A DNA stretch of 64,000 nt. Origin: Clostridia bacterium. GTDB lineage: Bacteria; Bacillota; Clostridia; Christensenellales; CAG-138. Both the position numbers and the translations under genes were made by a program. How positions within the stretch are numbered: the stretch's first letter is position 1; each line of letters starts with the position of its first letter. Positions 1-64,000 of this stretch are shown here, piece after piece. The notes below the pieces were generated by a model. The model made no database searches. It was not told the origin of the DNA and saw only the letters and a list, made by a program, of their open reading frames with translations. The stretch is taken from the NCBI GenBank assembly GCA_017619735.1, contig JAFZRT010000029.1, positions 14,087-78,086 of the forward strand. The letters run 5' to 3'.

Positions 1-578
1 CTGGGAGCGACTATCTCGTCGATGAGACCGAAGGAGAGTGCTTCCTCGGCGGAAAGGAAATTGTCGCGCTCGGTGGCTTCCTCGATAACGGAAAGCGGCT
101 GACCCGTCCTTTCGGAAAGGATCTCGTTGAGCTTTCTGCGCATCTTGACGATATGATCCGCGTGGATCTTGACGTCGGAGGCCTGACCGTATGCGCCGCC
201 GGAGGGCTGATGGATCATGATCTCGCTGTTGGGGAGGGCCTTGCGCTTGCCCTTCGCGCCGGCTGCAAGGAGGAACGCGCCCATGCTTGCGGCAAGGCCG
301 ACGCAGATGGTGCAGACCTCGCACTTAAGGTAGCGGATCGTGTCGTAGATCGCGAGACCCGCGGAAACGGATCCGCCGGGGCTGTTGATGTAAAGGAAGA
401 TATCCTTATCGGGATCGTCGGCTTCCAGGAACAGGAGCTGAGCGATGATGAGGTTCGCCTCCTCATCGGTGATCTCGTTCCCGAGGAAGAGTATGCGGTC
501 CTTCAGAAGGCGCGAGTAGATATCATAAGAGCGTTCGCCCTTATTGGTCTGCTCAACAACGATAGGCACAAGACTCAT
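1..578 (-). CDS. clpP: ATP-dependent Clp protease proteolytic subunit ClpP (3' end runs off the window)
   Basis: Absent from the ORF track because it has no stop in the window. Reverse-strand ATG at 578..576 is preceded by GAGGAG. My translation starts [33 protein letters not shown] and contains [11 protein letters not shown] (catalytic Ser) and IMIHQPSGG (His). It lies 4 nt downstream of the tig stop, the usual tig-clpP order. Confidence 0.9.
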
Positions 579-582
579 TTGA

Positions 583-1902
583 TCATTTCTCCTCATTCTC
601 GGCAGGCGCTTCGACCTTGGTTATGACTGCGTTCTCCTTGATAAGACGGACAACAGCTTCATAGAGAGCGGACTGCGCGTACTTCATGCGGTTCTCGGGA
701 AGGAGCTCGTTCGCGATCTTCTCGGCGTCCCAGCCCTTCGCACGCTCGGCGTGAGCTTTGACGGCTGCCTCGAAATCGACGTCTGCGGGCTCGATCTTCT
801 CGGCGTCGATGACGGCCTGGATGACGGTGCGGGCCTTGATCTGATCGCCGGCCATCTTGTGATAGCGCTCGTGGAGCTCTTCGGCGTTGGTGCCCATGTA
901 CTCGGCGTAGTTGTCGAGGTTCATGCCGTAGGCCTGAAGCTGATGCTCGAGGTCATGGAGTTCGGCGTGCGCTTCGGCAGAAACGAGATCGGGATGGATC
1001 TCGACCTTGGCGTTGTCGATGACCTTCTGCAGAGCGGCGGACTCGAAAGCGATCTCGCGGTCCTTTTCGAGCTGTACGCCGAGCTCGCGGCGGATGTCGG
1101 CCTTAAGCTCGTCAAGGGTCTCGAACTCGCTGGTCTCGGAAGCGAACTCGTCGTCGAGCTCGGGAAGCTCCTCATAGGAGAGCTCGTGCAGCTTTACCTT
1201 GAATACGGCGGGCTTGCCGGCAAGGTGCTCGGCCTGATACTTTTCGGGGAAGGTGACGTTGACGTCCCTTTCCTCGCCGATATTCATGCCGACCATCTGC
1301 TCCTCGAAGCCGGGGATGAACTGATGGGAACCGATCACCATGGAGTACTTCTCGGCAGTGCCGCCTTCGAACTGTTCGCCGTCGCAGAATCCCGCGAAAT
1401 CGAACACGGCGGTATCGCCGAGCTGAAGGGGACGGTCTTCGACGGAGACCATACGGGCCTGATCGTGACGCCTCTTATCGAGCTCCGCCGCGACCATTTC
1501 ATCCGTAACATTATACTCCTGCATGGGGACCTCTATACCCTTGTACTCGCCGAGCTCACAGGTCGGCTCGAGCACGAGGACGGCGTCGACTACGCAGCCG
1601 TCGGTCTCGGAATAGCTTACGATGCTGTACTCGGGGGCAAGGGCGGGGAGTATCTTCTGCTCCGCGACTGCGTCCGCGCAGGCCTTTTCGACGGCCATAT
1701 CCAGCTCTTTATCCCAGAAAGCGGCGTCGCCGTACTGCTTCTCGATCATCTTGCGGGGGGCCTTGCCGTTGCGGAAGCCGGGCATGGCGTACCTTGCGCC
1801 GATGCGGCGGTATGCCGCGTTGAGGGCCTTGACGTATTCCTCAGCGGAAAGCTTGAAGGTCAGTTTGACTTTGCCGTTTTCGATAGTTGTTAATTCAGAC
1901 AT
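583..1902 (-). CDS. tig: Trigger factor (ribosome-associated chaperone / PPIase)
   Basis: 439-aa ORF. The N-terminus [23 protein letters not shown]...[17 protein letters not shown] carries the ribosome-binding GFRxGxxP signature. GGAGGA RBS upstream; clpP follows downstream. Confidence 0.95.
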
Positions 1903-2158
1903 ATATTCCTCCGTGATAGGGGCTTTTGCCCTTTTGTTAACTCATTTGCGGGGCTTCGTTATTCACCCCGTATTAAACTATAATACCACATTTCGGCGCT
2001 TTTGTAAATCGGCAAATCCCGCCTAAAAACAATATATGTATGCATTTTATAGGATAAAAATGAGAGAATATCAAAAAACTGTTCACAAACGGCGTGAAAC
2101 ATGATAGAATTATAAAAAGAAAAAGGGGAGGGAAAAGCGCTTTTCGGCGCGGTCCGAT

Positions 2159-3469
2159 ATGATAATCACCGAACTTATTGAAAAGAAAAGGGACGGCGGC
2201 GAAATGACCGCCGAAGAGCTCGAGTTCCTTATCGGCGGTCTCGTCAATAAGGAGGTCGAGGACTGTCAGATGTCCGCGTTCATGATGGCCGTATGCTGCA
2301 ACGGAATGACGGACAGGGAGATATCCGATCTCACTATGACCATGATGCGTTCGGGCGATACGGTGGATCTTTCCGACCTTCCCGGTGTCAAGGTCGACAA
2401 GCACTCCACGGGCGGCGTCGGCGATACCACGACGCTGGTCACGGCTCCTCTCGTCGCTGCATGCGGCGGCACCGTCGCCAAGATGAGCGGACGCGGGCTC
2501 GCGCATTCCGGCGGCACGCTCGATAAGCTCGAATCCGTCCCCGGCATCAACGTGGAGCAGCCCCTTGAAAGGTTCGAGCAGATCGTGCGTGAAACGGGCA
2601 TCGCCGTAATAGGCCAGTCCGCGAACCTCGTGCCGGCTGATAAAAAGATGTACGCCCTGCGCGACGTCACGGGCACGGTCAAGAGCATACCGCTCATCGC
2701 TTCCAGCATCATGAGCAAGAAACTGGCCGCCGGCGCGGACGCCATAGTTCTCGACGTGAAGACGGGCAACGGCGCGTTCATGAACACGCTCGACGATTCC
2801 AGAAAGCTCGCGCGGCAGATGGTCAGGATCGGCGACGACCTCGGCAGGAAGACGGTCGCGATAATAACCGATATGAACCGGCCCCTCGGCATGGCGATAG
2901 GCAACGGCCTCGAAATGAAGGAAGCGATCGACGTGCTTCAGGGAAGGATACCCCTCACGGATCCGCTCGTAAGCGTATGCCTGACATTGGGCGCGCAGAT
3001 GCTCCTGCTGTCGAAGCTTGCCGAGACGCGCGAGGAGGCGGAGGAGAAGCTCAGGGATGCGCTCGTCTCCGGCCGCGGCTTTATGAAGCTCAAGTCGATG
3101 CTAAAAGCCATGGGCGGCGACACCCGCTACGTCGACGAGCCAGAACTGCTCGTCAGGACCTCGCGCATAATCCCCGTCTATCCCGTGAAGAGCGGCTATA
3201 TCGGCAGCATCGACGCGAAACAACTCGGCCTTGCGGCGTGCCTGCTCGGCGCGGGCCGCCTCAGGAAGGAGGACAGCGTCGATCCCGCGGTCGGGATACT
3301 CATGAACAAGCGCTACGGCGACCGCATAAGCGAGAACGAGCCATACGCTTATCTGTACGTAAACAACGAGGACCGTCTCGACGAGGCGCTTGCGCTCATC
3401 GAAGCGGCAGTTTCGATCTCCGACGAAGCGCCTGCGGAAATGCCCCTCGTTTACGATATCATCGAATAA
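2159..3469 (+). CDS. pdp: Pyrimidine-nucleoside (thymidine) phosphorylase
   Basis: 436-aa ORF with the family-2 glycosyltransferase signature KHSTGGVGDTTTL and typical length and architecture. Confidence 0.9.
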   Translation: MIITELIEKKRDGGEMTAEELEFLIGGLVNKEVEDCQMSAFMMAVCCNGMTDREISDLTMTMMRSGDTVDLSDLPGVKVDKHSTGGVGDTTTLVTAPLVAACGGTVAKMSGRGLAHSGGTLDKLESVPGINVEQPLERFEQIVRETGIAVIGQSANLVPADKKMYALRDVTGTVKSIPLIASSIMSKKLAAGADAIVLDVKTGNGAFMNTLDDSRKLARQMVRIGDDLGRKTVAIITDMNRPLGMAIGNGLEMKEAIDVLQGRIPLTDPLVSVCLTLGAQMLLLSKLAETREEAEEKLRDALVSGRGFMKLKSMLKAMGGDTRYVDEPELLVRTSRIIPVYPVKSGYIGSIDAKQLGLAACLLGAGRLRKEDSVDPAVGILMNKRYGDRISENEPYAYLYVNNEDRLDEALALIEAAVSISDEAPAEMPLVYDIIE

Positions 3470-3481
3470 AAGGACCGAGAC

Positions 3482-4504
3482 TTGAAAACATCTGATTTTT
3501 ACTACGATCTTCCGCAGGAGCTCATCGCTCAGTCGCCCTCCGAAAAGCGCGACATGTCGAGGCTCCTCGTCTATAACAGAAAGACCGGCGTCATAGAGGA
3601 CAGGGTATTCCGCGACGTCATCGAATATCTCCGCCCGGGCGACGTTCTAGTCCGCAACGTGACGAAGGTCATCCCCGCGAGACTCTATGCCAAGCGCGAG
3701 GGAACGGGAGGCGCCATGGAGTTCCTCCTGCTTAAGCGCGTCAGCGAGACCGATTGGGAATGCCTCGTAAAGCCCGGCCGCAAGGCGAGGAAGGGCAGGA
3801 CTTTCGTCGTAAACGACGAGCTTTCGGTGACAGTGCTCGATCAGCTCGAGGACGGCAACAGGATAGTCCGCCTGAACTACGAAGGCATCTTCGAAGAGGT
3901 GCTCGACCGCGCGGGAGAAATGCCGCTGCCTCCCTATATCACCAAAAAGCTGGAGGACAAGACCCGCTACCAGACCGTCTATGCGCGCGACGACGGGTCC
4001 GCCGCGGCCCCCACGGCAGGCCTACATTTCACGGACGAGCTGCTCGATAGGATAAGGGAAAAGGGCGTGCTCATAGCCGACGTGCTGCTCCACGTGGGGC
4101 TCGGTACTTTCCGCCCCGTATCCGCTGAGAACGTGGAGGAGCACCATATGCACTCCGAGTATTACAGCGTTTCGGAAGAGGCCGCGGCGCTCATAAACGG
4201 CGCAAGGGCTAACGGCGGAAGGATAATATCCGTCGGCACCACCGGCTGCCGCACGCTCGAAAGCTCCGCCGACGACAGCGGCATAGTTCACGCGGGCAGC
4301 GGATGGACCGATATTTTCATTACTCCCGGCTATAAGTTCAAAGCCGTCGACGCGCTGATCACCAACTTCCATTTGCCGGAGTCGACGCTGCTGATGCTCA
4401 TCAGCGCGTTCAGCTCCCGCGAGGAGGTAATGCGCATCTACAAGCATGCCGTCGAGGAGAGGTACAGATTCTTCTCATTCGGGGATGCGACGCTCTTTCT
4501 GTAA
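3482..4504 (+). CDS. queA: S-adenosylmethionine:tRNA ribosyltransferase-isomerase
   Basis: 340-aa ORF (TTG start). N-terminus [19 protein letters not shown] is the canonical QueA start. Followed by tgt. Confidence 0.95.
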
Positions 4505-4522
4505 TAACGCAAAGGAAACGCT

Positions 4523-5659
4523 ATGAACGAGAACACCGATGCAAAAGCTCCCGTGACTTACGAGCTCATAAAGACCTGCGCGCAGACCGGCGCGAGGCTC
4601 GGCGTACTGCATACGCCCCACGGGGATATCGAGACGCCGACCTACATGTGCGTTGGCACGCAGGCGACGGTGAAGGCGATACTCCCCAAAGACCTTGAGG
4701 AGATCGGCGCGGGGATAGTCCTGTCGAATACCTATCACCTGTATCTGAGGCCGGGTCATGAGCTCGTCAAAAAGGCGGGCGGCCTTCATGAGTTCATGCA
4801 GTGGCACGGCCCCATGCTCACCGACAGCGGCGGCTTCCAGGTATTCAGCCTCGCCGCAATGAACAAGATAAAGGAGGACGGCGTCGAGTTCTGTTCGCAC
4901 ATCGACGGCAGCCGTCATTTCTTCACGCCCGAGAAGGTCATTGAGATAGAGGAAGCGCTTGGAGCCGATATCGCAATGGCTTTCGACGAATGCGCGCCCG
5001 CGGGCTGCTCCTACGATTATACGGTAAAGGCCATGGAGCGCACTCACCGCTGGGCGGAGCGCTGCAAATCGGCGCATACCCGCCCGGATCAGGCGCTGTT
5101 CGGCATTATCCAGGGCGGCATGTTCGGCGACCTGCGCATCGAAAGCACGAAGGCGCTTACCGATATGGACTTCCCGGGATACGGCATCGGAGGCCTTTCC
5201 GTCGGCGAGCCCAAGCCCGTCATGTATGAGATGCTCGATACGATCAGGCCTTATCTGCCCGTCGGCAAGCCCCATTATCTGATGGGCGTCGGCAGCCCCG
5301 ACTGCCTCGTCGAGGGCTCCATGAGGGGCGTCGACATGTTCGACTGCGTGATGCAGACGAGGACCGCGAGGAATGCGCTCGCAATGACTTTCGACGGCAA
5401 GAAGAGCTTGAAGCAGCTGCAGTACGCGGAGGATTTCACGCCCATTGAGGAGGGCTGCGACTGCTACGCCTGCAGGCATTTCACCAAGGCGTACATCAGG
5501 CACCTTATAAAGGCCGACGAGATGCTCGCGGCTCAGCTTATCACGATACACAATCTGCGTTTCTCATACCGGCTTATGGAGGGCATAAGGAACGCCATCC
5601 GCGAGGATCGGCTCCTGGATTACAGGAACGAGCTCATGGCGCGCGGCACTTTCGATTGA
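4523..5659 (+). CDS. tgt: Queuine tRNA-ribosyltransferase
   Basis: 378-aa ORF with [12 protein letters not shown] and the zinc-site [17 protein letters not shown] motif. queA-tgt pairing. Confidence 0.95.
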
Positions 5660-5663
5660 CGAT

Positions 5664-6119
5664 ATGGAGAGGACAGTTACAGTACAGACAGAATACGAAA
5701 TGATGCTTCTCGGACGCGCTGTCGGGTCGAGACTCTTTCCCCACGCCTTCATCGCCTTCTTCGGCGGGCTCGGCGCCGGCAAGACCACCATGACCAAGGG
5801 TATCGCCGCGGCGCTCGGCATAGACGGTATCCTCAGCCCCACCTTCACGATAGTTAGGCGTCACGAGGGAACTCTCGCGCTCGACCACTTCGACGCATAC
5901 AGGATAGAGGACGCGGATGAGCTCACCGCCATTGGATACGATGACTATCTGGCGGGCGACGGAGTTATCGTCATGGAATGGTGCGAAAACGTGCCGGACG
6001 CGCTCCCGGAAAAGCGGCTCGAGATACATATAAAGGGCAGCGGCTCCGACCCGAGAGAGATCACTTTCCGCTCTTTCGGCGAGGAATACGACGCACTGCT
6101 CGAGGAGGTGCTATGCTGA
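5664..6119 (+). CDS. tsaE: tRNA t6A37 threonylcarbamoyl-transfer ATPase TsaE
   Basis: 151-aa ORF with P-loop GGLGAGKTT and the SPTFTIV motif typical of YjeE/TsaE. Followed by tsaB. Confidence 0.85.
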
Positions 6120-6709
6120 TACTCGGTATTTCGACGTCATCGAAGTATCCCTCCGCTGCCGTTGCGAAGGACGGAGCGATCCTGAGCTCCCGCAGGGATC
6201 AAAGCGGAGCGTCCCATTCCGCCGTGCTCATGGACCTCATCGAAACGGCCGTCATAGACGCCGGAGTTTCCAAAGACGGCCTTGACGCGATAGCCGTCGA
6301 TATCGGCCCCGGCTCTTTTACGGGCGTGCGTATCGGCGTGTCCTGCGCAAACGCCATGGCGTCCGCGCTCGGTATCCCCGTGATCCCCGTATCGTCGCTC
6401 GCAGCGCTTCGCCGACTGACCGACGGTCAGGGCTGCGTCTGCGCGCTCATCGACTGCAGGAACGGCAACTGCTACGCCGCGGTCTATGAGGACGGGGAAG
6501 AGGCCGTTCCTCCCTGTGCGGCGGTCACGGAGGAGATCGTATCGAAGCTCCCGAAGGATGCGAAGACGGTCGGCGACTGCCTGGGAAACAGCGACCGTCC
6601 CGATGCGGAGCTCGTGCTTGCAGAAGCCTTCGCGAAAATGATCACCGCGGACGAGGCGGTGCCCATGTATCTGCGGCCCTCGCAGGCGGAGCGGATGAAG
6701 AAGAATTGA
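6113..6709 (+). CDS. tsaB: tRNA t6A37 threonylcarbamoyladenosine protein TsaB (YeaZ-like)
   Basis: Track ORF 5978..6709, but the upstream 45 codons overlap tsaE and are Arg-rich nonsense. ATG at 6113 gives [10 protein letters not shown]...[11 protein letters not shown] (ASKHA/YeaZ signature) and overlaps the tsaE stop (ATGCTGA). Confidence 0.8.
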
Positions 6710-6735
6710 CACCTCAAAACGAAATCACAGAAATA

Positions 6736-6772
6736 GATCCGGGGATGATTCAGATATCCCCGGATCCTTTTT
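6736..6772 (+). terminator. Rho-independent terminator after tsaB
   Basis: Perfect 11-bp stem GATCCGGGGAT/ATCCCCGGATC, followed by CTTTTTG. Confidence 0.65.
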
Positions 6773-6821
6773 GTTCTGTTGACGACTTCCCAAAGAAAGC
6801 GCCTGATCATGCGCGCCGTAT

Positions 6822-7097
6822 TCAGGCGCCCTTTCTCAATTCCATTTCCTTGTATTTGAGATACGTCGCGTAGCCGCCCCTGATATGGCGTTCCTCCTTG
6901 TTGATCTCGAGTATCGCGGCGACCGCGTCGGCGAGCGCCCTGTCGATCTGACGCAGCCGGAAAGTGACGTCCTTGTGCACCGTTGATTTCGATACCCCGA
7001 ACTCCTTTGCCGCCGCTCTTACCGTGGATCCCGTTTCGATGATGTACGACGCGATATCGAGCACGCGCCTTTCGATGTATACTTCCATTTTCAGCAT
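6822..7097 (-). CDS. spoIIID: Stage III sporulation transcription factor SpoIIID
   Basis: 91-aa ORF. ...TVRAAAKEFGVSKSTVHKDVT...IRGGYATYLKYK closely matches the SpoIIID HTH and C-terminal basic region. The true start may be the ATG at 7088 (MEVYIERR...). Confidence 0.85.
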   Translation of the reverse strand: MLKMEVYIERRVLDIASYIIETGSTVRAAAKEFGVSKSTVHKDVTFRLRQIDRALADAVAAILEINKEERHIRGGYATYLKYKEMELRKGA

Positions 7098-7122
7098 ATT
7101 CCTTTCGCCGTCTATCGTCTAA

Positions 7123-7151
7123 AGGATATGCCGCAAACAGTCCGTTTATAC
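7123..7151 (-). promoter_or_regulatory. Tentative sigma-E-type sporulation promoter of spoIIID
   Basis: Minus strand reads GTATAAA-N14-CATATCCT. This resembles the sigma-E pattern (ATA-containing -35, about 14-nt spacer, CATAxxxT -10). Eye match only. Confidence 0.3.
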
Positions 7152-7179
7152 AAAAAAGCTCCGCGCAGCTGGCGGAGCT
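7152..7179 (-). terminator. Rho-independent terminator after the acyltransferase-like gene
   Basis: Stem AGCTCCGC/GCGGAGCT, with a T-run on the minus strand (A-run 7152..7157 on plus). Confidence 0.6.
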
Positions 7180-7192
7180 TTGACAGAAAGCA

Positions 7193-8026
7193 TCATGTAT
7201 CGTGGTTGACGGCTTTGGGAGGAAGCTCCAGCGCCCTCGGATCGCGGAGGTACTCGGAGAGCCGCCTGAAGGCGAGCGCGTAGTAGCTGCCCGAGCAGAT
7301 CCTTTCGTCCATCACCACGCCGAAGGGCATGCACTTTTCAAACTCGATCTGTCCGTTCACCCTCTTCGGCACCTCGCGCGTGTTGCCCATCGTGACGATC
7401 ATGCTCGTCGTGCCGAAGTCGTAAACGTGATGGAATATGTGATTCGTGCGAATGCTCGCGAGGTTCGAAATGACGAAGCTCGTGTGGAAGGGGCTGGCCT
7501 TGATTATGGAGCGGGGGAGGAACCCGAACTTGTCGAGCAGCTTGAACATGCAGACGCCGAAGCGGCAGAGGCCGGGTATCTTCAGAAGTACTGAAATGAG
7601 CTTGTCCGTCGCGTTGGTGTCGCCGGTCTCTCGGTTCTCGTCAACGTACTTGTCGACGATCTCCTGCACTTTGAATATGTCGTCTTCAAGATCGAAATAC
7701 ATCTTGTTCATGGTGCCGTCGAGCTGACCCGGCTTCAGTACGACCATGCCGACCGCATATTCGTTCCTCGCATATATGGTCTTGTTGACAACGAAGCGGT
7801 TGAGGAAGGGGTATTCGGCGGTGACCCGGAGGAAAGCCGCAATTATCACGGCAAGGTGGCTTATGTTGTGGCCGCGGCTCCTTACGTCGCGAAGATAGCT
7901 CTGTATCGGCTCAAGGGGTATGTTGAGCTCTATCGAATTGCACGCGTCGGAACGCTTCGCCATTATGTGCGCCGCAACAGCGTACATGGGGGGTATGTTC
8001 TTTATCTTTTTTCCGTCGGCTCTCAT
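7193..8026 (-). CDS. Stand-alone 2-oxoacid dehydrogenase E2-type acyltransferase catalytic-domain paralog (CAT-like fold), function unknown
   Basis: 277-aa ORF. The C-terminal VVMDERICSGSYYALAFRRLSEYLRDP aligns by eye with the E2 catalytic motif DHRxxDG...F...L..P. No lipoyl or subunit-binding domains. Confidence 0.55.
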   Translation of the reverse strand: MRADGKKIKNIPPMYAVAAHIMAKRSDACNSIELNIPLEPIQSYLRDVRSRGHNISHLAVIIAAFLRVTAEYPFLNRFVVNKTIYARNEYAVGMVVLKPGQLDGTMNKMYFDLEDDIFKVQEIVDKYVDENRETGDTNATDKLISVLLKIPGLCRFGVCMFKLLDKFGFLPRSIIKASPFHTSFVISNLASIRTNHIFHHVYDFGTTSMIVTMGNTREVPKRVNGQIEFEKCMPFGVVMDERICSGSYYALAFRRLSEYLRDPRALELPPKAVNHDT

Positions 8027-8260
8027 GTTATGGATCCTTTCGTGGATTGTCGGGTTAACACCGCAAACCGATTATATCACAGCACTGTGCATAAGTAAAT
8101 ACTTTTTATCCGAAAAACGGGTGCGCGCGACTTATAAATATAAGAAATTATATTGTGCTGCGCATGTTGCCTTTGGACGGTATTGGGGGTATAATGATAT
8201 TTGTATCAAAATGCACGGAGGTCCGTTTCCTTGGAGCACAGCGCCGAGTTCAAAAGAATA

Positions 8261-9922
8261 ATGAAAGCCAGAAAGAAGAAGGAGATCAAGCGCAGGCGCA
8301 ATATGGAACGCGCTATACTGGCCTGCGGCGCGGTCGTTCTTGCGCTCGGGCTCGCGCTCGTTGTTCTCGATCTTCTTATCAAGGGCGATCATAAGTGCGC
8401 CGTCAGGGAATACAAGGAAAACAACTGGGTAAATATCGAGACCATCCCGGGCGGGAAATCCTACCGCGGCATGAGCGACGGCGAGGAGTTCGGCTATATC
8501 GACAACGGCACCTGCTTCGGCGGCATATACGTCGACGGGGTCGAACTGAAGGGCATGACCTATGACGAAGCGAGGAACGCCCTCGTCAAGGTCGTCGAGG
8601 ATAAGCTCAACGACATCAACATCGTCGTCACCGTGGGCGACGCCTGCCTCGCGCTGAGCGCAAACGACTTCAACGTCTGCGTCAACGTCAACGAGATACT
8701 GGACAGCGCGTTCAAACTCGGACGTGAGAACATAAACGACTTCGCCGCCAATTACAGGAAGCAGAAGCATCTTGAGGAGAACCCCGTCGAGTACCATATC
8801 GAGTACGTCATGGACAGGGAAAGGATAGCACAGCGCGTTGCGAACATCGCGGAGTTCGTCAACACGAAGCCCAAGGAGCCCTACGTCACGGTCAGCCAGC
8901 GTCCCTCCGCCAACTCCAATTCCTCGTCCTCCGACGATTCTCCCATCATTAGGGATAACGATACGATAGTCCAGACCGTCTACGCCAACAACGGCAAGGC
9001 GATCGGCTACATCTATTACAACCCCGGCAGGAACGGCTTCGTCCTCAATGAGGAGGATCTTATCGACAGGATCACCAACGCATTCGAAAACGGTGACATG
9101 GACTGCGTCATCTCCGCCGAGCTGGAGGATACCCCTCCCGAGAAGACGCCGGCCGACATCAAGGATTCCGTCGTTCAGATCACAAGCTATTTCTCCGATT
9201 TCGACCATGACGAGAAGGACATGAACCGCTGCCGCAATATCCAGAAGGCGGCGGGCATACTCAACGCCTGCGTCGTAAAGCCGGGCAAGGAGATCAGCTT
9301 CAATAAATACGTCGGCCCCAGGACCGAGGCGGGCGGCTGGCTCCGCGCGAAGGGCATAGTCAACGGCAAGGAGTACGAGGACAGCCCCGGCGGCGGCATC
9401 TGCCAGGTATCGGGCACCCTTTACAACGCGCTCCTGCAGTGCGGGCCCAACAAGATCAAGATCACGCAGAGGCAGCACCACAGCTGGCCGAGCTCCTACG
9501 TACCGTTCGGGCTCGACGCCACCGTCGATACGAACGGCCCCGACCTCAAGTGGAGGAACGTGTCCGATACCGCGCTCTACATTTTCACCTATGCGGACGT
9601 AAAGCACGGCAAGATGCACGTTTACATCTACGGCATCCCCGAGGAGGACGGCTCCTATTACGAGACATATGCCGAGGTGATCGAAGAGGTCCTTCCCGAA
9701 GAGCCCCTCATCATCGAGCAGCCGATGTGGCCCAGCGGCTATCAGCGCACGACCATCACGGAGAGGATAGGGTATAAGACCAAGGCGTACCTCAAGCATT
9801 TCTCCAAGGATGGCGAGCTCCTCAACACCATCTATCTCTACTCTGATTACTACTACCCCGTGCGCGGGGAGATCACGGTCGGCACAGGCCCCTCGTATCT
9901 GCCCAAGCCCGGCAGATCCTGA
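8261..9922 (+). CDS. Membrane-anchored VanW-family protein
   Basis: Track ORF 8201..9922 starts with a TTG that sits on a TGnTATAAT-like -10 (8188..8196), so ATG 8261 (MKARKKKEIK...) or 8303 is more likely. N-terminal TM segment. The C-terminal ...GGGICQVSGTLYNALL...QRQHHSWPSSYVPFGLDATV is typical of the VanW domain. Confidence 0.75.
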   Translation: MKARKKKEIKRRRNMERAILACGAVVLALGLALVVLDLLIKGDHKCAVREYKENNWVNIETIPGGKSYRGMSDGEEFGYIDNGTCFGGIYVDGVELKGMTYDEARNALVKVVEDKLNDINIVVTVGDACLALSANDFNVCVNVNEILDSAFKLGRENINDFAANYRKQKHLEENPVEYHIEYVMDRERIAQRVANIAEFVNTKPKEPYVTVSQRPSANSNSSSSDDSPIIRDNDTIVQTVYANNGKAIGYIYYNPGRNGFVLNEEDLIDRITNAFENGDMDCVISAELEDTPPEKTPADIKDSVVQITSYFSDFDHDEKDMNRCRNIQKAAGILNACVVKPGKEISFNKYVGPRTEAGGWLRAKGIVNGKEYEDSPGGGICQVSGTLYNALLQCGPNKIKITQRQHHSWPSSYVPFGLDATVDTNGPDLKWRNVSDTALYIFTYADVKHGKMHVYIYGIPEEDGSYYETYAEVIEEVLPEEPLIIEQPMWPSGYQRTTITERIGYKTKAYLKHFSKDGELLNTIYLYSDYYYPVRGEITVGTGPSYLPKPGRS

Positions 9923-9987
9923 TTCGTTCAAAGCGGGCTCCGGCCCGTCACGATATGCAAAAATAATGAAAGGGACTAAGTTCTAAA

Positions 9988-11166
9988 ATGGATTACACTA
10001 AGCTTATTGTCAAAGCAGTTCAGGACGTACCGCCTTCCGGCATCCGCAAGTATTTCGACATCCTGACCGATAAGACCATCAGCCTCGGCGTCGGCGAGCC
10101 CGATTTTCCCACTCCCGAAGCCATCAGGCAGGAAGCGTTGGAGCGCCTGTCCCACGGCCGCATCCCGTACTCCTCCAACAGCGGTATGCCCGAGCTCCGC
10201 GAGCTTATCAGCAAATACCTGGACGCCCGCTACGGCGTACACTATGAGGCCAACGGCGAGATACTGGTCACCGTCGGCGCCAGCCAGGCGATAGACCTCG
10301 CGATCCGCGCCCTCATTACCAACGGCGACGAGGTCATAATCCCCGAGCCCACCTACGTCGCGTATAACCCCGGCGTCATTTTCGCCGGCGGCGTTCCCGT
10401 GAACGTCATCACCACGGCCGACAATAAGTTCAAGCTCACCGCCGAAGCCCTCAAGGCCGCCATCACCCCGCACACCAAGGCGCTGCTGCTCCCGTTCCCC
10501 AACAACCCCACCGGCGGTATCATGGAGAAGGAAGACCTCGAAGCCATCGCCGACGTGCTCCGCGGCACCGATATCCTCGTTCTCGCCGATGAGATCTATT
10601 CCGAGCTCACCTACGGCGGCAAGCAGCATGTTTCCATCTGCTCGCTTCCTGGCATGCGCGAGCGCACCGTCGTGCTGAACGGCTTCTCCAAGGCGTTCTC
10701 CATGACCGGCTGGCGTCTCGGCTACGCCGCCGCTCCCAAGCCCATTATCGCCGCCATGACGAAGATCAATCAGCTCACCATGCTTTCCGCCCCGACCCCC
10801 GCGCAGTACGCGGGCATCGCCGCTCTGAGGCAGGGCTTTGAGACCGATTGGCGCGACATGAAGGCCATGATGCATGAGTACGACCGCCGCCGCCGCGTCA
10901 TCATCGACGGCTTCAACGAGCTGGGCATGACCTGCAACGAGCCCGAGGGAGCGTTCTACGTATTCCCGTCCATCGCCGTTTCCGGCCTCAGCTCCGAGGA
11001 GTTCTGCGACAGGCTCCTTGCCGAGCAGGACGTCTGCATGGTGCCCGGCACCGCGTTCGGTCCCAGCGGCGAGGGCTACGTCCGCTGCTGCTACGCCACC
11101 GATATAGAGGATATCAGGGAAGCCCTCAGGAGGACCAAGGTATTCCTCGAGTCCCTTAAAAAGTAA
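9988..11166 (+). CDS. Class I/II PLP-dependent aminotransferase (aspartate/aromatic type)
   Basis: 392-aa ORF with GEPDFPTP, the NNPTG motif, and SKAFSMTGWRLGY (PLP-lysine region). Confidence 0.85.
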   Translation: MDYTKLIVKAVQDVPPSGIRKYFDILTDKTISLGVGEPDFPTPEAIRQEALERLSHGRIPYSSNSGMPELRELISKYLDARYGVHYEANGEILVTVGASQAIDLAIRALITNGDEVIIPEPTYVAYNPGVIFAGGVPVNVITTADNKFKLTAEALKAAITPHTKALLLPFPNNPTGGIMEKEDLEAIADVLRGTDILVLADEIYSELTYGGKQHVSICSLPGMRERTVVLNGFSKAFSMTGWRLGYAAAPKPIIAAMTKINQLTMLSAPTPAQYAGIAALRQGFETDWRDMKAMMHEYDRRRRVIIDGFNELGMTCNEPEGAFYVFPSIAVSGLSSEEFCDRLLAEQDVCMVPGTAFGPSGEGYVRCCYATDIEDIREALRRTKVFLESLKK

Positions 11167-11272
11167 ACAGCCCCGTCCGGATACTGCGGCCGTTTATCAA
11201 AATAACAGTTGACAAACGGCCGGGAAGTATTTACAATTAGCGGGTATATTTATCCACAGAAGGAGAACCACA

Positions 11273-12868
11273 ATGAAACTCAACAAGGCGATCGTCCGAA
11301 TTCTTGCCGTCGTTATGATCGCGGCTATGTCCGCCGGTCTTTTCGGCTGCGTGAGCTCGTACAACACCAACCCCACCGTTGCCAAGGTCGGCAATCAGAA
11401 GCTCGGTCTTGAGCAGTATCTTTCGCTTTACAACAACACCGATACAAGCTCCAACATTTATTATATGTACCTTCAGTACGGCGCCATCACCCGTGAGCAG
11501 TACTCCAAGTACATCCTCGAAGAGCTCGTGAACTACGGCGTGCAGCTCGACCAGATCGAGAAGCAGGGCGTAAAGCTCGACGATGAAGAGGAAGCCAAGC
11601 TCCAGCAGGACGTCGAGGATACCGTCAAGGAACAGGTCAACAAGAACTTCCTCGATAAGGTCGATTCTTCCATCACCGACGAGGCCGCCAAGTACGAAGC
11701 CGCCCTTGAGCTCCTCAAGGCCGACCTCAAGAAGAACGGCGTCAAGTTCGAGGATTACCGCGCCAATATCGAGAAGAACCTTCGCACCACCGCCCTCATC
11801 AGCAAGCTTCGCGAAGTCAACATCGCCGACGTTACCGTTTCCAACGACGACGTCAAGAAGTATTTCGAGGACAACGTCAAGACCACCATCTCGGCCTCCG
11901 ATTTCAGGACTGCGTTCAACAACTTCATGACCGCTTCCACCACGATCGCGCCCCTCTTCATGCCCCATCCCGAAAGGGCCGTTGAGGACGATCCCGAGAC
12001 CACCGATAAGGACGAGTCCAAGGACGCCGATCCCTACGGCGAGTTCTTCTCCGTCGTGCATCTGCTCATGAAGTTCGAGACCGGCGCCGGCGCCGACGTC
12101 ACCGACCTTGCTGAGTATGCCGCCGGCGATAAGACCCTCACCGACAAGATGAACGAGTTCGAAGCCACCATCGGCACCCTCACCACCGAGGATTTCATCG
12201 CCAAGTGCTTCGATAAGGATAGCAACGACGATGCGGGCATGCAGCAGACCGCTTATCAGTACTTCGGCTATCTCATGCAGGCGTCCATTCTCGATTCCTA
12301 CTACAAGGGATTCGGCTACGCTTCCATGAAGCTCAAGTTCGGCGAGGATTGGGAACCCGTCAAGGACTCCGAGACCTCCACTGCCGAGCCCGAGACCTAT
12401 GACGTCAAGTTCTTCGATCTTGCCGACGGCGCCAAGATCGTCAAGGTCTACACCACCTCCGGCGCTCATTACATCATCCTGAACCCCAACGACTGCTTCA
12501 GCATGTACGATGACGACGGTTATCTCATGGTCCCCCTTTATGAGGACGATAACCCCGTTACCGCCGGCGAAGGCATCCTCACCGCCAACGGCGGCCATAT
12601 GACCCAGGCGCAGCTCGACGCGATCAACGCGATCCTCGCAAACGTCAAGGAGCCCGTTGAGGAGGAGGCCCAGAAGGATACCGAGACCGAAACCGAGGAG
12701 CACAAAGAGGAGGAGCCCTACACCCTCAAGACCCTGTATGAGAACATCCGCGATGCCAAGCTGACCTCCATGCAGAGCGAGGCCTTCAACAACAAGTTCA
12801 ACGAGTGGAAGGAGAACACCAAGATCGTCCGCTACGAGAACATCATCAAGTCCTTCGGTCAGGGCTGA
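11273..12868 (+). CDS. Lipoprotein, SurA-N/PrsA-like foldase-type extracytoplasmic protein (no clear PPIase core seen)
   Basis: 531-aa ORF with lipobox MKLNK...AGLFGC. N-terminal VAKVGNQKLGLEQY resembles SurA/PrsA N-domains. Acidic Lys/Glu/Asp-rich body. Confidence 0.55.
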   Translation: MKLNKAIVRILAVVMIAAMSAGLFGCVSSYNTNPTVAKVGNQKLGLEQYLSLYNNTDTSSNIYYMYLQYGAITREQYSKYILEELVNYGVQLDQIEKQGVKLDDEEEAKLQQDVEDTVKEQVNKNFLDKVDSSITDEAAKYEAALELLKADLKKNGVKFEDYRANIEKNLRTTALISKLREVNIADVTVSNDDVKKYFEDNVKTTISASDFRTAFNNFMTASTTIAPLFMPHPERAVEDDPETTDKDESKDADPYGEFFSVVHLLMKFETGAGADVTDLAEYAAGDKTLTDKMNEFEATIGTLTTEDFIAKCFDKDSNDDAGMQQTAYQYFGYLMQASILDSYYKGFGYASMKLKFGEDWEPVKDSETSTAEPETYDVKFFDLADGAKIVKVYTTSGAHYIILNPNDCFSMYDDDGYLMVPLYEDDNPVTAGEGILTANGGHMTQAQLDAINAILANVKEPVEEEAQKDTETETEEHKEEEPYTLKTLYENIRDAKLTSMQSEAFNNKFNEWKENTKIVRYENIIKSFGQG

Positions 12869-12884
12869 TAACGACCCGGATCAT

Positions 12885-12911
12885 ACCCGCCTGAAAAAGG
12901 CGGGTTTTTTT
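12885..12911 (+). terminator. Rho-independent terminator
   Basis: ACCCGCC-TGAAAAA-GGCGGGT followed by TTTTTTG. Confidence 0.75.
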
Positions 12912-12922
12912 GTAAAAAGGGG

Positions 12923-12963
12923 TTGACAAATGAACATAACTGTATTAATATTGTTAATACAGT
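12923..12963 (+). promoter_or_regulatory. Sigma-A promoter with overlapping palindromic operator (YtrA-type module 1)
   Basis: TTGACA (12923..12928), 17 nt, TAATAT (12946..12951). A 25-bp palindrome ACTGTATTAA-TATTG-TTAATACAGT (12939..12963, 10-bp perfect arms) covers the -10 and the start site. RBS AAAGGAGGA at 12972..12980. Confidence 0.6.
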
Positions 12964-12985
12964 AATAACACAAAGGAGGACGCGA

Positions 12986-13384
12986 ATGTTTACGATCGAC
13001 AAGATGTCCCGAATACCGATCTACGAGCAGCTCATAAATCAGTTCGAATACTGCATTTTGAGCGGCGACATAGGTGCGGACGGGCAGCTTCCATCGGTCA
13101 GATCGCTCTCCCAGGCACTTAACGTCAACCCGAACACCTTGCAGCGCGCTTTCAACGAGATCGAGCGCAGGGGACTGTGCTACACGGTCCCAGGCAACGG
13201 AAGATACATCTCGAAGGACGCGCTCGACAGGCTGAAGGAGGCTGCCTTGGAGCAGACGGCGGAGCTCGAAGAGCTGCTGACCGAGCTGAAGGGCAGGGGA
13301 GTGGCGAGATCGATGGTCTCCGATATAGTGGAAAAGGTCTACGGACAGGACAATAACAATGAAGGGACGGTGGTCAAAGCATGA
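12986..13384 (+). CDS. GntR-family (YtrA-subfamily, short) transcriptional regulator
   Basis: ATG 12986 behind a strong RBS (track ORF starts at 12923, inside the promoter). PIYEQLINQ...LPSVRSLSQALNVNPNTLQRAFNEIERRG is a GntR winged-HTH. The short C-terminal helical tail is typical of YtrA types. Confidence 0.85.
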   Translation: MFTIDKMSRIPIYEQLINQFEYCILSGDIGADGQLPSVRSLSQALNVNPNTLQRAFNEIERRGLCYTVPGNGRYISKDALDRLKEAALEQTAELEELLTELKGRGVARSMVSDIVEKVYGQDNNNEGTVVKA

Positions 13385-14292
13385 TAACCGCGAATCATCT
13401 GACAAAGAAATTCGATTCGTTCACTGCGCTGAATGAATTGAACTGCAAGATCCCGGAGGGATGTATCTACGGCATGGTCGGCTCCAACGGCGCCGGCAAG
13501 TCGACGCTGCTGCGCCTTATCAGCGGCATTTACAAAGCGGACGGCGGCTCCATAGAGATAGACGGCAAGGACGTTTACAACGATCCCGAGGTCAAGAAGC
13601 GCCTCGTATTCGTTCCGGACGAGCTGTATTTCCTGCCGCGCTCCAATATGAACAGGATGTCGAAGCTTTATTCCTCGGTGTACGAGAACTTCTCGTTCGA
13701 TAAGTTCAGGAAGCTCACCGAGACCTTCAAGCTCGATCCCAACGCCAACATCGCCACGTTTTCAAAGGGCATGAGGCGTCAGGCCGCGACGATACTCGCG
13801 CTGTCCTGCAACGCCGACTACATTCTCTTCGACGAGACCTTCGACGGGCTCGACCCCGTCATGAGGAACCTCGTCAAGAACCTTTTGTACAACGACGTGA
13901 TGGAGCGCAACGCCACCGCCGTCATCACGAGCCATTCTCTGCGCGAGCTGGAGGATACCTGCGATCAGCTCTCGCTCCTGCATAAGGGCGGTATCATTTT
14001 CGAGAGCGATATCGGCAACCTCAAGACCTCGCTCTTCAAGGTGCAGGCCGCTTTCCCCGACGAATACGACCGCAGCCGCTTCGAAGGCGTCGAAATGCTC
14101 TCCTTCTCGAAGCACGGCAGCGTATCCTCGCTGATCGTAAGAGGCGACAGGGACGAGACCGCGGCAAGGATCAAGGCGCTGCATCCCATACTGTTTGAGA
14201 TACTGCCCCTCTCTTTGGAGGAGGTATTCGTCTATGAGATGGACGCTCTGGGCTATGAGTTCTCCGAGGTCCTGAAACAGGAGGTGGAATGA
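13381..14292 (+). CDS. ABC transporter ATP-binding protein
   Basis: 303-aa ORF with Walker A GSNGAGKST, signature FSKGMRRQ, and Walker B ILFDETFDGLD. ATGA overlap with the GntR gene. Confidence 0.9.
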   Translation: MITANHLTKKFDSFTALNELNCKIPEGCIYGMVGSNGAGKSTLLRLISGIYKADGGSIEIDGKDVYNDPEVKKRLVFVPDELYFLPRSNMNRMSKLYSSVYENFSFDKFRKLTETFKLDPNANIATFSKGMRRQAATILALSCNADYILFDETFDGLDPVMRNLVKNLLYNDVMERNATAVITSHSLRELEDTCDQLSLLHKGGIIFESDIGNLKTSLFKVQAAFPDEYDRSRFEGVEMLSFSKHGSVSSLIVRGDRDETAARIKALHPILFEILPLSLEEVFVYEMDALGYEFSEVLKQEVE

Positions 14293-16424
14293 TGAAACGC
14301 TTCATTCATAAGGGCTATTTCACAGAGATATTCAGGCAGCTGCGAGTTGCCGGCATTGTCTCTTCCATACTGCTGATGCTCGTCAATCTGACGACTTTCA
14401 TATCGCTCGCAACGATGAAGGCCGCCAACGCATATTCTTCCGGTTTCAACGCCATCCCCGCCGGAGCGACGCTTGCCAGTCCCATGAAGATCTTCGTCTA
14501 TGTTATGGGTATCGAGCTCACGTTCCTCGCGTTCGGATGGATGAACAAGCGTTCTTCGAGCGATTTCTATCACGCCGTGCCGGTAACGAGGACGCAGATG
14601 TACTGGTCGACTTTCCTTGCGATACTCGCGTGGATGTTCATTGGCCTTACCGCATACGCCGCAGTTCATGCGCTGCTTTACATGGTGTTCGGCGCTCCGT
14701 TCAACTATCTGCTGTTCCTGTGCGTGTTCGTAAACATGCTCATAGGCGCTGTTGAGGTCTCCGCCGCGTCTGCTATTGCATGCGCGATCTCCGGCACACG
14801 CTTCGTCAATCTCTGCGCGACGATCGTCATACTCTTCGCCCCGCGCTTCATGCTGACGGTGCTGTCCGGCTTTGTGGATATCGTCGCTCCCGACGACACG
14901 CTCTGCGTGAATACGCTGTCGATACTGTTCGATCCGTCGTACAACATATTCGCGGTGCCGTATTCCTCGCTCATAGCTTCGCTTTCGTCCATCGGCCTTG
15001 CCTACGTGGACTATGCCAACGGCTGGGCGATGCTTTACTGCTTTGCGTATTCCTGCATACTGGCAGTTCTGGGCAGCCTTGCTTTCAACAAGCGCAGGTC
15101 GGAGGCCGCCGGCATCCCGACGACGAACAAGCTCTTCCAGGGCGTAATACGCACGGCGGTCGGTCTGCCTTTCCTGCTCGTGCTCGTTTACATCATACTC
15201 GATTACGGCGAGATTCCGAGCATACTATCGCTCGTGATATTCATTCTGCTCGCATTCGTCGGCTACTGCCTGTATGAGCTTATCTCGACCAAGAGCATCA
15301 AGAAGACCGCAAAGGCAATGCCCCTGTTCTCGATCTGCATAGGCATAGCGGCGCTGTATCTCTTCCTGCCCTATCTCATAAATATTGCAGAGAGGAACAT
15401 CAACGTATCCGAGCAGAACATAAAGGGGTACCGCCTTGCCGACAGCGACAGGGAAGACGTGATCGCAGAGCTGCTCAGCTCATATATTGACAACGACAGC
15501 TATTCTTCCGTCAGGTCAAAGAATATCGAGTTCAACGATCCCGAAAGCATAAAGATCATCGCGGCCGCGTATGAGCGCAGTACGACCCGCTATAAAGAGG
15601 ACGGAAACATGAATCCGGGAGACAGGCAGATGTCTGTCAGGATCAACAGGAAGCACGGCAGGGATATCACGAGGAACCTGTACTTCACTGACGCCGAATA
15701 CACCCTCCTTGATCAGCTCAGGACCCGGAATGCCGAATATGCCGACGCGCTCTACAGCTTCCCGAAGGGCAGGCTGTACTGCTACTGCGGAGAGCTGGGA
15801 GCCGCCGAAATGAAGGAAGTCACGGAGCTGTTCCGCGAGGAATACGAGAGCCTTTCGAATTATGACCGAGTGGACCTTTGGAGGAACAACGGCTATGATT
15901 TTGAGTCGCTGAGCATGAACGTTATCGGCTGCCTAGGCGCTGATAACTTCTTCAACCGGTACAAGTTAGGCGAAAAGACTCCGAGGACTTACCGCAGGTA
16001 CGTCGAGCTCATTAACGAGAAAAACGGCGAGAAGGTAAAGGAAGGCCTCAAGACTATCATGGGGTGGATGGAGAACGGTGATACCGATATCATGTTCGAC
16101 GTCCTCATCGGCGCGGAGCGTTCTATCGACAGGTGGTCGCTCGACAGCTATTATTCCGACAGGACGAAACCGCTCAAGGATACGCTGCCGGACGTTTACA
16201 GGATCGTCGAGATACTGTATTCGGCACAGCTTACCGCGGATACTTCGAATGGGACCCTGATAAAGGTATCCTGTTACGGACGCGGCGCGCAGAGCCTGAT
16301 GGAGAATCTCTTCAGCGACTGCAGCATAATGCTCGATATTTCCGAATCCGACAGAGAGTTCATCGAGGAAACGATAGACAGTCTGTACAACAAGCCCGAT
16401 GACGTGATCTGGGATTACGAGTAA
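14289..16424 (+). CDS. Polytopic membrane protein (ABC-2-like permease region) fused to a roughly 340-aa uncharacterised soluble C-terminal domain
   Basis: 711-aa ORF. The start overlaps the ATPase stop (ATGA). Roughly the first 370 aa are hydrophobic segments. I do not recognise any family in the remainder (ERNINVSEQNIKGYRL...DDVIWDYE). Confidence 0.6.
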   Translation: MMKRFIHKGYFTEIFRQLRVAGIVSSILLMLVNLTTFISLATMKAANAYSSGFNAIPAGATLASPMKIFVYVMGIELTFLAFGWMNKRSSSDFYHAVPVTRTQMYWSTFLAILAWMFIGLTAYAAVHALLYMVFGAPFNYLLFLCVFVNMLIGAVEVSAASAIACAISGTRFVNLCATIVILFAPRFMLTVLSGFVDIVAPDDTLCVNTLSILFDPSYNIFAVPYSSLIASLSSIGLAYVDYANGWAMLYCFAYSCILAVLGSLAFNKRRSEAAGIPTTNKLFQGVIRTAVGLPFLLVLVYIILDYGEIPSILSLVIFILLAFVGYCLYELISTKSIKKTAKAMPLFSICIGIAALYLFLPYLINIAERNINVSEQNIKGYRLADSDREDVIAELLSSYIDNDSYSSVRSKNIEFNDPESIKIIAAAYERSTTRYKEDGNMNPGDRQMSVRINRKHGRDITRNLYFTDAEYTLLDQLRTRNAEYADALYSFPKGRLYCYCGELGAAEMKEVTELFREEYESLSNYDRVDLWRNNGYDFESLSMNVIGCLGADNFFNRYKLGEKTPRTYRRYVELINEKNGEKVKEGLKTIMGWMENGDTDIMFDVLIGAERSIDRWSLDSYYSDRTKPLKDTLPDVYRIVEILYSAQLTADTSNGTLIKVSCYGRGAQSLMENLFSDCSIMLDISESDREFIEETIDSLYNKPDDVIWDYE

Positions 16425-16440
16425 GGCGACAAACAAAAAA

Positions 16441-16466
16441 AGCCCTGCCTGCAGCAGGGCTTTATT
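16441..16466. terminator. Bidirectional hairpin terminator between convergent genes
   Basis: AAAAAAAGCCCTGC...GCAGGGCTTTATT. The stem AGCCCTGC/GCAGGGCT is flanked by an A-run and T-rich tracts. Confidence 0.6.
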
Positions 16467-16474
16467 GTTGCTGT

Positions 16475-17203
16475 TCACACTCCGACGGCTTCTCCCAAGA
16501 CCTTGCCTATGGAGTCGTTTATTACAAGGTCCGCAAGACTGTCATATGGCGTAGAGGACTTGTTGATGAGCACGAGCCTGTCGCCTCTGTAATAATCGAT
16601 CAGGCCGGCAGCGGGGTAGACCTGAAGGCTCGTACCGCCGACTATCAGCATATCCGCGCGCATTATGTGCGTCATAGCGCCGCTGAGCGTGTCGTAATCG
16701 AGGCCTTCCTCATACAGCACCACGTCGGGCTTGACTATACCGCCGCATTCGCAGCGGGGAACGCCTTCGCTCTTTGCTATGAACTCGTCGCCGTAGAACT
16801 TGTGGCAGCGCATGCAGTGGTTACGCTTGATGGAGCCGTGGAGCTCGTACACGTTTTTGCTGCCCGCCATGGTGTGCAGACCGTCTATGTTCTGAGTGGC
16901 GACGGCGGTGAGCTTGCCGTCCCTTTCAAGTTTGGCAAGGGCGTAATGCGCAGCGTTGGGCTTTGCGTCGCCGCTCATGAGGAGAGTGCGGTAGTATTTG
17001 AAAAAGACGTCGGGATGCCTGTCGAAGAACGAGCGCGAAAGCAGCGTTTCGGGCGGATATCCGAAATCGCGAATTGCTTTGAATATGCCGTTCTCACTGC
17101 GGAAATCGGGGATGCCGCTTTCGGTCGATACACCGGCTCCTCCGAGAAATACGATCCTTCCGCTCGCTTCGATCATTTCTTTCAGCTTCATTATCCCGTC
17201 CAT
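16475..17203 (-). CDS. cobB: NAD-dependent protein deacylase (Sir2 family)
   Basis: GAGVSTESGIPDFRS, TQNIDGLH, and the Zn-ribbon CxxC...CxC (CMRCHKFY...CECGG). Start moved to ATG 17203 (RBS GAAAGGCGG). The track start 17227 lies under a TATAAT box. Confidence 0.85.
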   Translation of the reverse strand: MDGIMKLKEMIEASGRIVFLGGAGVSTESGIPDFRSENGIFKAIRDFGYPPETLLSRSFFDRHPDVFFKYYRTLLMSGDAKPNAAHYALAKLERDGKLTAVATQNIDGLHTMAGSKNVYELHGSIKRNHCMRCHKFYGDEFIAKSEGVPRCECGGIVKPDVVLYEEGLDYDTLSGAMTHIMRADMLIVGGTSLQVYPAAGLIDYYRGDRLVLINKSSTPYDSLADLVINDSIGKVLGEAVGV

Positions 17204-17359
17204 ATTAGCACCGCCTTTCGTGTTCATATTATTGATTATACCGCATACGCCGCTTTTGTCAACGAAAAGCGCTGCGGAGCGCCCCGGCGCCTACATAATC
17301 CTTGAAAAAAAGGCGCGGATATGGTATCCTTAATGCATAACGAAAGGGAGGATATCTCT

Positions 17360-18763
17360 ATGTGTCAGTATGATTACGATATAGCGGTGCTGGGCGGCGG
17401 TCCCGGCGGTTACGTCGCGGCGATAAGGGCTGCGCAGTACGGAAAAAAGGTCGCTCTCGTAGAGGCGAGGGAGCTTGGCGGCACCTGCCTCAACCGCGGC
17501 TGCATCCCCACAAAGGCGCTCCTGCACTGCGCCGAGGTATATGAGCAGTCGGCCGGCGCATCGGCATTCGGCGTGAACAGCGGCGAGGTCGGGTTCGATT
17601 TCGGCAGGATGGCGGAGTTCAAGCAGTCCACCGTCGACAAGCTCGTTTCCGGCATAGGCAGCCTCGAAAAGGCGCACGGCGTAAAGGTCATAAAGGGCTT
17701 CGGCCGATTGACCGACAGCCATACCCTCGACGTCGTACAGCCGACCGACGAGCATTTGACCGTCACGTTCGACAAGCTCATACTCGCTACCGGCTCTTCG
17801 CCCGCGCGTCCTCCCATAGAGGGCATTGACGGGCAGAACGTCGTTACCTCCGACGATATCCTTTCCATGACCGAGCTTCCCGAAAGCTTCGTCATAATCG
17901 GCGGCGGCGTTATAGGCATAGAGTTCGCAACGCTTTTTGCGACCCTCGGCAAGCCCGTCACCGTGATAGAGATGATGCCCTCCATACTGCCCGGAGCCGA
18001 CGCGGACGTTGTCAGGACCTGCCTGAGGGTGCTGAAGAAGAAAAAGGTACAGATCGTCAACAACGCCAAGGTCACGAAGATCGAAGACGGCGAGACCGTT
18101 ACCGTCAGCTATGAGCTCAACGGCGCCGTAAAGACAGCCGAGGGCGCCTGCTGCGTGGTAAGCGTCGGACGAAAGGCGGAGACCCGCGGTATCGGACTTG
18201 AGGAGATCGGCGTCGAGTTCAACAGGAACTTCGTCGTGATTGACGACCGCTGCAGGACAAATATCGAAAACATCTACGCAATAGGCGACATCACCGGCAA
18301 GATACAGCTCGCGCACGTTGCCTCCGCACAGGGCCTCATTGCCGCCGCAAACGCCGCAGGACACGACGAGGTGATGGACTACTCTGTAGTGCCCTCCTGC
18401 ATCTACACCAGCCCCGAGATCGCTTTTGTGGGCCTCTCGGAGGACAAAGCGAAGGCAATGGGCATCGAGTACAAGCTCGGTACTTTCAACGTCGCCGGCA
18501 ACGGCAGGGCGATGGTGATGGGGGAGAACCTCGGCATAGCCAAGCTCATATCCGATATGGACGGAAAGCTGATCGGCGCGCAGCTCATGTGCCCGAGGGC
18601 TACCGACATGATCGCGGAGCTCGCCGCCGTCATGAAGCTCGGCGGATCAGTAAAGGACGTTGCCGATACGATCCATCCTCATCCCACGGTCAGCGAGGTC
18701 GTCATGGAAGCCGCCCACGATTGGAAAGGCCTCTGCTGCCACGCTATGCCGAAACGGAAATAA
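17360..18763 (+). CDS. lpdA: Dihydrolipoyl dehydrogenase (E3-type pyridine nucleotide-disulfide oxidoreductase)
   Basis: ATG 17360 behind AAGGGAGGA. GGGPGGY FAD motif, redox disulfide GGTCLNRGCIPTK, and C-terminal HPHPTVSE dimerisation motif. No E1/E2 genes are adjacent. Confidence 0.85.
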   Translation: MCQYDYDIAVLGGGPGGYVAAIRAAQYGKKVALVEARELGGTCLNRGCIPTKALLHCAEVYEQSAGASAFGVNSGEVGFDFGRMAEFKQSTVDKLVSGIGSLEKAHGVKVIKGFGRLTDSHTLDVVQPTDEHLTVTFDKLILATGSSPARPPIEGIDGQNVVTSDDILSMTELPESFVIIGGGVIGIEFATLFATLGKPVTVIEMMPSILPGADADVVRTCLRVLKKKKVQIVNNAKVTKIEDGETVTVSYELNGAVKTAEGACCVVSVGRKAETRGIGLEEIGVEFNRNFVVIDDRCRTNIENIYAIGDITGKIQLAHVASAQGLIAAANAAGHDEVMDYSVVPSCIYTSPEIAFVGLSEDKAKAMGIEYKLGTFNVAGNGRAMVMGENLGIAKLISDMDGKLIGAQLMCPRATDMIAELAAVMKLGGSVKDVADTIHPHPTVSEVVMEAAHDWKGLCCHAMPKRK

Positions 18764-18777
18764 CAGAAATGAAAAGA

Positions 18778-18804
18778 GACCCGCGGGCTTCCGCGGGTCT
18801 TTTG
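18778..18804. terminator. Bidirectional terminator at the convergent lpdA / udg junction
   Basis: GACCCGCGG-GCTT-CCGCGGGTC followed by TTTTG; A-rich on the other side. Confidence 0.7.
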
Positions 18805-18812
18805 CTTTACTC

Positions 18813-19400
18813 TTACAACACTATCTCCTCGCCGGAGCGGATCCTGTCGACGAGCTTCTTCGCAGTGCACAGATCGTAAACGAAATCGTTCGTGAACTCC
18901 TGCCTGCGCAGAAGCGCCGCCGGATGATAGGTCGGGATAACGTAGAATATCCCGGCTTTTTTAATCTGCCCGCGCTGACGGGATATCTGGATATCCCTGT
19001 CGTAAACGTATCTCGCCGCGATCCTGCCGAGGCAGACAATGACCTTGGGCCTGACGAGAGCTATCTGCGCACGCAGATAGGGGAGACAAGCCTCCGCCTC
19101 GTCGGGGAAGGGATCGCGGTTCTGCGGAGGACGGCACTTCACTATGTTGCAGATATAGATGCTCTTTCGCTCGAGCCCAACTTCCTCCAGAAGATAGTTG
19201 AACAGCAGCCCCGCCGCCCCTACGAAAGGAACGCCCTGCTCGTCCTCCTCGCGGCCGGGACCCTCGCCGATGAACATTATCTCGGCATGGGGATCCCCGT
19301 CCGCAACGACTATATTGGTGCGCTTTTCGCAAAGCCTGCACTTCGTACAGTCCCGGAGCTCGTTATAAAGGGTGTCCCAATCGAATCTCAGAGTTGCCAT
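18813..19400 (-). CDS. Uracil-DNA glycosylase, family 4 (Fe-S type)
   Basis: 195-aa ORF with CTKCRLC, GEGPGREED, and the VPFVGAAG motif. Confidence 0.85.
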   Translation of the reverse strand: MATLRFDWDTLYNELRDCTKCRLCEKRTNIVVADGDPHAEIMFIGEGPGREEDEQGVPFVGAAGLLFNYLLEEVGLERKSIYICNIVKCRPPQNRDPFPDEAEACLPYLRAQIALVRPKVIVCLGRIAARYVYDRDIQISRQRGQIKKAGIFYVIPTYHPAALLRRQEFTNDFVYDLCTAKKLVDRIRSGEEIVL

Positions 19401-19402
19401 TT

Positions 19403-20566
19403 TCAGCGGTTAAGGTAGAACGTGTGCGCTCTGCGGGAGATATCGCAGGTGACTTCGTAGTTGATCGTGTTGACCATAACGGCTACCTCCTCGGCGGAGA
19501 TGCCTCCGTTGCCGAATATCACGACCTCGTCGCCGCGCTTTACGTCGGAGCCGGTCACGTCGCACATGCACATATCCATACACACGCGGCCGATCTGAGG
19601 GAAGCGCTGACCGTTGATGGTCATTATCGCCTGGTTGGTGAGTCTCCTCGGGAAGCCGTCAGCATATCCGATGGAGATAACTGCGACCTTCATGTCATGC
19701 TCCGCCTTAAAGAGGCGCCCGTAGCTGATGGTGGATCCGGCGGGTATGTCGCGGACGAGTGCTACGCGGGATTTGAGCGTCATTACGGGCTTCAGCGGGC
19801 CCTCCTGGGGCTTGCTGTCGGGATACATGCCGTAAAGGATGATACCCTCTCTGACGTAATCGAAGTGCAGATCGGGATATTCCATTATCGCGGCGGAGTT
19901 CGAGACATGGCATTTCTCGATATTGATGCCGCGGGCGATAAGGCCGTTCCTCACGTCACAGTAGTTCTTATACTGCGCCTCGGTGTAGCTGTATTGTTCG
20001 GGGACGTCGGCCACGGCGAAATGCGTGTAGAGACCGACCGCGTTGAGGTGGGGCAGATTGTAGATATGCTCCGCGTCGTCTATGGCCTTGTCGATGACCC
20101 TGCGCCCGCCGATATGACCGTGCGCGTAAAGACCGATCCTGCCCATACCGGTATCGATCTTGATATGGACCTTGATCCTGACGTGAGCTTCCTCGGCGGC
20201 CTTGTTGAGCTCGTCCGCGTGCGATACGTCGACGACGGTCTGCTCAAGGTCGTAATAGGAGAGCTCCTTTACGAATATCGCGGGCGTGTAGCCCAGTATC
20301 AATATGGGTATGCTTATGCCGTTTTCGCGGAGCTCCAAGGCCTCCTCGATGCAGGCGACGGCGAACATGTCCGCGCCGTTATCCTGCAGGTATTTGCCGC
20401 ATTCGACTGCGCCGTGACCGTATGCGTCGCCCTTTATGACGCATATCACGGGCTTGCCCGAAACGCGCTTGGCGTATTCGAGATTGGACTTCATGGCCGC
20501 AAGGTCAATTTCGGCCCATGTGCGGTAGCGGAGGTTGTTCTGGAATGTCACATTGTGAACGAACAT
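19403..20566 (-). CDS. alr: Alanine racemase
   Basis: 387-aa ORF with VIKGDAYGHG (PLP-Lys region), typical length and a C-terminal beta domain. It starts 13 nt downstream of orr. Confidence 0.9.
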   Translation of the reverse strand: MFVHNVTFQNNLRYRTWAEIDLAAMKSNLEYAKRVSGKPVICVIKGDAYGHGAVECGKYLQDNGADMFAVACIEEALELRENGISIPILILGYTPAIFVKELSYYDLEQTVVDVSHADELNKAAEEAHVRIKVHIKIDTGMGRIGLYAHGHIGGRRVIDKAIDDAEHIYNLPHLNAVGLYTHFAVADVPEQYSYTEAQYKNYCDVRNGLIARGINIEKCHVSNSAAIMEYPDLHFDYVREGIILYGMYPDSKPQEGPLKPVMTLKSRVALVRDIPAGSTISYGRLFKAEHDMKVAVISIGYADGFPRRLTNQAIMTINGQRFPQIGRVCMDMCMCDVTGSDVKRGDEVVIFGNGGISAEEVAVMVNTINYEVTCDISRRAHTFYLNR

Positions 20567-20579
20567 TTTTCTGCCTTTC

Positions 20580-21653
20580 TTATTTCAGGTCGATATAATG
20601 CCTATCGACATATTTGCTTGTGAAGAGGTGGAGGAGCGCGCCGTAATCCGGTATGAACCTCACGATATCGCCCACCTTGTATTCGTGCGAGCAGGCGGTA
20701 AGGTTGACAATGAGGTGATCCGAGCTCGCGCCTATTATCTCGACCTCGGGATCAAGGGGGGTCAGACCGTCGACAGAGACGTCCTGACGGCCAATGCCGA
20801 GTATCGCGCGCTTCATGATACCGCGGTCGGGATACTCTAGGTATTCGCCGAACGCGTTGGGGCCGGACCTTCCGATGGGCTTCGAGGGCTTTTCCTTCAG
20901 CTCGACTATCTCCGCTTCGAGTACGAAGCAGTCGGTAAACAGTCCGGGAACGGGCTTGCCCGTCGCCGTGTCGTTGCCCAGAACGAAGCTTTCCCCGAGG
21001 CGCAGATGATTTATCCCCGCGGGGACTGAATGATCGACGAGCATCCCCATAGTGGAGGAATTGCCGCCGGATACCACGGGTATCTCGGCTCCGAGTTCAC
21101 GCCTCAGCATTTCGGCCGTTCGTACGAGGCCGCCGAGATTGTTTTCATCGGGGAGTATGCCGCCGTAGCATGTGAGATTGACGCCCACGCCGTAAAGCTC
21201 CAGCGCTTCGGAATCGTTAATTAGCTTTGCCGTTTCTATTATAGAGGCGGTGTCGGTGTTGAATATGCCCTCGCGAAGATCGCCCATATCGATCATGAGT
21301 ATAGCCTTATGGCGGCGGCCGATTTTCATAGCCGCCTCGTTCAGCAGGGCTATCGTCGCGGGCTCGCTCTGCATGGATATCTCGGAGCAGGAGACGATCC
21401 TTTCGGCCTCGGACTGCATGCCTATCCTCAGCAGCAGGCGGGGCTTGCGGACGTTCATGGTTTCGAGGTTCTGCGTCCTCGAATCCGCGAGCATCGCGGC
21501 GGAGCCGGAGTCGATGAGCCCGACTATCCTCTCGTCGGCGCAGAAGACCTTCGTGACTATCGCGGCGTCGATGCCGTTTTCACGGCAGAGCTCCAAAAGG
21601 AAATCGAGGTTATGCTTCAGTTTGTTCAGGTCAATGCTGACTGCTGGATACAT
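20580..21653 (-). CDS. orr: Ornithine racemase (fold-type III PLP enzyme)
   Basis: 357-aa alanine-racemase-N-like ORF (AAIVTKVFC PLP-Lys region), in the position orr occupies in the ornithine-degradation cluster. Confidence 0.7.
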   Translation of the reverse strand: MYPAVSIDLNKLKHNLDFLLELCRENGIDAAIVTKVFCADERIVGLIDSGSAAMLADSRTQNLETMNVRKPRLLLRIGMQSEAERIVSCSEISMQSEPATIALLNEAAMKIGRRHKAILMIDMGDLREGIFNTDTASIIETAKLINDSEALELYGVGVNLTCYGGILPDENNLGGLVRTAEMLRRELGAEIPVVSGGNSSTMGMLVDHSVPAGINHLRLGESFVLGNDTATGKPVPGLFTDCFVLEAEIVELKEKPSKPIGRSGPNAFGEYLEYPDRGIMKRAILGIGRQDVSVDGLTPLDPEVEIIGASSDHLIVNLTACSHEYKVGDIVRFIPDYGALLHLFTSKYVDRHYIDLK

Positions 21654-21669
21654 TTCTTCCGCCTTTCGT

Positions 21670-23034
21670 TCAGTTGATTCCGAGACTCTGCTTCATCAAA
21701 GAGAGAGCCGCTTCCGGATACTGCTTGCTCAATACGCCGAGCGAAGCCATTATGTAATCCGAGTCGTACAAAAGCTCGAGCACCGAGGGCTTGGGGAACA
21801 GCATCATGCCGTTTTCGTTCGAATCGGCGATCCTGCGCATTATGCGCTTCCTGTCGGGGAGCCGGGTCAGCGCACCGCCCGTTGCCACGAGGTATTTGAG
21901 CTTGGTAAGGTCCTTGCCCTCGGCTATGGTCTGGCGGCCTCTCGGCGTGTAGATATAGCGCAGCGCGCCGGCATGGCGCTCGATCGAGGCCAGACCCGCG
22001 GCGAGGCAGAGCCGCTGTGTGAGCTTGAACTGCTCCGGAGTCTCGGGTATGGGCTTGTAGTATTCCATGACCGCATCGATATCAAGACCGAGCTCCTTCT
22101 GCAGCTTGTCTCGGCCTATCATGTCGATCACGTTGTGCGCGTTGACGTACATGCCGAGGTCGCCCTCGACAGTGCGCTTTGCAAAGGGTTCGGGAGTTGT
22201 CTGTATCGTCGCTATCTCGTCGCTGCCCGCGGTGACGGAGTGCACGTCGGTTGTTGCGCCGCCTATGTCGATGACGGCAAGATCGCCTATCTCGTTGTAA
22301 AGGAGCTGCGCCGCTTCCATGACCGCGCCGGGCGTGGGGATGATGTTTCCCTTTACCATGTCGCGGACGTGCTCCATGCCGGCGGCCTTTATTATATGCT
22401 CCTCGAACACCTTGTGTATTATCCTTCTCGCGGGCTCGATGTTCAGAAGATCGAGCTTCGGATAGACGTTTTCTGTTATATAGAGGGGTATTTCGGTCCC
22501 CTTGAATATCTCGGTTATTATGTGATGATTCTGAATGTTGCCGCCGTAGATGACCGGGACCTTCAGCCCCGAAGCGGCGATCTTCTTCGCGTTCTCGACG
22601 GCGGTCTCACGCTCGCCGTAGTCGGTGCCGCCGGCGATGAGTATGAGGTTGGGATTGATCGCTTTTATGTCCTCGATATCGTAATCGGACATAATACCCG
22701 CGGTAGCATGCTTGATTATGGCTCCCGCGCCGAGTGCTGCGGCACGGGCGGCCTTGACAGTCATATCGTAAACGAGACCGTGAACCGTCATGCGAAGCCC
22801 GCCGGCGGCGCTGGAGGTCGCGAAAGCGATGCCGTAATCTATACTGTCGGCGCCGAGGTTCTTCGCAAGATCGTCTATTGCCGCGCTCAGGCCAACGCGG
22901 ACGTCGCCCTCCAGAACGGAGGTGGGGGCCTGACCCTGCCCGATAAAGCGCGGCGAATCGGTGTCGATGCCGCTGAAGGCATTGACGAGAGTGGTCGTCG
23001 ATCCTATTTCGTAAACGAGTACGTCGATATTCAT
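21670..23034 (-). CDS. MutL-like (glutamate mutase MutL family) putative aminomutase reactivase
   Basis: ATG at 23034 (MNIDVLVYEIGSTTTLVNAF...). The track's TTG at 23049 is less likely. ASKHA-like ATPase repeats (DIGGATTDVHS). It lies between oraE and orr. Confidence 0.7.
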   Translation of the reverse strand: MNIDVLVYEIGSTTTLVNAFSGIDTDSPRFIGQGQAPTSVLEGDVRVGLSAAIDDLAKNLGADSIDYGIAFATSSAAGGLRMTVHGLVYDMTVKAARAAALGAGAIIKHATAGIMSDYDIEDIKAINPNLILIAGGTDYGERETAVENAKKIAASGLKVPVIYGGNIQNHHIITEIFKGTEIPLYITENVYPKLDLLNIEPARRIIHKVFEEHIIKAAGMEHVRDMVKGNIIPTPGAVMEAAQLLYNEIGDLAVIDIGGATTDVHSVTAGSDEIATIQTTPEPFAKRTVEGDLGMYVNAHNVIDMIGRDKLQKELGLDIDAVMEYYKPIPETPEQFKLTQRLCLAAGLASIERHAGALRYIYTPRGRQTIAEGKDLTKLKYLVATGGALTRLPDRKRIMRRIADSNENGMMLFPKPSVLELLYDSDYIMASLGVLSKQYPEAALSLMKQSLGIN

Positions 23035-23107
23035 AAGGTTATCCCACAAACGGGAACCGCCGTTTTCACAGCGGCTCCCGCGTTTCGTTCATTGATGGGG
23101 GAGAGGG

Positions 23108-25333
23108 TCACATCTTGCCCTCTTTTTCCATCTCCCATCTCTTCTTGATAAGGAACGTGGCGTTGTGCACGCCGTGGCTGCCGCGGCCGAAGCCCTCGTC
23201 CGCGCCGGCTTTCCTGGCGAGCTCGGGCGTGACCTGCGTGCCGCCCGCGATGAATATGATCTTATCGCGGATACCCATTTCGCGGCAGATCTGATCGATC
23301 TTGGCGATGTTCTTGTAATGGATATCGTCGTGGCTGATTATGGTCGAAGCCATTATCGCGTCGGCGTGGGTCTCGATAGCCGCGTTGACGAGCTTCTCGG
23401 GCGGGCAGGAGGTGCCGAGGTATACGACCTCCATGCCGTATTTCTCGATGCCGCCGTGCTTGATGTCGATGATCTCGCGGAGGCCGACGGAATGCTCGTC
23501 TTCGCCGACTGTCGCGGCGACGATCTTCATGGGCCTGCGCTCGATATCCTTGCGGATCTCATCGTCGGAGAGCACGTCCGGCTCCTTGGGAATCACGAGC
23601 GAATCCACGTCGATATCGAAGGGCACCTTGCCCTTGACCTCGATGCGCGTGCCGTCCTGCGGATGCATTATCTCGCGGGAGATGACCTCGCACTCGACAA
23701 GGTTCATGCGCTTCGCACATTCCAGAGCCGCGGCTTCGGCGATGGCCTTGGGAGCGGGGAAGAACATGGTGAGCATCACGGTACCGTCAGCGAGCCATTC
23801 CATTTCGGGACGGATCTTCTTGCCGCCGGGGGTGAACTCCTTGGAATCGGCCATACGGACGTTGACGTTGTCGTTCTCGTCCAGCTCGTCGATGTAGATG
23901 ATCTTATCGGGATCCTCTAGCGTGCAGCCGCCTATGAGAGCGGCGGGATCGGCGGGATCTCCGCCGTACTGCTCGACGTTGTTGTACCCGTAATGCGCGG
24001 TAACGGGAGCCATGTACTGCTTGTCGCGCTTGACTATCGTGCCGGCGCCTATGCCGCCGTTGATCTTCCTTGCGATACCGTCGCCGTTGCGCTCGGGATA
24101 GATGCCGGAATCGACGAAGAAGCCCTCTTCCACGGCCGCGAAGTAGCCGCCCAGTTCAAGCATCTCCTCCATGAAGAGGATCGCCCTTTCCTTCAGCTCG
24201 CGGGCCTTCTCACGCAGATAGCCGTCCTTCTTCAGCTCGACCATGTCCATAAGACCGTCCATACCGATCAGCGCCTGCTTCGCGGTGTCGCACGCCTCGA
24301 TATTGTAGATGTGCCAGGGCACGTTTCGGCCTTCGTCCGGGGTGATGGTGGACTGGATGTCGGCGCTCGTGAGCTTCGATATGACCATGTTGAGAACATG
24401 GGTGACCGTCGCCTCACGGGTGGAGGACTCGATGTACTTGGTGTTCATCTGCGCCCTCATGCGGTACTCGTGGAAGAGATCGCGCAGCGCCACGGCGTAA
24501 GGCAGATCCATGTGGATACAGGGCGCCGGAGTCGCGGTCGGGGGAACGGTGGAGAGGCAGATGTTCTTTTTGGGAACGCCGACCCTCGCGGAGAATATTG
24601 CGTTGATTCCGTGCTGCACCATGAGCTCGGGCATGACCTTCCACGCCTCTCTTGCGGTGGCGTTGGCGTTGTGCGCGCCGTCGATCTGCGCCATGCCGGC
24701 CCAGGCGATGAGCTTCTTCGATTCGCAGGCGTCTACGAAGGAGCGCATCATGTTGATATTGCGGTAGATGACGTTGTACTGCGGATCCTGATGGACGCCG
24801 TTGACGCCCTCCTCGGCGAACATTACGGCGATATCAGGTCCTGCGACGCCGGAAACGTAGCTGTGATAGTTGATGGGCCTTCCGACCTCATCCTCGATCA
24901 TGTCGAGCGCCTTGCGCTGTGCCCTGACCTGCTTTCTCGTGATGGGGACGCCGCCCATGCCCTGGGGAGTGCCCTCTATGAGGCCGTCAAAGTGGCTCTG
25001 ACCGGCGGTGCGGATGACCATGATATGATCCGCGCCGTGATGAGCGGCCATGCGCATGCGGCGGATATCGTCCTCGAAACGGCCGGAGGCGATCTCCGTC
25101 GTGATGACGGGCGCGGGCTGAGGATCGATGTCGCCGAAGTAGTGAGCGGGGGGAAGGGGAACGGAGCTCTTCAGCGGCTCGGTGGCTTCCAAATACTCGA
25201 ACGGTCCCATTTTGAGGCCGGGGACGGGCTTGCGCCAAGTCCAGCCCCTGCGGCGGGGACGGTACTTGTCAAGATCCTTCAGGATCTCCGCTACGTTGAT
25301 GGGTGCATCGGGAGAAAGTTTGTAATCGCTCAT
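23108..25333 (-). CDS. oraE: D-ornithine 4,5-aminomutase, large (beta/E) subunit, B12- and PLP-dependent
   Basis: 741 aa, the expected size. C-terminal Rossmann B12 domain with the DxHxxG motif (GEDEHSVG). Directly preceded by the 121-aa small subunit. Confidence 0.85.
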   Translation of the reverse strand: MSDYKLSPDAPINVAEILKDLDKYRPRRRGWTWRKPVPGLKMGPFEYLEATEPLKSSVPLPPAHYFGDIDPQPAPVITTEIASGRFEDDIRRMRMAAHHGADHIMVIRTAGQSHFDGLIEGTPQGMGGVPITRKQVRAQRKALDMIEDEVGRPINYHSYVSGVAGPDIAVMFAEEGVNGVHQDPQYNVIYRNINMMRSFVDACESKKLIAWAGMAQIDGAHNANATAREAWKVMPELMVQHGINAIFSARVGVPKKNICLSTVPPTATPAPCIHMDLPYAVALRDLFHEYRMRAQMNTKYIESSTREATVTHVLNMVISKLTSADIQSTITPDEGRNVPWHIYNIEACDTAKQALIGMDGLMDMVELKKDGYLREKARELKERAILFMEEMLELGGYFAAVEEGFFVDSGIYPERNGDGIARKINGGIGAGTIVKRDKQYMAPVTAHYGYNNVEQYGGDPADPAALIGGCTLEDPDKIIYIDELDENDNVNVRMADSKEFTPGGKKIRPEMEWLADGTVMLTMFFPAPKAIAEAAALECAKRMNLVECEVISREIMHPQDGTRIEVKGKVPFDIDVDSLVIPKEPDVLSDDEIRKDIERRPMKIVAATVGEDEHSVGLREIIDIKHGGIEKYGMEVVYLGTSCPPEKLVNAAIETHADAIMASTIISHDDIHYKNIAKIDQICREMGIRDKIIFIAGGTQVTPELARKAGADEGFGRGSHGVHNATFLIKKRWEMEKEGKM

Positions 25334-25698
25334 TATTCGTTACCTCCCTTGAAGAGATCGGCCGCATCGTCCCAGAGACGGCCGTTCACGAGCTCGAGGC
25401 CGGCGGGCCTTATGTCCATGCCCTTGGCCTTGGCAAGACGGTAGACCACGTTGCCCGCGCCGTAGCACATGAGCGAACGCTCGACGCATCCCTCGACAAT
25501 GGCTTTCGCCTCTATGGAGGAGAAGCCCATGCGGAGCAATACGGAACGCTCGATGGCGGGGGAGGTGTACTCCTTGCCCATCTGGAGAAGAGGATCCACG
25601 AGCTTGTTCGCAAGCTCCCAGAAGCGCTGCTCGATCTGCTCGTCGGTGAGATCCTTCAGGTGCTCATGGCGATTTTTGAAATCGTCGTCACGTTTCAT
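25333..25698 (-). CDS. oraS: D-ornithine 4,5-aminomutase, small (alpha/S) subunit
   Basis: 121-aa ORF with a 1-nt overlap to oraE. Size and position match OraS. Confidence 0.8.
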   Translation of the reverse strand: MKRDDDFKNRHEHLKDLTDEQIEQRFWELANKLVDPLLQMGKEYTSPAIERSVLLRMGFSSIEAKAIVEGCVERSLMCYGAGNVVYRLAKAKGMDIRPAGLELVNGRLWDDAADLFKGGNE

Positions 25699-25722
25699 AA
25701 CTGTTGTCCTCCGTGTTGGTTT

Positions 25723-27117
25723 TCAAAGTGAAGCGACAGCGTCGCGGACGAACTGCTCGTTCGTGTTGGTCTCCTCAACGAGGAACCTGATATCCTCATC
25801 CGTGAGCTCGTCCTTGCGGGAGCCGACGGCTCTCTTGATCCTGGATCTGCGCATATGGTCGAGATCGAGGTCGGTCACGCGGATGAGCGAGGGGTGAGCG
25901 GGCAGTATGATGTTCTTGCCGGGTATCTCATCCTTAGGATCGCCGAAATGGATGTCGATGCCGTTCTGACGGGCGAAGGAGAGCTGGGGATTGAGGTGCT
26001 TGCCCGCGCCGGTGTATTCGGTCTCCTGAACGACAATGCACTGATCGCGGTCCATGTCCTGAGCGAGGCAGAAAGCCGCGGCGAGGGAAGTGTTTCCCGC
26101 CGGACCCTTCTCAAGGCCTTCGAGCGAGGCGAGGCATTCGGTGATGTAGAACACGCTGCCCTGTGTGACGGTCACGTACCTGTCCATGTAGCGGAGAGGC
26201 CTTGCGGCGCTCCTCGGCACGTCGGAATGGTCGGGATTAACGGTATAGGGAACGCCGAAGCCGGTGTGGCCGGTGGTGAAGCTCTTCTTGTTGAACTGGC
26301 TGTCGCTCGCCATGTGCAGACCGGAGAGGTTGACGGAAGCCGCAACGACCTTTGCGCTGCAGCCGGCCTTCCTGAGGCCCCTTGCAGTGCCGGTGAGGTT
26401 GCCGCCGCCCGCGTTCGTGCAGACGACCACGTCCGGATCCCTGCCTATCTTGGCACGGAACTGCTCCGCTATCTCATAGCCGAGCGTTTCGACGCCGGCG
26501 ATTCCGAACGGGGTGTAGAGGGAAGCGTTGAAATAACCGGTCTCCTCGAGGAGCTGGAGCACCGTGGAGAAGAGCTCGGGACCGACTGTGAGCTGGACGA
26601 CCTCGGCGCCAAGCGCTTCGCACTTGCGGGCCTTCTCGATTATCTCGGGCTGACCCACGCCCTTCGAGTCGTAGCATTCCTGAACGACGATGCACTTGAG
26701 CCCCGCCATTGCCGCGCAGCACGCGACGGCAGCGCCGTAGTTGCCGCTCGTCGCGGTGACGACGCCCTTATAGCCGAGCTTCTTCGCCTGATAGACGCTC
26801 GTGCAGGCACGGCGCGCCTTGAACGAGCCGGAGGGGTTGGACGCCTCGTCCTTGATGAATATGCGCGCGCCCTTACCCTCGGGAGCGCACTTGCGCGCGA
26901 GCTCGGTGAGGTTCTTGAGCTCGATCAGCGGGGTGTTGCCGATCGAGAACATGGACTGTACGCGCCTGATCTCTTCGATGGTGTAACCGGTGGCTTCCAT
27001 CATGGCCTCGTAATCGAAGCCGATGCCGGGCTTCTCGAACTTTTCGAAGTCCATGCCGACCGCGTTCTTTATGATCTCGTTCTTGCGGGCCATTATCGCG
27101 TCATAGCTGTTATCCAT
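25723..27117 (-). CDS. ortB: 2-amino-4-oxopentanoate thiolase, beta subunit (PLP, Trp-synthase-beta fold)
   Basis: 464-aa ORF with NPSGSFKAR (PLP-Lys), TATSGNYG, and a Gly-rich loop NAGGGNLTG. Overlaps ortA by 1 nt. Confidence 0.8.
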   Translation of the reverse strand: MDNSYDAIMARKNEIIKNAVGMDFEKFEKPGIGFDYEAMMEATGYTIEEIRRVQSMFSIGNTPLIELKNLTELARKCAPEGKGARIFIKDEASNPSGSFKARRACTSVYQAKKLGYKGVVTATSGNYGAAVACCAAMAGLKCIVVQECYDSKGVGQPEIIEKARKCEALGAEVVQLTVGPELFSTVLQLLEETGYFNASLYTPFGIAGVETLGYEIAEQFRAKIGRDPDVVVCTNAGGGNLTGTARGLRKAGCSAKVVAASVNLSGLHMASDSQFNKKSFTTGHTGFGVPYTVNPDHSDVPRSAARPLRYMDRYVTVTQGSVFYITECLASLEGLEKGPAGNTSLAAAFCLAQDMDRDQCIVVQETEYTGAGKHLNPQLSFARQNGIDIHFGDPKDEIPGKNIILPAHPSLIRVTDLDLDHMRRSRIKRAVGSRKDELTDEDIRFLVEETNTNEQFVRDAVASL

Positions 27118-27416
27118 CAGTCTTCACCTCCGAACGTGATCCTGCGTACCTGGTCGCCGATCTCCAGCACCTCGGGTACGAAGAATCCGAAATTATGCTC
27201 GAAATAGGGGTTGACCTTAACGACGGTGCCCTTCGCGTGACGGCCGGTGCGGGTGACGACCTCCGCGACTTCGCCTATTTCGGCGTCCTCGGTGAGGTGG
27301 CCCTTTACCCACATCTCAAGAGGATTGACTTTCGTATCCTCGGGAAGAGCGGAAGAGCGCTCCTCGGGCGGCAGAACGATGTTGTGTATCTGCACCCAAT
27401 CGCCTTTCTTTGCCAT
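27117..27416 (-). CDS. ortA: 2-amino-4-oxopentanoate thiolase, alpha subunit
   Basis: 99-aa ORF immediately upstream of and overlapping ortB. Size and position match OrtA. Confidence 0.75.
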   Translation of the reverse strand: MAKKGDWVQIHNIVLPPEERSSALPEDTKVNPLEMWVKGHLTEDAEIGEVAEVVTRTGRHAKGTVVKVNPYFEHNFGFFVPEVLEIGDQVRRITFGGED

Positions 27417-27477
27417 AATTACCTCCAGTATGATAAAGCTTGGGAAGTCGGCTTAAGCGCCGGCTTCCCGTCATCTA

Positions 27478-28524
27478 TTATTTCTCTATATAGTCGCGGA
27501 AGTCGCCCATGATGGCATGGGGAACGGGCAGATCGATCATGGTCTTCAGGCCGGGTTTGGCGTTGATGACGTGGGGGATCATGTTGACGCACATCGCGAT
27601 CGTGCCGAGGCCGCCCTCGACTTCGGGGGTGTTGGCAACGTGGATTGCGGGAGTGCCCTCGATAACGACGTAATCGCCGGTATGGGTGCCCTCCATCTCG
27701 GGCTCGATCTGCTGGGGATGGATGAGGTCGATCTTCATCTTGCCGTCGACGTAGGCCTGCGCGGTCATATTGACGCCCGCGACGTTGCCCGCGGCAGCGA
27801 AGCCGTAGGGAGCCTGACGGTCGACCTTGGTGACGATGGGCGCCATCTGCTTCTCGAACTTGTCGATCTTCCAGCCGAGAGCTTCGGCGATCATGCCGGC
27901 GGACTCTTCAAAACCGACGTGACCGGCGAGGGTGCCGTCCTCAACGCCCTTGTTGAACTCGTCGACGGTGATGCCGATGCCCTGCTCCTTCATAACGGCG
28001 GGGCCGAAGGGGGAGAGGGAGTTGACACGCTTGCACATAACGGATTCGACGTCGATCATGCAGCCGGAAAGGCAGATGGCGAGAAGGTCCATCATGAGGC
28101 CCGGGTTGATGCCGGTGCCGAGCACGGATACGCCGTTCTCCTTCGCGATGCGGTCGAGTTCCGCAGCGAGCTCGGGATGCTGCGCCTTGGGATAGCTCAT
28201 CTCCTCGGCGGTGGTGACGACGTTGATGCCGTTTTCGAGAACGAACTTGATCTTCGGGAACACGGCGGGTACGAAGGAATCGGTCGCGACGATGGCTACG
28301 TCCGCGGCGCCCTTGTAGATGACGGTGTTGATATCGTTGGAGATGAGGACGTCCTTCCTTTCGCCCCTCTCGATGCCGAGACGGTCGAAAATGCTCATTC
28401 CGTTGAGCTTATCCCACATGTCGCAAACGCCGGTGATCTCCACGCCCTTTTTGCCGAGGAGCATCTTTGCGATACCGGAACCCATCGCGCCGAAACCCCA
28501 GATAGCAACTCTAACATTTTCCAT
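27478..28524 (-). CDS. ord: 2,4-diaminopentanoate dehydrogenase
   Basis: Start moved to ATG 28524 (GGAGG RBS at 28531..28535). MENVRVAIWGFGAMGSG is a Rossmann N-terminus of the DapB-like family. First gene of the cluster. The track's extra 47 N-terminal codons run through the AT-rich promoter region. Confidence 0.8.
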   Translation of the reverse strand: MENVRVAIWGFGAMGSGIAKMLLGKKGVEITGVCDMWDKLNGMSIFDRLGIERGERKDVLISNDINTVIYKGAADVAIVATDSFVPAVFPKIKFVLENGINVVTTAEEMSYPKAQHPELAAELDRIAKENGVSVLGTGINPGLMMDLLAICLSGCMIDVESVMCKRVNSLSPFGPAVMKEQGIGITVDEFNKGVEDGTLAGHVGFEESAGMIAEALGWKIDKFEKQMAPIVTKVDRQAPYGFAAAGNVAGVNMTAQAYVDGKMKIDLIHPQQIEPEMEGTHTGDYVVIEGTPAIHVANTPEVEGGLGTIAMCVNMIPHVINAKPGLKTMIDLPVPHAIMGDFRDYIEK

Positions 28525-28582
28525 AATTGACCTCCGTGAAATTGATTCAGTACAGTATTTTTCAAAATACTCCCAAATACAA

Positions 28583-28611
28583 ATTATATCATATGCATTA
28601 TGCATCTGCAA
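28583..28611 (-). promoter_or_regulatory. Putative sigma-A promoter of the ord operon, with a quasi-palindrome in the spacer
   Basis: Minus strand reads TTGCAG-17 nt-TATAAT. The spacer contains ATGCATAATGCAT (28593..28605). Confidence 0.45.
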
Positions 28612-28659
28612 ACCCAAAAGGGAACGGAAAAAGATTATATTTTCAATCAAAACGAGCTG

Positions 28660-28688
28660 TTGCAAAAGGCAGAAATGATCTGTATAAT
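28660..28688 (+). promoter_or_regulatory. Putative sigma-A promoter of the dockerin-protein gene
   Basis: TTGCAA-17 nt-TATAAT with an extended -10 TG (TGTATAAT). RBS AGGAGG sits before ATG 28736. Confidence 0.55.
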
Positions 28689-28735
28689 AATGCTGTTAGG
28701 TTTATATCGATCCAAATCAACAGGAGGAACAGAAC

Positions 28736-31129
28736 ATGACCAAAAAGCTGATCGCGATACTTGCGGTGCTTGCGATGACTTTCTCGCTCGTTCCCGCTTT
28801 CCCGGCTTCCGCTGAGCCCGAAGCCGATGTCACCGGCTCCGGCGATATCATATTCGATACCGACCCCGCCGGCGGCTACGAGGGCGATTACGTCGTCATC
28901 TACAACCCCGCGACTTCCGCTTATACGAGCTATTCGACGGGGACCATGACCGGCCTTATCGAGACCGAGGTCGATCCATATGCCAAATCCGCCGGCGTTC
29001 CCGTATCCGACGAACCCGTCAGGATCGACGTTGACGGCCTAATCGCAGAGATTGACGCTCAGAGGCCGAAGACCGAGCCCCCCCTGGCGGAGAGGACATC
29101 CTATAACGTGGGCGACGTGCGCACCTTCACCATCAGCAACTACAGCCCGGGTTCCTCCAATCTGAGCTTCAAATGCCTCGCCAAGGGCGATCACTGCTAC
29201 GTCTGGACCCCTTCCCAGAACGTGCAGAATTACTATCCCCTCGACGTGATAGATCCGAGCTACGCACAGCTCGTCTGCAACGAATTCGAGAGGAACTACG
29301 CCCTCATGAACGTCTCGTTCGGCAACCACTCCAACGGTTCCAACGGCGACGGCAGGGTACACCTCATGTACTACAATATCGACGACGGATTCCAGCCCGG
29401 CGTCAGCAACAGCTATGTCGCGGGTTATTTCTCCTCGTACGATTTCTCCACGAACGGCCTTCCGATGATCCACGTGGACACGTACCCCTGCGTCTACTAC
29501 GTCAACACCTCCGGTCAGGAGATCTATCAGCTCGAAAACTCCTACAGCGTATTCTGCCATGAGTATCAGCACCTGATCAATTATTCCCAGACCGGCGGCA
29601 TGGACACCTGGCTCAATGAGTGCATGAGCGCCGCCGCGGAGGAGATCTGCTATCCCGGCTCCAGCGTTATCCCCAGGATACAGAGCTGGGAGAATTATTA
29701 CTATTCCACCAACGGCGACTGGCTCAATCCTCCTCACGAATTCGCTTACAACCCCAATTACGAGCTCCATAACGGTTACTCCATGTACGACTGGAGCAAC
29801 TACATTAACTACGTTCTTCCGCTCTATGCGCAGGTCTCGCTGTTTGCACAGTACCTGTTCACGCACTACGGGAACCCCATATTCAGGAGCATAACGCAGG
29901 CCTATAACTCCTCCGGCAGCACGGTAACCGCCATTGCGAACGCCACAGGCGGCAATACGGCCGAGATAGTCAAGAACTTCCGCATTGCGCTCGTAGCCAA
30001 CGATTATGCGGCTTATGACGGCGAGTACGGCTTCATCCCGCAGGAGGGCTACGATCCCGAGGAATATCACAACGTACAGAATCCCTACGATCTGCTGGCG
30101 CCCGTCATATTCACCGGTACGAGCTGCTCGATTTCCGGCGGCGGCGCGATCACCGTCAAGCCCGTTGGCGGCGTTTACAATCCGCCCTCCGGCGCGGCTT
30201 CCGGCCTCGTCTACATCGGCATCACGAGGGTCACGAACACCGAGCCCGTCGCCCTTGAGGGCATCGAGCTTTCACAGTCCCAGGCGACGACGTACGTCGG
30301 CAATACGATATCGCTCTCCGTCGTGCGCACCCCCTATAACGCCAACAGCTTCTCGACGACTTGGACCAGCACCAATCCCTCCGTCGCCACCGTCGCCGGC
30401 GGGGCGAGGTCTGCGACCGTTACCGGCGTTTCAGTCGGCAGGACGACCATCATTTGCCGCGCGACCGACGATATAACCGGCAACACCTATACCGCAACGG
30501 CCATAGTCGACGTAAGGAACTTCCCGACGCTCAACGAGGCGCTCAACGTTTCCGGCGGCACGCTCAACTTCACCACGGCGGGCTCTTATCCCTGGGTCGT
30601 CAATCTCGACGGCGAGAGGGCTTACGCCAATTCCGGCAACGCAGGCGTCAACGATTCGAGCTCCGACGTTTCTACCACCGTCCACATGCAGGCGGGGGAG
30701 ACGCTCTCCTTCGAATGGGCCGTCAGCAGCGAATCCAGTTATGATAAGCTCAAGTTCTACGTAAACGGTGCGGAGACCGCCTCCATTGACGGCTCGGTGA
30801 ACTTCTACACCTACACCTACACAGCCGCGTCCACAGGCAATTACACCTTCAAATGGTCTTACGTCAAGGACTATTCCGTGAACAGCGGCTCAGATATGGG
30901 CTATCTCGACAACGTCGCTTACAGCGGCGATTCGCTCTCGGTGCTGCTCGGCGACGTCGATCTTGACGGCGACGTCGACACCGCGGACGCACTGCTGATA
31001 CTCCGCTACGCGATGAATCTGACGACGTTCACCGACGAGCAGCTCGCGAGGGCCGACGTCGATCAGAACGGCAGCGTCGACACAGCGGACGCGCTGCTCG
31101 TACTCAGGCAGACGATGCAGCTGAACTGA
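28736..31129 (+). CDS. Secreted putative zinc metallopeptidase (HExxH) with Big_2 Ig-like module and C-terminal type-I dockerin
   Basis: Signal peptide MTKKLIAILAVLAMTFSLVPAFPASA. HEYQH at 29558..29572 with downstream NECMSAAAEE. Big_2-like VTGVSVGRTTIICRATDD. The C-terminal duplicated Ca-binding repeats DVDLDGDVDTADALLILR / DVDQNGSVDTADALLVLR form a dockerin. Confidence 0.7.
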   Translation: MTKKLIAILAVLAMTFSLVPAFPASAEPEADVTGSGDIIFDTDPAGGYEGDYVVIYNPATSAYTSYSTGTMTGLIETEVDPYAKSAGVPVSDEPVRIDVDGLIAEIDAQRPKTEPPLAERTSYNVGDVRTFTISNYSPGSSNLSFKCLAKGDHCYVWTPSQNVQNYYPLDVIDPSYAQLVCNEFERNYALMNVSFGNHSNGSNGDGRVHLMYYNIDDGFQPGVSNSYVAGYFSSYDFSTNGLPMIHVDTYPCVYYVNTSGQEIYQLENSYSVFCHEYQHLINYSQTGGMDTWLNECMSAAAEEICYPGSSVIPRIQSWENYYYSTNGDWLNPPHEFAYNPNYELHNGYSMYDWSNYINYVLPLYAQVSLFAQYLFTHYGNPIFRSITQAYNSSGSTVTAIANATGGNTAEIVKNFRIALVANDYAAYDGEYGFIPQEGYDPEEYHNVQNPYDLLAPVIFTGTSCSISGGGAITVKPVGGVYNPPSGAASGLVYIGITRVTNTEPVALEGIELSQSQATTYVGNTISLSVVRTPYNANSFSTTWTSTNPSVATVAGGARSATVTGVSVGRTTIICRATDDITGNTYTATAIVDVRNFPTLNEALNVSGGTLNFTTAGSYPWVVNLDGERAYANSGNAGVNDSSSDVSTTVHMQAGETLSFEWAVSSESSYDKLKFYVNGAETASIDGSVNFYTYTYTAASTGNYTFKWSYVKDYSVNSGSDMGYLDNVAYSGDSLSVLLGDVDLDGDVDTADALLILRYAMNLTTFTDEQLARADVDQNGSVDTADALLVLRQTMQLN

Positions 31130-31150
31130 ATCGCAAAGGCACAGAAAAAA

Positions 31151-31172
31151 GCCCCCGATCGGGGGCTTTTCT
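31151..31172. terminator. Bidirectional terminator
   Basis: AAAAAAGCCCCC-GATC-GGGGGCTTTTC sits between convergent genes. Confidence 0.75.
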
Positions 31173-31180
31173 TTATTACA

Positions 31181-31795
31181 TCAGGCCCATTCGTTTTTGC
31201 TTTGGGGCTGCCTTATCCCGCTGAGTATGCCTTCGTAGGTCCAGAGGAACCACTGCTGAGTGGAGGGCTTGTTGCGGAGCACGACGTATCTTTCTGAATC
31301 GGCGCCCGAGGAGCGGAGGAACAGCCGCAGATAACCTTCGCCGAACTGATCGCGGCTGTGGGCAAGCTCCATCACGTTAACGGTATAGGGAACGGATGGG
31401 GTGTAATCGTTCTCGGGAGAGGTCCCCTCGAAATAGGAACGCGGCACGTAATCGTTCCCGTCCATGTATCTGTCGCGGATGAACGATATGTCGCTTGGCA
31501 CAAGAGGACGCGGGCCCTTGAGATAGTTGATCATCTCCAGCGCGTTGTCCTTGTTGTGCGGATACTCGCAGAAAGCGGCGACGGCGAAAGCGGCGACCCA
31601 ATACGGATCTTTCAGGTCCGCGCCGGGGAGCGACTTGAGCTCGTCAAGACTTTCGGGAAGCTTGACGAATACGCGCGGGAAGGTATTGTTGATCACGGCG
31701 CCGTTAACAGCTTCGGCCGCCTTTTCGGATATGGCGTTTTTCAGCGCGGAGCCGACCTTTTTCAGAAGATCGTCAAGGAAACTCATGGATTGCAC
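31181..31795 (-). CDS. Hypothetical protein (204 aa)
   Basis: ORF with coding-like composition, last gene of the recombinase-led transcription unit. I recognise no motif. Confidence 0.5.
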   Translation of the reverse strand: MQSMSFLDDLLKKVGSALKNAISEKAAEAVNGAVINNTFPRVFVKLPESLDELKSLPGADLKDPYWVAAFAVAAFCEYPHNKDNALEMINYLKGPRPLVPSDISFIRDRYMDGNDYVPRSYFEGTSPENDYTPSVPYTVNVMELAHSRDQFGEGYLRLFLRSSGADSERYVVLRNKPSTQQWFLWTYEGILSGIRQPQSKNEWA

Positions 31796-31826
31796 CTCTT
31801 TCTTTTGTAATTCTTTTTATATATTA

Positions 31827-32732
31827 TCATATCCCGAAGGATAATGCAAGACGGAACCAAAGCGGAGGCGGGGTCTGCGTAATCGATAATTCGTAAAGCT
31901 TCCGCAGCCATTCCTGCTCGAAATCCGTTTTTGCCGTGTTATCCGCGGGGAGCAGCCCTATCGCCGATAGCGTGCTCTGCGCTTTTATCGACAGAGCGTA
32001 TTCGATGAAGCCCGCGGCGTAGGGGAGCTTCTTTTCGTCGATCCCGACGAAAAGAGCGAGATACTGGTATTTCAATGTGCCCTCGATCGGTTCGGCCTCA
32101 AAATACGGACATTTTCCCATTAGCTCCGCACGGTAAAGATCACCCGTTCCGCGGATATCGCATATGCAGGAGGCCGTCTTTCCCCGTCGGAACTCATCGG
32201 GCGTTCCGGCGGACTCGGCAAGCGATGATAATTCAGCGTTCAGCGCGGCTGTTGGATCGTACACGAGAAAGCTGCCCGAGGCGCAATAGGGGAGAGCATA
32301 CGTTTTTTCGATCTCTCGGACGAACGTCCGAAAGGCCTTGCCTGCAAATGTGTCCCCGGAAATGCTTATGACGTCCGGCCTTGATCCGCGCGAAAGCTGC
32401 TCCAGCGCGTCCTCCGGGGAATAGGAGCTGACGTTGAAGTAAACGCCCGCGTAGCCCTTTGAATATCGCTCGGCGCGCTGCTTCAGCCAGTTTCCCAAGC
32501 TGCCGACATAGGGCCTGAAATCCGCGATATGCCATACGTCGATGATCACCGCGGCGCGTCCTGCGTCTCGCTGCAGCCATTGACGGTACCTGTCCTCGTG
32601 CAGTCCGTCCGAGAACCATTTCGGCGAAACGCAGACATAAATAGCCGCTCCGATAAGCGCGATCAGCCCGATCAGACGCTTTACAAAGCGGTTTTTCCCT
32701 TTGATTTTATTATTTTTTTCCGTATCTTCCAT
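31827..32732 (-). CDS. Hypothetical membrane-anchored protein (301 aa), possibly solute-binding-protein-like ectodomain
   Basis: N-terminal basic stretch plus TM (LIGLIALIGAAIYVCV). No catalytic motif recognised. It starts 28 nt downstream of the recombinase stop. Confidence 0.5.
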   Translation of the reverse strand: MEDTEKNNKIKGKNRFVKRLIGLIALIGAAIYVCVSPKWFSDGLHEDRYRQWLQRDAGRAAVIIDVWHIADFRPYVGSLGNWLKQRAERYSKGYAGVYFNVSSYSPEDALEQLSRGSRPDVISISGDTFAGKAFRTFVREIEKTYALPYCASGSFLVYDPTAALNAELSSLAESAGTPDEFRRGKTASCICDIRGTGDLYRAELMGKCPYFEAEPIEGTLKYQYLALFVGIDEKKLPYAAGFIEYALSIKAQSTLSAIGLLPADNTAKTDFEQEWLRKLYELSITQTPPPLWFRLALSFGI

Positions 32733-32760
32733 ACGGAAAACTATGCGGAAGGCGACCGGA

Positions 32761-33864
32761 TTATTCCTCCGTATTGTCGGGGAGGCGGGGGAGAAGCTCG
32801 TCTTCTTCGGCGCTTTCCCCGCGCAGCTTCACGATCTCCGCCGCCATGCGCCGTCTGTCCTCGCTCATTGCCGCGTAATGCTTCCTCGTGGTGTTGACGT
32901 CCTTATGTCCAAGCACGTCCGCGACCAGATATATGTCGCCGGTCTCGCGGTAGAGCATCGTTCCGTATGTCGATCTGAGCTTGTGCGGGGAGATCTTTTT
33001 GAGCGGCGCGGCTATCTGCGAGTATTTTTTGACGAGCATCTCGACGGAACGGACGCTCATGCGCTTTTTCTGCATGGAGAGGAAAAGCGCCTTTTCGTGG
33101 CCCTCGGCAGGGATGATGCTATCGCGGTAGATCATGTACCTGAGCAGCGCCTGTCTCACCTCGGAGCCGAATACTATCTGCTCCTCGTTGCCGCCCTTTC
33201 GTGTGATCCTGACCTCGTTGGACATGAAATTGAGGTCGTCGATATCGATGCCCACGAGCTCGCTGATACGCATGCCTGTTCCCAGAAACAATGTAATAAT
33301 TGCCGTATCACGCACTGCGTTCATCTGATGATATATTTTTTGCTTCTTCGTCAGTCCGTCGCCGCTTTCGACCGTTTCGAGGAGTTTTTCCATCTCGTCC
33401 GGCTCAAGCCGGATTATCGGCTTTTCGTGAAGTTTCGGAGTGTCGACGAGGGCGGGGGCGTTGTTCTTTATGCGCTCCTTTTTGTAAAGGTATTTGAACA
33501 GCGCGCGTATCGCCGAGAGCTTGCGCGCTTTGGCTCGTTCGCCGTTTATCACGAGCTCGTCCTTGTCGTCGTCCGGCTGATACAGGGATACGTATTCGAG
33601 ATAACACTCGATGCAGACCGAATCCACGCGTTCCAGCACCGAATAATCGATCTGCCGCATGGTTTCGAGTCCATGACAGATATCCGTACCGAGCAGATAC
33701 GTGAAAAACGTCTTGAGATCGACCGCGTATCCGTAGCGCGTCATGATGCCGGTGGTCAGTTCGATCCCGCGGAAAAACTCCGTGCAGCAAGGCGGAAGCG
33801 ACGAAACGAGCTCGCGCAGCTTCAAAGTGTATTTCTTGGTTTTCTCGATAGAGTATTCGCTCAT
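32761..33864 (-). CDS. Tyrosine site-specific recombinase, long XerS/XerH-like form
   Basis: ATG 33864 behind AAAGGAGG (the track TTG/ATG at 33906 lies in the promoter). 367 aa. The catalytic set is visible: GTGMRISE (Arg), HKLRSTYG (HxxR), LGHKDVNTTRKHY (His...Tyr). N-terminal SAM-like core-binding domain. Confidence 0.85.
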   Translation of the reverse strand: MSEYSIEKTKKYTLKLRELVSSLPPCCTEFFRGIELTTGIMTRYGYAVDLKTFFTYLLGTDICHGLETMRQIDYSVLERVDSVCIECYLEYVSLYQPDDDKDELVINGERAKARKLSAIRALFKYLYKKERIKNNAPALVDTPKLHEKPIIRLEPDEMEKLLETVESGDGLTKKQKIYHQMNAVRDTAIITLFLGTGMRISELVGIDIDDLNFMSNEVRITRKGGNEEQIVFGSEVRQALLRYMIYRDSIIPAEGHEKALFLSMQKKRMSVRSVEMLVKKYSQIAAPLKKISPHKLRSTYGTMLYRETGDIYLVADVLGHKDVNTTRKHYAAMSEDRRRMAAEIVKLRGESAEEDELLPRLPDNTEE

Positions 33865-33900
33865 GGGGAAGCCTCCTTTGGTGCCTGCCTCATTATAACA

Positions 33901-33936
33901 CAACATTGCGTTAAAGACAAGTTTAACGCAATGTTG
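33901..33936. other. Perfect 15-6-15 inverted repeat: candidate recombinase core site (dif-like) or operator
   Basis: CAACATTGCGTTAAA-GACAAG-TTTAACGCAATGTTG; all 15 arm pairs checked base by base. It lies 36 bp upstream of the recombinase ATG and overlaps its putative promoter (TTGTCT-17-TATAAT, with TGT extended -10 at 33892..33900). Confidence 0.5.
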
Positions 33937-33964
33937 AATCGAGAAATATGCAAAATATATTATT

Positions 33965-34447
33965 TTAGTCCTCCGGAGAGGGCTCGGGCGTTTTTTCCGG
34001 CTCCATGGCCGCTTTGAGCTTTTTTATCTCTCCGCGTGCAAGTTCGTCGCAGCGGTTGTTGAACTCGTTGTCCGAATGGCCCTTGACCTTATGCCACGTG
34101 ACCTTGTGCGTCCGCGTGAGCTCGATCATTTTTTCCCAGAGGTCCTTGTTTTCGACCGGCTGCTTGTTTGATTTCTTCCAGCCGTTTTTCATCCAGTTGT
34201 ACAGCCATCCCTGATTGAACGTATCGCTCAGATAAGCGCTGTCCGTGTATATGTCGACTTCGCAGCTTTGCTTCAGCGCGCTTAAGGCCATCATAGCTGC
34301 GGTTATCTCCATGCGGTTGTTTGTTGTTTCAATCTCGCCGCCGGAAATCTCCTTGCGCGTGGTCTTATACATCAGTATTGCGGCCCATCCGCCCACGCCG
34401 GGATTTACCGAGCAGGCGCCGTCCGTGTAGATCGTGACCTTTTTCAT
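33965..34447 (-). CDS. rnhA: Ribonuclease HI
   Basis: 160-aa ORF. MKKVTIYTDGACSVNPGVGGWAAIL...TNNRMEITA...YTDSAYL...HKVKGHSDNEFNNRCDELA shows the full DEDD set. Confidence 0.9.
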   Translation of the reverse strand: MKKVTIYTDGACSVNPGVGGWAAILMYKTTRKEISGGEIETTNNRMEITAAMMALSALKQSCEVDIYTDSAYLSDTFNQGWLYNWMKNGWKKSNKQPVENKDLWEKMIELTRTHKVTWHKVKGHSDNEFNNRCDELARGEIKKLKAAMEPEKTPEPSPED

Positions 34448-35187
34448 GCTTCGAGATTATAATCCACGGTGAACAGCGGCAGTCTGTCTTCGACCTGCCA
34501 ATCGCCGTATACGCCGCAGTGAGCCGCACCGATCTCGATATGCAGCATGGCTATTCCGCAGTCGATCCCGCCGTAGCCGAAGTTCTTGGAAACGCAGGCG
34601 ATCTGCATGGAATCGGTCATAACGTCGAACTCCCAGGGCTGGGCGTTCCTCGCCGAAGGCGCAAGCCTGCCGCACTCGATCGCGCATTTCTGCCAGTCGG
34701 GCAGCTTTTTGAACGCCTCGTCGTCGAGGCCCGTAAGATTATATATTGTTTTGCGCGTCCTCTTGTGGGAGGGCTGCATCTCATAACGGCCGATGGAGAT
34801 CATGCAGCGGAGCTTTTCGCCCTCGTTCAGACGAATGAACGATTTTGCGAGCGCCTTGTTGTACGAAAGGCCGAGCCAGCAGGTGCCGTAGCCCATGGCG
34901 GTACACTCCAAAACAAAGGCCTCTCCGACGGATCCGACCATGTAATCGCTTTCGTTCCCGCGGGAGATTATGGCCGCAAAAGTATCGGTGCCGCTTATGG
35001 TTTTGCCGATTATCGCGTCGAAAATGCCGTCCTTTTTGCCAACGACGATCCTAACGTCGTCAGTGCTCAGATACTGCGCGGCCTCCTTGAGATCAAGGAG
35101 CTCGTCGCGGGTGACGCTGTCGGAATATTTGCGGACCGAGACCCTTTTCCTTATCGCCTCGTACCATTTTTCCATTGAAAGTTCCAC
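34444..35187 (-). CDS. Nitroreductase-family protein
   Basis: 247-aa ORF with RVSVRKYSD and SARNAQPWEF, typical nitroreductase-fold motifs. 4-nt overlap with rnhA. Confidence 0.7.
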   Translation of the reverse strand: MELSMEKWYEAIRKRVSVRKYSDSVTRDELLDLKEAAQYLSTDDVRIVVGKKDGIFDAIIGKTISGTDTFAAIISRGNESDYMVGSVGEAFVLECTAMGYGTCWLGLSYNKALAKSFIRLNEGEKLRCMISIGRYEMQPSHKRTRKTIYNLTGLDDEAFKKLPDWQKCAIECGRLAPSARNAQPWEFDVMTDSMQIACVSKNFGYGGIDCGIAMLHIEIGAAHCGVYGDWQVEDRLPLFTVDYNLEA

Positions 35188-35211
35188 TGCTGCCTCTCCC
35201 CCGTCCTTTTG

Positions 35212-38033
<2,822 letters not shown>

Positions 38034-38037
<4 letters not shown>

Positions 38038-40058
38038 TTTCTGGTCCTCTGCCTTGCTCTCTTTTTGCTGCCGACAGTGCCCGGCGCGGCGCGCCTTGCT
38101 CCGTCGGGTTCTCTGCCCTGGAGACGGAACAGTTCGTCGCGCAGTTTTGCGGCTTCCTCGAACTCGAGCTCCATAGCCGCCTGACGCATCTGTTCGGATA
38201 TGAGACGGATGCGCTCGGCGCGCTCCTCCTCCGTCATCCCGTCCTTCGACGGCTTTGCCTTGGAGCTGATCTCTATTACGTCGTGCACCGCCTTTTTGAT
38301 GCTCTGCGGGGTGACGCCGTGTTCAAGGTTGTACCGCATCTGCTTTTCACGGCGGCGGTTGGTCTCGTCTATCGCCCTCTGCATGGAGTCGGTGACGGTG
38401 TCGGCGTACATTATAACGCGTCCCTCCACGTTCCTTGCGGCTCGGCCGATCGTCTGAACGAGCGAGGTGGTCGAGCGCAGGAAGCCCTCCTTGTCTGCGT
38501 CGAGTATTGCCACGAGGCCGACCTCGGGAAGGTCGAGCCCCTCCCTTAACAGGTTGATGCCAACGAGCGCGTCGAATTCGCCCAGACGCAGATCCCTTAT
38601 TATCTCCATCCTCTCGATGGTCTCGATATCCGAATGCATGTATCTCACGCGGACGCCCATACCGTCGAGATATTCCGTCAGCATTTCCGCCATTCGCTTC
38701 GTAAGGGTCGTTACGAGCGTCCTGAAGCCCTTTTGAGCGGTTTTGCGTATCTCCCCGAGAAGATCGTCGACCTGGCCCGAAACCGGCCGTATGACGATCT
38801 CGGGGTCCACAAGGCCGGTCGGCCTTATTATCTGCTCCGCGATCTGCGACGCATGCGAAAGCTCGTATTCCGCCGGAGTTGCGCTTACGCAGATGAGCTG
38901 CGACACCCTCTGCTCGAATTCGTCGAAAGTCAGCGGGCGGTTATCGTACGCGCTGGGTATGCGGAAGCCGTATTCGACGAGCTCCGTCTTCCTCGACAGG
39001 TCGCCGCGGTACATGGCCCTGAGCTGTGGCAGAGTGACGTGGGACTCGTCGATGATCGTGAGGAATCCCTTCGGGAAATAGTCCATGAGCGTGAACGGGG
39101 GCTCCCCCGGCTTCCTGCCGTCGAAGTATCTCGAATAATTCTCTATGCCCTGACAGTAGCCTATCTCGCGGATCATCTCCATATCGTACGTCGTGCGCTG
39201 CTCAATGCGTTGCGCTTCGAGCAGCTTGTTCTGCGCCTTGAACTCCTCTGCGCGCGCCATCATGTCGCGCTTGATCTCGCTCAGCGCGTCCTCGAGCTTT
39301 TCCTTGTCGGTAGCGTAATGCGTCGCGGGGAATATCACGACGTGGGCGAGCGTCCGCAGCGGCACGCCCGTCAGAACGGAGATCTCGGAGATGTTCTCTA
39401 TCTCGTCGCCGAAGAGCTCTATCCTTATGGCCTTCTCGTATTCGCTCATGGGGAATATCTCGATGACGTCGCCCTTGACGCGGAATGTGCCTCGGGAGAA
39501 ATCCAGCTCGTTGCGCTGATACTGCATGTCCACGAGCTTGCGCAGTATCGCGTCGCGCTCCGCCTGCATGCCTATACGCAGAGACATGCTCATCCGCATG
39601 TATTCCTCGGGGCTTCCGATAGCGTAGATGCAGGAGACCGAAGCAACGATTATGACGTCCTTCCGCTCCTTCAGCGCACAGGTCGCGCTGTGACGCAGAC
39701 GGTCGATCTCCTCGTTTACGGACGACTCCTTTTCGATGTATGTATCAGACGAGGCGATATAGGCCTCGGGCTGATAGTAATCGTAATAGCTGACGAAGTA
39801 CTCGACGGCGGAATCGGGAAAGAACTCGCGAAGCTCCGAGCAAAGCTGCGCGGCGAGGGTCTTGTTGTGCGCTATGACGAGGGTGGGCATCTGCACCTTT
39901 TCTATGACCTTTGCCATGGTGAAGGTCTTGCCGGAGCCCGTCACGCCGAGCAGCACCTGCAGCCTGTCCCCGCGCTTTACTCCCTCCGCAAGCTTTTCGA
40001 TCGCCTGCGGTTGATCGCCCATCGGTTCAAAGGGCGATACGGCCTTGAATACGTCCAT
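38034..40058 (-). CDS. uvrB: Excinuclease ABC subunit B
   Basis: 674 aa with [14 protein letters not shown] helicase motifs, and the C-terminal UVR domain ([12 protein letters not shown]). Confidence 0.97.
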
Positions 40059-40219
40059 CTATATTGATTCTCCCTAAATGATCTCAATATGCATTATACC
40101 ACCAAACGGCCCCGCATGGAAGCACTATTTCCCCGTTTCCCGAAATTGGACGGGCTCCCAACGATCCACGATTGAACGGCGGCTGACATGAATGGTATCA
40201 TAGCTTCGGAGGTGATAAA

Positions 40220-40390
40220 ATGCTAAAAACCGTTCTGTTCGTGCTGTATGCGCTCATGATACCTCTCGTGCCGCTGTGGGGCGTCCGTCATTACAGACGG
40301 AACAAAAACGGCTCGAAGGAGATCGTATGCTGGGTGCTCTTCGCGGTGCAGACGCTCGTATCCGTCGGGAGCATAATATCGTATGTATAA
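40220..40390 (+). CDS. Small two-TM membrane protein (56 aa), not in the ORF track
   Basis: ATG 40220 sits 5 nt after GGAGGTGA. My translation is MLKTVLFVLYALMIPLVPLWGVRHYRRNKNGSKEIVCWVLFAVQTLVSVGSIISYV*, two hydrophobic helices joined by a basic loop. Candidate extended -10 (TGGTATCAT) upstream and a hairpin terminator downstream. Confidence 0.35.
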   Translation: MLKTVLFVLYALMIPLVPLWGVRHYRRNKNGSKEIVCWVLFAVQTLVSVGSIISYV

Positions 40391-40396
40391 ACAAAA

Positions 40397-40422
40397 ACCG
40401 ACCGCGCTGTGCGGCCGGTTTT
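40397..40422. terminator. Hairpin terminator between convergent genes
   Basis: ACCGACCGC-GCTGT-GCGGCCGGT (one mismatch), followed by TTTTAT; A-run on the other side. Confidence 0.5.
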
Positions 40423-40435
40423 ATGATTGAACGGT

Positions 40436-41275
40436 TTATTTTTTCGCGATGCTCTTTTCGCCGATGCGGATGAGCATGACTATCGCCGGGCTGAGTATGA
40501 GGTTGATCGCAAGCTCGAGTATGAAGTTGAAGCCGACGAGGCCGACGATCATGAATGTCCCGACGTTGGTGCCGCCCGCCCATTCGCGGATGGTGTCCAT
40601 GAAGAAGAGCTTGCAGCCGAGAAGGAATATGCCCGTGTTGACGATGGGGCATATCGCAGCGGAAACGAATACCGCGGCGGAGACGTTGAGCGTGGGCTTC
40701 TTGATAAGATCGTAGGCAAGCAGCGCGGCTCCTGCGACGGCGAGTATTATGCCGATCACTATGAACGGGGTGCCGGGATGAGGATTAGCGGCTTCAGCGC
40801 TCCTGACAGCGGCCATAACGTCCGTGGGGAGCGTGCCCGCGTTCTGCTTTTCGCCGAAAATGATGCAGAATGCGCCGGCGCCGAGCATGAGCAGACTCGC
40901 AATGGCAAGAGAGAGCCGTCCGGTGGTCTCGTGACCGGAAAGGAGCTTGTAAACGAGGCCGGATACTGTGCCCGCGAGGATGCCCTTCGCAAGAACGGTC
41001 ACGACCGTGCCGAAGGGGTTGATCGTAAGGAACGTGTTCGCGTCTCCGGAAAGGAGGACGACCACGCCGAATACGAGACCGAGCCATGCGCCCGCACCGA
41101 TGCCATAGAGGGCGGCGCCGACTACTATGGGCATGAGGACGAGGGAAATGGAGAAAGTGCCGAACCTTATCGAAGCGCCGATGAACTGGAGCACAACGAC
41201 GATGGCGGTGAGAAGACCGAGGCCCACGAGCTTGTAGGTGTCGAATCCCCTGTTTGCGGAATTGGATCTGGTCAT
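40436..41275 (-). CDS. Polytopic membrane protein, ECF-transporter S-component-like (substrate unknown)
   Basis: 279-aa ORF. The N-terminal region (LVGLGLLTAIVVVLQFIG...SLVLMPIVVGAALYG) resembles ECF S components, with an extra central hydrophobic insert. Promoter TTTACA-17-TATAAT upstream. The leader is short, with no room for a riboswitch. Confidence 0.45.
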   Translation of the reverse strand: MTRSNSANRGFDTYKLVGLGLLTAIVVVLQFIGASIRFGTFSISLVLMPIVVGAALYGIGAGAWLGLVFGVVVLLSGDANTFLTINPFGTVVTVLAKGILAGTVSGLVYKLLSGHETTGRLSLAIASLLMLGAGAFCIIFGEKQNAGTLPTDVMAAVRSAEAANPHPGTPFIVIGIILAVAGAALLAYDLIKKPTLNVSAAVFVSAAICPIVNTGIFLLGCKLFFMDTIREWAGGTNVGTFMIVGLVGFNFILELAINLILSPAIVMLIRIGEKSIAKK

Positions 41276-41376
41276 AGTATGATTCCTCCGAAAATGAATT
41301 GGTAACGACAGGGCAATTATACAATTCGGCGGCCTGCTTGTAAACCGCTTTCTAAAGCATATCCAATATATTTCGG

Positions 41377-42030
41377 CTATTTAACCGGTTCGCAGATGAC
41401 GGTCAGCAGCTTGTCCGTCTTGGAGTATTTGAACTCCGCGAGCCGAATGCCGTAAACGAAGCTCGCTTTGGACGCGCCGCCGTCGGCTATCTGACCGAGA
41501 GCCGCAAGCACTTTGCTGCCCGCGTCCTCCGCATCGGGAGGCGTCTCGACCTGTTCGAGGCATAGCAGGATCTCGTCCGCTATCGCTTCGAGCATTGCGG
41601 TCATTTCATCCGTCCGGGATGGATCGGGAGTCGAGATGTCGGTGTTCTCGAACATGTCCTCCGTCGCCTCCGGTTCTTCCGGCAGAGCGAGAGTGCGGAC
41701 TATCTGCATGCAAAGTACGCCCGATCTGCAGTAGGCGCTCACGGTCGCGTAAGTCCCGTCTGCCGCGCTCTTGAAGGAAAGGGACGACATGTCCTTGCCG
41801 TCGGTGTACTCGCCGCCGAGCTTTTCGGCAAGGCCGTGTATCGCCGCGAAGCAGGGATCCTCCGTAGGGGCGGCGGGAGCGTCTCCCGCGGTCAGACCGT
41901 TCTTGCCGAAAACCGCGCAGAGCACGATAAAAGCGGCTACGGCCAAAACACAGACGACCGGTATCACGGTCCTCTCGAGCCGGAGGCGCTTTTCTATCTT
42001 TGCTTTTTCTCCGCTGTTCCTGTCAGACAT
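41377..42030 (-). CDS. Hypothetical membrane-anchored protein (217 aa)
   Basis: ORF with a single N-terminal TM (VIPVVCVLAVAAFIVLCAVF). No recognised motif. Confidence 0.45.
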   Translation of the reverse strand: MSDRNSGEKAKIEKRLRLERTVIPVVCVLAVAAFIVLCAVFGKNGLTAGDAPAAPTEDPCFAAIHGLAEKLGGEYTDGKDMSSLSFKSAADGTYATVSAYCRSGVLCMQIVRTLALPEEPEATEDMFENTDISTPDPSRTDEMTAMLEAIADEILLCLEQVETPPDAEDAGSKVLAALGQIADGGASKASFVYGIRLAEFKYSKTDKLLTVICEPVK

Positions 42031-42078
42031 TGTTATCGGGAAAAGGGCGCGCAGCCGAGCCGCGCGCCCGCTTTAACG

Positions 42079-44487
42079 TCATATGACGACTACGTTCACT
42101 ATGTTGCGGATCGCGATGAACTTCTTTAAGGTCTTGCCCTCGATCCACTGGGCAAGATCGGGATTCGCAAGCACGAGCTCTTTGAGATCGTCCGGCGATA
42201 TATCCGCGGGAACGGTCATCTTCGTACGGAGCTTGCCGTTGACCTGTATGCCGAGCTCCTGCTCGTTCTTGACGAGAGCCGCCTCGTCCCACTTGGGCCA
42301 CGCGGCCTTGTAGATGGGCTCGAAGCCGAGCATCTCGTTCATCTCCTCGGCGATATGCGGCGCGAACGGATCGAGCAGTATGAGCAGCGTCCGCATCTCG
42401 TCGCGCGTAATGCTTCCGTTCGAATAGATCTCGTTGACGAAGCTCATCATGCCGGCGATGGCGGTGTTGAACTTCATGCGCTCGATATCCTCCGTCACCT
42501 TCTTGATGCAGGCGTGGAGCGCGGCGCGCATTTCGGGACGTTCGCCCTCCCCCTTCACCATGTCCGTCATACGCCAGACGCGGTCGAGGAATCTGCGGCA
42601 GCCCATAACGCCGGTGGTCGACCAGGGGATAGTCTGCTCGAAGGCGCCGATGAACATCTCGTAAAGTCTGACCGTATCCGCACCGAGGTCGCGGCAGAGG
42701 TCGTCCGGATTTATGACGTTGCCGAAGGACTTGGACATCTTGCGCCCGTCCTCCGCAAGTATCATGCCGTGGCTCGTGCGCTTGAGATAGGGCTCGGGAC
42801 AGCTGACAACGCCGATATCGTAGAGGAACTTATGCCAGAATCTCGAGTACAGCAGATGCAGCGTCGTGTGCTCCATGCCGCCGTTGTACCAATCGACGGG
42901 CATCCAGTAATCGAGCGCTTCCTTGGAGGCCAGCTCGTTGTCGTTGTGCGGGTCGCAGTAGCGCAGGAAATACCAACTCGAACCCGCCCAGTTGGGCATG
43001 GTGTCGATCTCGCGCTCGGCGGGCGCTCCGCATTTCGGGCAGGTGGTGTGGATCCAGTCGGTCGCCCTTGCGAGAGCGGAAGAGCCGTCGTCGGCGGGCT
43101 TGTAGTTGTCGATCTCCGGCAGGGTCAGCGGGAGCTGATCCTCGGGGATGGGCACCCAGCCGCAGTGTTCGCAGTAAACGAGGGGTATCGGCTCGCCCCA
43201 GTAGCGCTGACGGGAGAAGAGCCAGTCGCGCAGTTTGAAGTTGGTCTTCTTGTGGCCTATCCCCTTTTCCTCCAGGAAGGCGATGATCGCCTTCTTGGCC
43301 TCTTCGACCTGCATGCCGTTGAGGAAGCCGGAGTTCACCATGACTCCGGTCTCGCAGTCGGTAAACGCCTCCTTTTCTATATCGCCGCCCGCGACGACCT
43401 CGATTATGGGGATGCCGAATTTCTTCGCGAACTCCCAGTCCCTCGTATCGTGACCGGGGACCGCCATTATGGCGCCGGTGCCGTAGCCCATGAGCACGTA
43501 ATCGGAGATCCATACGGGTATGGGCTGACCGGTGCAGGGATTTATAGCGTAAACGCCCTCAAGGGGCACGCCGGTCTTTTCCTTTGATAGCTCGCTGCGT
43601 TCGAAATCGCTCTTGTGGGAGGCCTGCTCGCGATAGGCAAGCACGGCGTCCATGTTCGTTATGCGGTCCTTCAGAGCTTCGACAAGGGGATGCTCGGGAG
43701 CTACGACCATGTACGTCGCGCCGAAAAGCGTATCCGGCCTCGTAGTGTAGATCTTCAGCCCCTCGGGATAGCCGTCGATGGCGAACGTGACCTCCGCGCC
43801 GGTGCTGCGGCCGATCCAGTTGCGCTGAGTGGATTTTACGCGCTCGATGAAATCGACCTTGTCCAGATCGTCGATCAGCCGGTCGGCATAGGCGGTGATC
43901 TTCAGCATCCACTGGCTCCTGACCATGCGGATAACCGGCGCGCCGCAGCGCTCGCAGGTGCCGTCGACGACCTCCTCGTTCGCAAGGCCGACCTTGCAGG
44001 AGGTGCAGAAGTTGATGGGAAGCTCCGCCTTATAGGCAAGCCCCTTTTCGAAGAGCTTCAGGAATATCCACTGCGTCCACTTGTAGTATGCGGGATCCGA
44101 GGTATAGAGCTCCCTCGAATAGTCGAAGCTGAGGCCCAGCATCTGCATCTGACGGCGGAACACGGAGATATTGCGCTCCGTGACCTTCCTGGGGTGCTCG
44201 CCGGTCTTTATCGCGTAGTTCTCCGTGGGCAGACCGAAGCTGTCATAGCCGATCGGGAAGAGCACGTTGTAGCCCTCAAGCCGCTTTTTCCTCGCTATGA
44301 CGTCGAGCGCCGTATAGGGGCGCGGATGCCCTACGTGAAGTCCCGCGCCGCTCGGGAACGGGAACTCGATAAGCGCATAGTACTTGGGAAGAGAATGATC
44401 CTCCTTCGCCTCAAAGCAATGCGCTTCGTTCCATTTTGACTGCCATTTCTTTTCGATGGCGATATGGTCGTACCTGTCTGCAGCCAT
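42079..44487 (-). CDS. leuS: Leucine--tRNA ligase
   Basis: Start moved to ATG 44487 (AAGGAGAAGAAT ATG). MAADRYDHIAIEKKWQSKW, the HIGH variant (GLHVGHPRPY) and KMSKS are present. The track's 17 extra codons run into the T-box terminator. Confidence 0.95.
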   Translation of the reverse strand: MAADRYDHIAIEKKWQSKWNEAHCFEAKEDHSLPKYYALIEFPFPSGAGLHVGHPRPYTALDVIARKKRLEGYNVLFPIGYDSFGLPTENYAIKTGEHPRKVTERNISVFRRQMQMLGLSFDYSRELYTSDPAYYKWTQWIFLKLFEKGLAYKAELPINFCTSCKVGLANEEVVDGTCERCGAPVIRMVRSQWMLKITAYADRLIDDLDKVDFIERVKSTQRNWIGRSTGAEVTFAIDGYPEGLKIYTTRPDTLFGATYMVVAPEHPLVEALKDRITNMDAVLAYREQASHKSDFERSELSKEKTGVPLEGVYAINPCTGQPIPVWISDYVLMGYGTGAIMAVPGHDTRDWEFAKKFGIPIIEVVAGGDIEKEAFTDCETGVMVNSGFLNGMQVEEAKKAIIAFLEEKGIGHKKTNFKLRDWLFSRQRYWGEPIPLVYCEHCGWVPIPEDQLPLTLPEIDNYKPADDGSSALARATDWIHTTCPKCGAPAEREIDTMPNWAGSSWYFLRYCDPHNDNELASKEALDYWMPVDWYNGGMEHTTLHLLYSRFWHKFLYDIGVVSCPEPYLKRTSHGMILAEDGRKMSKSFGNVINPDDLCRDLGADTVRLYEMFIGAFEQTIPWSTTGVMGCRRFLDRVWRMTDMVKGEGERPEMRAALHACIKKVTEDIERMKFNTAIAGMMSFVNEIYSNGSITRDEMRTLLILLDPFAPHIAEEMNEMLGFEPIYKAAWPKWDEAALVKNEQELGIQVNGKLRTKMTVPADISPDDLKELVLANPDLAQWIEGKTLKKFIAIRNIVNVVVI

Positions 44488-44489
44488 AT

Positions 44490-44750
44490 TCTTCTCCTTA
44501 ACAAAAAATAAGCCCGTCCCCCATAGGAGACGAAGCATGATTTACTCCGCGGTACCACTCCGGTTGATGCTTGAAAAAGCACCCGCTCGATCCGGTTAAC
44601 GCCCGGCTGCGCCCTCCCTATCGGAATGACCCTCGGCAAGGGGGCTCCGCGGCGAGCTTCGATACAGACTCCAACCGTCTTGCACCGACCGACGGCTCTC
44701 TTGATGCGGGTCCGATACCTACTTTTCCGCTTCACTGCCTTTATTTGGTT
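44490..44750 (-). promoter_or_regulatory. T-box leader (tRNA-sensing riboswitch) of leuS
   Basis: Minus strand carries the T-box sequence AGUGGUACCGCGG (44547..44559), followed by the terminator CGUCUCC-UAUG-GGGGACG plus a U-run (44504..44538). AGAGA-like element in stem I. A CUC (Leu) triplet at 44654..44656, preceded by GAAG, is the candidate specifier. Confidence 0.8.
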
Positions 44751-44756
44751 CGGTCT

Positions 44757-44785
44757 ATTATAAAACCTCGATCGCGGAGTGTCAA
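44757..44785 (-). promoter_or_regulatory. Consensus sigma-A promoter of the leuS T-box leader
   Basis: Minus strand reads TTGACA (44785..44780), exactly 17 nt, TATAAT (44762..44757). Confidence 0.7.
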
Positions 44786-44832
44786 GTGCATTTTCGATAA
44801 AAAAGCGCCGGTCGCCCGACGCGGTCGTGTTT

Positions 44833-45387
44833 TCAGTTCTCCATCTGCTTCCCCATAAAGCCGGCGGCGGTCTCGCAGACCTTTATCTCCGCCTGACCGA
44901 ACTCGGCCCCTTCCTCACGGGAGAGCAGCAGCACCGCTCCGATCGGATCGCCGGCGGAGATTATCGGTATCACTATTTGCGCGGTATACCTTCCGCCATC
45001 GTCGTCCGCCGTCACGGGAAGCAGGTCCTCCCCCGCCTTCGCGCTGGCGCAGACCCTCGTACGGTCGTGCATGAGCTGCTCTATCGCCTCGTTCACGGGC
45101 CGGTCCATGAGCTCCCTTTTCCCCGCGCCAGATACGGCTATCACCGTATCCCTGTCGCATATCGCGGCGATATGACCTACTGACTGATGTATCGATTCCG
45201 CGTATTCCTTCGCGAAATCTCCGAGCTCCCCTATGGGCGAATACTTCCGCAGTATAACGCCGCCCTCGCGGTCGACGAATATCTCAAGAGGATCGCCCTC
45301 CCTTATGCGGAGCGTGCGCCTTATCTCCTTGGGGATCACCACGCGTCCAAGCTCGTCGATCCTTCTCACTATCCCTGTTGCTTTCAT
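44833..45387 (-). CDS. spoVT: Stage V sporulation protein T (AbrB-type N-domain plus GAF-like domain)
   Basis: 184-aa ORF. MKATGIVRRIDELGRVVIPKEIRRTLRIREGDPLEIF is the SpoVT/AbrB swapped-hairpin domain. C-terminal GAF-like sensor domain. Confidence 0.85.
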   Translation of the reverse strand: MKATGIVRRIDELGRVVIPKEIRRTLRIREGDPLEIFVDREGGVILRKYSPIGELGDFAKEYAESIHQSVGHIAAICDRDTVIAVSGAGKRELMDRPVNEAIEQLMHDRTRVCASAKAGEDLLPVTADDDGGRYTAQIVIPIISAGDPIGAVLLLSREEGAEFGQAEIKVCETAAGFMGKQMEN

Positions 45388-45416
45388 AACGTTCTCCTCG
45401 CGTTTTATTCTGCATC

Positions 45417-45446
45417 TATTATCCCATGCGTCGGGCTGAATTATTC
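45417..45446 (-). promoter_or_regulatory. Tentative forespore (sigma-G/F-type) promoter of spoVT
   Basis: Minus strand reads GAATA-N18-GATAATA, close to the GnATA-N17/18-CATAnTA pattern. Eye match only. Confidence 0.3.
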
Positions 45447-45462
45447 TTTACAAATCTTTTAC

Positions 45463-45513
45463 TTGACATATTGCGGGGCGGCTTATATAATTGTGCTTAT
45501 CAGATAAGCACAA
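45463..45513 (+). promoter_or_regulatory. Consensus sigma-A promoter with abutting 23-bp perfect palindrome (operator of YtrA-type module 2)
   Basis: TTGACA (45463..45468), 17 nt, TATAAT (45486..45491). This is immediately followed by TTGTGCTTATC-A-GATAAGCACAA (45491..45513), with 11-bp perfect arms. RBS AAGGAGG before ATG 45528. Confidence 0.65.
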
Positions 45514-45527
45514 TCAAGGAGGATAAA

Positions 45528-46391
45528 ATGAGTCTGCTCACTGTGAAGGGATTGACGAAGAGTTATCCCGGATTTACGCTCGACAAGGTATCCTTCTCCA
45601 TAGAGCCCGGCTATATCATGGGCTTTATAGGCAGGAACGGCGCGGGCAAGACAACCACCATGAAGGCGATGCTGAACCTTATAAAGAAGGACAGCGGCGA
45701 AGTGCTCTTCGACGGAAGGGACTATTTCGAAAACGAGATGGAATGCAAGCAGCAGATAGGCTTCGTCAACGGTGAGTTCAGCTGCTACCTCAAGTCAAAG
45801 CTCAGGACTATCGCGGACGTCACCATGCGCTTCTACGACGAATGGGACGAGGCGCTATACCGCGAATACCTCAGAAGGTTCGACCTTGACGACAACAAGC
45901 GGGTGAGCGAGCTTTCGGCAGGCATGCGTGTCAAGTTCGCGCTTGCTCTCGCGCTGTCGCACAATGCGAAGCTCCTCATACTCGACGAGCCCACGAGCGG
46001 GCTCGATCCCGTCTCCCGCGACGATCTTCTGGACGTGTTCCGCTCCGTAATAGAGGACGGCCGGCACAGCATACTCTTCTCCACGCATATTATTTCCGAC
46101 CTCGAAAAGTGCGCCGACATGATCACCTATATCAAGCATGGAAGAATACTGGCTTCCTGCGACGTCGAGAGCTTCAAATCGGGCTATCTGCTCGTATCGG
46201 GCGAATCCGCGGATCTTGCCGAAGCCGGCAGTTATCTGTTGGGCGTCAAAAAGCACGCGTTCGGTTTCACCGGGCTCATTAGGGCGGAGGACGCGGAGCG
46301 CGCAGGCGGTCTCAGGACCGCTCCCGCCGATCTTGAATCCATCATGATCTACATCGAACAGGAGGCCGAAAATGAAGGATCTGCTCTATAA
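45528..46391 (+). CDS. ABC transporter ATP-binding protein
   Basis: ATG 45528 (the track start 45426 is inside the promoter). Walker A GRNGAGKTT, signature LSAGMRVK, Walker B LLILDEPTSGLD. Confidence 0.9.
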   Translation: MSLLTVKGLTKSYPGFTLDKVSFSIEPGYIMGFIGRNGAGKTTTMKAMLNLIKKDSGEVLFDGRDYFENEMECKQQIGFVNGEFSCYLKSKLRTIADVTMRFYDEWDEALYREYLRRFDLDDNKRVSELSAGMRVKFALALALSHNAKLLILDEPTSGLDPVSRDDLLDVFRSVIEDGRHSILFSTHIISDLEKCADMITYIKHGRILASCDVESFKSGYLLVSGESADLAEAGSYLLGVKKHAFGFTGLIRAEDAERAGGLRTAPADLESIMIYIEQEAENEGSAL

Positions 46392-47055
46392 GGAATACCG
46401 CCTCTGCATGCAGCCCATAGTCTACATATTCTTCGGCTTCGTGCTGATGCTGCTCATACCGAGTTACCCCTACACTATCCCCTGCTTCTTCATCGGTAAC
46501 GCGATATTCAATTCGTTCCAGGTGAGCGTCGGGAACAACGATTCGCTGTTTACCGCGATGCTGCCCATCGCCAAAAAGGACGTAGTAAAGGCGAAGCTGT
46601 TCTTCATAATAAGCATACAGCTGATAATGCTCCTCCTCTATGTCCCCATGATCGCGCTGAACAACGCCCTGTACGACGGCTGCAACAACGCGGGCATCGA
46701 CGCGTGCCCCGCGCTTATCGGCTCCTGCTTCGTGCTCTTCGGCCTTTTCAACGTCACCTTTCTCCCCTGTTTCTACAAGACGGGCTACAGGACCGGACGC
46801 GCTTTCCTGATATCGACGATAGTCGTATTCGCATGGATCGTTCTTTCGGAGGGCTTCTTCATCGCCGCCAGAGCAGCAATGGATCAGGCGCCCCTGTTCA
46901 ACTGGATCGAGACGCATATCGACTGCAGGGCGGAGACAGGAGCGCAGTGGTGCGCTCAGCTGATCTACACTGCGGTTGGCGCTTTGATCTGGGCTGCGCT
47001 GTCTAGCGCAGCTTTGGTCAGATCCGCAAAGGCCTTTGAGAAGGTGGACGTGTGA
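46372..47055 (+). CDS. ABC-2-type membrane (permease) protein
   Basis: 227-aa hydrophobic ORF overlapping the ATPase gene by 20 nt. RBS CAGGAGG. Confidence 0.6.
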   Translation: MKDLLYKEYRLCMQPIVYIFFGFVLMLLIPSYPYTIPCFFIGNAIFNSFQVSVGNNDSLFTAMLPIAKKDVVKAKLFFIISIQLIMLLLYVPMIALNNALYDGCNNAGIDACPALIGSCFVLFGLFNVTFLPCFYKTGYRTGRAFLISTIVVFAWIVLSEGFFIAARAAMDQAPLFNWIETHIDCRAETGAQWCAQLIYTAVGALIWAALSSAALVRSAKAFEKVDV

Positions 47056-47420
47056 TGCGCCTGTCGGTACTGCAAAACAGTCCGATACCGGCATATAAGC
47101 AGCTGTACGATCAGATATTCGCGCAGATAATCTCCGGCGAGCTCGAAACAGGGGCGGCGCTCCCGCCCATCAGAACGGTTTCGAAGGAGCTCGGGATCAG
47201 CGTTATCACGGTCAGGAGCGCGTGGGACGCCCTTCTCTCGGAAGGACTGATAGAAACGCGCGCCGGGAGCGGCAGCTTCGTAGCTGAGCTCAGCCGCGCG
47301 GAAAAGGAACGTCTCCGCCGGAAAGCCCTGCAAAAGCCGCTGTCGGAGCTCGCGTCGGCCGCAAGATCGCTCGGGTTCACCGCCGCAGAGACCGCGGAAA
47401 TGGTAAAGGATCTGCTTTGA
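47052..47420 (+). CDS. GntR-family (YtrA-subfamily) transcriptional regulator
   Basis: 122 aa. PAYKQLYDQI...LPPIRTVSKELGISVITVRSAWDALLSEGL is a GntR wHTH. The start is GTG 47052 or ATG 47055 (overlapping the permease TGA). Confidence 0.85.
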   Translation: MMRLSVLQNSPIPAYKQLYDQIFAQIISGELETGAALPPIRTVSKELGISVITVRSAWDALLSEGLIETRAGSGSFVAELSRAEKERLRRKALQKPLSELASAARSLGFTAAETAEMVKDLL

Positions 47421-47432
47421 AAACAAATGAAT

Positions 47433-47461
47433 ACGCCGCGCTTTTATGCGCGGCGTTTTTC
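47433..47461. terminator. Bidirectional terminator (GntR gene / polC)
   Basis: ACGCCGCGC-TTTTAT-GCGCGGCGT followed by TTTTTCG. Confidence 0.75.
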
Positions 47462-47471
47462 GTTGTCATGT

Positions 47472-50400
47472 TCAAAAGCTGAACTTTATCTGATCCGTAT
47501 CGGGGAGCCCGCTGAAGCAGCCGAGGGCTTCGAGCTTGTCCATTATGCTCGTATTGGCTTTAGTGCGGATGGCGAAATCCTCCTTGGAGGAGTACTCGCC
47601 GTCCTTCGCGGCGCTCTCTATGAGTACGGCCACGTTCTCGCCGAGACCTGCGACCGCGGTGAACGGCGGACGTATCTTCCCGTCCTCGACGGTGAACGTC
47701 TTCGCCTTCGATTTGTAGAGATCGAGAGGCAGCAGATCGAAGCCGCGCATGTTCATCTCGGCCACGACCTCGAGTATCGTGATGGCGTCCTTCTCCTTCT
47801 GGTCGGGCTTGTCCTTGGACTTCAGCATCTTCAGGTTTGCCATTACGTTGTCAAGGCCGCCGCGGCAGAGCTCGATATCGAACGTGTCTGCCCTGACGGT
47901 GAAATAGACGGCGTAGAACTCGAGCGGATAATGCACCTTGTAATACGCTATGCGGAAGCTCATCATTACGTAAGCGGCCGCATGCGCCCTCGGGAACATG
48001 TATTTGATCTTCTTGCAGCTGTCGATGAACCACTCCGGAACGTCTATGGAGCGCATCATCTCCTCCATCTCGGGCTTCAATCCCCTGCCCTTTCGGACGC
48101 TCTCCATCGTTTTGAACGACAGGGACGGATCGCCGCCCTTGGAGATGAGGTAGTTCATGATGTCGTCGCGCGTGCAGATGACCTCCATAAGCGTCGCGGT
48201 GTGATTCTGCACGAGAAGCTGGGCGTTGTTCGTCCAGACATCGGTGCCGTGGGAAAGTCCCGCTATCCTGACGAGCTCCTCCATCGTCGTGGGACGGGTC
48301 TCCATTAGCATACCGCGGACGAAGCCCGTGCCGAACTCCGGTATCGCGAAGGAGCCGACGTCCGCGCCGAGCGGCTTGAGACTGACCTTCAGCGCCTCGT
48401 CCGTGCGGTAGATGGACATGGTCTCCGGATCGTCGAGCGGGATCGAACGCGGATCGAGGCCCGTCAGATCCTTCAGCATCCTGAGCGCCGTCGGATCGTC
48501 GTGCCCGAGTATGTCGAGCTTGACGAGCTTGTCATCCAGCGCGTGGAAGTCGAAATGCGTGGTGACGCTCCCGCTGTCGTTCTTGTCGGCGGGATGCTGC
48601 ACGGGGCAGAAATCAAATATCTCGTAGTCCTCGGGGACTATTACTATTCCTCCGGGATGCTGACCGGAGGTCTTTTTGACGCCCAAACAGCCCTGTACAA
48701 GGCGGTTTATCTCGGCCTCGGACTTCTGCAGGCCGTTATCCTCGCAGTAGTGCTTAACGTAGCCGTAAACGGTCTTGTCCTGCACTGCGGAAATGGTGCC
48801 CGCACGGAAGGCGTGGCCTGCGCCGAACATCTCCTCCGTGAAGTGATGCGCGACCGGCTGATACTCGCCGGAGAAATTGAGGTCGATATCGGGCGTCTTG
48901 TCGCCCTTGAAGCCGAGAAATACCTCAAACGGGATGTCGTAGCCCTCCTTTTTGAGCTTCGTGCCGCAGTTGGGGCAAAGCTTGTCGGGCAGGTCAATAC
49001 CGCAGCGGGAGGTCGCGTCGGAAACGAATTCGCTGTATTTGCAGTTGGGACATAGATAGTGCGGCGGAAGCGCATTTACCTCCGTGATGCCGAGCATCGT
49101 CGCGACGAAGGACGAGCCGACGGAACCACGCGAGCCGACGAGATAACCGTCGCCGAGGGATTTGGAGACCAGCTTCTGCGCAACCATATAGAGCGACGAA
49201 TAACCGTTGCCGACGATGGATTTGAGCTCCTTGTCGAGTCTCGCCTGAACTATCGGAGGGAGCGGATCGCCGTAGCGGCGATGCGCCTCGCCCATCGTCA
49301 TGCTTTCCAAGATCTCTTTGGCGTTGGGGAGTTCGGGCGAATACGTAAACTTTTCGTCGAGGAACGGATGCAGCTGTTCGCCGCAGTGGTCGGCAATGAT
49401 GCCGGGATTGGTGACGACGACCTCCTTTGCCCTGTCCGCTCCGAGATATGCAAACTCCGCGAGCATCTCCTCGGTAGTGCGGAAATACAGCGGCGTCATG
49501 CGCATCGCGTCCTTATATCCCTGCGAATGAAGCAGTATAGAGCGGTAGATCGCGTCGTCCGGCTCGAGGAAGTGCACGTCGCACGTGGCGACTGTGAGCT
49601 TGCCGAGCTCGTCGCCAAGATCGACTATTCGCTTGTTGTACGCACGCAGATCGTCCGCGGTGAGTTTCGATCCGTCGGCCTCGACCATGAACATGTTGTT
49701 GTCAAGGGGCTGTATCTCGAGATAATCGTACCAGCCGGCGATACGGCGGAGCTCTTCATCTCCGGCGTTTCGGACGACCGCGCGGTAAAGCTCGCCCGCT
49801 TCGCACGCGGAGCCCAGAAGTATGCCTTCGCGGAGCATGTTGAGCAGGCTTCTCGGTATGCAGGGGCGTTTGAAATAATACTGCAGATGCGAGTAGGAAA
49901 CGAGCTTATATAGGTTCTTGAGGCCGGTCAAGCTCGTTGCGAGCAGTATGATGTGGAAGCGCTGGAGCTTCTTGTAATCGGGGAAACGCCTGTCCCAATA
50001 GGATATCCCGTGAACGTTCCTCTCCTTGAGCTCGTCGATCAGCGCTGAGATGAGCTCGCGCAGCTCCTCGGCGTTCTGCTCGGAGGGCCTTTCCGGAACG
50101 GACTCGTATCTGCCGGAGATCGGCGCACATCCGCTCTCCATGCTGTAATCCTTTATGTCGAGATGCGCGTTGAGCTCGAGCTTGTTGAGGTCGACGTATT
50201 CGAAAGGCACGTCCTCCTCTCTTTCGAGCACGGACGCGAGCTCATTGAGCGTGTTCTCGTTGTAGGCGGCCAGTACAGACCCCTCGGCAAAATCGAGCAG
50301 CATCCTTACGGCTTCCGCCGGATCGGGAGCATTTCCCGTTAGGGATTCGGGTATCGAGCAGTTTTCGACCGCCCATCCGGGAGCAGACGAGCCGGGATCT

Positions 50401-51764
50401 GCGAGCGTCGTGAAACGGCCGAGCACCTCGCCGTTATGATCGAATTTGACTGCCGAGATCGAATAGACGGATGTGCCCGCCGCCGACGTCTGGCTCGTTG
50501 CCGCGACGGCCGTATAGGGCCGCTCGCCGTAATCGTGTATGACGGAATCGCTGACGAGGTATCCCTCGCAGCCGAATATGACCTTGATATTGTTCTTCTT
50601 TGCGGCCCTCATCGCTTCAGGCAGGGAATGGACCACGCCGTGATCGGTGATGGCTATGGCCTTGTGGCCCCAGTTCGCGGCGACTTCGATGACCTCCGAC
50701 ACCTTGGTCAGGGCGTCCATCGTGGAGGCCTGAGTATGCAAATGCAGTTCGACCCTCTTTTCTCCCTCCGGAGCGTTGTCCTTGCGCTTCACCGCGCCGC
50801 AGCGGTTTATGTCGTTCGCAAGAAGCACGTAATCGCGGGAGAACGAGTCGTATTTGTAGTTTCCGCGGACGATGATGAGATCGCCGGAATCCATTATGCT
50901 CTTTATCTTGTCCTCTATTGCGGGGGCTTTGTCGGAATCGGGGAAGAACTTGACCGTGACAGTATTAGTCTTGTCGGAGAAATCGAGCTTGAATATCGTC
51001 CTCGATTTGTCCCTCGTCTCGGTGACCTCATAGCTGATCACCGAACCCATAGCGGTTGCATTGCCGGTGGTCTCGCCGAATTCGTTCATCGGGGTTATGT
51101 CGCGTTTGACTATCTCCTTGCCGATTATGATATCTGCGGGATCCATGCCCTTCTTCTGAGGACGGCCCTTTTTCATCTGTACCGGGAAGGAAGGCGTTAC
51201 ATCCTGCTTGAAGGCGAACAGTGAGGAGGTATCACGGCCTATGCAGCGGTCTACGTCGACGGGCTTGAGCTCGGTTATCGCCTCGTCCTCGTGGAGCTCC
51301 AGGGCAAAATGCCAGCCCCAAAGCTCACTCGCTTTGGATCTGAACTCCGTCACCATTTCGGGATGTATCGCTTTTATGACCTCGGGCGAGGCGTGTACGG
51401 AAATAACGGTGTTCCCGTCGTCGGAGCTGCTGACCGAGACAGAGGAGTTTGCGACGACCGGGAAAATCTCGGGCGAGAGCTGCCCCCAAGCGTTGCTTAT
51501 GAAATCGGCCTTGTCCTCATCCTTCAGTTCTGCGAACTCGGCAAGAGCGTCCTTGAAATCGAACCGGTACTCGACGCTGTCGGTCATGAGCTTGTCGCGG
51601 ATCACGCTTTTTATCGCTTCGATCTCCTGCGGGAGGAGCATCTTCAAAGCGGAGACGTCTATCACGTACGTCCCCGTTGAGGATAGTCTTACCGCGTGCA
51701 TTATCTTAAACGCGGATCTCTTCTGCAGCTCGCTGCCGAGCTTTATGTAGTCGCGATCGCTCAT
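47472..51764 (-). CDS. polC: DNA polymerase III alpha subunit, PolC type
   Basis: 1430 aa. PHP domain with inserted 3'-5' exonuclease, OB-fold N-terminal region, typical Firmicute PolC length and order after ispG/rseP. Confidence 0.97.
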   Translation of the reverse strand: MSDRDYIKLGSELQKRSAFKIMHAVRLSSTGTYVIDVSALKMLLPQEIEAIKSVIRDKLMTDSVEYRFDFKDALAEFAELKDEDKADFISNAWGQLSPEIFPVVANSSVSVSSSDDGNTVISVHASPEVIKAIHPEMVTEFRSKASELWGWHFALELHEDEAITELKPVDVDRCIGRDTSSLFAFKQDVTPSFPVQMKKGRPQKKGMDPADIIIGKEIVKRDITPMNEFGETTGNATAMGSVISYEVTETRDKSRTIFKLDFSDKTNTVTVKFFPDSDKAPAIEDKIKSIMDSGDLIIVRGNYKYDSFSRDYVLLANDINRCGAVKRKDNAPEGEKRVELHLHTQASTMDALTKVSEVIEVAANWGHKAIAITDHGVVHSLPEAMRAAKKNNIKVIFGCEGYLVSDSVIHDYGERPYTAVAATSQTSAAGTSVYSISAVKFDHNGEVLGRFTTLADPGSSAPGWAVENCSIPESLTGNAPDPAEAVRMLLDFAEGSVLAAYNENTLNELASVLEREEDVPFEYVDLNKLELNAHLDIKDYSMESGCAPISGRYESVPERPSEQNAEELRELISALIDELKERNVHGISYWDRRFPDYKKLQRFHIILLATSLTGLKNLYKLVSYSHLQYYFKRPCIPRSLLNMLREGILLGSACEAGELYRAVVRNAGDEELRRIAGWYDYLEIQPLDNNMFMVEADGSKLTADDLRAYNKRIVDLGDELGKLTVATCDVHFLEPDDAIYRSILLHSQGYKDAMRMTPLYFRTTEEMLAEFAYLGADRAKEVVVTNPGIIADHCGEQLHPFLDEKFTYSPELPNAKEILESMTMGEAHRRYGDPLPPIVQARLDKELKSIVGNGYSSLYMVAQKLVSKSLGDGYLVGSRGSVGSSFVATMLGITEVNALPPHYLCPNCKYSEFVSDATSRCGIDLPDKLCPNCGTKLKKEGYDIPFEVFLGFKGDKTPDIDLNFSGEYQPVAHHFTEEMFGAGHAFRAGTISAVQDKTVYGYVKHYCEDNGLQKSEAEINRLVQGCLGVKKTSGQHPGGIVIVPEDYEIFDFCPVQHPADKNDSGSVTTHFDFHALDDKLVKLDILGHDDPTALRMLKDLTGLDPRSIPLDDPETMSIYRTDEALKVSLKPLGADVGSFAIPEFGTGFVRGMLMETRPTTMEELVRIAGLSHGTDVWTNNAQLLVQNHTATLMEVICTRDDIMNYLISKGGDPSLSFKTMESVRKGRGLKPEMEEMMRSIDVPEWFIDSCKKIKYMFPRAHAAAYVMMSFRIAYYKVHYPLEFYAVYFTVRADTFDIELCRGGLDNVMANLKMLKSKDKPDQKEKDAITILEVVAEMNMRGFDLLPLDLYKSKAKTFTVEDGKIRPPFTAVAGLGENVAVLIESAAKDGEYSSKEDFAIRTKANTSIMDKLEALGCFSGLPDTDQIKFSF

Positions 51765-52804
51765 TCAAGCTCCTTGATAACGTCGTTTATGAATCGGTCC
51801 ACCACTCCGGGCAGCCTGTCCGAATAGCAGAGCTCACCCTTCTTGAAAACAACGGCGTTGACGCTGCCGAAAGCTATGCCCATATCGGCCTCTCTGGCTT
51901 CTCCCGGGCCGTTTACGGCGCATCCCATGACCGCTATGCGCAAAGACTTGTCCGTTGCGGGAAGCGCCTCCTCGACCTTTCTGACGATCGAGGCGAGGTC
52001 CACCCTCGTCCTGCCGCACGTGGGACAGCTTACGACCTCCACGCCGTTTGAACGTAGACCCACAGCTGTCAGTATGTTCTTTGCGGCGTGAACCTCGCGG
52101 ACGGGGTCGCCCGTCAGCGAGACCCTTATCGTGTCGCCTATGCCGTCGAGCAGCAGCGAACCGATGCCTATAGAGGATTTGACGACGGCGGAATCGCTCA
52201 TGCCGGCCTCGGTAACGCCGAGGTGCAGAGGATAGGGCGACCTGCTCCGCATGAGCCGGTTGGCTTTTACTGTCTTCGCGACCGTGGAGGCCTTGAGGGA
52301 AACCACTATGTCGCGGAAGCCGCATTTCTCCAGTATGGCGACGTGGGAGAGCGCGCTTTCGACCATGCCCTCCGCCGTAACGCCGTATTTTGCCAATATG
52401 TCCTTTTCAAGCGAGCCGCCGTTCACGCCGATCCTTATGGGAACGCCGTGATCCTTCGCGCATGCGACGAGCTCGCGCACCTTCTGCTCCGAGCCGATGT
52501 TGCCGGGATTGATTCGCACCTTGTCTATACCGTTTTCGATCGACTTGATCGCAAGCCGGTGATCGAAATGGATATCCGCTACGAGCGGTATATGAGTGCG
52601 CTTTCTTATCTCGGGTATTGCCTCGGCGCACTTCTCGTCATAGACGGAAAAACGCACTATCTCACAGCCAGCGTCTTCGAGAGCGAGTATCTGCTCGGAA
52701 GTCGCCTCCCAGTCGCGGGTGTCGGTGTTCGTCATCGACTGAATCGTGACGGGGGCTCCCCCGCCTATCGCCGTATTCCTGATCCTGAAACTGACAGTAT
52801 CCAT
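51761..52804 (-). CDS. ispG: 4-hydroxy-3-methylbut-2-en-1-yl diphosphate synthase
   Basis: 347 aa. TIQSMTNTDT and the C-terminal Fe-S cysteines (SCPTCGRT ... GCAVNGPGE). Confidence 0.95.
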   Translation of the reverse strand: MDTVSFRIRNTAIGGGAPVTIQSMTNTDTRDWEATSEQILALEDAGCEIVRFSVYDEKCAEAIPEIRKRTHIPLVADIHFDHRLAIKSIENGIDKVRINPGNIGSEQKVRELVACAKDHGVPIRIGVNGGSLEKDILAKYGVTAEGMVESALSHVAILEKCGFRDIVVSLKASTVAKTVKANRLMRSRSPYPLHLGVTEAGMSDSAVVKSSIGIGSLLLDGIGDTIRVSLTGDPVREVHAAKNILTAVGLRSNGVEVVSCPTCGRTRVDLASIVRKVEEALPATDKSLRIAVMGCAVNGPGEAREADMGIAFGSVNAVVFKKGELCYSDRLPGVVDRFINDVIKELE

Positions 52805-52811
52805 ATCGACC

Positions 52812-53903
52812 TCAGCTGAACATCCCGTTGAATATCCCGCGTACGTCGCCTATGGTGACGTAGATCATGAGCAGTATCAGCAGGCCGAAGCCTATCATGC
52901 TCAACGTGTTCTGCACCGCGCGCGGGACGGGTTTTCCTATAACGAGCTCGATGAAGTCGAAGAGCAGATGACCGCCGTCCATGGGAAGTATGGGGAGCAG
53001 ATTCATTATGCCGAGGCTCATCGAGATCAGTATCATAATAACGAGCAGGTAGTAAACGCCCATGGAGGCCATTTTCATTGTGATCGCCACGGTCGCTACG
53101 GGGCCGGAGAAATCTCCCTGGTTAAAGCCGTTCCGGAACCCGTTGGCAATGGCTTCGAAGGTCGTTTTGACTATCGTGCCCATAAAGCCGAAGCCGCCCT
53201 TCAAGGCGCCCCAAAGCCCGCATTTCTCATAGGTTTCGGTGACGCCCATGGAGATCCCGAGAAAGTTCCGCTGCTCCTTCTCGCTGTAGATATCGGGAAC
53301 GAACAGTTCGACGGTCTCATCCCCGCGCAGCACGGTCATGGCAAGGCCTTCCGCGGGAGCGGATCCGATAGCGGCGGAGATCGCATCGGTCTTTTCTTCA
53401 AATGATTCGCCGGAGTTCTCGACGTCAGCTCCGTTGACGAACAGTATCACGTCCTCCGGAAGCACGCCCGCCTTCTCTGCCGGGCTTTCCTCCGTAACGG
53501 CGTTTACGGTGATCGCGTAATCGCCGTTGCCGTATCTCAAATAGTCACGGTTGCCGAAGCAGAGGAGCATTATTACGGACAGCACGTACGCCAGCACGAA
53601 GTTCATGAACGGGCCGGCGAAAATGACTATCATCCGTTTCCACGGCTTCTGCGAATTGAACGAAACTGCGTCTATGGGATCGTCCTCCTCGCCGTAGAAG
53701 CGGCAGGCGCCGCCGAGCGGGATCGCGCGGAGGGCGTAGTTAATGTCCTTCTTTTTGAACTGGAATATCGCGGGACCGAAACCGATGGAAAAATCGAGTA
53801 TCTTGAACCCGAGCAACCTTCCCGCGGTGTAATGGCCGAGCTCGTGGATGAATATCATCAGAGCCAGCACAAGCAATGCTATGAGAAAATAGAGAATGCT
53901 CAT
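52812..53903 (-). CDS. rseP: RIP (site-2) zinc metalloprotease RseP/YluC-like
   Basis: 363 aa. HELGHY zinc motif in TM1, central PDZ, C-terminal NLLPILPMDGG motif. Confidence 0.88.
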   Translation of the reverse strand: MSILYFLIALLVLALMIFIHELGHYTAGRLLGFKILDFSIGFGPAIFQFKKKDINYALRAIPLGGACRFYGEEDDPIDAVSFNSQKPWKRMIVIFAGPFMNFVLAYVLSVIMLLCFGNRDYLRYGNGDYAITVNAVTEESPAEKAGVLPEDVILFVNGADVENSGESFEEKTDAISAAIGSAPAEGLAMTVLRGDETVELFVPDIYSEKEQRNFLGISMGVTETYEKCGLWGALKGGFGFMGTIVKTTFEAIANGFRNGFNQGDFSGPVATVAITMKMASMGVYYLLVIMILISMSLGIMNLLPILPMDGGHLLFDFIELVIGKPVPRAVQNTLSMIGFGLLILLMIYVTIGDVRGIFNGMFS

Positions 53904-55051
53904 ATAAACCTCTTTACGCGGTATTCCCGCGCGAGCCGTCTTGCCGTTTGATCGGCATACAGCAGTGCGTCGATATCGTCTATACGGAATGCGCCGATGC
54001 CGTCCATGACGTATCTCACGCAGTCCGCGACGTCGGTGAATCTCAGTTCTCCGTTAACGAAGCGCGCGACGGCGGCCTCGTTGCCGGAATTGTACGCGAC
54101 GGGCATGCTGCCGCCCGTCCTCAGCGCTTCATAAGCCATGGTCAGAGCGGGGAAACGCTCCGCGTCGGGCTCCGTGAATGTGAGCCCCGCGAGCTTCGCA
54201 AGATCGAGCGGCGCCGCCGGCGAGGGCTGCCTGTCGGGATAGGTGAGCGCATACTGGATGGCGAGCCGCATATCGGGCACGCCGAGCTGCGCAACGACGG
54301 AATTATCCGCGAACTCGACCATGGAATGCACTATCGACTGCGGATGGATCAGTACGGAGATGTTCTCCCCCGGCTGATCGAACAGGAACGCCGCCTCCAT
54401 GATCTCCAACCCCTTGTTGAACATTGTAGCGGAGTCGATGGTTATTTTTTTACCCATGCTCCAGTTCGGGTGCTTCATGGCCATCTCGGGGGTGACGTCC
54501 GCAAGCTTCTCGATGGGGTGATCCCTGAAAGCTCCGCCGGAGGCGGTCAGAATTAGCCGCTTCACATCTTCCTTTTTTCCCGCGGACAGGCATTGGAAAA
54601 TCGCGCTCTGTTCGCTGTCGACGGGGAGTATCCTTCCCCCACCTTCCCTTTGCGCGGCCCGCACGAGTCCGCCTGCGCAGACCACGCTCTCCTTGTTCGC
54701 GAGAGCGACGGTCTTGCCCGCGCGCAGCGCCGATATCAGCGGGAATGTCCCGCTGAAGCCGCTGACGCCGTTGACGACAATATCTATGCTTTCCCGAGAG
54801 GCGATATCCCAAACGGCATTTCCGGAGACCACTTCCTTTTCGGGGAATGCTTCGCGGACGGCCTTTGCTGCCTCCTTGTCGAAAACGCCGACGATGCCCG
54901 GATCGAATGCTTGTATTTGATGCGCGCCGAGCTCCGTATTGGATCCGAATACGATCGCTTCCACGCAAAACTCCTCACCGTGCATCTCGCACACGGAGAG
55001 AGTCTGCTTTCCTATGGAACCGGTCGAACCGAATACAGCTATCCTTTTCAT
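53900..55051 (-). CDS. dxr: 1-deoxy-D-xylulose 5-phosphate reductoisomerase
   Basis: 383 aa. GSTGSIG NADPH motif, LANKES, HPNWSMG. Confidence 0.95.
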   Translation of the reverse strand: MKRIAVFGSTGSIGKQTLSVCEMHGEEFCVEAIVFGSNTELGAHQIQAFDPGIVGVFDKEAAKAVREAFPEKEVVSGNAVWDIASRESIDIVVNGVSGFSGTFPLISALRAGKTVALANKESVVCAGGLVRAAQREGGGRILPVDSEQSAIFQCLSAGKKEDVKRLILTASGGAFRDHPIEKLADVTPEMAMKHPNWSMGKKITIDSATMFNKGLEIMEAAFLFDQPGENISVLIHPQSIVHSMVEFADNSVVAQLGVPDMRLAIQYALTYPDRQPSPAAPLDLAKLAGLTFTEPDAERFPALTMAYEALRTGGSMPVAYNSGNEAAVARFVNGELRFTDVADCVRYVMDGIGAFRIDDIDALLYADQTARRLAREYRVKRFI

Positions 55052-55061
55052 TTCAAATGAT

Positions 55062-55868
55062 TCAGCGGATGAAGTAGTGGAAAACTACGGCGACTACCGG
55101 CGCGAACACCATAGCGCTGTCGAGCCTGTCCATAACTCCGCCGTGCTTGGGGAATATGGAGCCGAAATCCTTTACGCCGGCCCAGCGTTTGAAGGTCGAG
55201 GCGAAGAGATCGCCCATCTGGCCGACGACCGCGCCGACAAGGCCGAGACCCACGAGCCAGCCCCAGTGTACGTTGAGCCCGAAGAGTCTCTGCAGGAAGT
55301 AAACGAGTATGCCGCCCATGGGGCCGCCGACGAGACCCGCGACGAAGCCCTCGACGGTCTTCTTGGGGCTTATAGCCGGACACAGCTTATGCTTGCCGAA
55401 CTTCATGCCGAAGAGGTACGCGTTGTTGTCGGCCATGCAGGGCCCCGCGAACACCATCATCAGCGCGACGCGCGAAACGTCCGTTCTGTCGAAGCCGAAA
55501 AAGCCGAAGCAGAGCAGGAGCGCCAGCGGATACAGCATCACCGAAAGCGTGGCGACGGTGTCCTCCTGACGGCGGTTCTTGTTGAGTATGCGGTCGAACA
55601 GTATGCAGAGGAAGCACACGACGTAGAGGATCGGCAGATACTTCGGGAAGAGGAACAGTATAACGTACTGCAGTCCCGCCATCAGCATCAGCGGCACGAG
55701 GAATACGTGTATCTCCTTCTTTTTGAACATCCTGCTCATCTCGATTACCGCGAGTATCGAGAAAACGGTCAGAGCGGCGACCTGTACCCAGCCGCCGAAG
55801 ATCACGATGAGAGCAAGCACGGCGATAAGCCCTATTGCGACGATGGTCCTGATGAGTAGTTCGCTCAT
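55062..55868 (-). CDS. cdsA: Phosphatidate cytidylyltransferase
   Basis: 268-aa polytopic ORF with the C-terminal CDS signature S..KR..G.KD.G...P.HGG..DR.D (STFKRWAGVKDFGSIFPKHGGVMDRLDS). Confidence 0.9.
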   Translation of the reverse strand: MSELLIRTIVAIGLIAVLALIVIFGGWVQVAALTVFSILAVIEMSRMFKKKEIHVFLVPLMLMAGLQYVILFLFPKYLPILYVVCFLCILFDRILNKNRRQEDTVATLSVMLYPLALLLCFGFFGFDRTDVSRVALMMVFAGPCMADNNAYLFGMKFGKHKLCPAISPKKTVEGFVAGLVGGPMGGILVYFLQRLFGLNVHWGWLVGLGLVGAVVGQMGDLFASTFKRWAGVKDFGSIFPKHGGVMDRLDSAMVFAPVVAVVFHYFIR

Positions 55869-56614
55869 TATTCCACGACCTTTCCGAAGCGCCTCGTGCG
55901 CTTCATAAACTCGGCGATACAGCGTCTGAACTCCGCCGTATCGAAATCCGGCCAGCAGACCGGTGTGAATACGAATTCGGCATATGCCGCCTGCCAGAGC
56001 AGGAAATTGGAGAGCCGCTGCTCCCCCGCCGTCCTGATGATGAGGTCCAGCTCCGGCTGACCGCTCGTGTATAGACTGTCTGAAACGAGCTCCTCGCCGA
56101 TCTGAGCGGAGGGTATTCCGGAATCCACGATCCTTTTGATCGCCGATACGATCTCCGCTCTCGAGCCGTAATTGATGGCGATGCAGAAATTGAGGCCTTC
56201 GTTGTTCTTCGTGCGCTCGATCGCGTCCACCATGCAGGCCTTGACCTTCTGCGGGAATGGTTCGAGATCGCCGAGAGCGACGATCCTGACTCCGTTGGCG
56301 TCAAGCTCGTCGATCTCCTTTTCAAAGTATTCGGTCAAAAGGCCGAAAAGCGCGTTGACCTCCGCGATGGGCCTTCGCCAGTTCTCGGTGGAGAAGGCGT
56401 AGACGGTCAGCGTCTTTATGCCGAGGCAGTGCGCCTCTCGCACTATCTCATGCAGGGCCTCCATGCCAGCCCTGTGCCCGAAGGAGCGCGGCATAAGGCG
56501 CTGTTTGGCCCATCGGCCGTTGCCGTCCATGATTATCCCGACGTGTTTCGGACGATCGCCCGAGAGCCCCATTTCGGCAAGCTCGGCGTCGGTGTATCGT
56601 TCGTAAATGCGCAT
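55868..56614 (-). CDS. uppS: Isoprenyl transferase (undecaprenyl-diphosphate synthase)
   Basis: Start taken as ATG 56614 (RBS AGGGGGA); the track uses an upstream TTG. HVGIIMDGNGRWA and RTAGEQRLSNFLLWQ motifs. 1-nt overlap with cdsA. Confidence 0.9.
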   Translation of the reverse strand: MRIYERYTDAELAEMGLSGDRPKHVGIIMDGNGRWAKQRLMPRSFGHRAGMEALHEIVREAHCLGIKTLTVYAFSTENWRRPIAEVNALFGLLTEYFEKEIDELDANGVRIVALGDLEPFPQKVKACMVDAIERTKNNEGLNFCIAINYGSRAEIVSAIKRIVDSGIPSAQIGEELVSDSLYTSGQPELDLIIRTAGEQRLSNFLLWQAAYAEFVFTPVCWPDFDTAEFRRCIAEFMKRTRRFGKVVE

Positions 56615-56632
56615 GTTATCCCCCTTCAAGGG

Positions 56633-56839
56633 TCAGTTAGCTGAAACGGCCGTCTTAAAAATCGAGTACGCAAGGTAAACGGTATTTTCCGATTCGACCA
56701 AGCGTACCCTTATTACTCTTTTATCGTCCCCGTCGGGTACGCCCTTCTTTGAGCGTACCTCGCGGCTGACGACAGTATAGCCTTCGGCTGTGAGGATATC
56801 CTCGGCGAGCCGAAGCTCAAGCCCGCGGACGTCCGTCAA
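56633..56839 (-). CDS. Small conserved-looking hypothetical protein (68 aa) inserted between frr and uppS
   Basis: TTG start overlapping the frr TGA (TTGA). Genome-like codon usage. The sequence MTDVRGLELRLAEDILTAEGYTVVSREV... loosely resembles a single PASTA-type alpha/beta module. No ATG alternative. Confidence 0.4.
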   Translation of the reverse strand: MTDVRGLELRLAEDILTAEGYTVVSREVRSKKGVPDGDDKRVIRVRLVESENTVYLAYSIFKTAVSAN

Positions 56840-57396
56840 AACTCCATTATCTCCTTTTCCTTCTCGGAAGCGATGCGGTCGATCTCCTTGATGGAATCGT
56901 CGGTGATGTCCTGCGCTTCCTTTTCGAGGTTCTTCTGATCGTCCTCGGTGATCTCGCTTTCCTTCTTCTGCTTCTTCAGGGTCTCGTTCGCGTCGCGGCG
57001 GATGGACCTGATCGCGACCTTGGCCTCCTCGGCCTTTTTCTTGATGGTCTTGACGAGATCCTTGCGGCGCTCCTCGGTGAGCTCCGGGAAGACGAGGCGG
57101 ATAAGCTTGCCGTCGTTGGTGGGATTGATGCCGAGATCGGACTTCTGTATCGCCTTTTCAACGGCGGGGATCATCTTGGGATCCCAGAGGTTGATGACGA
57201 GGAGCCGGGGCTCGGGCGAAGAGATGTTGCCCATCTGATTTATGGGAGTGGGCGTTCCGTAGTAATCGGCGGTGATGCGCTCCAGAAGCTGGGGGTTCGC
57301 ACGGCCGGCCCTGAGGCCGCCGAGGTCGCGCTTGAGGACGGCGATGGTCTTGTTCATTTTTTCAAATGCGATATCGATAACTTCACTCATGATCAA
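56836..57396 (-). CDS. frr: Ribosome recycling factor
   Basis: 186 aa. ...LKRDLGGLRAGRANPQLLERI...TEERRKDLVK... is canonical RRF. Confidence 0.95.
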   Translation of the reverse strand: MIMSEVIDIAFEKMNKTIAVLKRDLGGLRAGRANPQLLERITADYYGTPTPINQMGNISSPEPRLLVINLWDPKMIPAVEKAIQKSDLGINPTNDGKLIRLVFPELTEERRKDLVKTIKKKAEEAKVAIRSIRRDANETLKKQKKESEITEDDQKNLEKEAQDITDDSIKEIDRIASEKEKEIMEF

Positions 57397-57487
57397 TTAC
57401 CTCCTTGCAGATAGTTTACCGAAGTATTTTATTAGATACGCGGCCGGTTGTCAACCTTAAAATGGTGTCCGGCCGTACGATCCGGGA

Positions 57488-58189
57488 TCAGGAAATAACG
57501 GTGCCGACGTTCTCCCCCGCGGCCGCGCGGACGAAAGCGGAATCGTCCTCCATGGAGAATACCACGATGGGCATTCCGGTATCGCGGCAGAGCGTGATCG
57601 CCGTGAGGTCGGTCGCGCGGAGCTGCTTGGCGATCACCTCGTCATAGGTCAGCTTGTCGTACTTGACGGCGGAAGGATCCTTCTTGGGATCGGCGGAATA
57701 GACGCCGTCCACGTTCTTTGCGAGCAGCATCGCGTCGGCGTGGATCTGCGCCGCACGGAGCGCCGATGCGGTATCCGTCGAGAAGAAGGGCAGGCCAGAA
57801 CCGCAGGCGAATATCACGACCTCGCCGCTGTCGAGCGCGCTGTTCGCGAGCCTGGCGGAATAGGTGTCCATGAACAACTCGATCTGGACTGCGGAGAGCA
57901 CGCGTACCGGGACCTTCAGGTCGATGAGCGCGTGCTCGAGCGACATCGCGTTTATGGCGGTCGCGAGCATGCCGATAGCGTCAGCGCGGTTGCGGTCCAT
58001 GGAGCCGGAGTCGCGGCCGCGCATGATGTTGCCGCCGCCGCAGACGACGCCCACCTCAACGCCGGCGTCGTGCAGATCCTTTATATGCCTTGCGGCGATC
58101 ATGACCTTTTCACTGTCGACGGGCGCGCGGTCGGAGCCCAATACTTCGCCGCTCATTTTGAGAAGGATACGCTTATATTTCAGTTCCAT
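57488..58189 (-). CDS. pyrH: UMP kinase
   Basis: 233 aa. YKRILLKMSGE, VVCGGGNIMRG. Confidence 0.95.
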   Translation of the reverse strand: MELKYKRILLKMSGEVLGSDRAPVDSEKVMIAARHIKDLHDAGVEVGVVCGGGNIMRGRDSGSMDRNRADAIGMLATAINAMSLEHALIDLKVPVRVLSAVQIELFMDTYSARLANSALDSGEVVIFACGSGLPFFSTDTASALRAAQIHADAMLLAKNVDGVYSADPKKDPSAVKYDKLTYDEVIAKQLRATDLTAITLCRDTGMPIVVFSMEDDSAFVRAAAGENVGTVIS

Positions 58190-58457
58190 AACATGCCTCC
58201 CCTAACATTATCGATGTATTATATCATACCGGGGAGCGTTTGAAAATAACCTTTCTGTAAAAATCGGGTAAAATCCTGCATGCGTGCAGGCGCTATATGC
58301 GTAAACGACGGCGCTTTTTCAGAAATATATATCTCTTGAAAAGCTTTTTTTCGAAAAAACTGGGTTTACACCGACCGCCGATTATGTTATTATGTTAATT
58401 GGTGTGTTTATGCGCCCGAATTGATAACTATAACCGTTAGGGGGATAATACCGAATT

Positions 58458-60533
58458 ATGAAGAATTACCAAGCTGACGCTATTCGCAACGTCTGTGTCC
58501 TGGGACACGGCGGCGAAGGCAAGACCACTCTGACCGAGGCTATGCTCTTCAACGCCGGTCTGCTCGACCGTATGGGCCGCGTTGAGGACGGCAGCACCAC
58601 CACCGACTATGACGCGGAAGAGACCAAGCGTCATATCTCCATCAGCACCGCTCTCGCTCCCTTTGAGTGGAAGGACTCCAAGATCAATCTTATCGACGCC
58701 CCCGGCTTCTTCGATTTCTATGGCGAAGTTTACGAAGCTATGGCTCTTGCAGACTCCGCTATCATCCTTTGCAGCGCCGTTTCCGGTCCCGTCGTCGGCA
58801 CCGAAAAGGCCATGACGATGTGCTCCAAGGCCGAAATGCCCCGCATGCTCGTCATCAACCAGATGGATAAGGAAAACGCCAACTTCGACAAGACCATGGA
58901 AGCCATTAAGGAAAAGTTCGGCATCTCCGTCGTTCCCATCCAGCTCCCCATCGTCGAGAAGGGCGCCTTTGTCGGTTACGTCGATCTTATCAACATGACC
59001 GCGAAGATGTTCGACGGCAAGAACGAGAAGGAAGTTCCCGTTCCCGCCGCTCTCCAGTCCCGCGCCGAAGAGCTCCGCGAGTCCCTCATGGAGGCCGCTG
59101 CGGAGACCGACGAAGAACTCATGATGACCTATCTCGACGAGATGGAGCTCAGCCATGACGATCTCGTCAAGGGCATCAACATCGGCGTTCTTTCCGGCAT
59201 GCTCACCCCCGTTTCCTGCTGCTGCGCCGCTCCCAACGTCGGCGTCACCACGCTCATGGACAACATCGTGAAGCTCCTGCCCACCGCCAACATGTGCAAG
59301 GCCCGTCCCGCCGTCAACGCCAAGACCGGCGAACCCGTCGAAGTCAAGATGGGCGGCAAGCTCGCCGCGCAGGTCATCAAGACCGTTGCGGACCCCTTCG
59401 TTGGCAAGATCTCCATTTTCAAGGTCTACTCCGGCTCCATCTCCGCCGCCGTCACTCCTTACAACTCCACTCAGGATAAGACCGAGAAGAGCGGCAACGT
59501 GTTCATCATGCGCGGCAGCAAGACTATCCCCGTCGACGCCGTTGTCGAGGGCGATATCGGCGCCATGGCGAAGCTTCAGTTTACCGCGACCGGCGACACC
59601 CTTACCGATCCCGCCGAGCCCGTCAAGTTCGATCCCATCGACTTCCCCATCCCCTGCATCTCCCTGGCCGTTACCGCCAAGAAGTCCGGCGAAGAGGATA
59701 AGGTCTTTGCGGGTCTCAACAGGCTCACCGAAGAAGATCCCACCATGCGCATCGAGCGCAACGCCGAGACCGGCGACGTCCTCATCTGCGGTCTGGGCGA
59801 AATGCATATCGACGTCATCTGCGCAAAGCTCCGCAACAAGTTCAAGGTTGAAGCGGCTCTCTCCGATCCCCGTATCCCCTACCGTGAGACCATCCGCTCC
59901 ACCGCCTCCGCCGAAGGCAAGCATAAGAAGCAGTCCGGCGGCGCAGGTCAGTTCGGCGTTGTTCAGATCAAGTTCGAGCCGCTGCCCGACGGCGACTTCG
60001 AATTCGTTGATGCCATCGTCGGCGGCGTAGTTCCCAACCAGTTTATCCCCGCCGTTGAAAAGGGCCTTGTCGAGGCCATGAAGAAGGGCGTTCTTGCCGG
60101 CTATCCCATGATCGGCGTCAAGGCCACCCTGTACGACGGCAAGTACCATCCCGTCGACTCCAAGGAAGTTGCCTTCAAGTCCGCTGCGCGTCTTTCCTAT
60201 AAGGCCGCCTGCGCGAAGGCCAGCCCCGTCCTTATCGAGCCGATCTACCGCTATGACATACAGGTCCCCATGGATTACATGGGCGATATCATGGGCGATA
60301 TCAGCCGCCGCCGCGGCCGCCTGATCGGTTCCAATCCTCTCTCCGACGGCCTGACCGAGGTCATCGCCGAGGCGCCCCTTTCCGAGATGTTCAAGTACGC
60401 GACCGACCTCAGGTCCATGACCCAGGGCCGCGGCTCCTTCCGCAGCGAGTTCGTCCGCTATGAGGACGTCCCTGCCAACGTCGCACAGAAGATCATCGAG
60501 AACGCCAAGAAGGAAGAGGACGAAGAAGAGTAA
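58458..60533 (+). CDS. Elongation factor G-family translational GTPase (paralog outside the str operon)
   Basis: 691 aa. G1 GHGGEGKTT, DAPG, NQMD; five-domain EF-G layout; acidic C-terminal tail KKEEDEEE. Not flanked by rpsG/tuf. Confidence 0.85.
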   Translation: MKNYQADAIRNVCVLGHGGEGKTTLTEAMLFNAGLLDRMGRVEDGSTTTDYDAEETKRHISISTALAPFEWKDSKINLIDAPGFFDFYGEVYEAMALADSAIILCSAVSGPVVGTEKAMTMCSKAEMPRMLVINQMDKENANFDKTMEAIKEKFGISVVPIQLPIVEKGAFVGYVDLINMTAKMFDGKNEKEVPVPAALQSRAEELRESLMEAAAETDEELMMTYLDEMELSHDDLVKGINIGVLSGMLTPVSCCCAAPNVGVTTLMDNIVKLLPTANMCKARPAVNAKTGEPVEVKMGGKLAAQVIKTVADPFVGKISIFKVYSGSISAAVTPYNSTQDKTEKSGNVFIMRGSKTIPVDAVVEGDIGAMAKLQFTATGDTLTDPAEPVKFDPIDFPIPCISLAVTAKKSGEEDKVFAGLNRLTEEDPTMRIERNAETGDVLICGLGEMHIDVICAKLRNKFKVEAALSDPRIPYRETIRSTASAEGKHKKQSGGAGQFGVVQIKFEPLPDGDFEFVDAIVGGVVPNQFIPAVEKGLVEAMKKGVLAGYPMIGVKATLYDGKYHPVDSKEVAFKSAARLSYKAACAKASPVLIEPIYRYDIQVPMDYMGDIMGDISRRRGRLIGSNPLSDGLTEVIAEAPLSEMFKYATDLRSMTQGRGSFRSEFVRYEDVPANVAQKIIENAKKEEDEEE

Positions 60534-60549
60534 TCCCAAAGCAACAAAA

Positions 60550-60576
60550 CTGCTCCGGTTTCCCGGAGCAGTTTTT
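60550..60576 (+). terminator. Rho-independent terminator after the EF-G paralog
   Basis: CTGCTCCGG-TTTC-CCGGAGCAG followed by TTTTT. Confidence 0.75.
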
Positions 60577-60599
60577 CTTTGCACTGTATTTGTGATGTC

Positions 60600-61346
60600 T
60601 TATGCCGAAACAAGCTTCAGGAACTTGGCGTCGTTCATCTGCTCGTTCGTTAAGTACTCGCCGTTTCGGAAGAGAGCGTAATTCGTTACCGGAGTTGGCG
60701 CGTTCTGTGCCTCATCCTTTGTCTGCAGCTTTATCGCCTTGAACGGTATCCCTTGCTCTGCCGCGGTCTTTTCGATTATGGGAACGTACTTTGCGTTGAA
60801 CGGGCACTGATCGGTGTAATAGAGCACATACCCTTGTTCGTCGATATGAGGATGCTTTGCGCATTCCATGAAACGCGGCTTTTCGGAGCTTTCGGAGAAC
60901 GGCAGATACCAGAGCTGGATGCCGCAATCGGATTCGTCGCTGACGGAAAAGCCCTTATATTTCAAGTACTTCGGATCGGCGAGGAAAGGTTTTTTCTTGG
61001 CGGAGGAAAGAATGCAGAGGCCCTTCCTCCCCTTCTCCTTGCTGTCTGCAATGCATGCGTTGAGCAGATCATTCGAATAGCCATGCCCTTTGAAGGAGCC
61101 GGAGACCCACAGACAGTCGATGTACGTGTATCCATCGGCTTCTATGGGGATCCATGCGTTCTCGGCGGGTATGTATTCGATAAAGCATTTTCCGCGCTCG
61201 ATGCTCTTCAGGAATACAAGACCTTCGCTGAACCGCTCCAGCATCCAATCCTTTTTCGAAGCGACCTGAACATCCTTGTTGTTGGATATAGCACAGCAGA
61301 TGTGCTCTTTGTCGATGTTTTCCGCGGTTACTCTGATATAGTCCAT
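60600..61346 (-). CDS. GNAT-family N-acetyltransferase with YoaP-like C-terminal domain
   Basis: 248 aa. N-terminal GNAT core (CLWVSGSFKGHGYSNDLL). The C-terminal region with YYTDQCPF...ALFRNGEYLTNE matches what I remember of the YoaP-like domain. Confidence 0.65.
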   Translation of the reverse strand: MDYIRVTAENIDKEHICCAISNNKDVQVASKKDWMLERFSEGLVFLKSIERGKCFIEYIPAENAWIPIEADGYTYIDCLWVSGSFKGHGYSNDLLNACIADSKEKGRKGLCILSSAKKKPFLADPKYLKYKGFSVSDESDCGIQLWYLPFSESSEKPRFMECAKHPHIDEQGYVLYYTDQCPFNAKYVPIIEKTAAEQGIPFKAIKLQTKDEAQNAPTPVTNYALFRNGEYLTNEQMNDAKFLKLVSA

Positions 61347-61448
61347 TTTATTCGTCTCCGTTCCGATATTGCTACCGCCGCCGGGGATGCGCCGTCTGTG
61401 AAGATTATATCAGTATCTGGGCGATAACACAAGATTAGAATGTGAGAA

Positions 61449-61507
61449 GGGATGGATTCGCCCGCCTGCGGGCGGTCCGGGGCCTGCTCTGACCATCCAC
61501 CGGATGG
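61449..61507 (-). repeat. 59-nt GC-rich repeat, copy 1 (truncated version of the structured unit), starting with a tRNA-Tyr 3'-end fragment
   Basis: Identical to 61671..61729 except at 61485 (T vs G) and 61499 (A vs G). It begins with GGGATGGATTCG, the tRNA-Tyr T-arm/acceptor 3' segment. Confidence 0.85.
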
Positions 61508-61609
61508 GGATGGATTCTGAACCCCCGCTTCGCAGTTACTTGTTTGTAATATAAACTGTATGAGCGAAGCTCTGTGAGATTTTCTGCGAAAATCTCGATG
61601 GTTCAGAAT
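61506..61609. repeat. Imperfect inverted repeat built from T-arm-like fragments, enclosing two small perfect hairpins
   Basis: The left arm read on the minus strand is CTGCGAAGCGGGGGTTCAGAATCCATCCCC. The right arm read on the plus strand is CTGCGAAAATCTCGATGGTTCAGAAT (61584..61609). Both carry the variant T-loop TTCAGAAT. Internal hairpins are GAGC-GAA-GCTC and GAGATTTTC-TGC-GAAAATCTC. Confidence 0.6.
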
Positions 61610-61626
61610 ACTTTGTTCCGGCGAAT

Positions 61627-61659
61627 AAAAGATCACGGCGCTGTGCACCGTGATCTTTT
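61627..61659. terminator. Strong bidirectional hairpin terminator
   Basis: AAAAGATCACGG-(9 nt)-CCGTGATCTTTT: a 12-bp stem including the A/T runs. It lies immediately 3' (minus sense) of repeat copy 2. Confidence 0.7.
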
Positions 61660-61661
61660 AT

Positions 61662-61757
61662 TGGTGGACGGGGATGGATTCGCCCGCCTGCGGGCGGTCC
61701 GGGGCCGGCTCTGACCATCCGCCGGATGGTCATTCACTCCCGGCCCTTCGAATCCAT
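61662..61757 (-). ncRNA. Candidate structured small RNA (three-way junction) ending in the tRNA-Tyr 3' tail; contains repeat copy 2
   Basis: Base-checked helices, in plus-strand coordinates:
- P1: 61674..61682 with 61749..61757 (9 bp)
- P2: 61702..61708 with 61740..61746 (7 bp)
- P2b: 61712..61720 with 61724..61732 (9 bp)
- P3: 61681..61686 with 61691..61696 (6 bp, tetraloop)
The 3' tail CCCCGUCCACCA is identical to the tRNA-Tyr end. Terminators bound it on both sides. Not assignable to any RNA family I know. Confidence 0.4.
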
Positions 61758-61774
61758 TACATAACATGACCAAC

Positions 61775-61798
61775 AAAAAAACCGGCATGCGCCGGTCT
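61775..61798 (-). terminator. Rho-independent terminator directly after tRNA-Tyr
   Basis: Minus strand reads AGACCGGC-GCAT-GCCGGT followed by TTTTTTTG. Confidence 0.7.
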
Positions 61799-61804
61799 AT
61801 TTGT

Positions 61805-61889
61805 TGGTGGACGGGGATGGATTCGAACCATCGTAGTCTGTGACAACGGATTTACAGTCCGCTCCCTTTGGCCGCTCGGGAACCCGTCC
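61805..61889 (-). tRNA. tRNA-Tyr (anticodon GTA), type II with long variable arm, CCA encoded
   Basis: The minus strand folds as GGACGGG-TT-CCC-GAGCGGCCAAA-GGG-A-GCGGA-CTGTAAA-TCCGT-TGTCACAGACTAC-GATGG-TTCGAAT-CCATC-CCCGTCC-A-CCA. Cloverleaf checked by hand. Confidence 0.93.
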
Positions 61890-61910
61890 GTATTCGATTG
61901 CAACGATGCT

Positions 61911-61938
61911 ATTATACATGATTTTCGCGGTTTGTCAA
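61911..61938 (-). promoter_or_regulatory. Sigma-A promoter of tRNA-Tyr
   Basis: Minus strand reads TTGACA (61938..61933), 16 nt, TATAAT (61916..61911), about 20 nt upstream of the mature 5' end. Confidence 0.6.
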
Positions 61939-62038
61939 CACACATTTTTCGTCTTTTTTCGATCATGTCATTGCCCGCCGCCCCGCATGGTGTTATACTT
62001 ATCAAGAAGAATGCTTCATTCAATAAGGAGGATTTCAG

Positions 62039-62896
62039 ATGAAAGAACTGTTCGGCGCTGATATCACGACGCTCAGGAAAAACGACGAATTCGACTGCGT
62101 CGGTTACGAAACCAAAAAGATCTCCGATGAGCTCAACGGAAGTATCGAAGCCCTTTCCGACAGCGCAGAAAAGTTAGACGAAGAGACGTCGCTGCCCAAA
62201 GCTCTCCGGATACTTCAATGGGCGGCCGGTATTGGCGTATTGCTGATCGCCAGCGGGATCATCCGCAATATAGGCGATCTTCCGTTCTCGCAAATGTTCG
62301 CCAACGCACCGTGGCTCTTCGTTGTAGCCGGCATACTCGCCGTGGTCTGGGCGGCTCTCTTTATCGCCTCCATCATGAAGAAAAAGAGCGTTGCCGAAAC
62401 GGGTGTGATCGATGATTTCAAACAGGTCGTGGACGAAACGCTTGAAAAAGCCATGGCGGAGCTCAACGTTCCCGATAACGCCGAAAAGATCGACGCGCTT
62501 CTTTACAGGTACAAAACGAAGAACGGCGAAAACAAGATCTTTGATTATTCGCTTATCGGCCATTTCACGAACTCGACCGCTTACGTCTTCGGTCAGAACG
62601 GATGCTTCTGCATATTCGACGGCGGCAGCAGATTCGATATCCCTATGAAGGATCTGAAGCGGATCGAGATCGTAAGAAAGAAGATGTCTCTCATGGGCTG
62701 GAACAAGGACGTGGATTTCAACAAAGAGCCGTACAGGGAATACACCATGCCCAATGAGGACGGTTACGGCAGGATATGGCTCCGCTCGCACTGCAGGCTG
62801 ATATTCGACCTTCAGGGAGAGGAGTTCTGTTTCCGTTTCCCCGAATACGATCTCGGCGCGGTAGAGGCGATCACCGGCTTGAGAGCCGAAGAATGA
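62039..62896 (+). CDS. Hypothetical membrane protein (285 aa, two central TM helices)
   Basis: ATG behind AAGGAGG. TM segments ILQWAAGIGVLLIASGII and WLFVVAGILAVVWAALFIASI. No recognised motif. Confidence 0.5.
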   Translation: MKELFGADITTLRKNDEFDCVGYETKKISDELNGSIEALSDSAEKLDEETSLPKALRILQWAAGIGVLLIASGIIRNIGDLPFSQMFANAPWLFVVAGILAVVWAALFIASIMKKKSVAETGVIDDFKQVVDETLEKAMAELNVPDNAEKIDALLYRYKTKNGENKIFDYSLIGHFTNSTAYVFGQNGCFCIFDGGSRFDIPMKDLKRIEIVRKKMSLMGWNKDVDFNKEPYREYTMPNEDGYGRIWLRSHCRLIFDLQGEEFCFRFPEYDLGAVEAITGLRAEE

Positions 62897-62967
62897 GCCG
62901 CGCTCTTTACACGCCGCGCGCAATGGTTTATTATCAAACTGCAATCGATCGAAAGGAAATATGATCC

Positions 62968-63798
62968 ATGGGCATTATTTTAGGTATCGACGTAGGCGGT
63001 TCTACTACTAAGATCGTCGGTCTCAATCCCGACCGCACTCTTATTTCCACCATGATGGTCAAGGCGTACGATCAGCTGACCTCGCTTTACGGCGCTCTCG
63101 GCAATTTCATGGATACCAACGGCCTTCCGCTTTCCGGCGTCGAACGCATCTATATAACGGGCGTCGGAGGATCATACCTCAGCGGTAATATCTACGGCAT
63201 ACCCACTCACCGCGTGCAGGAGTTCTCCGCTATAGGCAAGGGCGGTCTATGGCTCTCCGGGCTTGATAGCGCAATAGTGATCAGCATGGGAACCGGCACC
63301 GCCTTCGTGAAGGCGGATCTCGCCGCGGATTCCTATAAGCATCTGGGCGGAAGCGGCGTAGGCGGAGGCACTCTCGTCGGCCTCGGCCGCAGACTCACCA
63401 CCGCGGAGGATTTCGACGCGCTCTGCGTGCTCGCGGAAAAGGGCAGTCTCAAAAACGTCGACCTCACCATCGGCGCTATCTCCAAGGAGAGCATTTCGAC
63501 GCTCGGCGCGGACATCACCGCGGCCAACTTTGCGAACCTCAACAGCTACACGACAGAGGCGGATATCGCGTTGGGCCTTATCAATATGGTACTCCAGACG
63601 ATATTCTCTCTCGGCATATTCGCCGCTCGCGGCACCGACTGCCCCGACGGCCCCATAGTGCTCACGGGCTCGCTTACCGACCTCAAGCAGATCGATTCCA
63701 CCATCGAGAGCTTCGGTCTCCTCTACCCCAACAGGTTCATACTGCCGCCCAAGGCTGTTTTCGCTACTGCAATTGGCGCAGCGCTTCACGGCTGCTGA
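62968..63798 (+). CDS. coaW: Type II pantothenate kinase (Fumble/CoaW type)
   Basis: 276 aa. GIDVGGSTTKIV, SMGTGTA, GGSGVGGGTLVGLG, DITAANFA and a C-terminal ATAIGAA follow the order of motifs in staphylococcal-type PanK-II. Confidence 0.7.
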   Translation: MGIILGIDVGGSTTKIVGLNPDRTLISTMMVKAYDQLTSLYGALGNFMDTNGLPLSGVERIYITGVGGSYLSGNIYGIPTHRVQEFSAIGKGGLWLSGLDSAIVISMGTGTAFVKADLAADSYKHLGGSGVGGGTLVGLGRRLTTAEDFDALCVLAEKGSLKNVDLTIGAISKESISTLGADITAANFANLNSYTTEADIALGLINMVLQTIFSLGIFAARGTDCPDGPIVLTGSLTDLKQIDSTIESFGLLYPNRFILPPKAVFATAIGAALHGC

Positions 63799-63889
63799 CA
63801 AAATATTGTGATTATATTTTCACAAATACTGTTTTTTTCAACAAGATGTGGTATAATGTATTAAATAATGCTGACTTCTGGAGCAAATC

Positions 63890-64000
63890 ATGTTCAGGAT
63901 CATTAAATACATTGCCACTGCGATAGTATCCGCAGCCGCGATATACGTAATCGTCAAGACCGCCGGCGCCGCCTACAACGCCGGGATGAACGACTATACC
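63890..64000 (+). CDS. Start of a hypothetical membrane protein (runs off the window)
   Basis: ATG 63890 after GGAG and an extended -10 (TGGTATAAT at about 63850). MFRIIKYIATAIVSAAAIYVIVKTAGAAY is a TM helix. Only 37 codons are visible. Confidence 0.3.
   Translation, partial: MFRIIKYIATAIVSAAAIYVIVKTAGAAYNAGMNDYT

Follow-up and report, generated by a model that had tools for sequence, protein, structure and literature searches.

Single-recombinase Xer systems are known in streptococci and lactococci (XerS), epsilon-proteobacteria (XerH), archaea (XerA) and Legionellales (XerL), and no description of a clostridial module of this kind was found in the literature searched. The site recognized by XerS, difSL, spans 31 bp, with imperfect, unequal arms (TTTCCGAAAA and TTTTCTTGAAA) around an 11-bp central region (PMC5357621). 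It precedes xerS by about 50 bp, and autoregulation of the gene was proposed by the discoverers of the system (PMC1914069). The difH site adjoins the xerH gene (PMC2731167, PMC5357621), and the dif site of Legionellales was recognized through a copy on a mobile element (PMC9765430).

The locus described here comes from a contiguous stretch of 64,000 nucleotides of clostridial DNA (hereafter, the window), in which a gene for a tyrosine recombinase is preceded by a 36-bp inverted repeat. Judging from the sequence comparisons described below, we consider it reasonably probable that these two elements constitute an XerS/XerH-style xer-dif module that is spread across the class Clostridia, with the repeat as the core recombination site. 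The role of such a module would most likely be single-enzyme chromosome dimer resolution. The elements of the locus are the following.

32761-33864, minus strand: Xer-subgroup tyrosine recombinase, XerS-like, 367 aa (Pfam, NCBIfam and PDB matches)
33872-33879, minus strand: ribosome-binding site AAAGGAGG, 7 nt 5' of the ATG, read directly from the sequence
33892-33920, minus strand: sigma-70-type recombinase promoter, with the -35 box TTGTCT (33920-33915), a 17-nt spacer and the -10 box TATAAT (33897-33892)
33901-33936, no strand assigned: 36-bp core site, two 15-bp inverted arms and a 6-bp asymmetric spacer
33901-33915, no strand assigned: recombinase-distal arm CAACATTGCGTTAAA, putative site for one recombinase monomer
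33916-33921, minus strand: 6-bp spacer GACAAG (CTTGTC in the gene direction), proposed crossover region, with most of the -35 hexamer inside
33922-33936, no strand assigned: rnhA-side arm TTTAACGCAATGTTG, putative site for the second monomer
33965-34447, minus strand: rnhA (RNase HI), NCBIfam equivalog match of 211.5 bits against a cut-off of 160

The original prediction called a repeat CAACATTGCGTTAAA-GACAAG-TTTAACGCAATGTTG at a distance of 36 bp from the recombinase start, and the sequence reads exactly so: a repeat finder returns 33901-33936 as a perfect 15-6-15 inverted repeat, with 15-nt arms that are 100% complementary and 6 nt apart, and the site ends 36 bp before the start codon (ATG at 33864-33862). 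By simple arithmetic, about 6e-5 perfect pairs of 15-nt arms at a fixed spacing are expected by chance in 64 kb. The arm sequence has no second copy in the window at 2 or fewer mismatches, and the one 3-mismatch match elsewhere in the window is at chance level. Chance or artefact as the origin of the repeat is ruled out by the perfect arms, their uniqueness in the window and the conservation in relatives. Three further 12-6-12 repeats in the window, with at least 11 of the 12 arm positions paired, look like G+C-rich hairpins with terminal T runs. A scan of the window for classical dif (the Firmicutes and E. coli core, at 3 or fewer mismatches) detected none. To our knowledge, the site has no convincing match to the boxes of LexA, Spo0A, CcpA, Rex, parS and other regulators, and we know of no GAAC-N4-GTTC motif near the promoter.

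The recombinase is, by its profile matches, an XerS-like member of the Xer subgroup. It matches the Pfam Phage_integrase family with E = 5e-33, and Pfam finds only the core-binding and catalytic domains, with no further domain. The best curated NCBIfam match is XerS (NF003462), at 192.9 bits, which misses the equivalog cut-off of 267; the matches to XerC (153 bits) and XerD (147 bits) miss the cut-offs of 335 and 330, respectively, by far (TIGR02224/TIGR02225). XerS is also the top NCBIfam model for six homologues (182-204 bits, all below 267), matching them, like the recombinase, along their full length, with the XerC and XerD models at 145-181 bits for the recombinase and the homologues. Two homologues align with nearly all of the 360-position XerS model as a single stretch, namely, residues 11-343 with model positions 4-356 (L031) and residues 11-345 with positions 4-350 (P0087). 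The best PDB match is XerD (1a0p, E = 2e-22), and XerH (5jjv) is matched with E = 6e-9. Across 17 homologues, R199, K223, H294-x-x-R297 and Y330 are invariant, whereas two of the sequences have Q in place of H320. Both the intact R...HxxR...H...Y set and the XerS/XerH-style assignment that had been proposed for this protein are supported, the former by near-invariance of the catalytic residues and the latter by the XerS model being the best curated one for the protein and the six homologues. The homologues in Clostridia metagenome-assembled genomes share 60-89% identity, and the sources that name these proteins currently use the generic 'tyrosine-type recombinase/integrase'. Among the part of the window's open reading frames that was scanned, one recombinase was noticed.

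The window repeat is a lineage variant of a Clostridia-wide site, CAACTATTCGNNAAA-N6-TTTNNCGAATAGTTG. In 54 of 80 Clostridia genomes, represented by loci of about 9 kb, this site occurs once per locus and always upstream of the orthologous recombinase; the count combines 52 of the 80 loci detected by a relaxed scan with L001 and L002, which have window-type arms. No site was found in 26 of the 80 loci within the locus DNA scanned. Across loci, the distance between the site and the recombinase ranges from 48 to 3735 bp. Downstream matches are all 4-mismatch ones, the level at which most matches arise in shuffled sequence. The window-type arm variant, CATTGCG, is represented in 54 metagenome contigs. 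Among the window-lineage metagenome contigs (GC 0.50-0.54), all seven have the site beside the recombinase and six also show rnhA; the recombinase is 81-86% identical where the gene is present, with the site 36-68 bp upstream, and the site was found only adjoining this gene.

Linkage of the site to the recombinase gene, as the original prediction of a site-gene module had it, persists where the site is outside the recombinase promoter. Three loci (L033, L051 and L056) have the site in the gap where two 3' ends converge, about 2.5 kb away from the recombinase; L038 has it at the same distance, flanked by two minus-strand genes; and in six more loci, mostly from Lachnospiraceae, it precedes an operon of a ttcA-like gene and the recombinase. 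The arms are conserved among Clostridia families and phages, with a variable spacer, and the two NN arm positions fail to pair in 33 of 56 distinct phage sites and in 6 of the 18 from hosts. Maintenance of the arm sequence, together with the variable spacer and the often broken NN pairing, points to recognition by a protein rather than to a hairpin.

The gene neighbourhood of the module is conserved as well. The site is 28 bp away from the stop codon of rnhA, and upstream of rnhA the window contains ORFs of the size of uvrA and uvrB, the orthologues of which in L201 and L202 have UvrA and UvrB domains. The order rnhA-site-recombinase is kept in L031, L201, L202 and the metagenome contigs; in L201, the full order is uvrB-uvrA-nitroreductase-rnhA-site-recombinase, converging on mutS-mutL-miaA. 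The downstream block, which consists of a small gene with a LysM-like motif, lexA, a Met_gamma_lyase-family gene, miaA and mutL, is a case of conserved synteny, and the housekeeping neighbours (rnhA, uvrBA, mutSL and lexA) are shared across orders of Clostridia. The setting among core genes, rather than in a phage or an integrative and conjugative element (ICE), that had been attributed to the recombinase accordingly holds, with rnhA identified by its model and uvrAB by size and the L201 and L202 orthologues, and the site and gene are syntenic in relatives, both across the 54 loci and in the rnhA order.

Among the described systems, XerS/difSL (PMC1914069, PMC2965235) resembles this locus in several respects: one Xer-subgroup recombinase of about 360 aa in which the N-terminal domain is long, a site some tens of bp upstream that forms one module with the gene, a terminus-like setting, and overlap with the promoter, for which autoregulation was proposed. 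The arms are alike too (TTCGYWAAA here, TTTCCGAAAA in difSL), being A/T-rich by the spacer, with TTC..G farther out. Unlike difSL, the clostridial site has 15-bp, often perfectly symmetric arms and a 6-bp spacer, so that only the TTC..G..AAA pattern is common to the two, and in some lineages it is located up to 3.7 kb from the gene. Furthermore, the hosts of XerS are Streptococcaceae, in which the loss of XerC/XerD is established, whereas the module described here is found in the class Clostridia. The XerH/difH system of Helicobacter and Campylobacter (PMC2731167, PMC3325230; 5jjv, 5jk0) likewise combines a single recombinase of about 360 aa with a near-palindromic site that has a 6-bp spacer, AAAA by the spacer and, usually, a position adjoining the gene, but XerH is distant in sequence (E = 6e-9 to 5jjv) and comes from another phylum. 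XerL/dif of Legionellales (PMC9765430) is a single-recombinase system, as proposed here, and shares the long, uninterrupted inverted-repeat arms, but over 400 kb separate xerL from dif in Legionella, unlike the adjoining gene and site here. XerC/XerD, acting on the 28-bp dif, belong to the same recombinase subgroup, have the role proposed here and also have site copies on mobile elements that integrate through Xer (IMEX), phages included, but comprise two recombinases with two different arms, encoded by genes unlinked to dif. Cre/loxP shows the same combination of symmetric arms, an asymmetric spacer and an adjoining recombinase gene; Cre, however, is encoded by phage P1, whereas the phages discussed below carry the site alone, and the enzyme would be that of the host.

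Under the favoured reading, each 15-bp arm would be bound by one recombinase monomer, and two occupied sites, one in each half of a chromosome dimer, would pair near the replication terminus. The tyrosine nucleophiles would then cut at the borders of the 6-bp spacer and swap strands there, so that monomers arise from the dimer. Such resolution may depend on FtsK/SpoIIIE. The locus is at or near a switch in gene polarity and GC skew that is convergent, that is, in a terminus-like setting. The convergent polarity switch claimed to lie about 15 kb away was found in the window at 18.8 kb, and in relatives the switch is at the locus or within a few genes of it.

18763-18813, no strand assigned: convergent gene-polarity switch, with a plus-strand gene ending at 18763, a minus-strand gene ending at 18813 and a hairpin at 18774-18803

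This switch, 15 kb from the site, is a candidate replichore junction. The region between the switch and the site includes, at 19.4-28.7 kb, an ornithine-fermentation operon that is absent from the relatives L201 and L202. Across the window, cumulative GC skew peaks locally at about 9 kb and about 28 kb, the plain GC skew being too noisy to be taken alone, and per-gene GC3 skew suggests that replication converges somewhere from about 18.8 to 31 kb, a weak signal dominated by codon usage. Flank skew is positive on the left and negative on the right in 19 of 23 loci, with genes upstream of the site running toward it and those downstream running against it, and in L201 the maximum of the cumulative skew coincides with the 3' end of the recombinase. 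There is no switch within 4-5 kb of the site in the window and its closest relatives, L001 and L002, where the nearest is 6-15 kb away; many Lachnospiraceae loci lack a switch, and several have negative skew on both flanks. In two complete chromosome records, the locus is at 38% and 13%, counted from the record start, not from oriC. The terminus signal is confounded by the conserved downstream synteny, by the dependence of whole-sequence GC skew on gene orientation, and by the codon usage that dominates GC3 skew.

These observations bear on an alternative that we regard as unlikely, although it fares best among the rivals, namely, that the site is a true recombination target of a module that coexists with XerCD/dif and is not the chromosome dimer resolvase. 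Such a module could function in decatenation or in a role linked to DNA repair and the SOS response, or else could be a domesticated resolution module for phages or plasmids. XerC/XerD are described as ancient in Firmicutes and widespread among them (PMC8136486), and a search for XerCD-type dif sites predicted them in almost every Firmicutes member tested, including most Clostridia examined in 2011 (PMC3025954), so the clostridial module could be a second system; a precedent is Lactobacillus helveticus, which has XerC, XerD and XerS together (PMC3025954). The DNA-repair neighbours (uvrBA, rnhA, lexA and mutSL) and the several Lachnospiraceae loci without a skew switch fit this account as well. 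What tells against it is the convergent, skew-switching context in most lineages outside Lachnospiraceae, as well as the location of the site in L033, L051 and L056 exactly at a convergent 3'-3' junction, away from the gene; in addition, no classical dif-like sequence was found in the terminus-like window, and protein identity of 60-89% suits a housekeeping role.

The site is not confined to the host locus. More than 120 IMG/VR phage contigs carry the same arms, without the recombinase, and just one of 120 IMG/VR loci is a host locus. In tailed phages, the copies follow a gene located where terS would be expected and precede terL. Window-type arms gave a single viral match, L203, where the site follows a confirmed terminase small-subunit gene at a distance of 10 bp; in L105, the neighbour gene of the site gives a weak gp3-like match. 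A 227-aa phage protein encoded next to the site, along with nine relatives, has no match in Pfam and PHROGs; it is a putative terminase small subunit, an assignment made solely by position. Some single-stranded DNA phages carry the arms as well, again with no recombinase gene: in four Microviridae and one Inovirus, the site consists of one good arm and one degenerate arm. At the host loci examined, no phage genes are present beside the site and no prophage was seen integrated at it, and in a BLAST comparison of one phage locus with GenBank phages, tRNA genes were the only matches. In phage P1, loxP is near pac, and the phage copies described here are likewise beside packaging genes. Further precedent for dif-like sites on phages comes from filamentous phages of the CTX type, and gokushoviruses with dif motifs provide one for dif copies on Microviridae (PMC7062461). 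Mimicry of the site by mobile elements, as with dif, is supported by these findings, and the phages of these hosts that carry copies of the arms presumably borrow the host enzyme.

The promoter of the recombinase gene, with 10 of 12 consensus matches and a TG-extended -10 box, places its -35 hexamer in the spacer of the site. Recombinase bound there would be expected to keep RNA polymerase out as well, and autoregulation of the recombinase is plausible in the window's lineage, where it would limit synthesis of the enzyme. This geometry, with a -10 box of 4-6 matches out of 6, is present in 25 of 51 sites with a TTG spacer, including the window and eight relatives with the same arms and a CTTGTC or CTTGCC spacer. 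Thus, the operator role that the original prediction listed as an alternative is probably real alongside the main reading, that is, the site probably doubles as an autoregulatory operator, which is compatible with a recombination role and no rival to it.

A distinct and decidedly improbable reading is that the repeat is an operator only, through which the recombinase or another dimeric DNA-binding protein represses the promoter, with no recombination involved. The -35 box in the spacer, with the TG-extended -10 box 17 nt downstream, is what such an operator would require, the window's lineage keeps this geometry, as do Christensenellales-type loci, and a dimeric regulator would likewise give conserved arms and a free spacer. 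Nevertheless, some Lachnospiraceae have the site in a convergent intergenic region 2.5 kb off, which argues that it is not only an operator; between the convergent 3' ends of L033, L051 and L056 there is no promoter. The phage contigs, over 120 of them, which have the site past the terS position and lack a recombinase gene, are equally at odds with this reading, as is the 15-6-15 architecture with an asymmetric 6-bp spacer, which is the geometry of a tyrosine-recombinase core site. The recombinase alone is consistently linked to the site, and no regulator gene is.

It is very improbable that the recombinase serves an integrated mobile element as its integrase, with the repeat as an att or end site. 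A recombinase gene beside its site is typical of integrons, phages and ICEs (PMC1914069), and sites of a similar type are found beside other, shorter tyrosine recombinases, in contexts that look mobile; in L231, judged by sequence, TnpB-like and primase-like genes are nearby. Yet the same housekeeping genes flank the module across Clostridia orders, the sequence identities appear to track taxonomy, the annotated part of the window around the recombinase contains neither mobile-element genes nor a second copy of the site, and the protein is limited to core-binding and catalytic domains. Finally, the alternative of an RNA hairpin that ends rnhA transcription, raised in the original prediction, can hardly be sustained despite the 15-bp stem 28 bp past the rnhA stop and the minimum free energy of -25.4 kcal/mol (z = -3.2) for the 101-nt region: neither arm is followed by a T run (no U tract in the transcript), the terminator scan makes no call, the arm sequence is conserved class-wide beyond pairing, with two positions unpaired in most variants, and the site is also found behind unrelated genes, ahead of ttcA-like genes and on phages.

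Returning to the xer-dif module, we tentatively raise the broader possibility that Clostridia resolve chromosome dimers by means of an undescribed XerS-like enzyme acting on a gene-adjoining 15-6-15 site, and that diverse phages exploit this enzyme. If this is true, the bacteria concerned would include the dominant gut families Lachnospiraceae, Oscillospiraceae and Christensenellaceae. In tailed phages, the arms with a free spacer near terS/terL could let the host enzyme circularize incoming phage DNA or resolve multimers, in the manner of loxP near pac in P1; the sites of the microviruses and the inovirus, with one intact and one degenerate arm, would resemble those of Xer-dependent integrating elements; and phage arm variants would match whichever arms the host lineage is specific for, as exemplified by L203 with its CATTGCG arms. 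Matching the arms of the sites would then offer a route to linking uncultured phages with their Clostridia hosts. The clostridial module would fill a missing branch among the single-recombinase Xer systems and, if class-wide, would help to locate the terminus region in fragmentary gut genomes, would be a candidate for the lineage that gave rise to the streptococcal XerS module, and would supply a simple recombination system of one protein and 36 bp that could be used as a genetic tool for anaerobes. The layout with the promoter in the spacer lends itself to a direct test of autoregulation, an idea that goes back to difSL.

The 36-bp inverted repeat upstream of the XerS-like recombinase gene is very probably the cognate site of that recombinase, judging from its sequence and its linkage to the gene. 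The module consists of the following elements (the site as read directly from the sequence, the promoter from a promoter scan, the ribosome-binding site as read from the sequence):

33901-33915, plus-strand reading: left arm, CAACATTGCGTTAAA
33916-33921, plus-strand reading: spacer, GACAAG
33922-33936, plus-strand reading: right arm, TTTAACGCAATGTTG
33920-33915 and 33897-33892: recombinase promoter, -35 TTGTCT, 17-nt spacer and TG-extended TATAAT
seven nucleotides before the recombinase ATG, minus strand: ribosome-binding site, AAAGGAGG
32761-33864, minus strand: recombinase ORF, product of 367 aa

The original prediction of a perfect 15-6-15 repeat agrees with both the exact sequence and the repeat finder, which returned 15-nt arms, 100% complementary and 6 nt apart. 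Such a perfect arm pair is not expected by chance (arithmetically, about 6e-5 per window), and no second arm copy was found at up to 2 mismatches within the 64-kb window. The ORF limits and the ATG position place the end of the site 36 bp upstream of the 367-aa protein, the distance originally claimed; the interpretation was supported at every testable point.

The 367-aa protein contains a tyrosine-recombinase catalytic domain (Pfam, E = 5e-33), and within its catalytic set, predicted to be intact, R199, K223, H294, R297 and Y330 are invariant across 17 homologues. The top NCBI curated model is XerS, at 192.9 bits (cut-off 267), followed by XerC (153 bits) and XerD (147 bits), both with cut-offs near 330. 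XerS is likewise the top model for six homologues from other Clostridia families (182-204 bits), and in two of these a single aligned stretch covers nearly the entire 360-position model. The top solved structure is XerD (1a0p, E = 2e-22), and the XerH structure is a distant match (E = 6e-9). The recombinase belongs to a large and highly conserved family. The homologues listed, from Clostridia metagenome-assembled genomes, share 60-89% identity and have lengths of 350-400 aa; where named at all, they are called only 'tyrosine-type recombinase/integrase'. Model scores, structure matches and family conservation thus place the recombinase in an apparently distinct clade of the Xer subgroup that is nearest to XerS without being an XerS equivalog.

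The comparison set comprised 80 loci encoding recombinase relatives, drawn from species-representative genomes. An unbiased inverted-repeat search upstream of each recombinase gene yielded the recurring architecture AACTATTCGTTAAA-CTTGTC-TTTAACGAATAGTT, and a relaxed pattern scan detected one site per locus in 52 of the 80 loci, or 54 once the two closest relatives of the window (L001 and L002), with the window's arm variant, are added. All 54 sites lie upstream of the recombinase, at 48 to 3735 bp; the only downstream matches have 4 mismatches, the level at which shuffled sequence gives most matches. The window arm reads CAAC-ATTGCG-TTAAA, a lineage-specific form of the consensus CAAC-TATTCG-NNAAA. 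Arm sequence is conserved and the spacer differs by lineage (CTTGTC, GTCTAG, TACAAG, GACAAC and others), and neither NN position matches between the arms in 33 of the 56 distinct phage sites among the matches listed and in 6 of 18 host sites. Together, conserved arms, variable spacers and non-complementary NN positions indicate a putative protein-binding site, not a selected hairpin.

Fifty-four metagenome contigs carry the window-type arm pattern (CATTGCG..AAA-N6-TTT..CGCAATG). Within the window's lineage (GC 0.50-0.54, recombinase 81-86% identical), the site lies 36-68 bp upstream of the recombinase in all seven contigs, with rnhA on its other side in six. This site-recombinase arrangement recurs in a lower-GC clade (recombinase 44-50% identical), and more distant recombinases (28-37% identical) have a window-type site 0.4-1.3 kb upstream. 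On the metagenome contig L231 (5745-6771), a 319-aa ORF is followed after 38 bp by CATTGCGGTAAA-ATAGTA-TTTACCGCAATG, an arrangement shared by L233, L249, L253, L256 and L258. Judged by its N-terminal sequence only, this ORF looks like a shorter tyrosine recombinase; TnpB-like and primase-like genes, both read from sequence only, are nearby, and the ORF and its site may form a mobile module with the same class of site.

Phage mimicry of the site is the most unexpected part of the finding. The consensus pattern CTATTCGNNAAA-N6-TTTNNCGAATAG, with 20 specified bases and free spacers, matches at least 120 IMG/VR contigs (L081-L200; for example, L081 7530-7559), with 56 distinct variants among the matches listed. 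One of these 120 is a host locus; the other 119 lack the recombinase, and about half of the listed viral contigs belong to one family with contigs of roughly 55-60 kb. Among the matches listed, a gene encoding ~190-250 aa has its 3' end 10-320 bp before the viral site. The gene for the terminase large subunit follows on the far side: in 56 listed loci it begins 0.25-6.6 kb past the site and always points away from it. L081 6774-7457 represents a conserved ~227-aa phage protein family, with relatives in at least 65-88 listed viral loci, where 76-320 bp separate its 3' end from the site. Neither Pfam nor PHROG gave a match, and by position the family is an unproven candidate for the terminase small subunit. 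In the large phage family, an extra half-site, AACTATTCGTGA (L081 7518-7530), abuts the full site and could be an accessory binding site.

Window-type arms have a single match in viral contigs, AACATTGCGCGAAA-TAAGAT-TTTAGCGCAATGT at 1222-1251 of L203 (IMGVR_UViG_3300034683_000281). The site follows a terminase small-subunit gene at a distance of 10 bp; this gene scores 62 bits with Pfam Terminase_2, above the cut-off, and also matches PHROG 'terminase small subunit' families. Given these arms, the phage copies appear to follow the arm specificity of the host lineage. Five of ten weak matches in GenBank phages, with weak BLAST E-values (0.4-5), are to small faecal ssDNA phages:

L204, 1402: Microviridae site
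L205, 2998: Microviridae site
L261, 400: Microviridae site
L262, 400: Microviridae site
L260 (PQ006106.1), 395: Inovirus site

Each pairs an intact arm, matching at 11-13 of the 13 specified positions, with a degenerate arm that matches at 5-9 of them, and the sites lie mostly in unannotated intergenic DNA. These half-degenerate sites bring to mind the dif motifs carried by gokushovirus prophages (PMC7062461) and resemble the dif mimics of Xer-dependent integrating elements. Carriage of the site by phages is how mobile elements treat dif and is no proof of recombination. The copies on mobile elements argue that the arms would be read by a host-supplied factor, and the recombinase is the sole host gene consistently linked to the site.

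The site could also be an operator. The recombinase promoter in the window matches the consensus at 10 of 12 positions, and its -35 hexamer lies inside the site spacer, extending one base into the neighbouring arm. This geometry is repeated at 25 of 51 sites with TTG in the spacer, including the window, eight same-arm relatives (CTTGTC/CTTGCC spacer) and Christensenella-type loci. A protein on the site would be expected to block RNA polymerase at this promoter, as Le Bourgeois et al. suggested for difSL, ~50 bp ahead of xerS (PMC1914069). The window's recombinase promoter shows nothing that resembles a LexA box. At six mostly Lachnospiraceae loci (L015, L028, L034, L048, L062, L068), the site precedes an apparent two-gene operon of a ttcA-like gene and the recombinase; the TtcA-like PP-loop protein of L062 (3222-3947) scores 197.8 bits with NCBIfam TtcA, below the cut-off of 272. 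Elsewhere the site is ~2.5 kb from the recombinase, between convergent 3' ends (L033, L051, L056) or between two minus-strand genes (L038). The site is therefore not only an operator, because gene linkage persists without promoter overlap: nothing explains a pure operator between convergent 3' ends, whereas such a place makes sense for a recombination site at a replichore junction.

In related genomes, genes upstream of the site run towards it and downstream genes against it. GC skew, which tracks gene orientation, is positive in the left flank and negative in the right at 19 of 23 loci with sufficient flank, as is typical of a terminus; since conserved synteny extends over the downstream block, these loci do not count as independent observations. 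Cumulative skew peaks at the recombinase 3' end in L201, a 'Clostridium sp. CAG:138' type relative. No polarity switch was found within 4-5 kb of the site in the window's closest relatives, or at the site in several Lachnospiraceae loci. The convergent switch claimed for the window is present: most genes below 18.8 kb are on the plus strand, and most genes above it are on the minus strand. On either side, minority-strand genes have more negative GC3 skew, which suggests that forks converge somewhere between 18.8 and about 31 kb. A G+C-rich 12-6-12 hairpin flanked by A and T runs (18774-18803), at the exact convergent junction, looks like a bidirectional terminator. Two features lie in the 12 kb between switch and recombinase:

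19403-28665: ornithine-fermentation operon (aminomutase subunits, 2,4-diaminopentanoate dehydrogenase, PLP enzyme, racemases)
28736-31129: dockerin/Big_2 protein

Both are missing from L201 and L202, relatives with the rnhA-site-recombinase order, and the skew of this stretch differs from that of its neighbours; it looks like an insertion near the terminus. Judged from the locus flanks and the window, the site likely lies near the terminus.

The closest known system is XerS/difSL of streptococci and lactococci, which has in common with the Clostridia module the top protein model, the size of the protein, the position of the site shortly upstream of the gene and a terminus-like setting. The Clostridia protein, in contrast, scores under the XerS cut-off and comes from a different host class, and its site has 15-bp, often perfect arms and a 6-bp spacer, whereas difSL has imperfect arms and an 11-bp central region (PMC5357621). 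In addition, XerC/XerD may persist beside the Clostridia module; all of these differences bear on membership in XerS/difSL. Systems that parallel it in function are XerH/difH and XerL/dif (PMC2731167, PMC9765430). The main rival explanation, that the module coexists with XerC/XerD-dif as one of two systems, is favoured by reports that XerC/XerD are widespread in Firmicutes (PMC8136486) and by XerCD-type dif sites predicted in Clostridia (PMC3025954). The complete interpretation, in which a dif-like module resolves chromosome dimers and autoregulates its recombinase, is moderately probable. Our literature searches found no description of this Clostridia module; the finding is real, a further case within an already known kind of recombinase-site system.

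The module lies among DNA-repair genes (window 31827-40058), namely rnhA and two genes that we take to be uvrB and uvrA from synteny with L201 and L202; relatives add lexA and mutS/mutL (L031, L201). In L201, the upstream order is uvrB, uvrA, nitroreductase, rnhA, site, recombinase, and this block is met convergently by a 139-aa gene, a Met_gamma_lyase-family gene, miaA, mutL, mutS and miaB. In L031, another recombinase locus, valS, proC and rnhA precede the site and recombinase, which are followed by a small gene, lexA, a Met_gamma_lyase-family gene, miaA and mutL. The small gene between recombinase and lexA is divergent from lexA, and the corresponding L020 gene carries a LysM-like motif.

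Follow-up and report, generated by a model that had tools for sequence, protein, structure and literature searches.

Why the 3' end of a tRNA-Tyr gene should be found again several times in the DNA behind it is the question raised by a locus in the stretch of 64 kb analysed here (in the following, the window). The 440 nt downstream of this gene are probably a partly decayed stack of three non-coding insertion cassettes similar to the RtT repeats of Escherichia coli.

Organization of the region downstream of tRNA-Tyr

The tRNA-Tyr(GUA) gene is placed on the minus strand by both ARAGORN and Rfam, such that "downstream" means lower coordinates and the whole region is read on this strand (Table 1). 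An earlier interpretation made from the sequence alone (the sequence-only reading) had quoted the repeat in its plus-strand form. The repeated segment extends from the middle of the T-loop to the CCA and is present in one exact extra copy (22-mer TTGGTGGACGGGGATGGATTCG, at 61804-61825 and, identical, at 61661-61682) and two decayed copies, identity to the gene dropping with distance from it (22/22, ~15/20, and ~15/21). The individual matches reported in the sequence-only reading were all recovered, i.e., the exact repeat of the 22-nt tRNA-Tyr end, the recurrence of GGGATGGATTCG at 61449-61460 (repeat search), GGGGATGGATTC at 61506-61517 followed by TGAACC, and a 59-nt unit at 61449-61507 and 61671-61729 with a period of 222 nt and two mismatches (97% identity). 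This reiteration exceeds chance: with at most one mismatch, GGGGATGGATTC has 5 matches in the 64 kb (0.53 expected; 0/100 shuffles reach 5), and the 26-nt GC-rich part has 2 matches in the window (0.00 expected).

The arrangement of these matches is a different one from that proposed before. The 59-nt copies, which were thought to be headed by a tRNA fragment, are the 3' two-thirds of a structured element of ~98 nt, in which the tRNA part forms the 3' tail; and the match at 61506-61517 is part of yet another cassette, the third one, with a core of its own (61609..61514). Overlooked in the sequence-only reading were the strand, this additional type of cassette, the covariation in the core with its three-way junction, and the occurrence of the family beyond tRNA-Tyr.

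Table 1. Features of the tRNA-Tyr locus in the window, listed in the direction of reading
Feature	Position	Strand	Basis or remarks
Promoter-like site of the tRNA-Tyr gene (TTGACA, 16 nt, TATAAT)	61911..61938	minus	12/12 consensus positions
tRNA-Tyr(GUA) gene, encoded CCA	61889..61805	minus	ARAGORN; Rfam tRNA, 53.7 bits
Copy 1 of repeated segment	61804-61825	minus	last 21 nt of tRNA-Tyr and one flanking A
Intrinsic terminator directly after tRNA-Tyr	61775..61798	minus	8-bp stem, T run
Proximal cassette, core 1, intact three-way junction	61757..61660	minus	fold; covariance model R1
Proximal cassette, P1 5' arm	61749-61757	minus	
Proximal cassette, P2	61740-61746 with 61702-61708	minus	
Proximal cassette, internal loop GAGUGAA	61733-61739	minus	
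Proximal cassette, P3 hairpin	61712-61732	minus	
Proximal cassette, P4 hairpin	61684-61697	minus	
Proximal cassette, P1 3' arm	61674-61682	minus	
Proximal cassette, unpaired tail CCCCGUCCACCA(A)	to 61661	minus	
Copy 2 of tRNA 3' end	61661-61682	minus	22/22 identical; tail of intact cassette
Second terminator-like hairpin, bidirectional (A-tract, 13-bp stem, T-tract)	61627..61659	minus	18-nt arms, 94% complementary
Middle cassette, different core ("core 3")	61609..61514	minus	predicted three-way junction, -40.8 kcal/mol
Middle cassette, 5' arm ATTCTGAACC	61600-61609	minus	
Middle cassette, two-hairpin body	61524-61599	minus	
Middle cassette, 3' arm GGTTCAGAAT	61514-61523	minus	
Copy 3 of tRNA 3' end, decayed (GAATCCATCCCCaTCC...)	61498..61517	minus	~15/20
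Distal cassette, 5'-truncated core 1	61505..61461	minus	59-nt repeat, 97% identity
Copy 4, most distal remnant (CGAATCCATCCC, then diverged)	61449..61460	minus	~15/21

A cassette consists, in this order, of a terminator, a short spacer, an arm of 9-15 nt, a structured core, and, as the boundary, the tRNA 3' end from mid T-loop to CCA as a direct repeat, the arm being the reverse complement of the T-loop/T-stem-3' sequence of the tRNA. In the window, the first terminator is included in an extended hairpin (61769-61808), in which ACCAAC from the end of the tRNA is paired as well. The two exact repeats are separated by 121 nt of cassette. The proximal cassette (MFE = -49.9 kcal/mol, z = -2.95) scores 87.2 bits with covariance model R1 (E = 3e-22); in its predicted fold, the closing stem P1 is formed by the upstream arm and the portion of the tail that corresponds to T-loop and T-stem, and the ...CCACCA end is left unpaired. 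The second terminator-like hairpin abuts this tail.

In the middle cassette, GGTTCAGAAT is a T-loop copy with one additional base and continues into tail copy 3, which is fused to the next element, a truncated one. The layout of core 3, with compensated hairpins, was recognized by eye also behind tRNA-Tyr in a metagenome locus (L218), a BLAST link between the two cassettes not being found, and the right end of the middle cassette, CTGCGAAGCG.GGGTTC.GAATCC, is common to a further locus (L232). The distal cassette retains the 3' half of P3, the 3' strand of P2, and P4, and is devoid of the 5' arm, the 5' strand of P2, and the GAGUGAA loop; it scores only 19.2 bits with R1, its 5' half being absent from the alignment.

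In agreement with the sequence-only reading, which saw no integrase or mobile gene nearby, the gene lists contain no recombinase, integrase, or other mobile gene within ~6 kb on either side. No integrase remnant is situated between the repeats, where the ORFs overlapping the cassette look spurious, and neither Rfam 15 (4227 models) nor ARAGORN calls anything over the cassettes, the genuine tRNA-Tyr being the sole call.

Core 1 in other genomes

A search with the pattern GGGAGTGAATGA-N-TCAGAGCC against one-genome-per-species contigs found core 1 in at least 120 loci, almost all of them in gut or rumen MAGs of Oscillospiraceae/Clostridia. No Rfam family covers the cassettes in 15 + 19 related loci, and core 1 matches none; a search of the literature for tRNA-linked miniature elements or for the core sequence string found nothing relevant. 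Among the matches listed, 36 have a tRNA on the same strand ahead of the core, at a distance of 61-74 nt in 30 of them, most of the others being later array members.

The cassettes are found behind at least 16 tRNA isoacceptor types, and the tail copies the local tRNA: in 22 of 29 first-in-array elements, at least 19 of the last 21 nt of the local tRNA are matched (11 perfectly), compared with a mean of 12.6/21 for non-cognate tRNAs. The unit between the repeats measures 111-145 nt, with constant boundaries in more than 30 independent loci. Cores situated behind different tRNAs are 89-96% identical, each with a locally matched arm, and two loci of one MAG (L051, tRNA-Val; L113, tRNA-Leu) have P2 and P3 in common; judged from these sequences, cores appear to move between tRNA species. 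At least three unrelated cores possess the same flanks, and in one locus (L072) two cassettes form a chimera. In L058, the cassette lies within an rRNA operon with no intervening terminator. The distribution is sporadic: of 120 metagenome loci in which the 3' end of tRNA-Tyr is identical to that in the window, 117 are plain genes without a cassette. An all-against-all BLAST of the ORFs within 3 kb revealed no protein family recurring beside the cassettes; the commonest neighbouring family, a generic one, occurs in 9 of ~120 loci, and no recombinase recurs.

Core 1 is also found away from tRNA genes. By a 5'-flank motif, 79 of 134 pattern matches in the loci analysed, viral contigs included, were scored as non-tRNA context ("type B"), and some of these are composite elements of ~430 nt that are inserted at terminators and duplicate their targets. 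In L024 and L124, genes for large serine recombinases abut a "...GCTCCACCA" junction next to the cassettes. An autonomous parent carrying core 1 was not seen in 258 loci (8-kb chunks or short contigs). A phage attP was considered for the IMG/VR contigs with core 1 (L004, L013/L017) and dismissed, as these show no nearby integrase; L004 is probably host flank, since the contig begins inside a tRNA.

The single-locus curiosity has thereby become a comparative data set that comprises over 100 loci, the covariance model, and a pair of filled and empty sites (see below), by which the origin, mobility, and function of the cassettes become testable.

Arrays, filled and empty sites

In the arrays of L089 (period 144), L138, and L241, the terminator is situated inside the repeat unit, and the final tail is followed by a different sequence. 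L138 is orthologous to the tRNA-Tyr locus of the window, a comparison that the sequence-only reading had proposed: a comparable TTGACA...TATAAT precedes its tRNA-Tyr, and of the two cassettes that follow, the first is intact (72 bits) and the second truncated. The neighbouring protein is only 50% identical to that in the window, with the cassettes kept at the same tRNA-Tyr locus; P2 and P3 exhibit compensatory changes, and the spacers are unrelated. That two genomes so far apart have retained cassettes at one locus agrees equally well with an RNA selected by the host and with a mobile cassette.

A filled site (L231) and two empty ones (L155, L144) are identical in tRNA-Tyr, a 7-nt spacer, and tRNA-Leu, and differ by 144 nt, which consist of 120 nt of cassette and a second copy of a 24-nt segment. 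The cassette is also absent from eight more Tyr-Leu junctions (L006, L007, L005, L156, L182, L195, L202, and L252; tRNA arrays were counted only where this junction fell within the retrieved DNA). Precise loss via the 24-nt repeats could also explain the filled/empty pair. Among the loci, the duplicated segment measures 21-29 nt and may extend beyond the CCA into the local flank (by 3 nt in L231 and 8 nt in L058); the latter looks like target copying and not like an identity brought by the element. A "foreign" 5' arm in L231, i.e., a hop from another tRNA, was considered and dropped, since two substitutions suffice. An empty site was looked for, and not found, in the species of the window itself: a 26-mer composed of tail and second terminator had no match in metagenome contigs, and exact-protein look-ups led only to the source scaffold and one short contig.

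Secondary structure and covariation

In an alignment of 58 homologues, 90.6% of the cells are paired, compared with 70.2% in shuffles, none of 500 reaching the observed value, and 33-41% in slid controls; double-change cells number 306, compared with 82 in shuffles. Covariation is strong in four helices: P1 is 91.5% paired, with double changes in all 9 pairs, and P3 is Watson-Crick in 460/463 cells. Furthermore, strand-specific tandem G-A motifs are present in core 1. G-U pairs occupy 29 of 1652 cells and are no commoner than A-C (24). Their near-absence is uncommon for an RNA under selection and agrees better with a hairpin at the DNA level; wobble asymmetry does not discriminate between RNA and DNA, since G-U and A-C are equally rare. 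In most loci, a terminator lies ahead of the cassette and there is no room for an own promoter, and transcription may therefore be low.

Several known RNAs were considered and rejected. A hammerhead or another known ribozyme was suggested by CUGAnGA and GAA strings in non-tRNA context; on inspection by eye, neither the order of the helices nor the invariant A15.1 agrees with this, and Rfam reports nothing. For a tmRNA, a two-piece tmRNA, or a tRNA-like gene, ARAGORN and Rfam were negative and a 5' acceptor strand is missing. A K-turn or sarcin-ricin motif in the GAGUGAA/GAG internal loop was unconvincing by inspection.

Comparison with the RtT repeats

The architecture of the cassettes matches that of RtT (RF00391) at tyrT, whereas the sequence does not. 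The tyrT repeats, first described around 1980 and named already in the sequence-only reading, are indeed the closest known case: E. coli K-12 possesses units of 178 nt behind tyrV/tyrT, at the end of which the 3' terminus of tRNA-Tyr is repeated, and the annotated 3' end of the rttR RNA is the CCA of the tail copy. In both systems, tandem units follow tRNA-Tyr immediately and on its strand, and the last part of each repeats the tRNA sequence from T-loop to CCA. In both (predicted here; RF00391 consensus there), a closing helix is formed by an upstream arm and the T-stem-3' part, the acceptor strand and CCA stay unpaired, and the interior has several hairpins, including a CGAG...CGAGA hairpin. 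Copy number also differs among genomes in both, ranging from 1 to 14 for RtT in E. coli.

Despite this similarity there are clear differences. The unit is 143 nt long here and 178 nt in E. coli; each Clostridia unit contains an intrinsic terminator, whereas none was read in the E. coli spacer; the hosts are Clostridia and enterobacteria, respectively; and the Clostridia family serves at least 16 tRNA types and not tRNA-Tyr alone. E. coli RtT copies score 133-137 bits with RF00391 (gathering threshold 45 bits), whereas this model has no match in positions 61200-62100 of the window at E <= 10, nor in 19 related loci at E <= 1. Since neither of the covariance models (RF00391, core 1) detects the other family, homology of the cassettes with RtT is unsupported. 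The RtT architecture is nevertheless no enterobacterial oddity: a family unrelated in sequence is common in gut and rumen Clostridia, with several interchangeable cores, gained or lost as a discrete unit, and with flanks matched to the local tRNA. The E. coli rtT has been reported as a processed RNA, and its mode of action was still called unknown in 2024 (bioRxiv 10.1101/2024.07.17.603846).

Origin of the cassettes

In the succession of events that we favour, the sequences indicate as the first step a DNA event within the segment from T-loop to CCA, by which a cassette is gained and this segment of 21-29 nt is left duplicated. The tRNA would thereby retain a correct 3' end and acquire the terminator of the cassette, the displaced copy becoming the tail. 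Judging from the patterns in several genomes, the direct repeats permit repeated gain and unequal crossing-over, giving rise to tandem arrays whose distal copies decay. By analogy with the E. coli rtT RNA, transcription from the strong tRNA promoter may read through into the cassette, whose RNA would fold into a junction closed by arm and tail and be trimmed to a tRNA-like ...NCCA 3' end. We know of no mechanism that gives a 5' arm following the target in inverted orientation.

A less probable explanation, though the strongest competitor, is a resident small RNA gene under selection by the host, i.e., an RtT-like 3' trailer of tRNA operons, inherited vertically, occasionally duplicated or lost, and not mobile, in which the match of the tail to the tRNA would reflect a need of the RNA to be matured by the machinery for tRNA 3' ends or to compete with it. 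The four covarying helices and the tandem G-A motifs agree with it, as do the retention of an intact copy at the orthologous tRNA-Tyr locus of a very deeply diverged genome in which the spacers have been randomized, the position, which is always behind strongly expressed genes for stable RNAs and in the same orientation as these (in L058 in an rRNA operon), and the report of a processed RNA for E. coli rtT (bioRxiv 10.1101/2024.07.17.603846). It is at odds with the sporadic occurrence (117 of the 120 loci lacking a cassette), the near-identical cores behind different tRNAs, the same core in dispersed target-duplicating elements at non-tRNA sites, the at least three unrelated cores with the same flanks, and the terminator upstream together with the absence of an own promoter. 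The functional tRNA-derived RNAs of the sequence-only reading are plausible insofar as the rtT analogy and the covariation suggest a function; the tRNA-derived part is the tail only.

tRNA genes are the targets of many integrative elements, and integrase-less derivatives of these, CIMEs, are cis-mobilizable. It is unlikely that the cassettes are scars of such large elements (prophage, ICE, or CIME), integrated by a tyrosine integrase into the T-loop of tRNA-Tyr and later deleted except for the ends near attL and attR. Of the att-type scars proposed in the sequence-only reading, the geometry holds: the duplication runs from the T-loop, hence from a 7-nt loop as in tRNA att sites, to the CCA or just past it, the tRNA gene is left intact, elements accumulate in tandem at one tRNA, and occupied and empty sites exist (L231 vs L155 and L144). 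Recombinase-bearing elements do use these 3' ends (serine recombinases in L024 and L124), and, as in CIMEs, recombination genes are absent between the repeats. The large deleted island does not hold: the inserted unit is a complete non-coding cassette of only 111-145 nt with constant boundaries in more than 30 independent loci, which makes up the entire difference in the filled/empty pair, and it exhibits a conserved, RNA-like covarying fold and an inverted copy of the target on its other flank, whereas neither an integrase or its remnant nor, among 258 loci, a full-length parent was found. Since the cassettes, which carry tRNA 3' ends and terminators, place extra copies of common integrase targets next to tRNA genes, they may influence where islands land.

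Slightly more doubtful still is a generic palindromic repeat of the REP or MITE type that came to lie beside the tRNA by chance. The sequence-only reading had named the occurrence of the unit at unrelated intergenic sites as the mark of such a repeat; in the window, core 1 is found at one locus only, behind tRNA-Tyr, whereas in other genomes the core module is dispersed, with the 79 of 134 matches assigned to non-tRNA context by the 5'-flank motif and the ~430-nt composites at terminators. Against a generic repeat stand the fixed distance to the tRNA (61-74 nt in 30/36), the fixed orientation, and a tail and arms that follow the target and not the element, with a duplication of 21-29 nt.

Very improbable is a purely local, neutral, and decaying repeat, in which a tRNA 3' end duplicated by chance would have been multiplied through replication slippage or unequal crossing-over, with neither element nor function: differing copy number and decay state among the window, L138, and L089, the 1 to 14 RtT copies in E. 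coli, and the degenerate distal copies in the window speak for it, and a non-tRNA core conserved in at least 120 loci and behind 16 tRNA types, with compensatory substitutions, contradicts it as the sole cause, such that the unequal crossing-over of the sequence-only reading survives as the process that expands and contracts arrays and not as the origin of the unit.

Comparison with folded recombination sites and intervening sequences

Besides the insertion-cassette interpretation of the locus itself, we tentatively consider a wider possibility. The cassettes, the RtT repeats, and the terminator-duplicating composites with core 1 may form one unrecognized class of small non-coding mobile elements. 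Their targets would be the 3' ends of transcription units that encode stable RNAs or possess a terminator, and insertion would proceed by copying of the terminal hairpin region there (a direct copy of 21-29 nt on one flank and an inverted one of 9-15 nt on the other). The substrate for recombination or priming would be a folded single strand in which the closing stem replicates the target site as a duplex, and the enzyme would be either a new one or one hijacked from the host. If this were true, it would account for the origin of the tyrT repeats. Recombination sites that act as folded single strands are exemplified by integron attC and by attP(+) of CTXphi. The likeness of the cassettes to these is one of mechanism only: changes in the stems are compensated in strict Watson-Crick fashion, G-T/G-U pairs being almost absent, and the P1 duplex reproduces the exact double-stranded target sequence in the tRNA gene, whereas no integron integrase, Xer-type site, attI, or dif was identified for the cassettes.

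Some similarity exists also to the intervening sequences (IVS) of 23S rRNA, which are removed by RNase III. In both, a structured extra RNA replaces a conserved hairpin loop of a stable RNA on an extended closing stem, and the distribution is sporadic; the IVS, however, is situated inside a functional rRNA, whereas the cassette is found only in a partial 3' copy and leaves the tRNA untouched. In two loci (L079 and L031), genes for IVS proteins (PF05635) directly adjoin the cassettes.

Organization of the region downstream of tRNA-Tyr

The region downstream of tRNA-Tyr is a decayed stack of cassettes resembling the RtT repeats of E. coli, i.e., of small structured elements composed of a 5' arm, a core, and a tail that copies the 3' end of the tRNA. 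A perfect sigma-70-type promoter precedes the tRNA gene. The repeats of the tRNA 3' end and the 59-nt unit that had been located by a sequence-only reading were re-derived at identical positions. This repetition is beyond chance: with at most one mismatch, the 12-mer has 5 matches versus 0.53 expected (5 being reached in 0 of 100 shuffles), and a GC-rich 26-mer has 2 versus 0.00 expected. The repeated segment extends from C56 in the T-loop to CCA plus one base, and the farther a tail lies from the gene, the less it matches the tRNA (22/22, about 15/20, about 15/21).

Features of the tRNA-Tyr locus and its downstream cassettes (window positions)
Feature	Position	Strand	Remarks
tRNA-Tyr(GUA)	61889..61805	minus	single gene, encoded CCA; ARAGORN + Rfam
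22-mer of tRNA 3' end	61804-61825; 61661-61682		two copies
Shorter copies of tRNA 3' end	61506-61517; 61449-61460		
59-nt unit	61449-61507; 61671-61729		two copies, 2 mismatches
Intrinsic terminator	61798-61775	minus	directly 3' of tRNA; followed by 17-nt spacer
First element	61757..61660	minus	98 nt, core 1, intact
Second terminator-like hairpin	61659-61627		after the 98-nt element
Second cassette	61609..61514	minus	interior unrelated to first (core 3)
Truncated copy of first element	61505..61461	minus	5'-truncated, fused to second cassette
Last tail	61460..61449	minus	decayed

The 98-nt element is predicted to fold into a three-way junction (-49.9 kcal/mol, z = -2.95), the closing stem of which (P1, AUGGAUUCG/CGAAUCCAU) takes its 3' strand from the nine bases at the start of the tRNA copy. 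In one arm of the junction, P2 leads through an internal loop (GAGUGAA/GAG) to the P3 hairpin, and the short hairpin P4 forms the other arm; the rest of the element, CCCCGUCCACCA, is unpaired. A three-way junction is also predicted for the second cassette, and its closing stem (ATTCTGAACC/GGTTCAGAAT) uses the T-loop sequence again.

The terminator hairpin following the tRNA is regularly extended by pairing with the tRNA's own ACCA(A) end, e.g., ACCAACAAA...TTTGTTGGT (window 61769-61808 and the related loci L138, L231, L204, and L218), so that a long bidirectional-terminator stem includes the 3' end of the tRNA gene. The gene at 60600-61346 (minus strand), formerly read as 'GNAT', has a precomputed Pfam match to PF14268 (YoaP) and the same orientation as the tRNA and the cassettes; the stretch from the last tail to its start codon contains a TATAAT-like box. 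At the equivalent position, L138 carries a different, TMEM164-like gene.

Distribution and conservation of the core-1 family

No Rfam 15 model matches the 98-nt element, even at E <= 10. In an IMG/VR contig (L004), the same layout is found with other stems and a tail corresponding to the 3' end of its own tRNA. Scanning one genome per species with the pattern GGGAGTGAATGA-N(10-24)-TCAGAGCC yielded at least 120 loci, and the matches listed belong almost all to MAGs of Oscillospiraceae or other Clostridia from rumen and gut. The two motifs are invariant in this set by construction, since they were the search key; the orthologous locus L138 has GGCAGUG in place of GGGAGUG. Among the matches listed, 36 have a same-strand tRNA ahead of the core, 30 of them at 61-74 nt, the others being mostly later members of tandem arrays. 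Comparison of the tail with the terminal 21 nt of the local tRNA gives 19 or more identical positions in 22 of 29 first-in-array elements (11 are perfect), versus a mean of 12.6/21 for non-cognate tRNAs. The elements sit behind at least 16 isoacceptor types. A covariance model of the family (R1, built from 37 sequences) has only two matches in the 64-kb window, the intact copy at 87 bits (E = 3e-22) and the truncated one at 19 bits. The family is widespread in Clostridia and apparently uncurated. The longest array seen, in a Ruminococcus MAG (L121 5940-6512, minus strand), comprises five to six core-1 cassettes behind tRNA-Ala(cgc) with a period of 111 nt, shortened tails, and no terminator inside the unit.

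A single homologue of the neighbouring 285-aa protein was found; it has 50% identity and is encoded on the contig of L138, which is syntenic with the window on one side. Besides tRNA-Tyr and a terminator, L138 has two cassettes: the first is intact (72 bits), the second breaks off after P3. Its core is about 90% identical to that of the window, with compensatory changes (CCATCC/GGATGG to CCGTCC/GGACGG); spacers and terminators are unrelated. Either the intact copy has been kept by selection, or the site has been re-seeded by active copies.

Evidence for gain, loss, and exchange of cassettes as discrete units

At L089 (tRNA-Tyr), L138, and L241 the recurring unit consists of tail, terminator, spacer, arm, and core, and the sequence after the last tail differs; the terminator is thus part of the repeat unit. 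In the metagenome locus L231, a core-1 cassette separates tRNA-Tyr from tRNA-Leu in an operon of seven tRNAs, whereas L155 and L144 possess tRNA-Tyr, the 7-nt spacer, and tRNA-Leu identical to L231 without the cassette. The difference is a 144-nt segment, made up of 120 nt of cassette and a second copy of a 24-nt segment. Eight further related arrays in which the Tyr-Leu junction lies inside the fetched DNA are empty as well. Precise loss via the repeats could produce the same pair of filled and empty sites, but gain at L231 is more parsimonious. The cassette occurs sporadically: among 120 metagenome loci sharing the identical 21-mer, 117 have a plain tRNA-Tyr gene without a cassette.

Cores switch between tRNA species. 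The most similar ones (89-96% identity) are found behind different tRNAs, each 5' arm being complementary to its own tail, and in one MAG the tRNA-Val and tRNA-Leu loci have P2 and P3 in common and a different arm. Behind tRNA-Tyr, identical flanks enclose at least three unrelated cores; L204 and L241 have core 2, the window and, judged by eye, L218 have core 3. The duplicated segment can run beyond CCA into the local flank (3 nt in L231, 8 nt in L058), which speaks for the target having been copied as DNA or as a precursor. L058 carries its core-1 cassette (2226-2332, minus strand) within an rRNA operon (23S, tRNA-Lys, cassette, 5S, 5S, tRNA), with no terminator ahead and a duplicated segment of 29 nt, the 8 nt past CCA included; this cassette must be co-transcribed with rRNA.

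Comparison with RtT, att sites, and CIMEs

The E. coli tyrT locus, which the sequence-only reading had named as a precedent, proved to be a close parallel: K-12 has four RtT units with a period of 178, between tyrT and tyrV and after tyrV, each ending in the 19-nt 3' end of tRNA-Tyr and scoring 133-137 bits with RF00391. The consensus of RF00391 closes with a helix (GgGaaGG/CCuuCcC) between upstream arm and tail, leaves ccaCCACCA unpaired, and has internal hairpins including cgAGCG.AGcgAGA. This is the architecture of the window cassettes, including a GA-flanked hairpin like P4. The annotated rttR (171 nt) has its 3' end at the CCA of the tail, and RtT copy number ranges from 1 to 14 across 5426 E. 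coli genomes. With covariance models, no sequence membership of the window family in RF00391 was found in either direction; it lies outside RF00391, as an analogue or, at the most, a remote relative. Older literature on tyrT includes Rossi et al. 1981 and Bosl and Kersten 1991.

The repeats had also been read as att-type scars. Their geometry is indeed that of the tRNA att sites of integrases, and their integrase-less state is that of CIMEs, att-flanked elements without a recombination module; unlike both, however, the window cassettes are distinguished by their size, their fold, and the inverted copy of the target. RtT-like cassettes in Clostridia are more interesting than a scar and represent a variant of something already known yet unexplained. 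How rtT acts was still described as unknown in a 2024 preprint (bioRxiv 10.1101/2024.07.17.603846).

Large serine recombinase (LSR) genes are found in L124 (1386-2903, minus strand; Resolvase, Recombinase, and Zn-ribbon by Pfam) and L024 (about 2405-3460, minus strand; assigned by 32% tblastn identity to L124). They end immediately upstream of '...GCTCCACCA + terminator + cassette', and in both loci an LSR element is apparently integrated in the acceptor-3' part of the tRNA or of a tail copy. L057 is a tRNA-Ala locus of the same type without the LSR element.

Covariation, functional strand, and proposed mechanism

Among 58 homologues, 90.6% of the cells are paired versus 70.2% in shuffles (0 of 500 reach this value; slid controls 33-41%) and 306 versus 82 show double changes, in an alignment that was fitted to the model and therefore favours structure; in a plain MAFFT alignment, each P3 pair already shows 13-20 compensatory changes. 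Watson-Crick pairs fill 460 of the 463 P3 cells. Over all helices, G-U and A-C are equally rare (29 and 24 cells), a pattern that is atypical of a selected RNA and closer to that of a DNA hairpin. In P2 and P4, on the other hand, tandem G-A/A-G pairs recur (94 cells) that are meaningful on the tRNA-sense strand only. The sense strand is therefore the functional one; as to whether it acts as RNA or single-stranded DNA, the evidence points both ways.

Insertion would take place by recombination inside the T-loop-to-CCA segment, regenerating the tRNA, and arrays would then change via unequal crossing-over. Transcripts from the tRNA promoter may extend through the cassette and be cut back to CCA, as in rtT. 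As regards the inverted orientation of the 5' arm, P1 reproduces the target-site duplex exactly, with CGAATCCAT as the top and ATGGATTCG as the bottom strand, and the folded single strand could therefore possibly mimic attB, just as CTXphi attP(+) mimics dif.

Cores and related hairpins in other contexts

Core 1 is also contained in a composite element of ~430 nt, which is inserted at intrinsic terminators of unrelated genes (L048, L097, L109, L093, L042, L039) and ends in a terminator-like hairpin of its own. In the three readable loci a complete copy of the terminator hairpin stands on either side (AAGGGTCACCGGCGGTGACC in L048, AGAAGCCGTCC... in L097, AAAAAAAGCGGCATATG in L109). L072 (240-339) is a chimera with a left half of the tRNA-linked type (arm TGGGATTCGAGG) and a right half of the dispersed type (GTGACCGAGCCGCAGCGAGAAAAGGCCC...), suggesting recombination, or mis-assembly, between dispersed core copies.

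Genes for PF05635 ('23S rRNA intervening-sequence protein') directly follow tRNA-linked cassettes in L079 (3936-4298) and L031 (530-880), preceded by short-hairpin arrays with fixed hexamer spacers (ATGATG/CATCAT, GAAATC/GATTTC or GTGAAG/CTTCAC); such arrays are present in L124 and L218 as well. L232 (6982-7100) has a truncated copy between two tRNA-Tyr tails; over 34 nt (91%, query end about 61502) its right end agrees with that of the core-3 cassette in the window. Behind a tRNA-Met, the element L134 (1251-1440, minus strand) holds in its 5' flank GGGTTATGAGCCCGA, the reverse complement of the tRNA anticodon stem-loop, and on its 3' side a tRNA copy from the variable region to the 3' end; this is possibly the same phenomenon at an anticodon loop.

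Follow-up and report, generated by a model that had tools for sequence, protein, structure and literature searches.

The question raised by this locus is what occupies the minus strand at 61662-61757 of the window, i.e., the whole stretch of 64,000 nucleotides of Clostridia DNA that was analysed. The initial annotation described a four-helix RNA candidate that lies between two terminators and carries the 3' end of the neighbouring tRNA-Tyr gene. As explanations it offered a tRNA mimic (in processing, aminoacylation or CCA adding) or a recombination-site remnant that folds well merely from GC richness. The minus-strand sequence (AUGGAUUCGAAGGGCCGGGAGUGAAUGACCAUCCGGCGGAUGGUCAGAGCCGGCCCCGGACCGCCCGCAGGCGGGCGAAUCCAUCCCCGUCCACCA, 96 nt) has as its MFE fold a three-way junction of -49.3 kcal/mol, in which the same helices were recovered, and it is made up of the following parts:

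61757-61749 with 61682-61674, minus strand: helix P1, AUGGAUUCG/CGAAUCCAU (MFE fold).
61702-61746, minus strand: P2 domain, consisting of P2a, an internal loop and P2b (fold and family alignment).
Helix P2a of this domain, minus strand: GGGCCGG/CCGGCCC, 7 bp (MFE fold).
Helix P2b of this domain, minus strand: UGACCAUCC/GGAUGGUCA, 9 bp, loop GGC (MFE fold).
61684-61697, minus strand: P3 hairpin, CCGCC-CGCA-GGCGG (fold and family consensus).
61662-61682, minus strand: sense copy of tRNA-Tyr positions 56-76, CGAATCCATCCCCGTCCACCA (exact 21-nt repeat).
61747-61757, minus strand: antisense copy, ATGGATTCGAA, the reverse complement of tRNA-Tyr positions 54-64.
61758-61768, minus strand: spacer (comparison with L029, L019 and L196).

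The tail had been called identical to the tRNA-Tyr 3' end, and the last 21 nt of the gene indeed recur in it exactly. The sense copy supplies the P1 3' strand and continues into an unpaired 12-nt 3' tail (CCCCGUCCACCA), and the first 9 nt of the antisense copy supply the P1 5' strand. P2, with its asymmetric and invariant internal loop (GAGUGAA/GAG), is the signature module of the family. The P3 hairpin is present as well, but its consensus register is one position off the CGCCCG-CAGG-CGGGCG first proposed. Judging from the sequences compared, the spacer is probably the slot of the acceptor-stem part of the antisense tRNA copy, which would have been lost or have decayed here. The remark that an acceptor 5' strand is missing is right for this copy, because all of the antisense copy except its inner 11 nt has been lost; it does not extend to the family, in which some relatives have a perfect 20-23-nt antisense of the tRNA 3' end.

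Around the element, the following features were recognised:

61911-61938, minus strand: promoter of tRNA-Tyr, a perfect sigma-70-type TTGACA-16-TATAAT.
61805-61889, minus strand: tRNA-Tyr(GTA), the gene whose 3' end is copied (ARAGORN; Rfam tRNA, 53.7 bits).
61769-61808, both strands: terminator palindrome T1, stem 61779-61798 (inverted repeat; terminator scan).
61624-61662, both strands: terminator-like palindrome T2 (18-nt, 94% inverted repeat with a T-run).
61508-61611, minus strand: type 2 element with a different core (fold; homologs in G147, G156, G005 and G100).
61440-61507, minus strand: copy 1, a 5'-truncated type 1 unit (repeat comparison).

Read from the tRNA gene, the array consists of tRNA-Tyr, T1, the intact type 1 unit (copy 2, the element itself), T2, the type 2 unit and the truncated type 1 unit. 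T1 was called by the scan, its extended arms pair the tRNA ACCAAC... with ...GTTGGT, and it is bidirectional owing to an A-tract and a T-tract; T2 overlaps the copied ACCA and was not called by the simple terminator scan. The tRNA-Tyr promoter is the sole promoter-like site upstream of the element on the minus strand, and the promoter scan of the window found none between T1 and the element. In the type 2 element, ATTCTGAACC pairs with GGTTCAGAAT around two hairpins to give a three-way junction of the same design, and the tRNA-like tail stops after GAATCCATCC. Copy 1 contains half of P2b, the P2a 3' strand, P3, the P1 3' strand and a degenerate tail (GAATCCATCCCTTCTCACAT). Its repeat (61449-61507, 59 nt) is 97% identical to copy 2, the A/G substitution between the two sits in the P2b loop as had been noted, and the unit is joined to the type 2 unit at a CCATCC microhomology. 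The view of copy 1 as a truncated relic, with copy 2 being intact, was borne out. The genes adjoining the element are of the housekeeping kind (a GNAT/YoaP acetyltransferase, an amino-acid kinase and a pantothenate-kinase-like protein).

The opinions that the element is not a tRNA and belongs to no recognised RNA family were also upheld. ARAGORN found tRNA-Tyr alone in the window, and cmscan gave no tRNA match to 61662-61757 at E<=10, and a tRNA or tRNA pseudogene was rejected; a tmRNA was likewise rejected, as neither ARAGORN nor Rfam made such a call on the element, and Rfam 15 gave no relevant match at E<=10 in 61000-62100. A hammerhead was dismissed too: the hammerhead-like J2/3 (CUGACCGAG ... 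GAGA) was seen by eye in some members only, it is not conserved in the window copy and the Ser-type copies, and no Rfam ribozyme matched. Inspected by eye, the AGUGAA/GAG loop exceeds a standard K-turn by one nucleotide and is at most K-turn-like or loop-E-like, and a T-box double T-loop fails because the P2b of 9 bp is too long. No publication describing the family was found in the literature search. An 84-bp 'novel tmRNA' candidate, HMP2_734 (Fremin & Bhatt 2021; PMC8040213), might be of the same kind.

Relatives of the element are numerous. A BLAST search of 200 genomes belonging to the same family, with the 96-nt element as the query, gave full-length relatives of 73-94% identity in several genera. 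A scan with the invariant stretch as a pattern (AGTGAATGR-N4-CC-N3-GG-N4-YCAGAGC) gave at least 120 stretches in the species-representative genome collection, nearly all of which, among the matches listed, were from Oscillospiraceae, Acutalibacteraceae or 'Clostridiales' gut and rumen metagenome assemblies; none of the matches listed bore a Patescibacteria title. The same pattern matched 19 viral contigs, and many matches lay at contig ends. In 151 distinct pattern-anchored copies, aligned without gaps, 1342 of the 1359 P2b cells were Watson-Crick, with 3-4 pair types at each of the four central pairs, a count independent of any covariance model. A covariance model built from seven copies gave 119 matches in 96 fetched loci. 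In the resulting alignment 92.4% of the cells were paired (70.1% in shuffles), 31 of 33 pairs had changes on both sides (mean of 24.0 in shuffles), and compensatory cells numbered 656 (174 in shuffles), figures which for P1 and P3 lean to the model because the alignment was fitted to it. When the partners were slid by 1-3 columns as a control, 30-48% of the cells were paired. With unanchored sequences, MAFFT and RNAalifold recovered P2 alone, and the model-based alignment was required. Compensatory changes separate even the orthologous tRNA-Tyr copies of the window's genus: P2b changes from GACCAUCC/GGAUGGUC here to GACCGUCC/GGACGGUC, P2a of the window copy has one C-G pair more than these orthologs, and in P3 of a relative (L015) C-G is replaced by U-A.

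A chance fold of GC-rich DNA beside a duplicated tRNA end could be suspected, as the GC content of the element region is 0.70 and GC-rich sequence folds well. However, the 200 dinucleotide shuffles of the 96-nt element folded at -38.9 +/- 3.5 kcal/mol (z = -3.03), none of them was as stable as the element, and more than 180 homologs keep the helices by compensatory changes, which leaves this explanation with a negligible probability. Helices broken in homologs and shuffles folding equally well had been named in advance as observations that would speak against the fold; as compensatory changes are abundant in P1, P2 and P3 and the shuffles fold worse, neither of them does. The fold is confirmed as a real, evolutionarily conserved three-way junction, with compensatory substitutions in its helices as in a structured RNA gene.

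The flanks of the core follow the gene next to it. A co-oriented tRNA or tmRNA gene was found upstream of the module in 65 copies, its end lying at a distance of 35-360 nt, in most of them 55-81 nt, and the orientation of such class A copies is always that of the upstream gene. The upstream genes include those for Tyr, Ser, Leu, Pro, Arg, Asp, Gln, Gly, Glu, Met, Lys, Ala, Val and Trp as well as tmRNA (at least 15 tRNA species overall); where a true tmRNA gene stands upstream, the copied arm is the tmRNA 3' end. The 3' flank of the core is a sense copy of the upstream gene from position 55-57, most often C56, and it is exact through A76 in about half of the copies; direct repeats of 12-24 nt are found in most of the 65 loci (21 nt, exact, in the window). 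The 5' flank is the reverse complement of the same gene from G53/T54. Its exact match is usually 8-14 nt (overall range 8-20 nt), reaches 18-20 nt, i.e., the whole acceptor strand, in L019, in the second copy of L031/L196 and in L060, and by eye runs to 23 nt, up to the CC of CCA, in L029. The tRNA genes are represented in the element only by positions ~54-76. With non-palindromic T-loops, such as that of tRNA-Pro (ATTTGAA vs. TTCAAAT), the 5' strand can be recognised as a true reverse complement rather than a copy of the T-arm 5' half, and a simple insertion of the core into a T-arm was rejected for this reason. The junctions of the element fall at the T-loop palindrome. In the copies that have decayed least (L029, L196 and Gly(GCC) of the window genome), a single long, near-perfect palindrome with its centre in the terminator loop spans the tRNA 3' end, the terminator and the antisense copy.

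Copy 2 belongs, as an intact unit, to a superfamily of protein-less insertion modules of ~140-200 bp behind tRNA and tmRNA genes of Oscillospirales-type Clostridia. Such a module comprises, in this order, a bidirectional terminator hairpin abutting the tRNA CCA, an antisense copy of the T-loop-to-3'-end segment, a conserved structured core and a sense copy that covers tRNA positions ~56-76. In copy 2 the core is P2-P3 with its invariant internal loop (AGUGAA/GAG). Pairing between the tRNA-derived arms closes the three-way junction.

A tRNA mimic, the least supported part of the initial annotation, is not borne out. The tail copies whichever tRNA or tmRNA is upstream, its 3' end is degenerate in about half of the copies though the junction is intact, and most copies lie behind a terminator without a promoter of their own. 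Established tRNA-like structures include the tRNA-like domain of tmRNA, YrlA, viral tRNA-like 3' structures and minihelix mimics. The element shares with them a T-stem and an acceptor 3' strand ending in NCCA, and in its less-decayed copies a continuous acceptor/T helix. It differs in having no D-arm or anticodon arm, a 65-nt domain in place of the T-loop, an acceptor 5' strand that is usually decayed and no match to the tRNA or tmRNA models; moreover, where the arms are complete, they are fully paired, the discriminator and CC included. To our knowledge, no tRNA mimic pairs the discriminator and CC.

The type 1 core module was found in 27 of 240 genomes of the family (the reversed control pattern in 0). 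It is present in 16 of the 17 genomes of genus g29 with 1-12 copies each, in 7 of the 13 genomes of the window's genus with 1-3 copies each, and in three others. Within one g29 genome it can stand behind 10-12 different tRNA genes; in another g29 genome (G091, 95% complete) it is absent and the tRNA-Ser genes are directly followed by a terminator. In G054 and G147 the element lies within the operon Pro-Glu-Met-Asp-Thr-Tyr-Leu; in their congener G083 the site is empty (Tyr-TTTTTTTAT-Leu). The Tyr/Leu junction holds type 1 in G005, G054 and G147 and other cores in G156 and G114. Comparison of filled with empty junctions shows the inserted DNA to consist of the terminator, the antisense copy, the core and the 21-nt sense copy. 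Except in tandem arrays, the two terminators that bracket an element are unrelated, and the idea that the terminator is a target-site duplication was therefore rejected. Tandem arrays were seen at several loci, including the window. In the window genome, elements that share this design but are built on other cores accompany ~12 of the 42 tRNA genes, the antisense copy lying at about +45 and/or the sense copy at +140 to +260. The type 3 core shares a GGGCGG/CCGCCC stem and a CCGGUGR hairpin tip with type 1. Throughout, the interval between the repeats is ~120-170 bp and the order of the parts is constant.

A second class of copies (class B) comprises ~80-90 pattern matches that have the P2-P3 module and no tRNA flanks. 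The module is here preceded by CCCCU...AGGGGUA(A)GCGAAGCG and in most copies followed by an additional hairpin and UGAGGGG. These copies are intergenic, the nearest upstream ORF is co-oriented in 72%, and no recurrent protein neighbour was found among the adjoining genes, which are unrelated. One P22-like phage contig carries the module three times, in both orientations, and one bacterial copy lies within a unit of ~290 bp bearing 53-nt inverted repeats. Rfam gave no match at E<=0.1 for four class B phage loci, and the isolate-phage collection had no match to either class.

The reading we prefer, and to which we give about an even chance of being correct, is that of a mobile or duplicative element which is non-autonomous, homes to tRNA T-loops and derives its arms from the target. 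At no fewer than 15 tRNA species the arms match the target, congeners differ in having the site filled or empty, there are arrays and truncated copies, the core is patchy, several core types are built on one design, class B copies are borne by phages and a terminator stands ahead of most copies. Non-autonomy is indicated by the tyrosine recombinases (PF00589), of which five genomes have 3-7 matches each and none within 10 kb of any element.

The recombinase counts also bear on an attL/attR scar of a tyrosine-integrase island or prophage, mostly deleted and CIME-like, possibly mobilisable in trans. The element does have a direct repeat of the tRNA 3' segment bounding inserted DNA, as expected of att sites and CIMEs. 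Williams is said to have described, in 2002, tRNA att sites of a T-loop class with a direct repeat from the T-loop to CCA. Like such sites, the element leaves the tRNA reconstituted with foreign DNA and a new terminator next to it, and arrays stand behind one tRNA gene; a Mu-like prophage lies just past one copy (L171). The ssrA-island arrays of Dehalococcoides (PMC3146451) are a precedent. However, the same covarying core of ~70 nt is present at at least 15 tRNA species and tmRNA, and 10-12 loci per genome stand against the few recombinase matches, with no integrase in or near the unit of ~150 bp and nothing like one integrase per target tRNA. The constant repeat interval and order of parts would not be produced by independent deletions, and the target-matched antisense copy, paired with the sense copy, is left unexplained. 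A scar of this kind is therefore very improbable. The recombination-site remnant first suggested came nearer to the evidence than the mimic did, but is too weak a description of an element that is conserved, multi-copy and site-matched and that is no scar.

Other movers were sought as well. The Y1 (IS200/RAYT) transposase PF01797 and the reverse transcriptase PF00078 were each found in just 2 of the 17 g29 genomes, unlinked to elements. A retroelement-derived insert, i.e., a tRNA-primed or tRNA-templated cDNA, was rejected on the rarity of reverse transcriptase in these present-day carriers, though a past or phage-borne reverse transcriptase activity may lie behind the elements. The Mauriceville retroplasmid of Neurospora integrates at mitochondrial tRNA genes through hybrid tRNA-plasmid cDNAs. 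It offers a mechanistic analogy for tRNA-templated arms, with the difference that reverse transcriptase is unlinked to the present elements. A search of the 240 genomes for the empty palindromic target GGGATTCGAATCCC, in which the antisense copy is joined to the sense copy, gave 4 chance matches in coding DNA, and no conventional target-site duplication was found at the elements.

The lack of a linked transposase, reverse transcriptase or integrase could possibly mean that the spread was enzyme-free altogether, through template switching during replication or through ectopic gene conversion. The antisense copy would arise by snap-back synthesis at the palindromic terminator, and the TTCGAA palindrome of the T-loop would let the nascent end re-anneal either way, so that a folding insert would be copied between tRNA loci. 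The long palindrome centred on the terminator loop and the T-loop palindrome at the junctions are in agreement with this. Coreless antisense-sense palindromes, however, were not found in the 240 genomes, the steps are deduced rather than observed, and neither the conservation of the core fold and its invariant loop nor the class B copies without tRNA flanks would be explained. We consider enzyme-free spread improbable as the whole story.

On the tRNA-sense strand, the non-Watson-Crick pairs were 23 G-U and 14 A-C in P1, 22 and 5 in P2a, 4 and 6 in P2b, and 35 and 29 in P3, wobble pairs being scarce overall (~3% of the pair cells). Judging from the excess of G-U over A-C in P2a and P1, it is probably the tRNA-sense strand that folds; the excess is compatible with RNA and cannot separate RNA from single-stranded DNA. 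The main rival is an expressed noncoding RNA family, in which a tRNA-trailer RNA would be made by read-through or from an operon and trimmed by tRNA-processing enzymes. The junction, with its invariant loop and a CC-NNN-GG hairpin tip, would bind a protein or RNA, and the tRNA-derived helix would be a closing stem and processing handle alone. The strong covariation, the orientation, which is always that of the tRNA, and the sense-strand G-U excess in P2a fit such an RNA, and so do the orthologous loci that g29 species keep with compensatory changes. Some copies lie in tRNA operons between tRNA-Asp and tRNA-Gly without a terminator and must be transcribed, many copies have a downstream terminator of their own, and an invariant asymmetric loop would be typical of protein-binding RNA motifs. 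On the other hand, most copies are promoterless behind a strong intrinsic terminator, G091 lacks the family altogether, the core is patchy and its copy number variable. Moreover, several unrelated cores occur between the same flanks, class B stands in both orientations relative to phage genes, and G-U is very rare in P2b. On this evidence the trailer RNA is a possible account, though a doubtful one.

For the mobile or duplicative element, the proposed course of events is as follows. The element would home to the palindromic T-loop box (GGTTCGAATCC), which is shared almost universally by tRNA-type genes, and the repeats on either side of its core would be taken from the local target or selected to match it. 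A folded single strand, of DNA or RNA, would be the form recognised or propagated. Spread could proceed through pairing at the T-loop, i.e., guide-like targeting or pairing-guided integration of the folded single strand, or alternatively by template switching, with the terminator hairpin and the TTCGAA palindrome as its sites. Several results weigh against mobility: the searches above yielded no mobilising enzyme, no empty palindromic target and no conventional target-site duplication. Orthologous copies persist across congeneric species with compensatory changes, which also fits a host function, the operon-embedded copies must be transcribed, and the G-U excess in P2a is compatible with RNA. 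The fixed orientation, the persistence of orthologues and the operon-embedded copies favour a constraint on a folded single strand, possibly RNA.

Each of the nearest known systems shares some features with the element and fails on a defining one. The REP/REPIN and MITE-type repeats (RAYT-linked REP, Correia, BOX and RUP) are short, multi-copy, protein-less and hairpin-forming; they lie between genes, frequently at the 3' end of a transcription unit, have a patchy distribution and break assemblies. The element is likewise a short, multi-copy, protein-less hairpin element, patchy and assembly-breaking, whereas its terminal inverted repeats are not constant and change with the local tRNA 3' end, class A is strictly behind tRNA or tmRNA genes, and a cognate Y1/RAYT transposase is absent from 15 of the 17 carriers. 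Integron attC sites and the attP(+) site of CTX phage are folded single-strand sites in which a hairpin stem imitates the double-stranded target; attC has the core sites R''/R' (RYYYAAC/GTTRRRY), extrahelical bases and the IntI integrase. The element resembles them in its asymmetric loop with conserved unpaired bases, its near-wholly Watson-Crick covariation and its cassette-like arrays at a fixed site, and by eye the T-loop GTTCGAA and its complement TTCGAAC are like the attC core sites at 5 of 7 positions. It differs in that its stems change with each target and its cassettes are gene-less, and we know of no integrons from this phylum. It is conceivable, at somewhat less than even chances, that the element represents an undescribed class which is enzyme-less, bears a guide or is target-templated, recognises tRNA-type genes through base pairing at the T-loop and builds sense and antisense arms matched to the target, or else a widespread tRNA-linked RNA system with a dedicated protein on the AGUGAA/GAG loop.

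A conserved, folded element absent from the catalogues and papers searched accompanies ~12 of the 42 tRNA genes here (~30%), and in a related genus a genome can hold as many as a dozen such loci. It is necessary to take it into account in annotating gut and rumen metagenome-assembled genomes, because the copies break assemblies and can mimic att sites or fragments of tRNA and tmRNA. If it is an RNA, it would be among the more abundant unannotated structured RNA families of gut Clostridia and their phages. If it is mobile, tRNA genes would be targeted without any enzyme encoded by the element and with target-matched arms as the outcome, which would bear on why tRNA genes are hot spots of integration.

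The type 1 element behind tRNA-Tyr(GTA) in the window is joined, directly past its terminator, by an element with a different core (type 2):

61508-61611, minus strand, type 2 element

Its closing helix (ATTCTGAACC paired with GGTTCAGAAT) encloses two hairpins, giving a three-way junction; GGTTCAGAAT is a T-loop sequence with one additional A. Homologs were found behind tRNA-Tyr in four other genomes (G147, G156, G005, and G100), and covariation in the type 2 hairpin was seen among them (GAGAUUUUC/GAAAAUCUC, AGAAAUCG/CGAUUUCU, and GAGAAUUC/GAAUUCUC).

In the source genome of the window, about 12 of the 42 tRNA genes carry an antisense T-loop/T-stem copy (at about +45) and/or a sense 3'-end copy (at +140 to +260), enclosing other structured cores. 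These decorated genes were located on the following contigs, and also on C49, C58, and C16:

C6 33839-34200, decorated tRNA locus
C8 38992-39350, decorated tRNA locus
C19 52139-52500, decorated tRNA locus
C48 63225-63600, decorated tRNA locus
C21 31000-31265, decorated tRNA locus
C25 66405-66800, decorated tRNA locus

The most frequent of the other cores (type 3) has a GGGCGG/CCGCCC stem and a CCGGUGR hairpin tip in common with type 1, but its internal loop is not that of type 1 and its P3 is long.

The tip of P2b (apical loop at window 61721-61723) reads CC-NNN-GG in every copy of the family, CC and GG being fixed by the search pattern, and the type 3 hairpin tip has the same form. The P2b loop itself is GGU in 94 of the 151 distinct copies of the P2-P3 module. 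The UGG of this tip might base-pair with CCA, either in the element's tail or in a tRNA, and such a pairing would resemble that of the T-box bulge. Two loci, behind tRNA-Leu(TAA) in G172 (L192) and tRNA-Gln in G107 (L203), have an additional hairpin domain of ~60-70 nt between P2a and P3.

The P2-P3 module of type 1 also occurs without tRNA flanks (class B), at loci L168, L170, and L174 and at ~70 bacterial loci; four class B phage loci had no match in Rfam at E<=0.1. Examples are:

L170 4439-4469, class B copy
L170 9077-9107, class B copy
L170 12727-12757, class B copy
L074 910-1214, class B copy within a repeated unit of ~290 bp

The 5' frame is CCCCU..AGGGGUA(A)GCGAAGCG, and in most copies the 3' frame consists of an additional hairpin and UGAGGGG; the 5' CCCCU could pair with one or the other of two downstream (G)AGGGG runs. 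The copies are intergenic, mostly with a co-oriented ORF upstream, and the three on a P22-like phage contig represent both orientations. The L074 unit is MITE-like, with terminal inverted repeats of 53 nt (77% complementary), and single copies of its repeat arm are present close by.

A possible counterpart is the gut-microbiome candidate HMP2_734 (84 bp), called a tmRNA by ARAGORN in 1 of 36 instances and interpreted as a novel tmRNA by Fremin and Bhatt (2021; PMC8040213); it might be an element of the same kind as that behind tRNA-Tyr.

One tRNA-flanked (class A) element lies on a viral contig:

L171 1-700, region with the class A element

The contig opens within the 3' end of a tRNA. Behind this come, in order, a terminator, the element, and another terminator, with Mu-like baseplate genes beyond them. 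A prophage may have taken either the sense copy of the element or the array as its attachment site.
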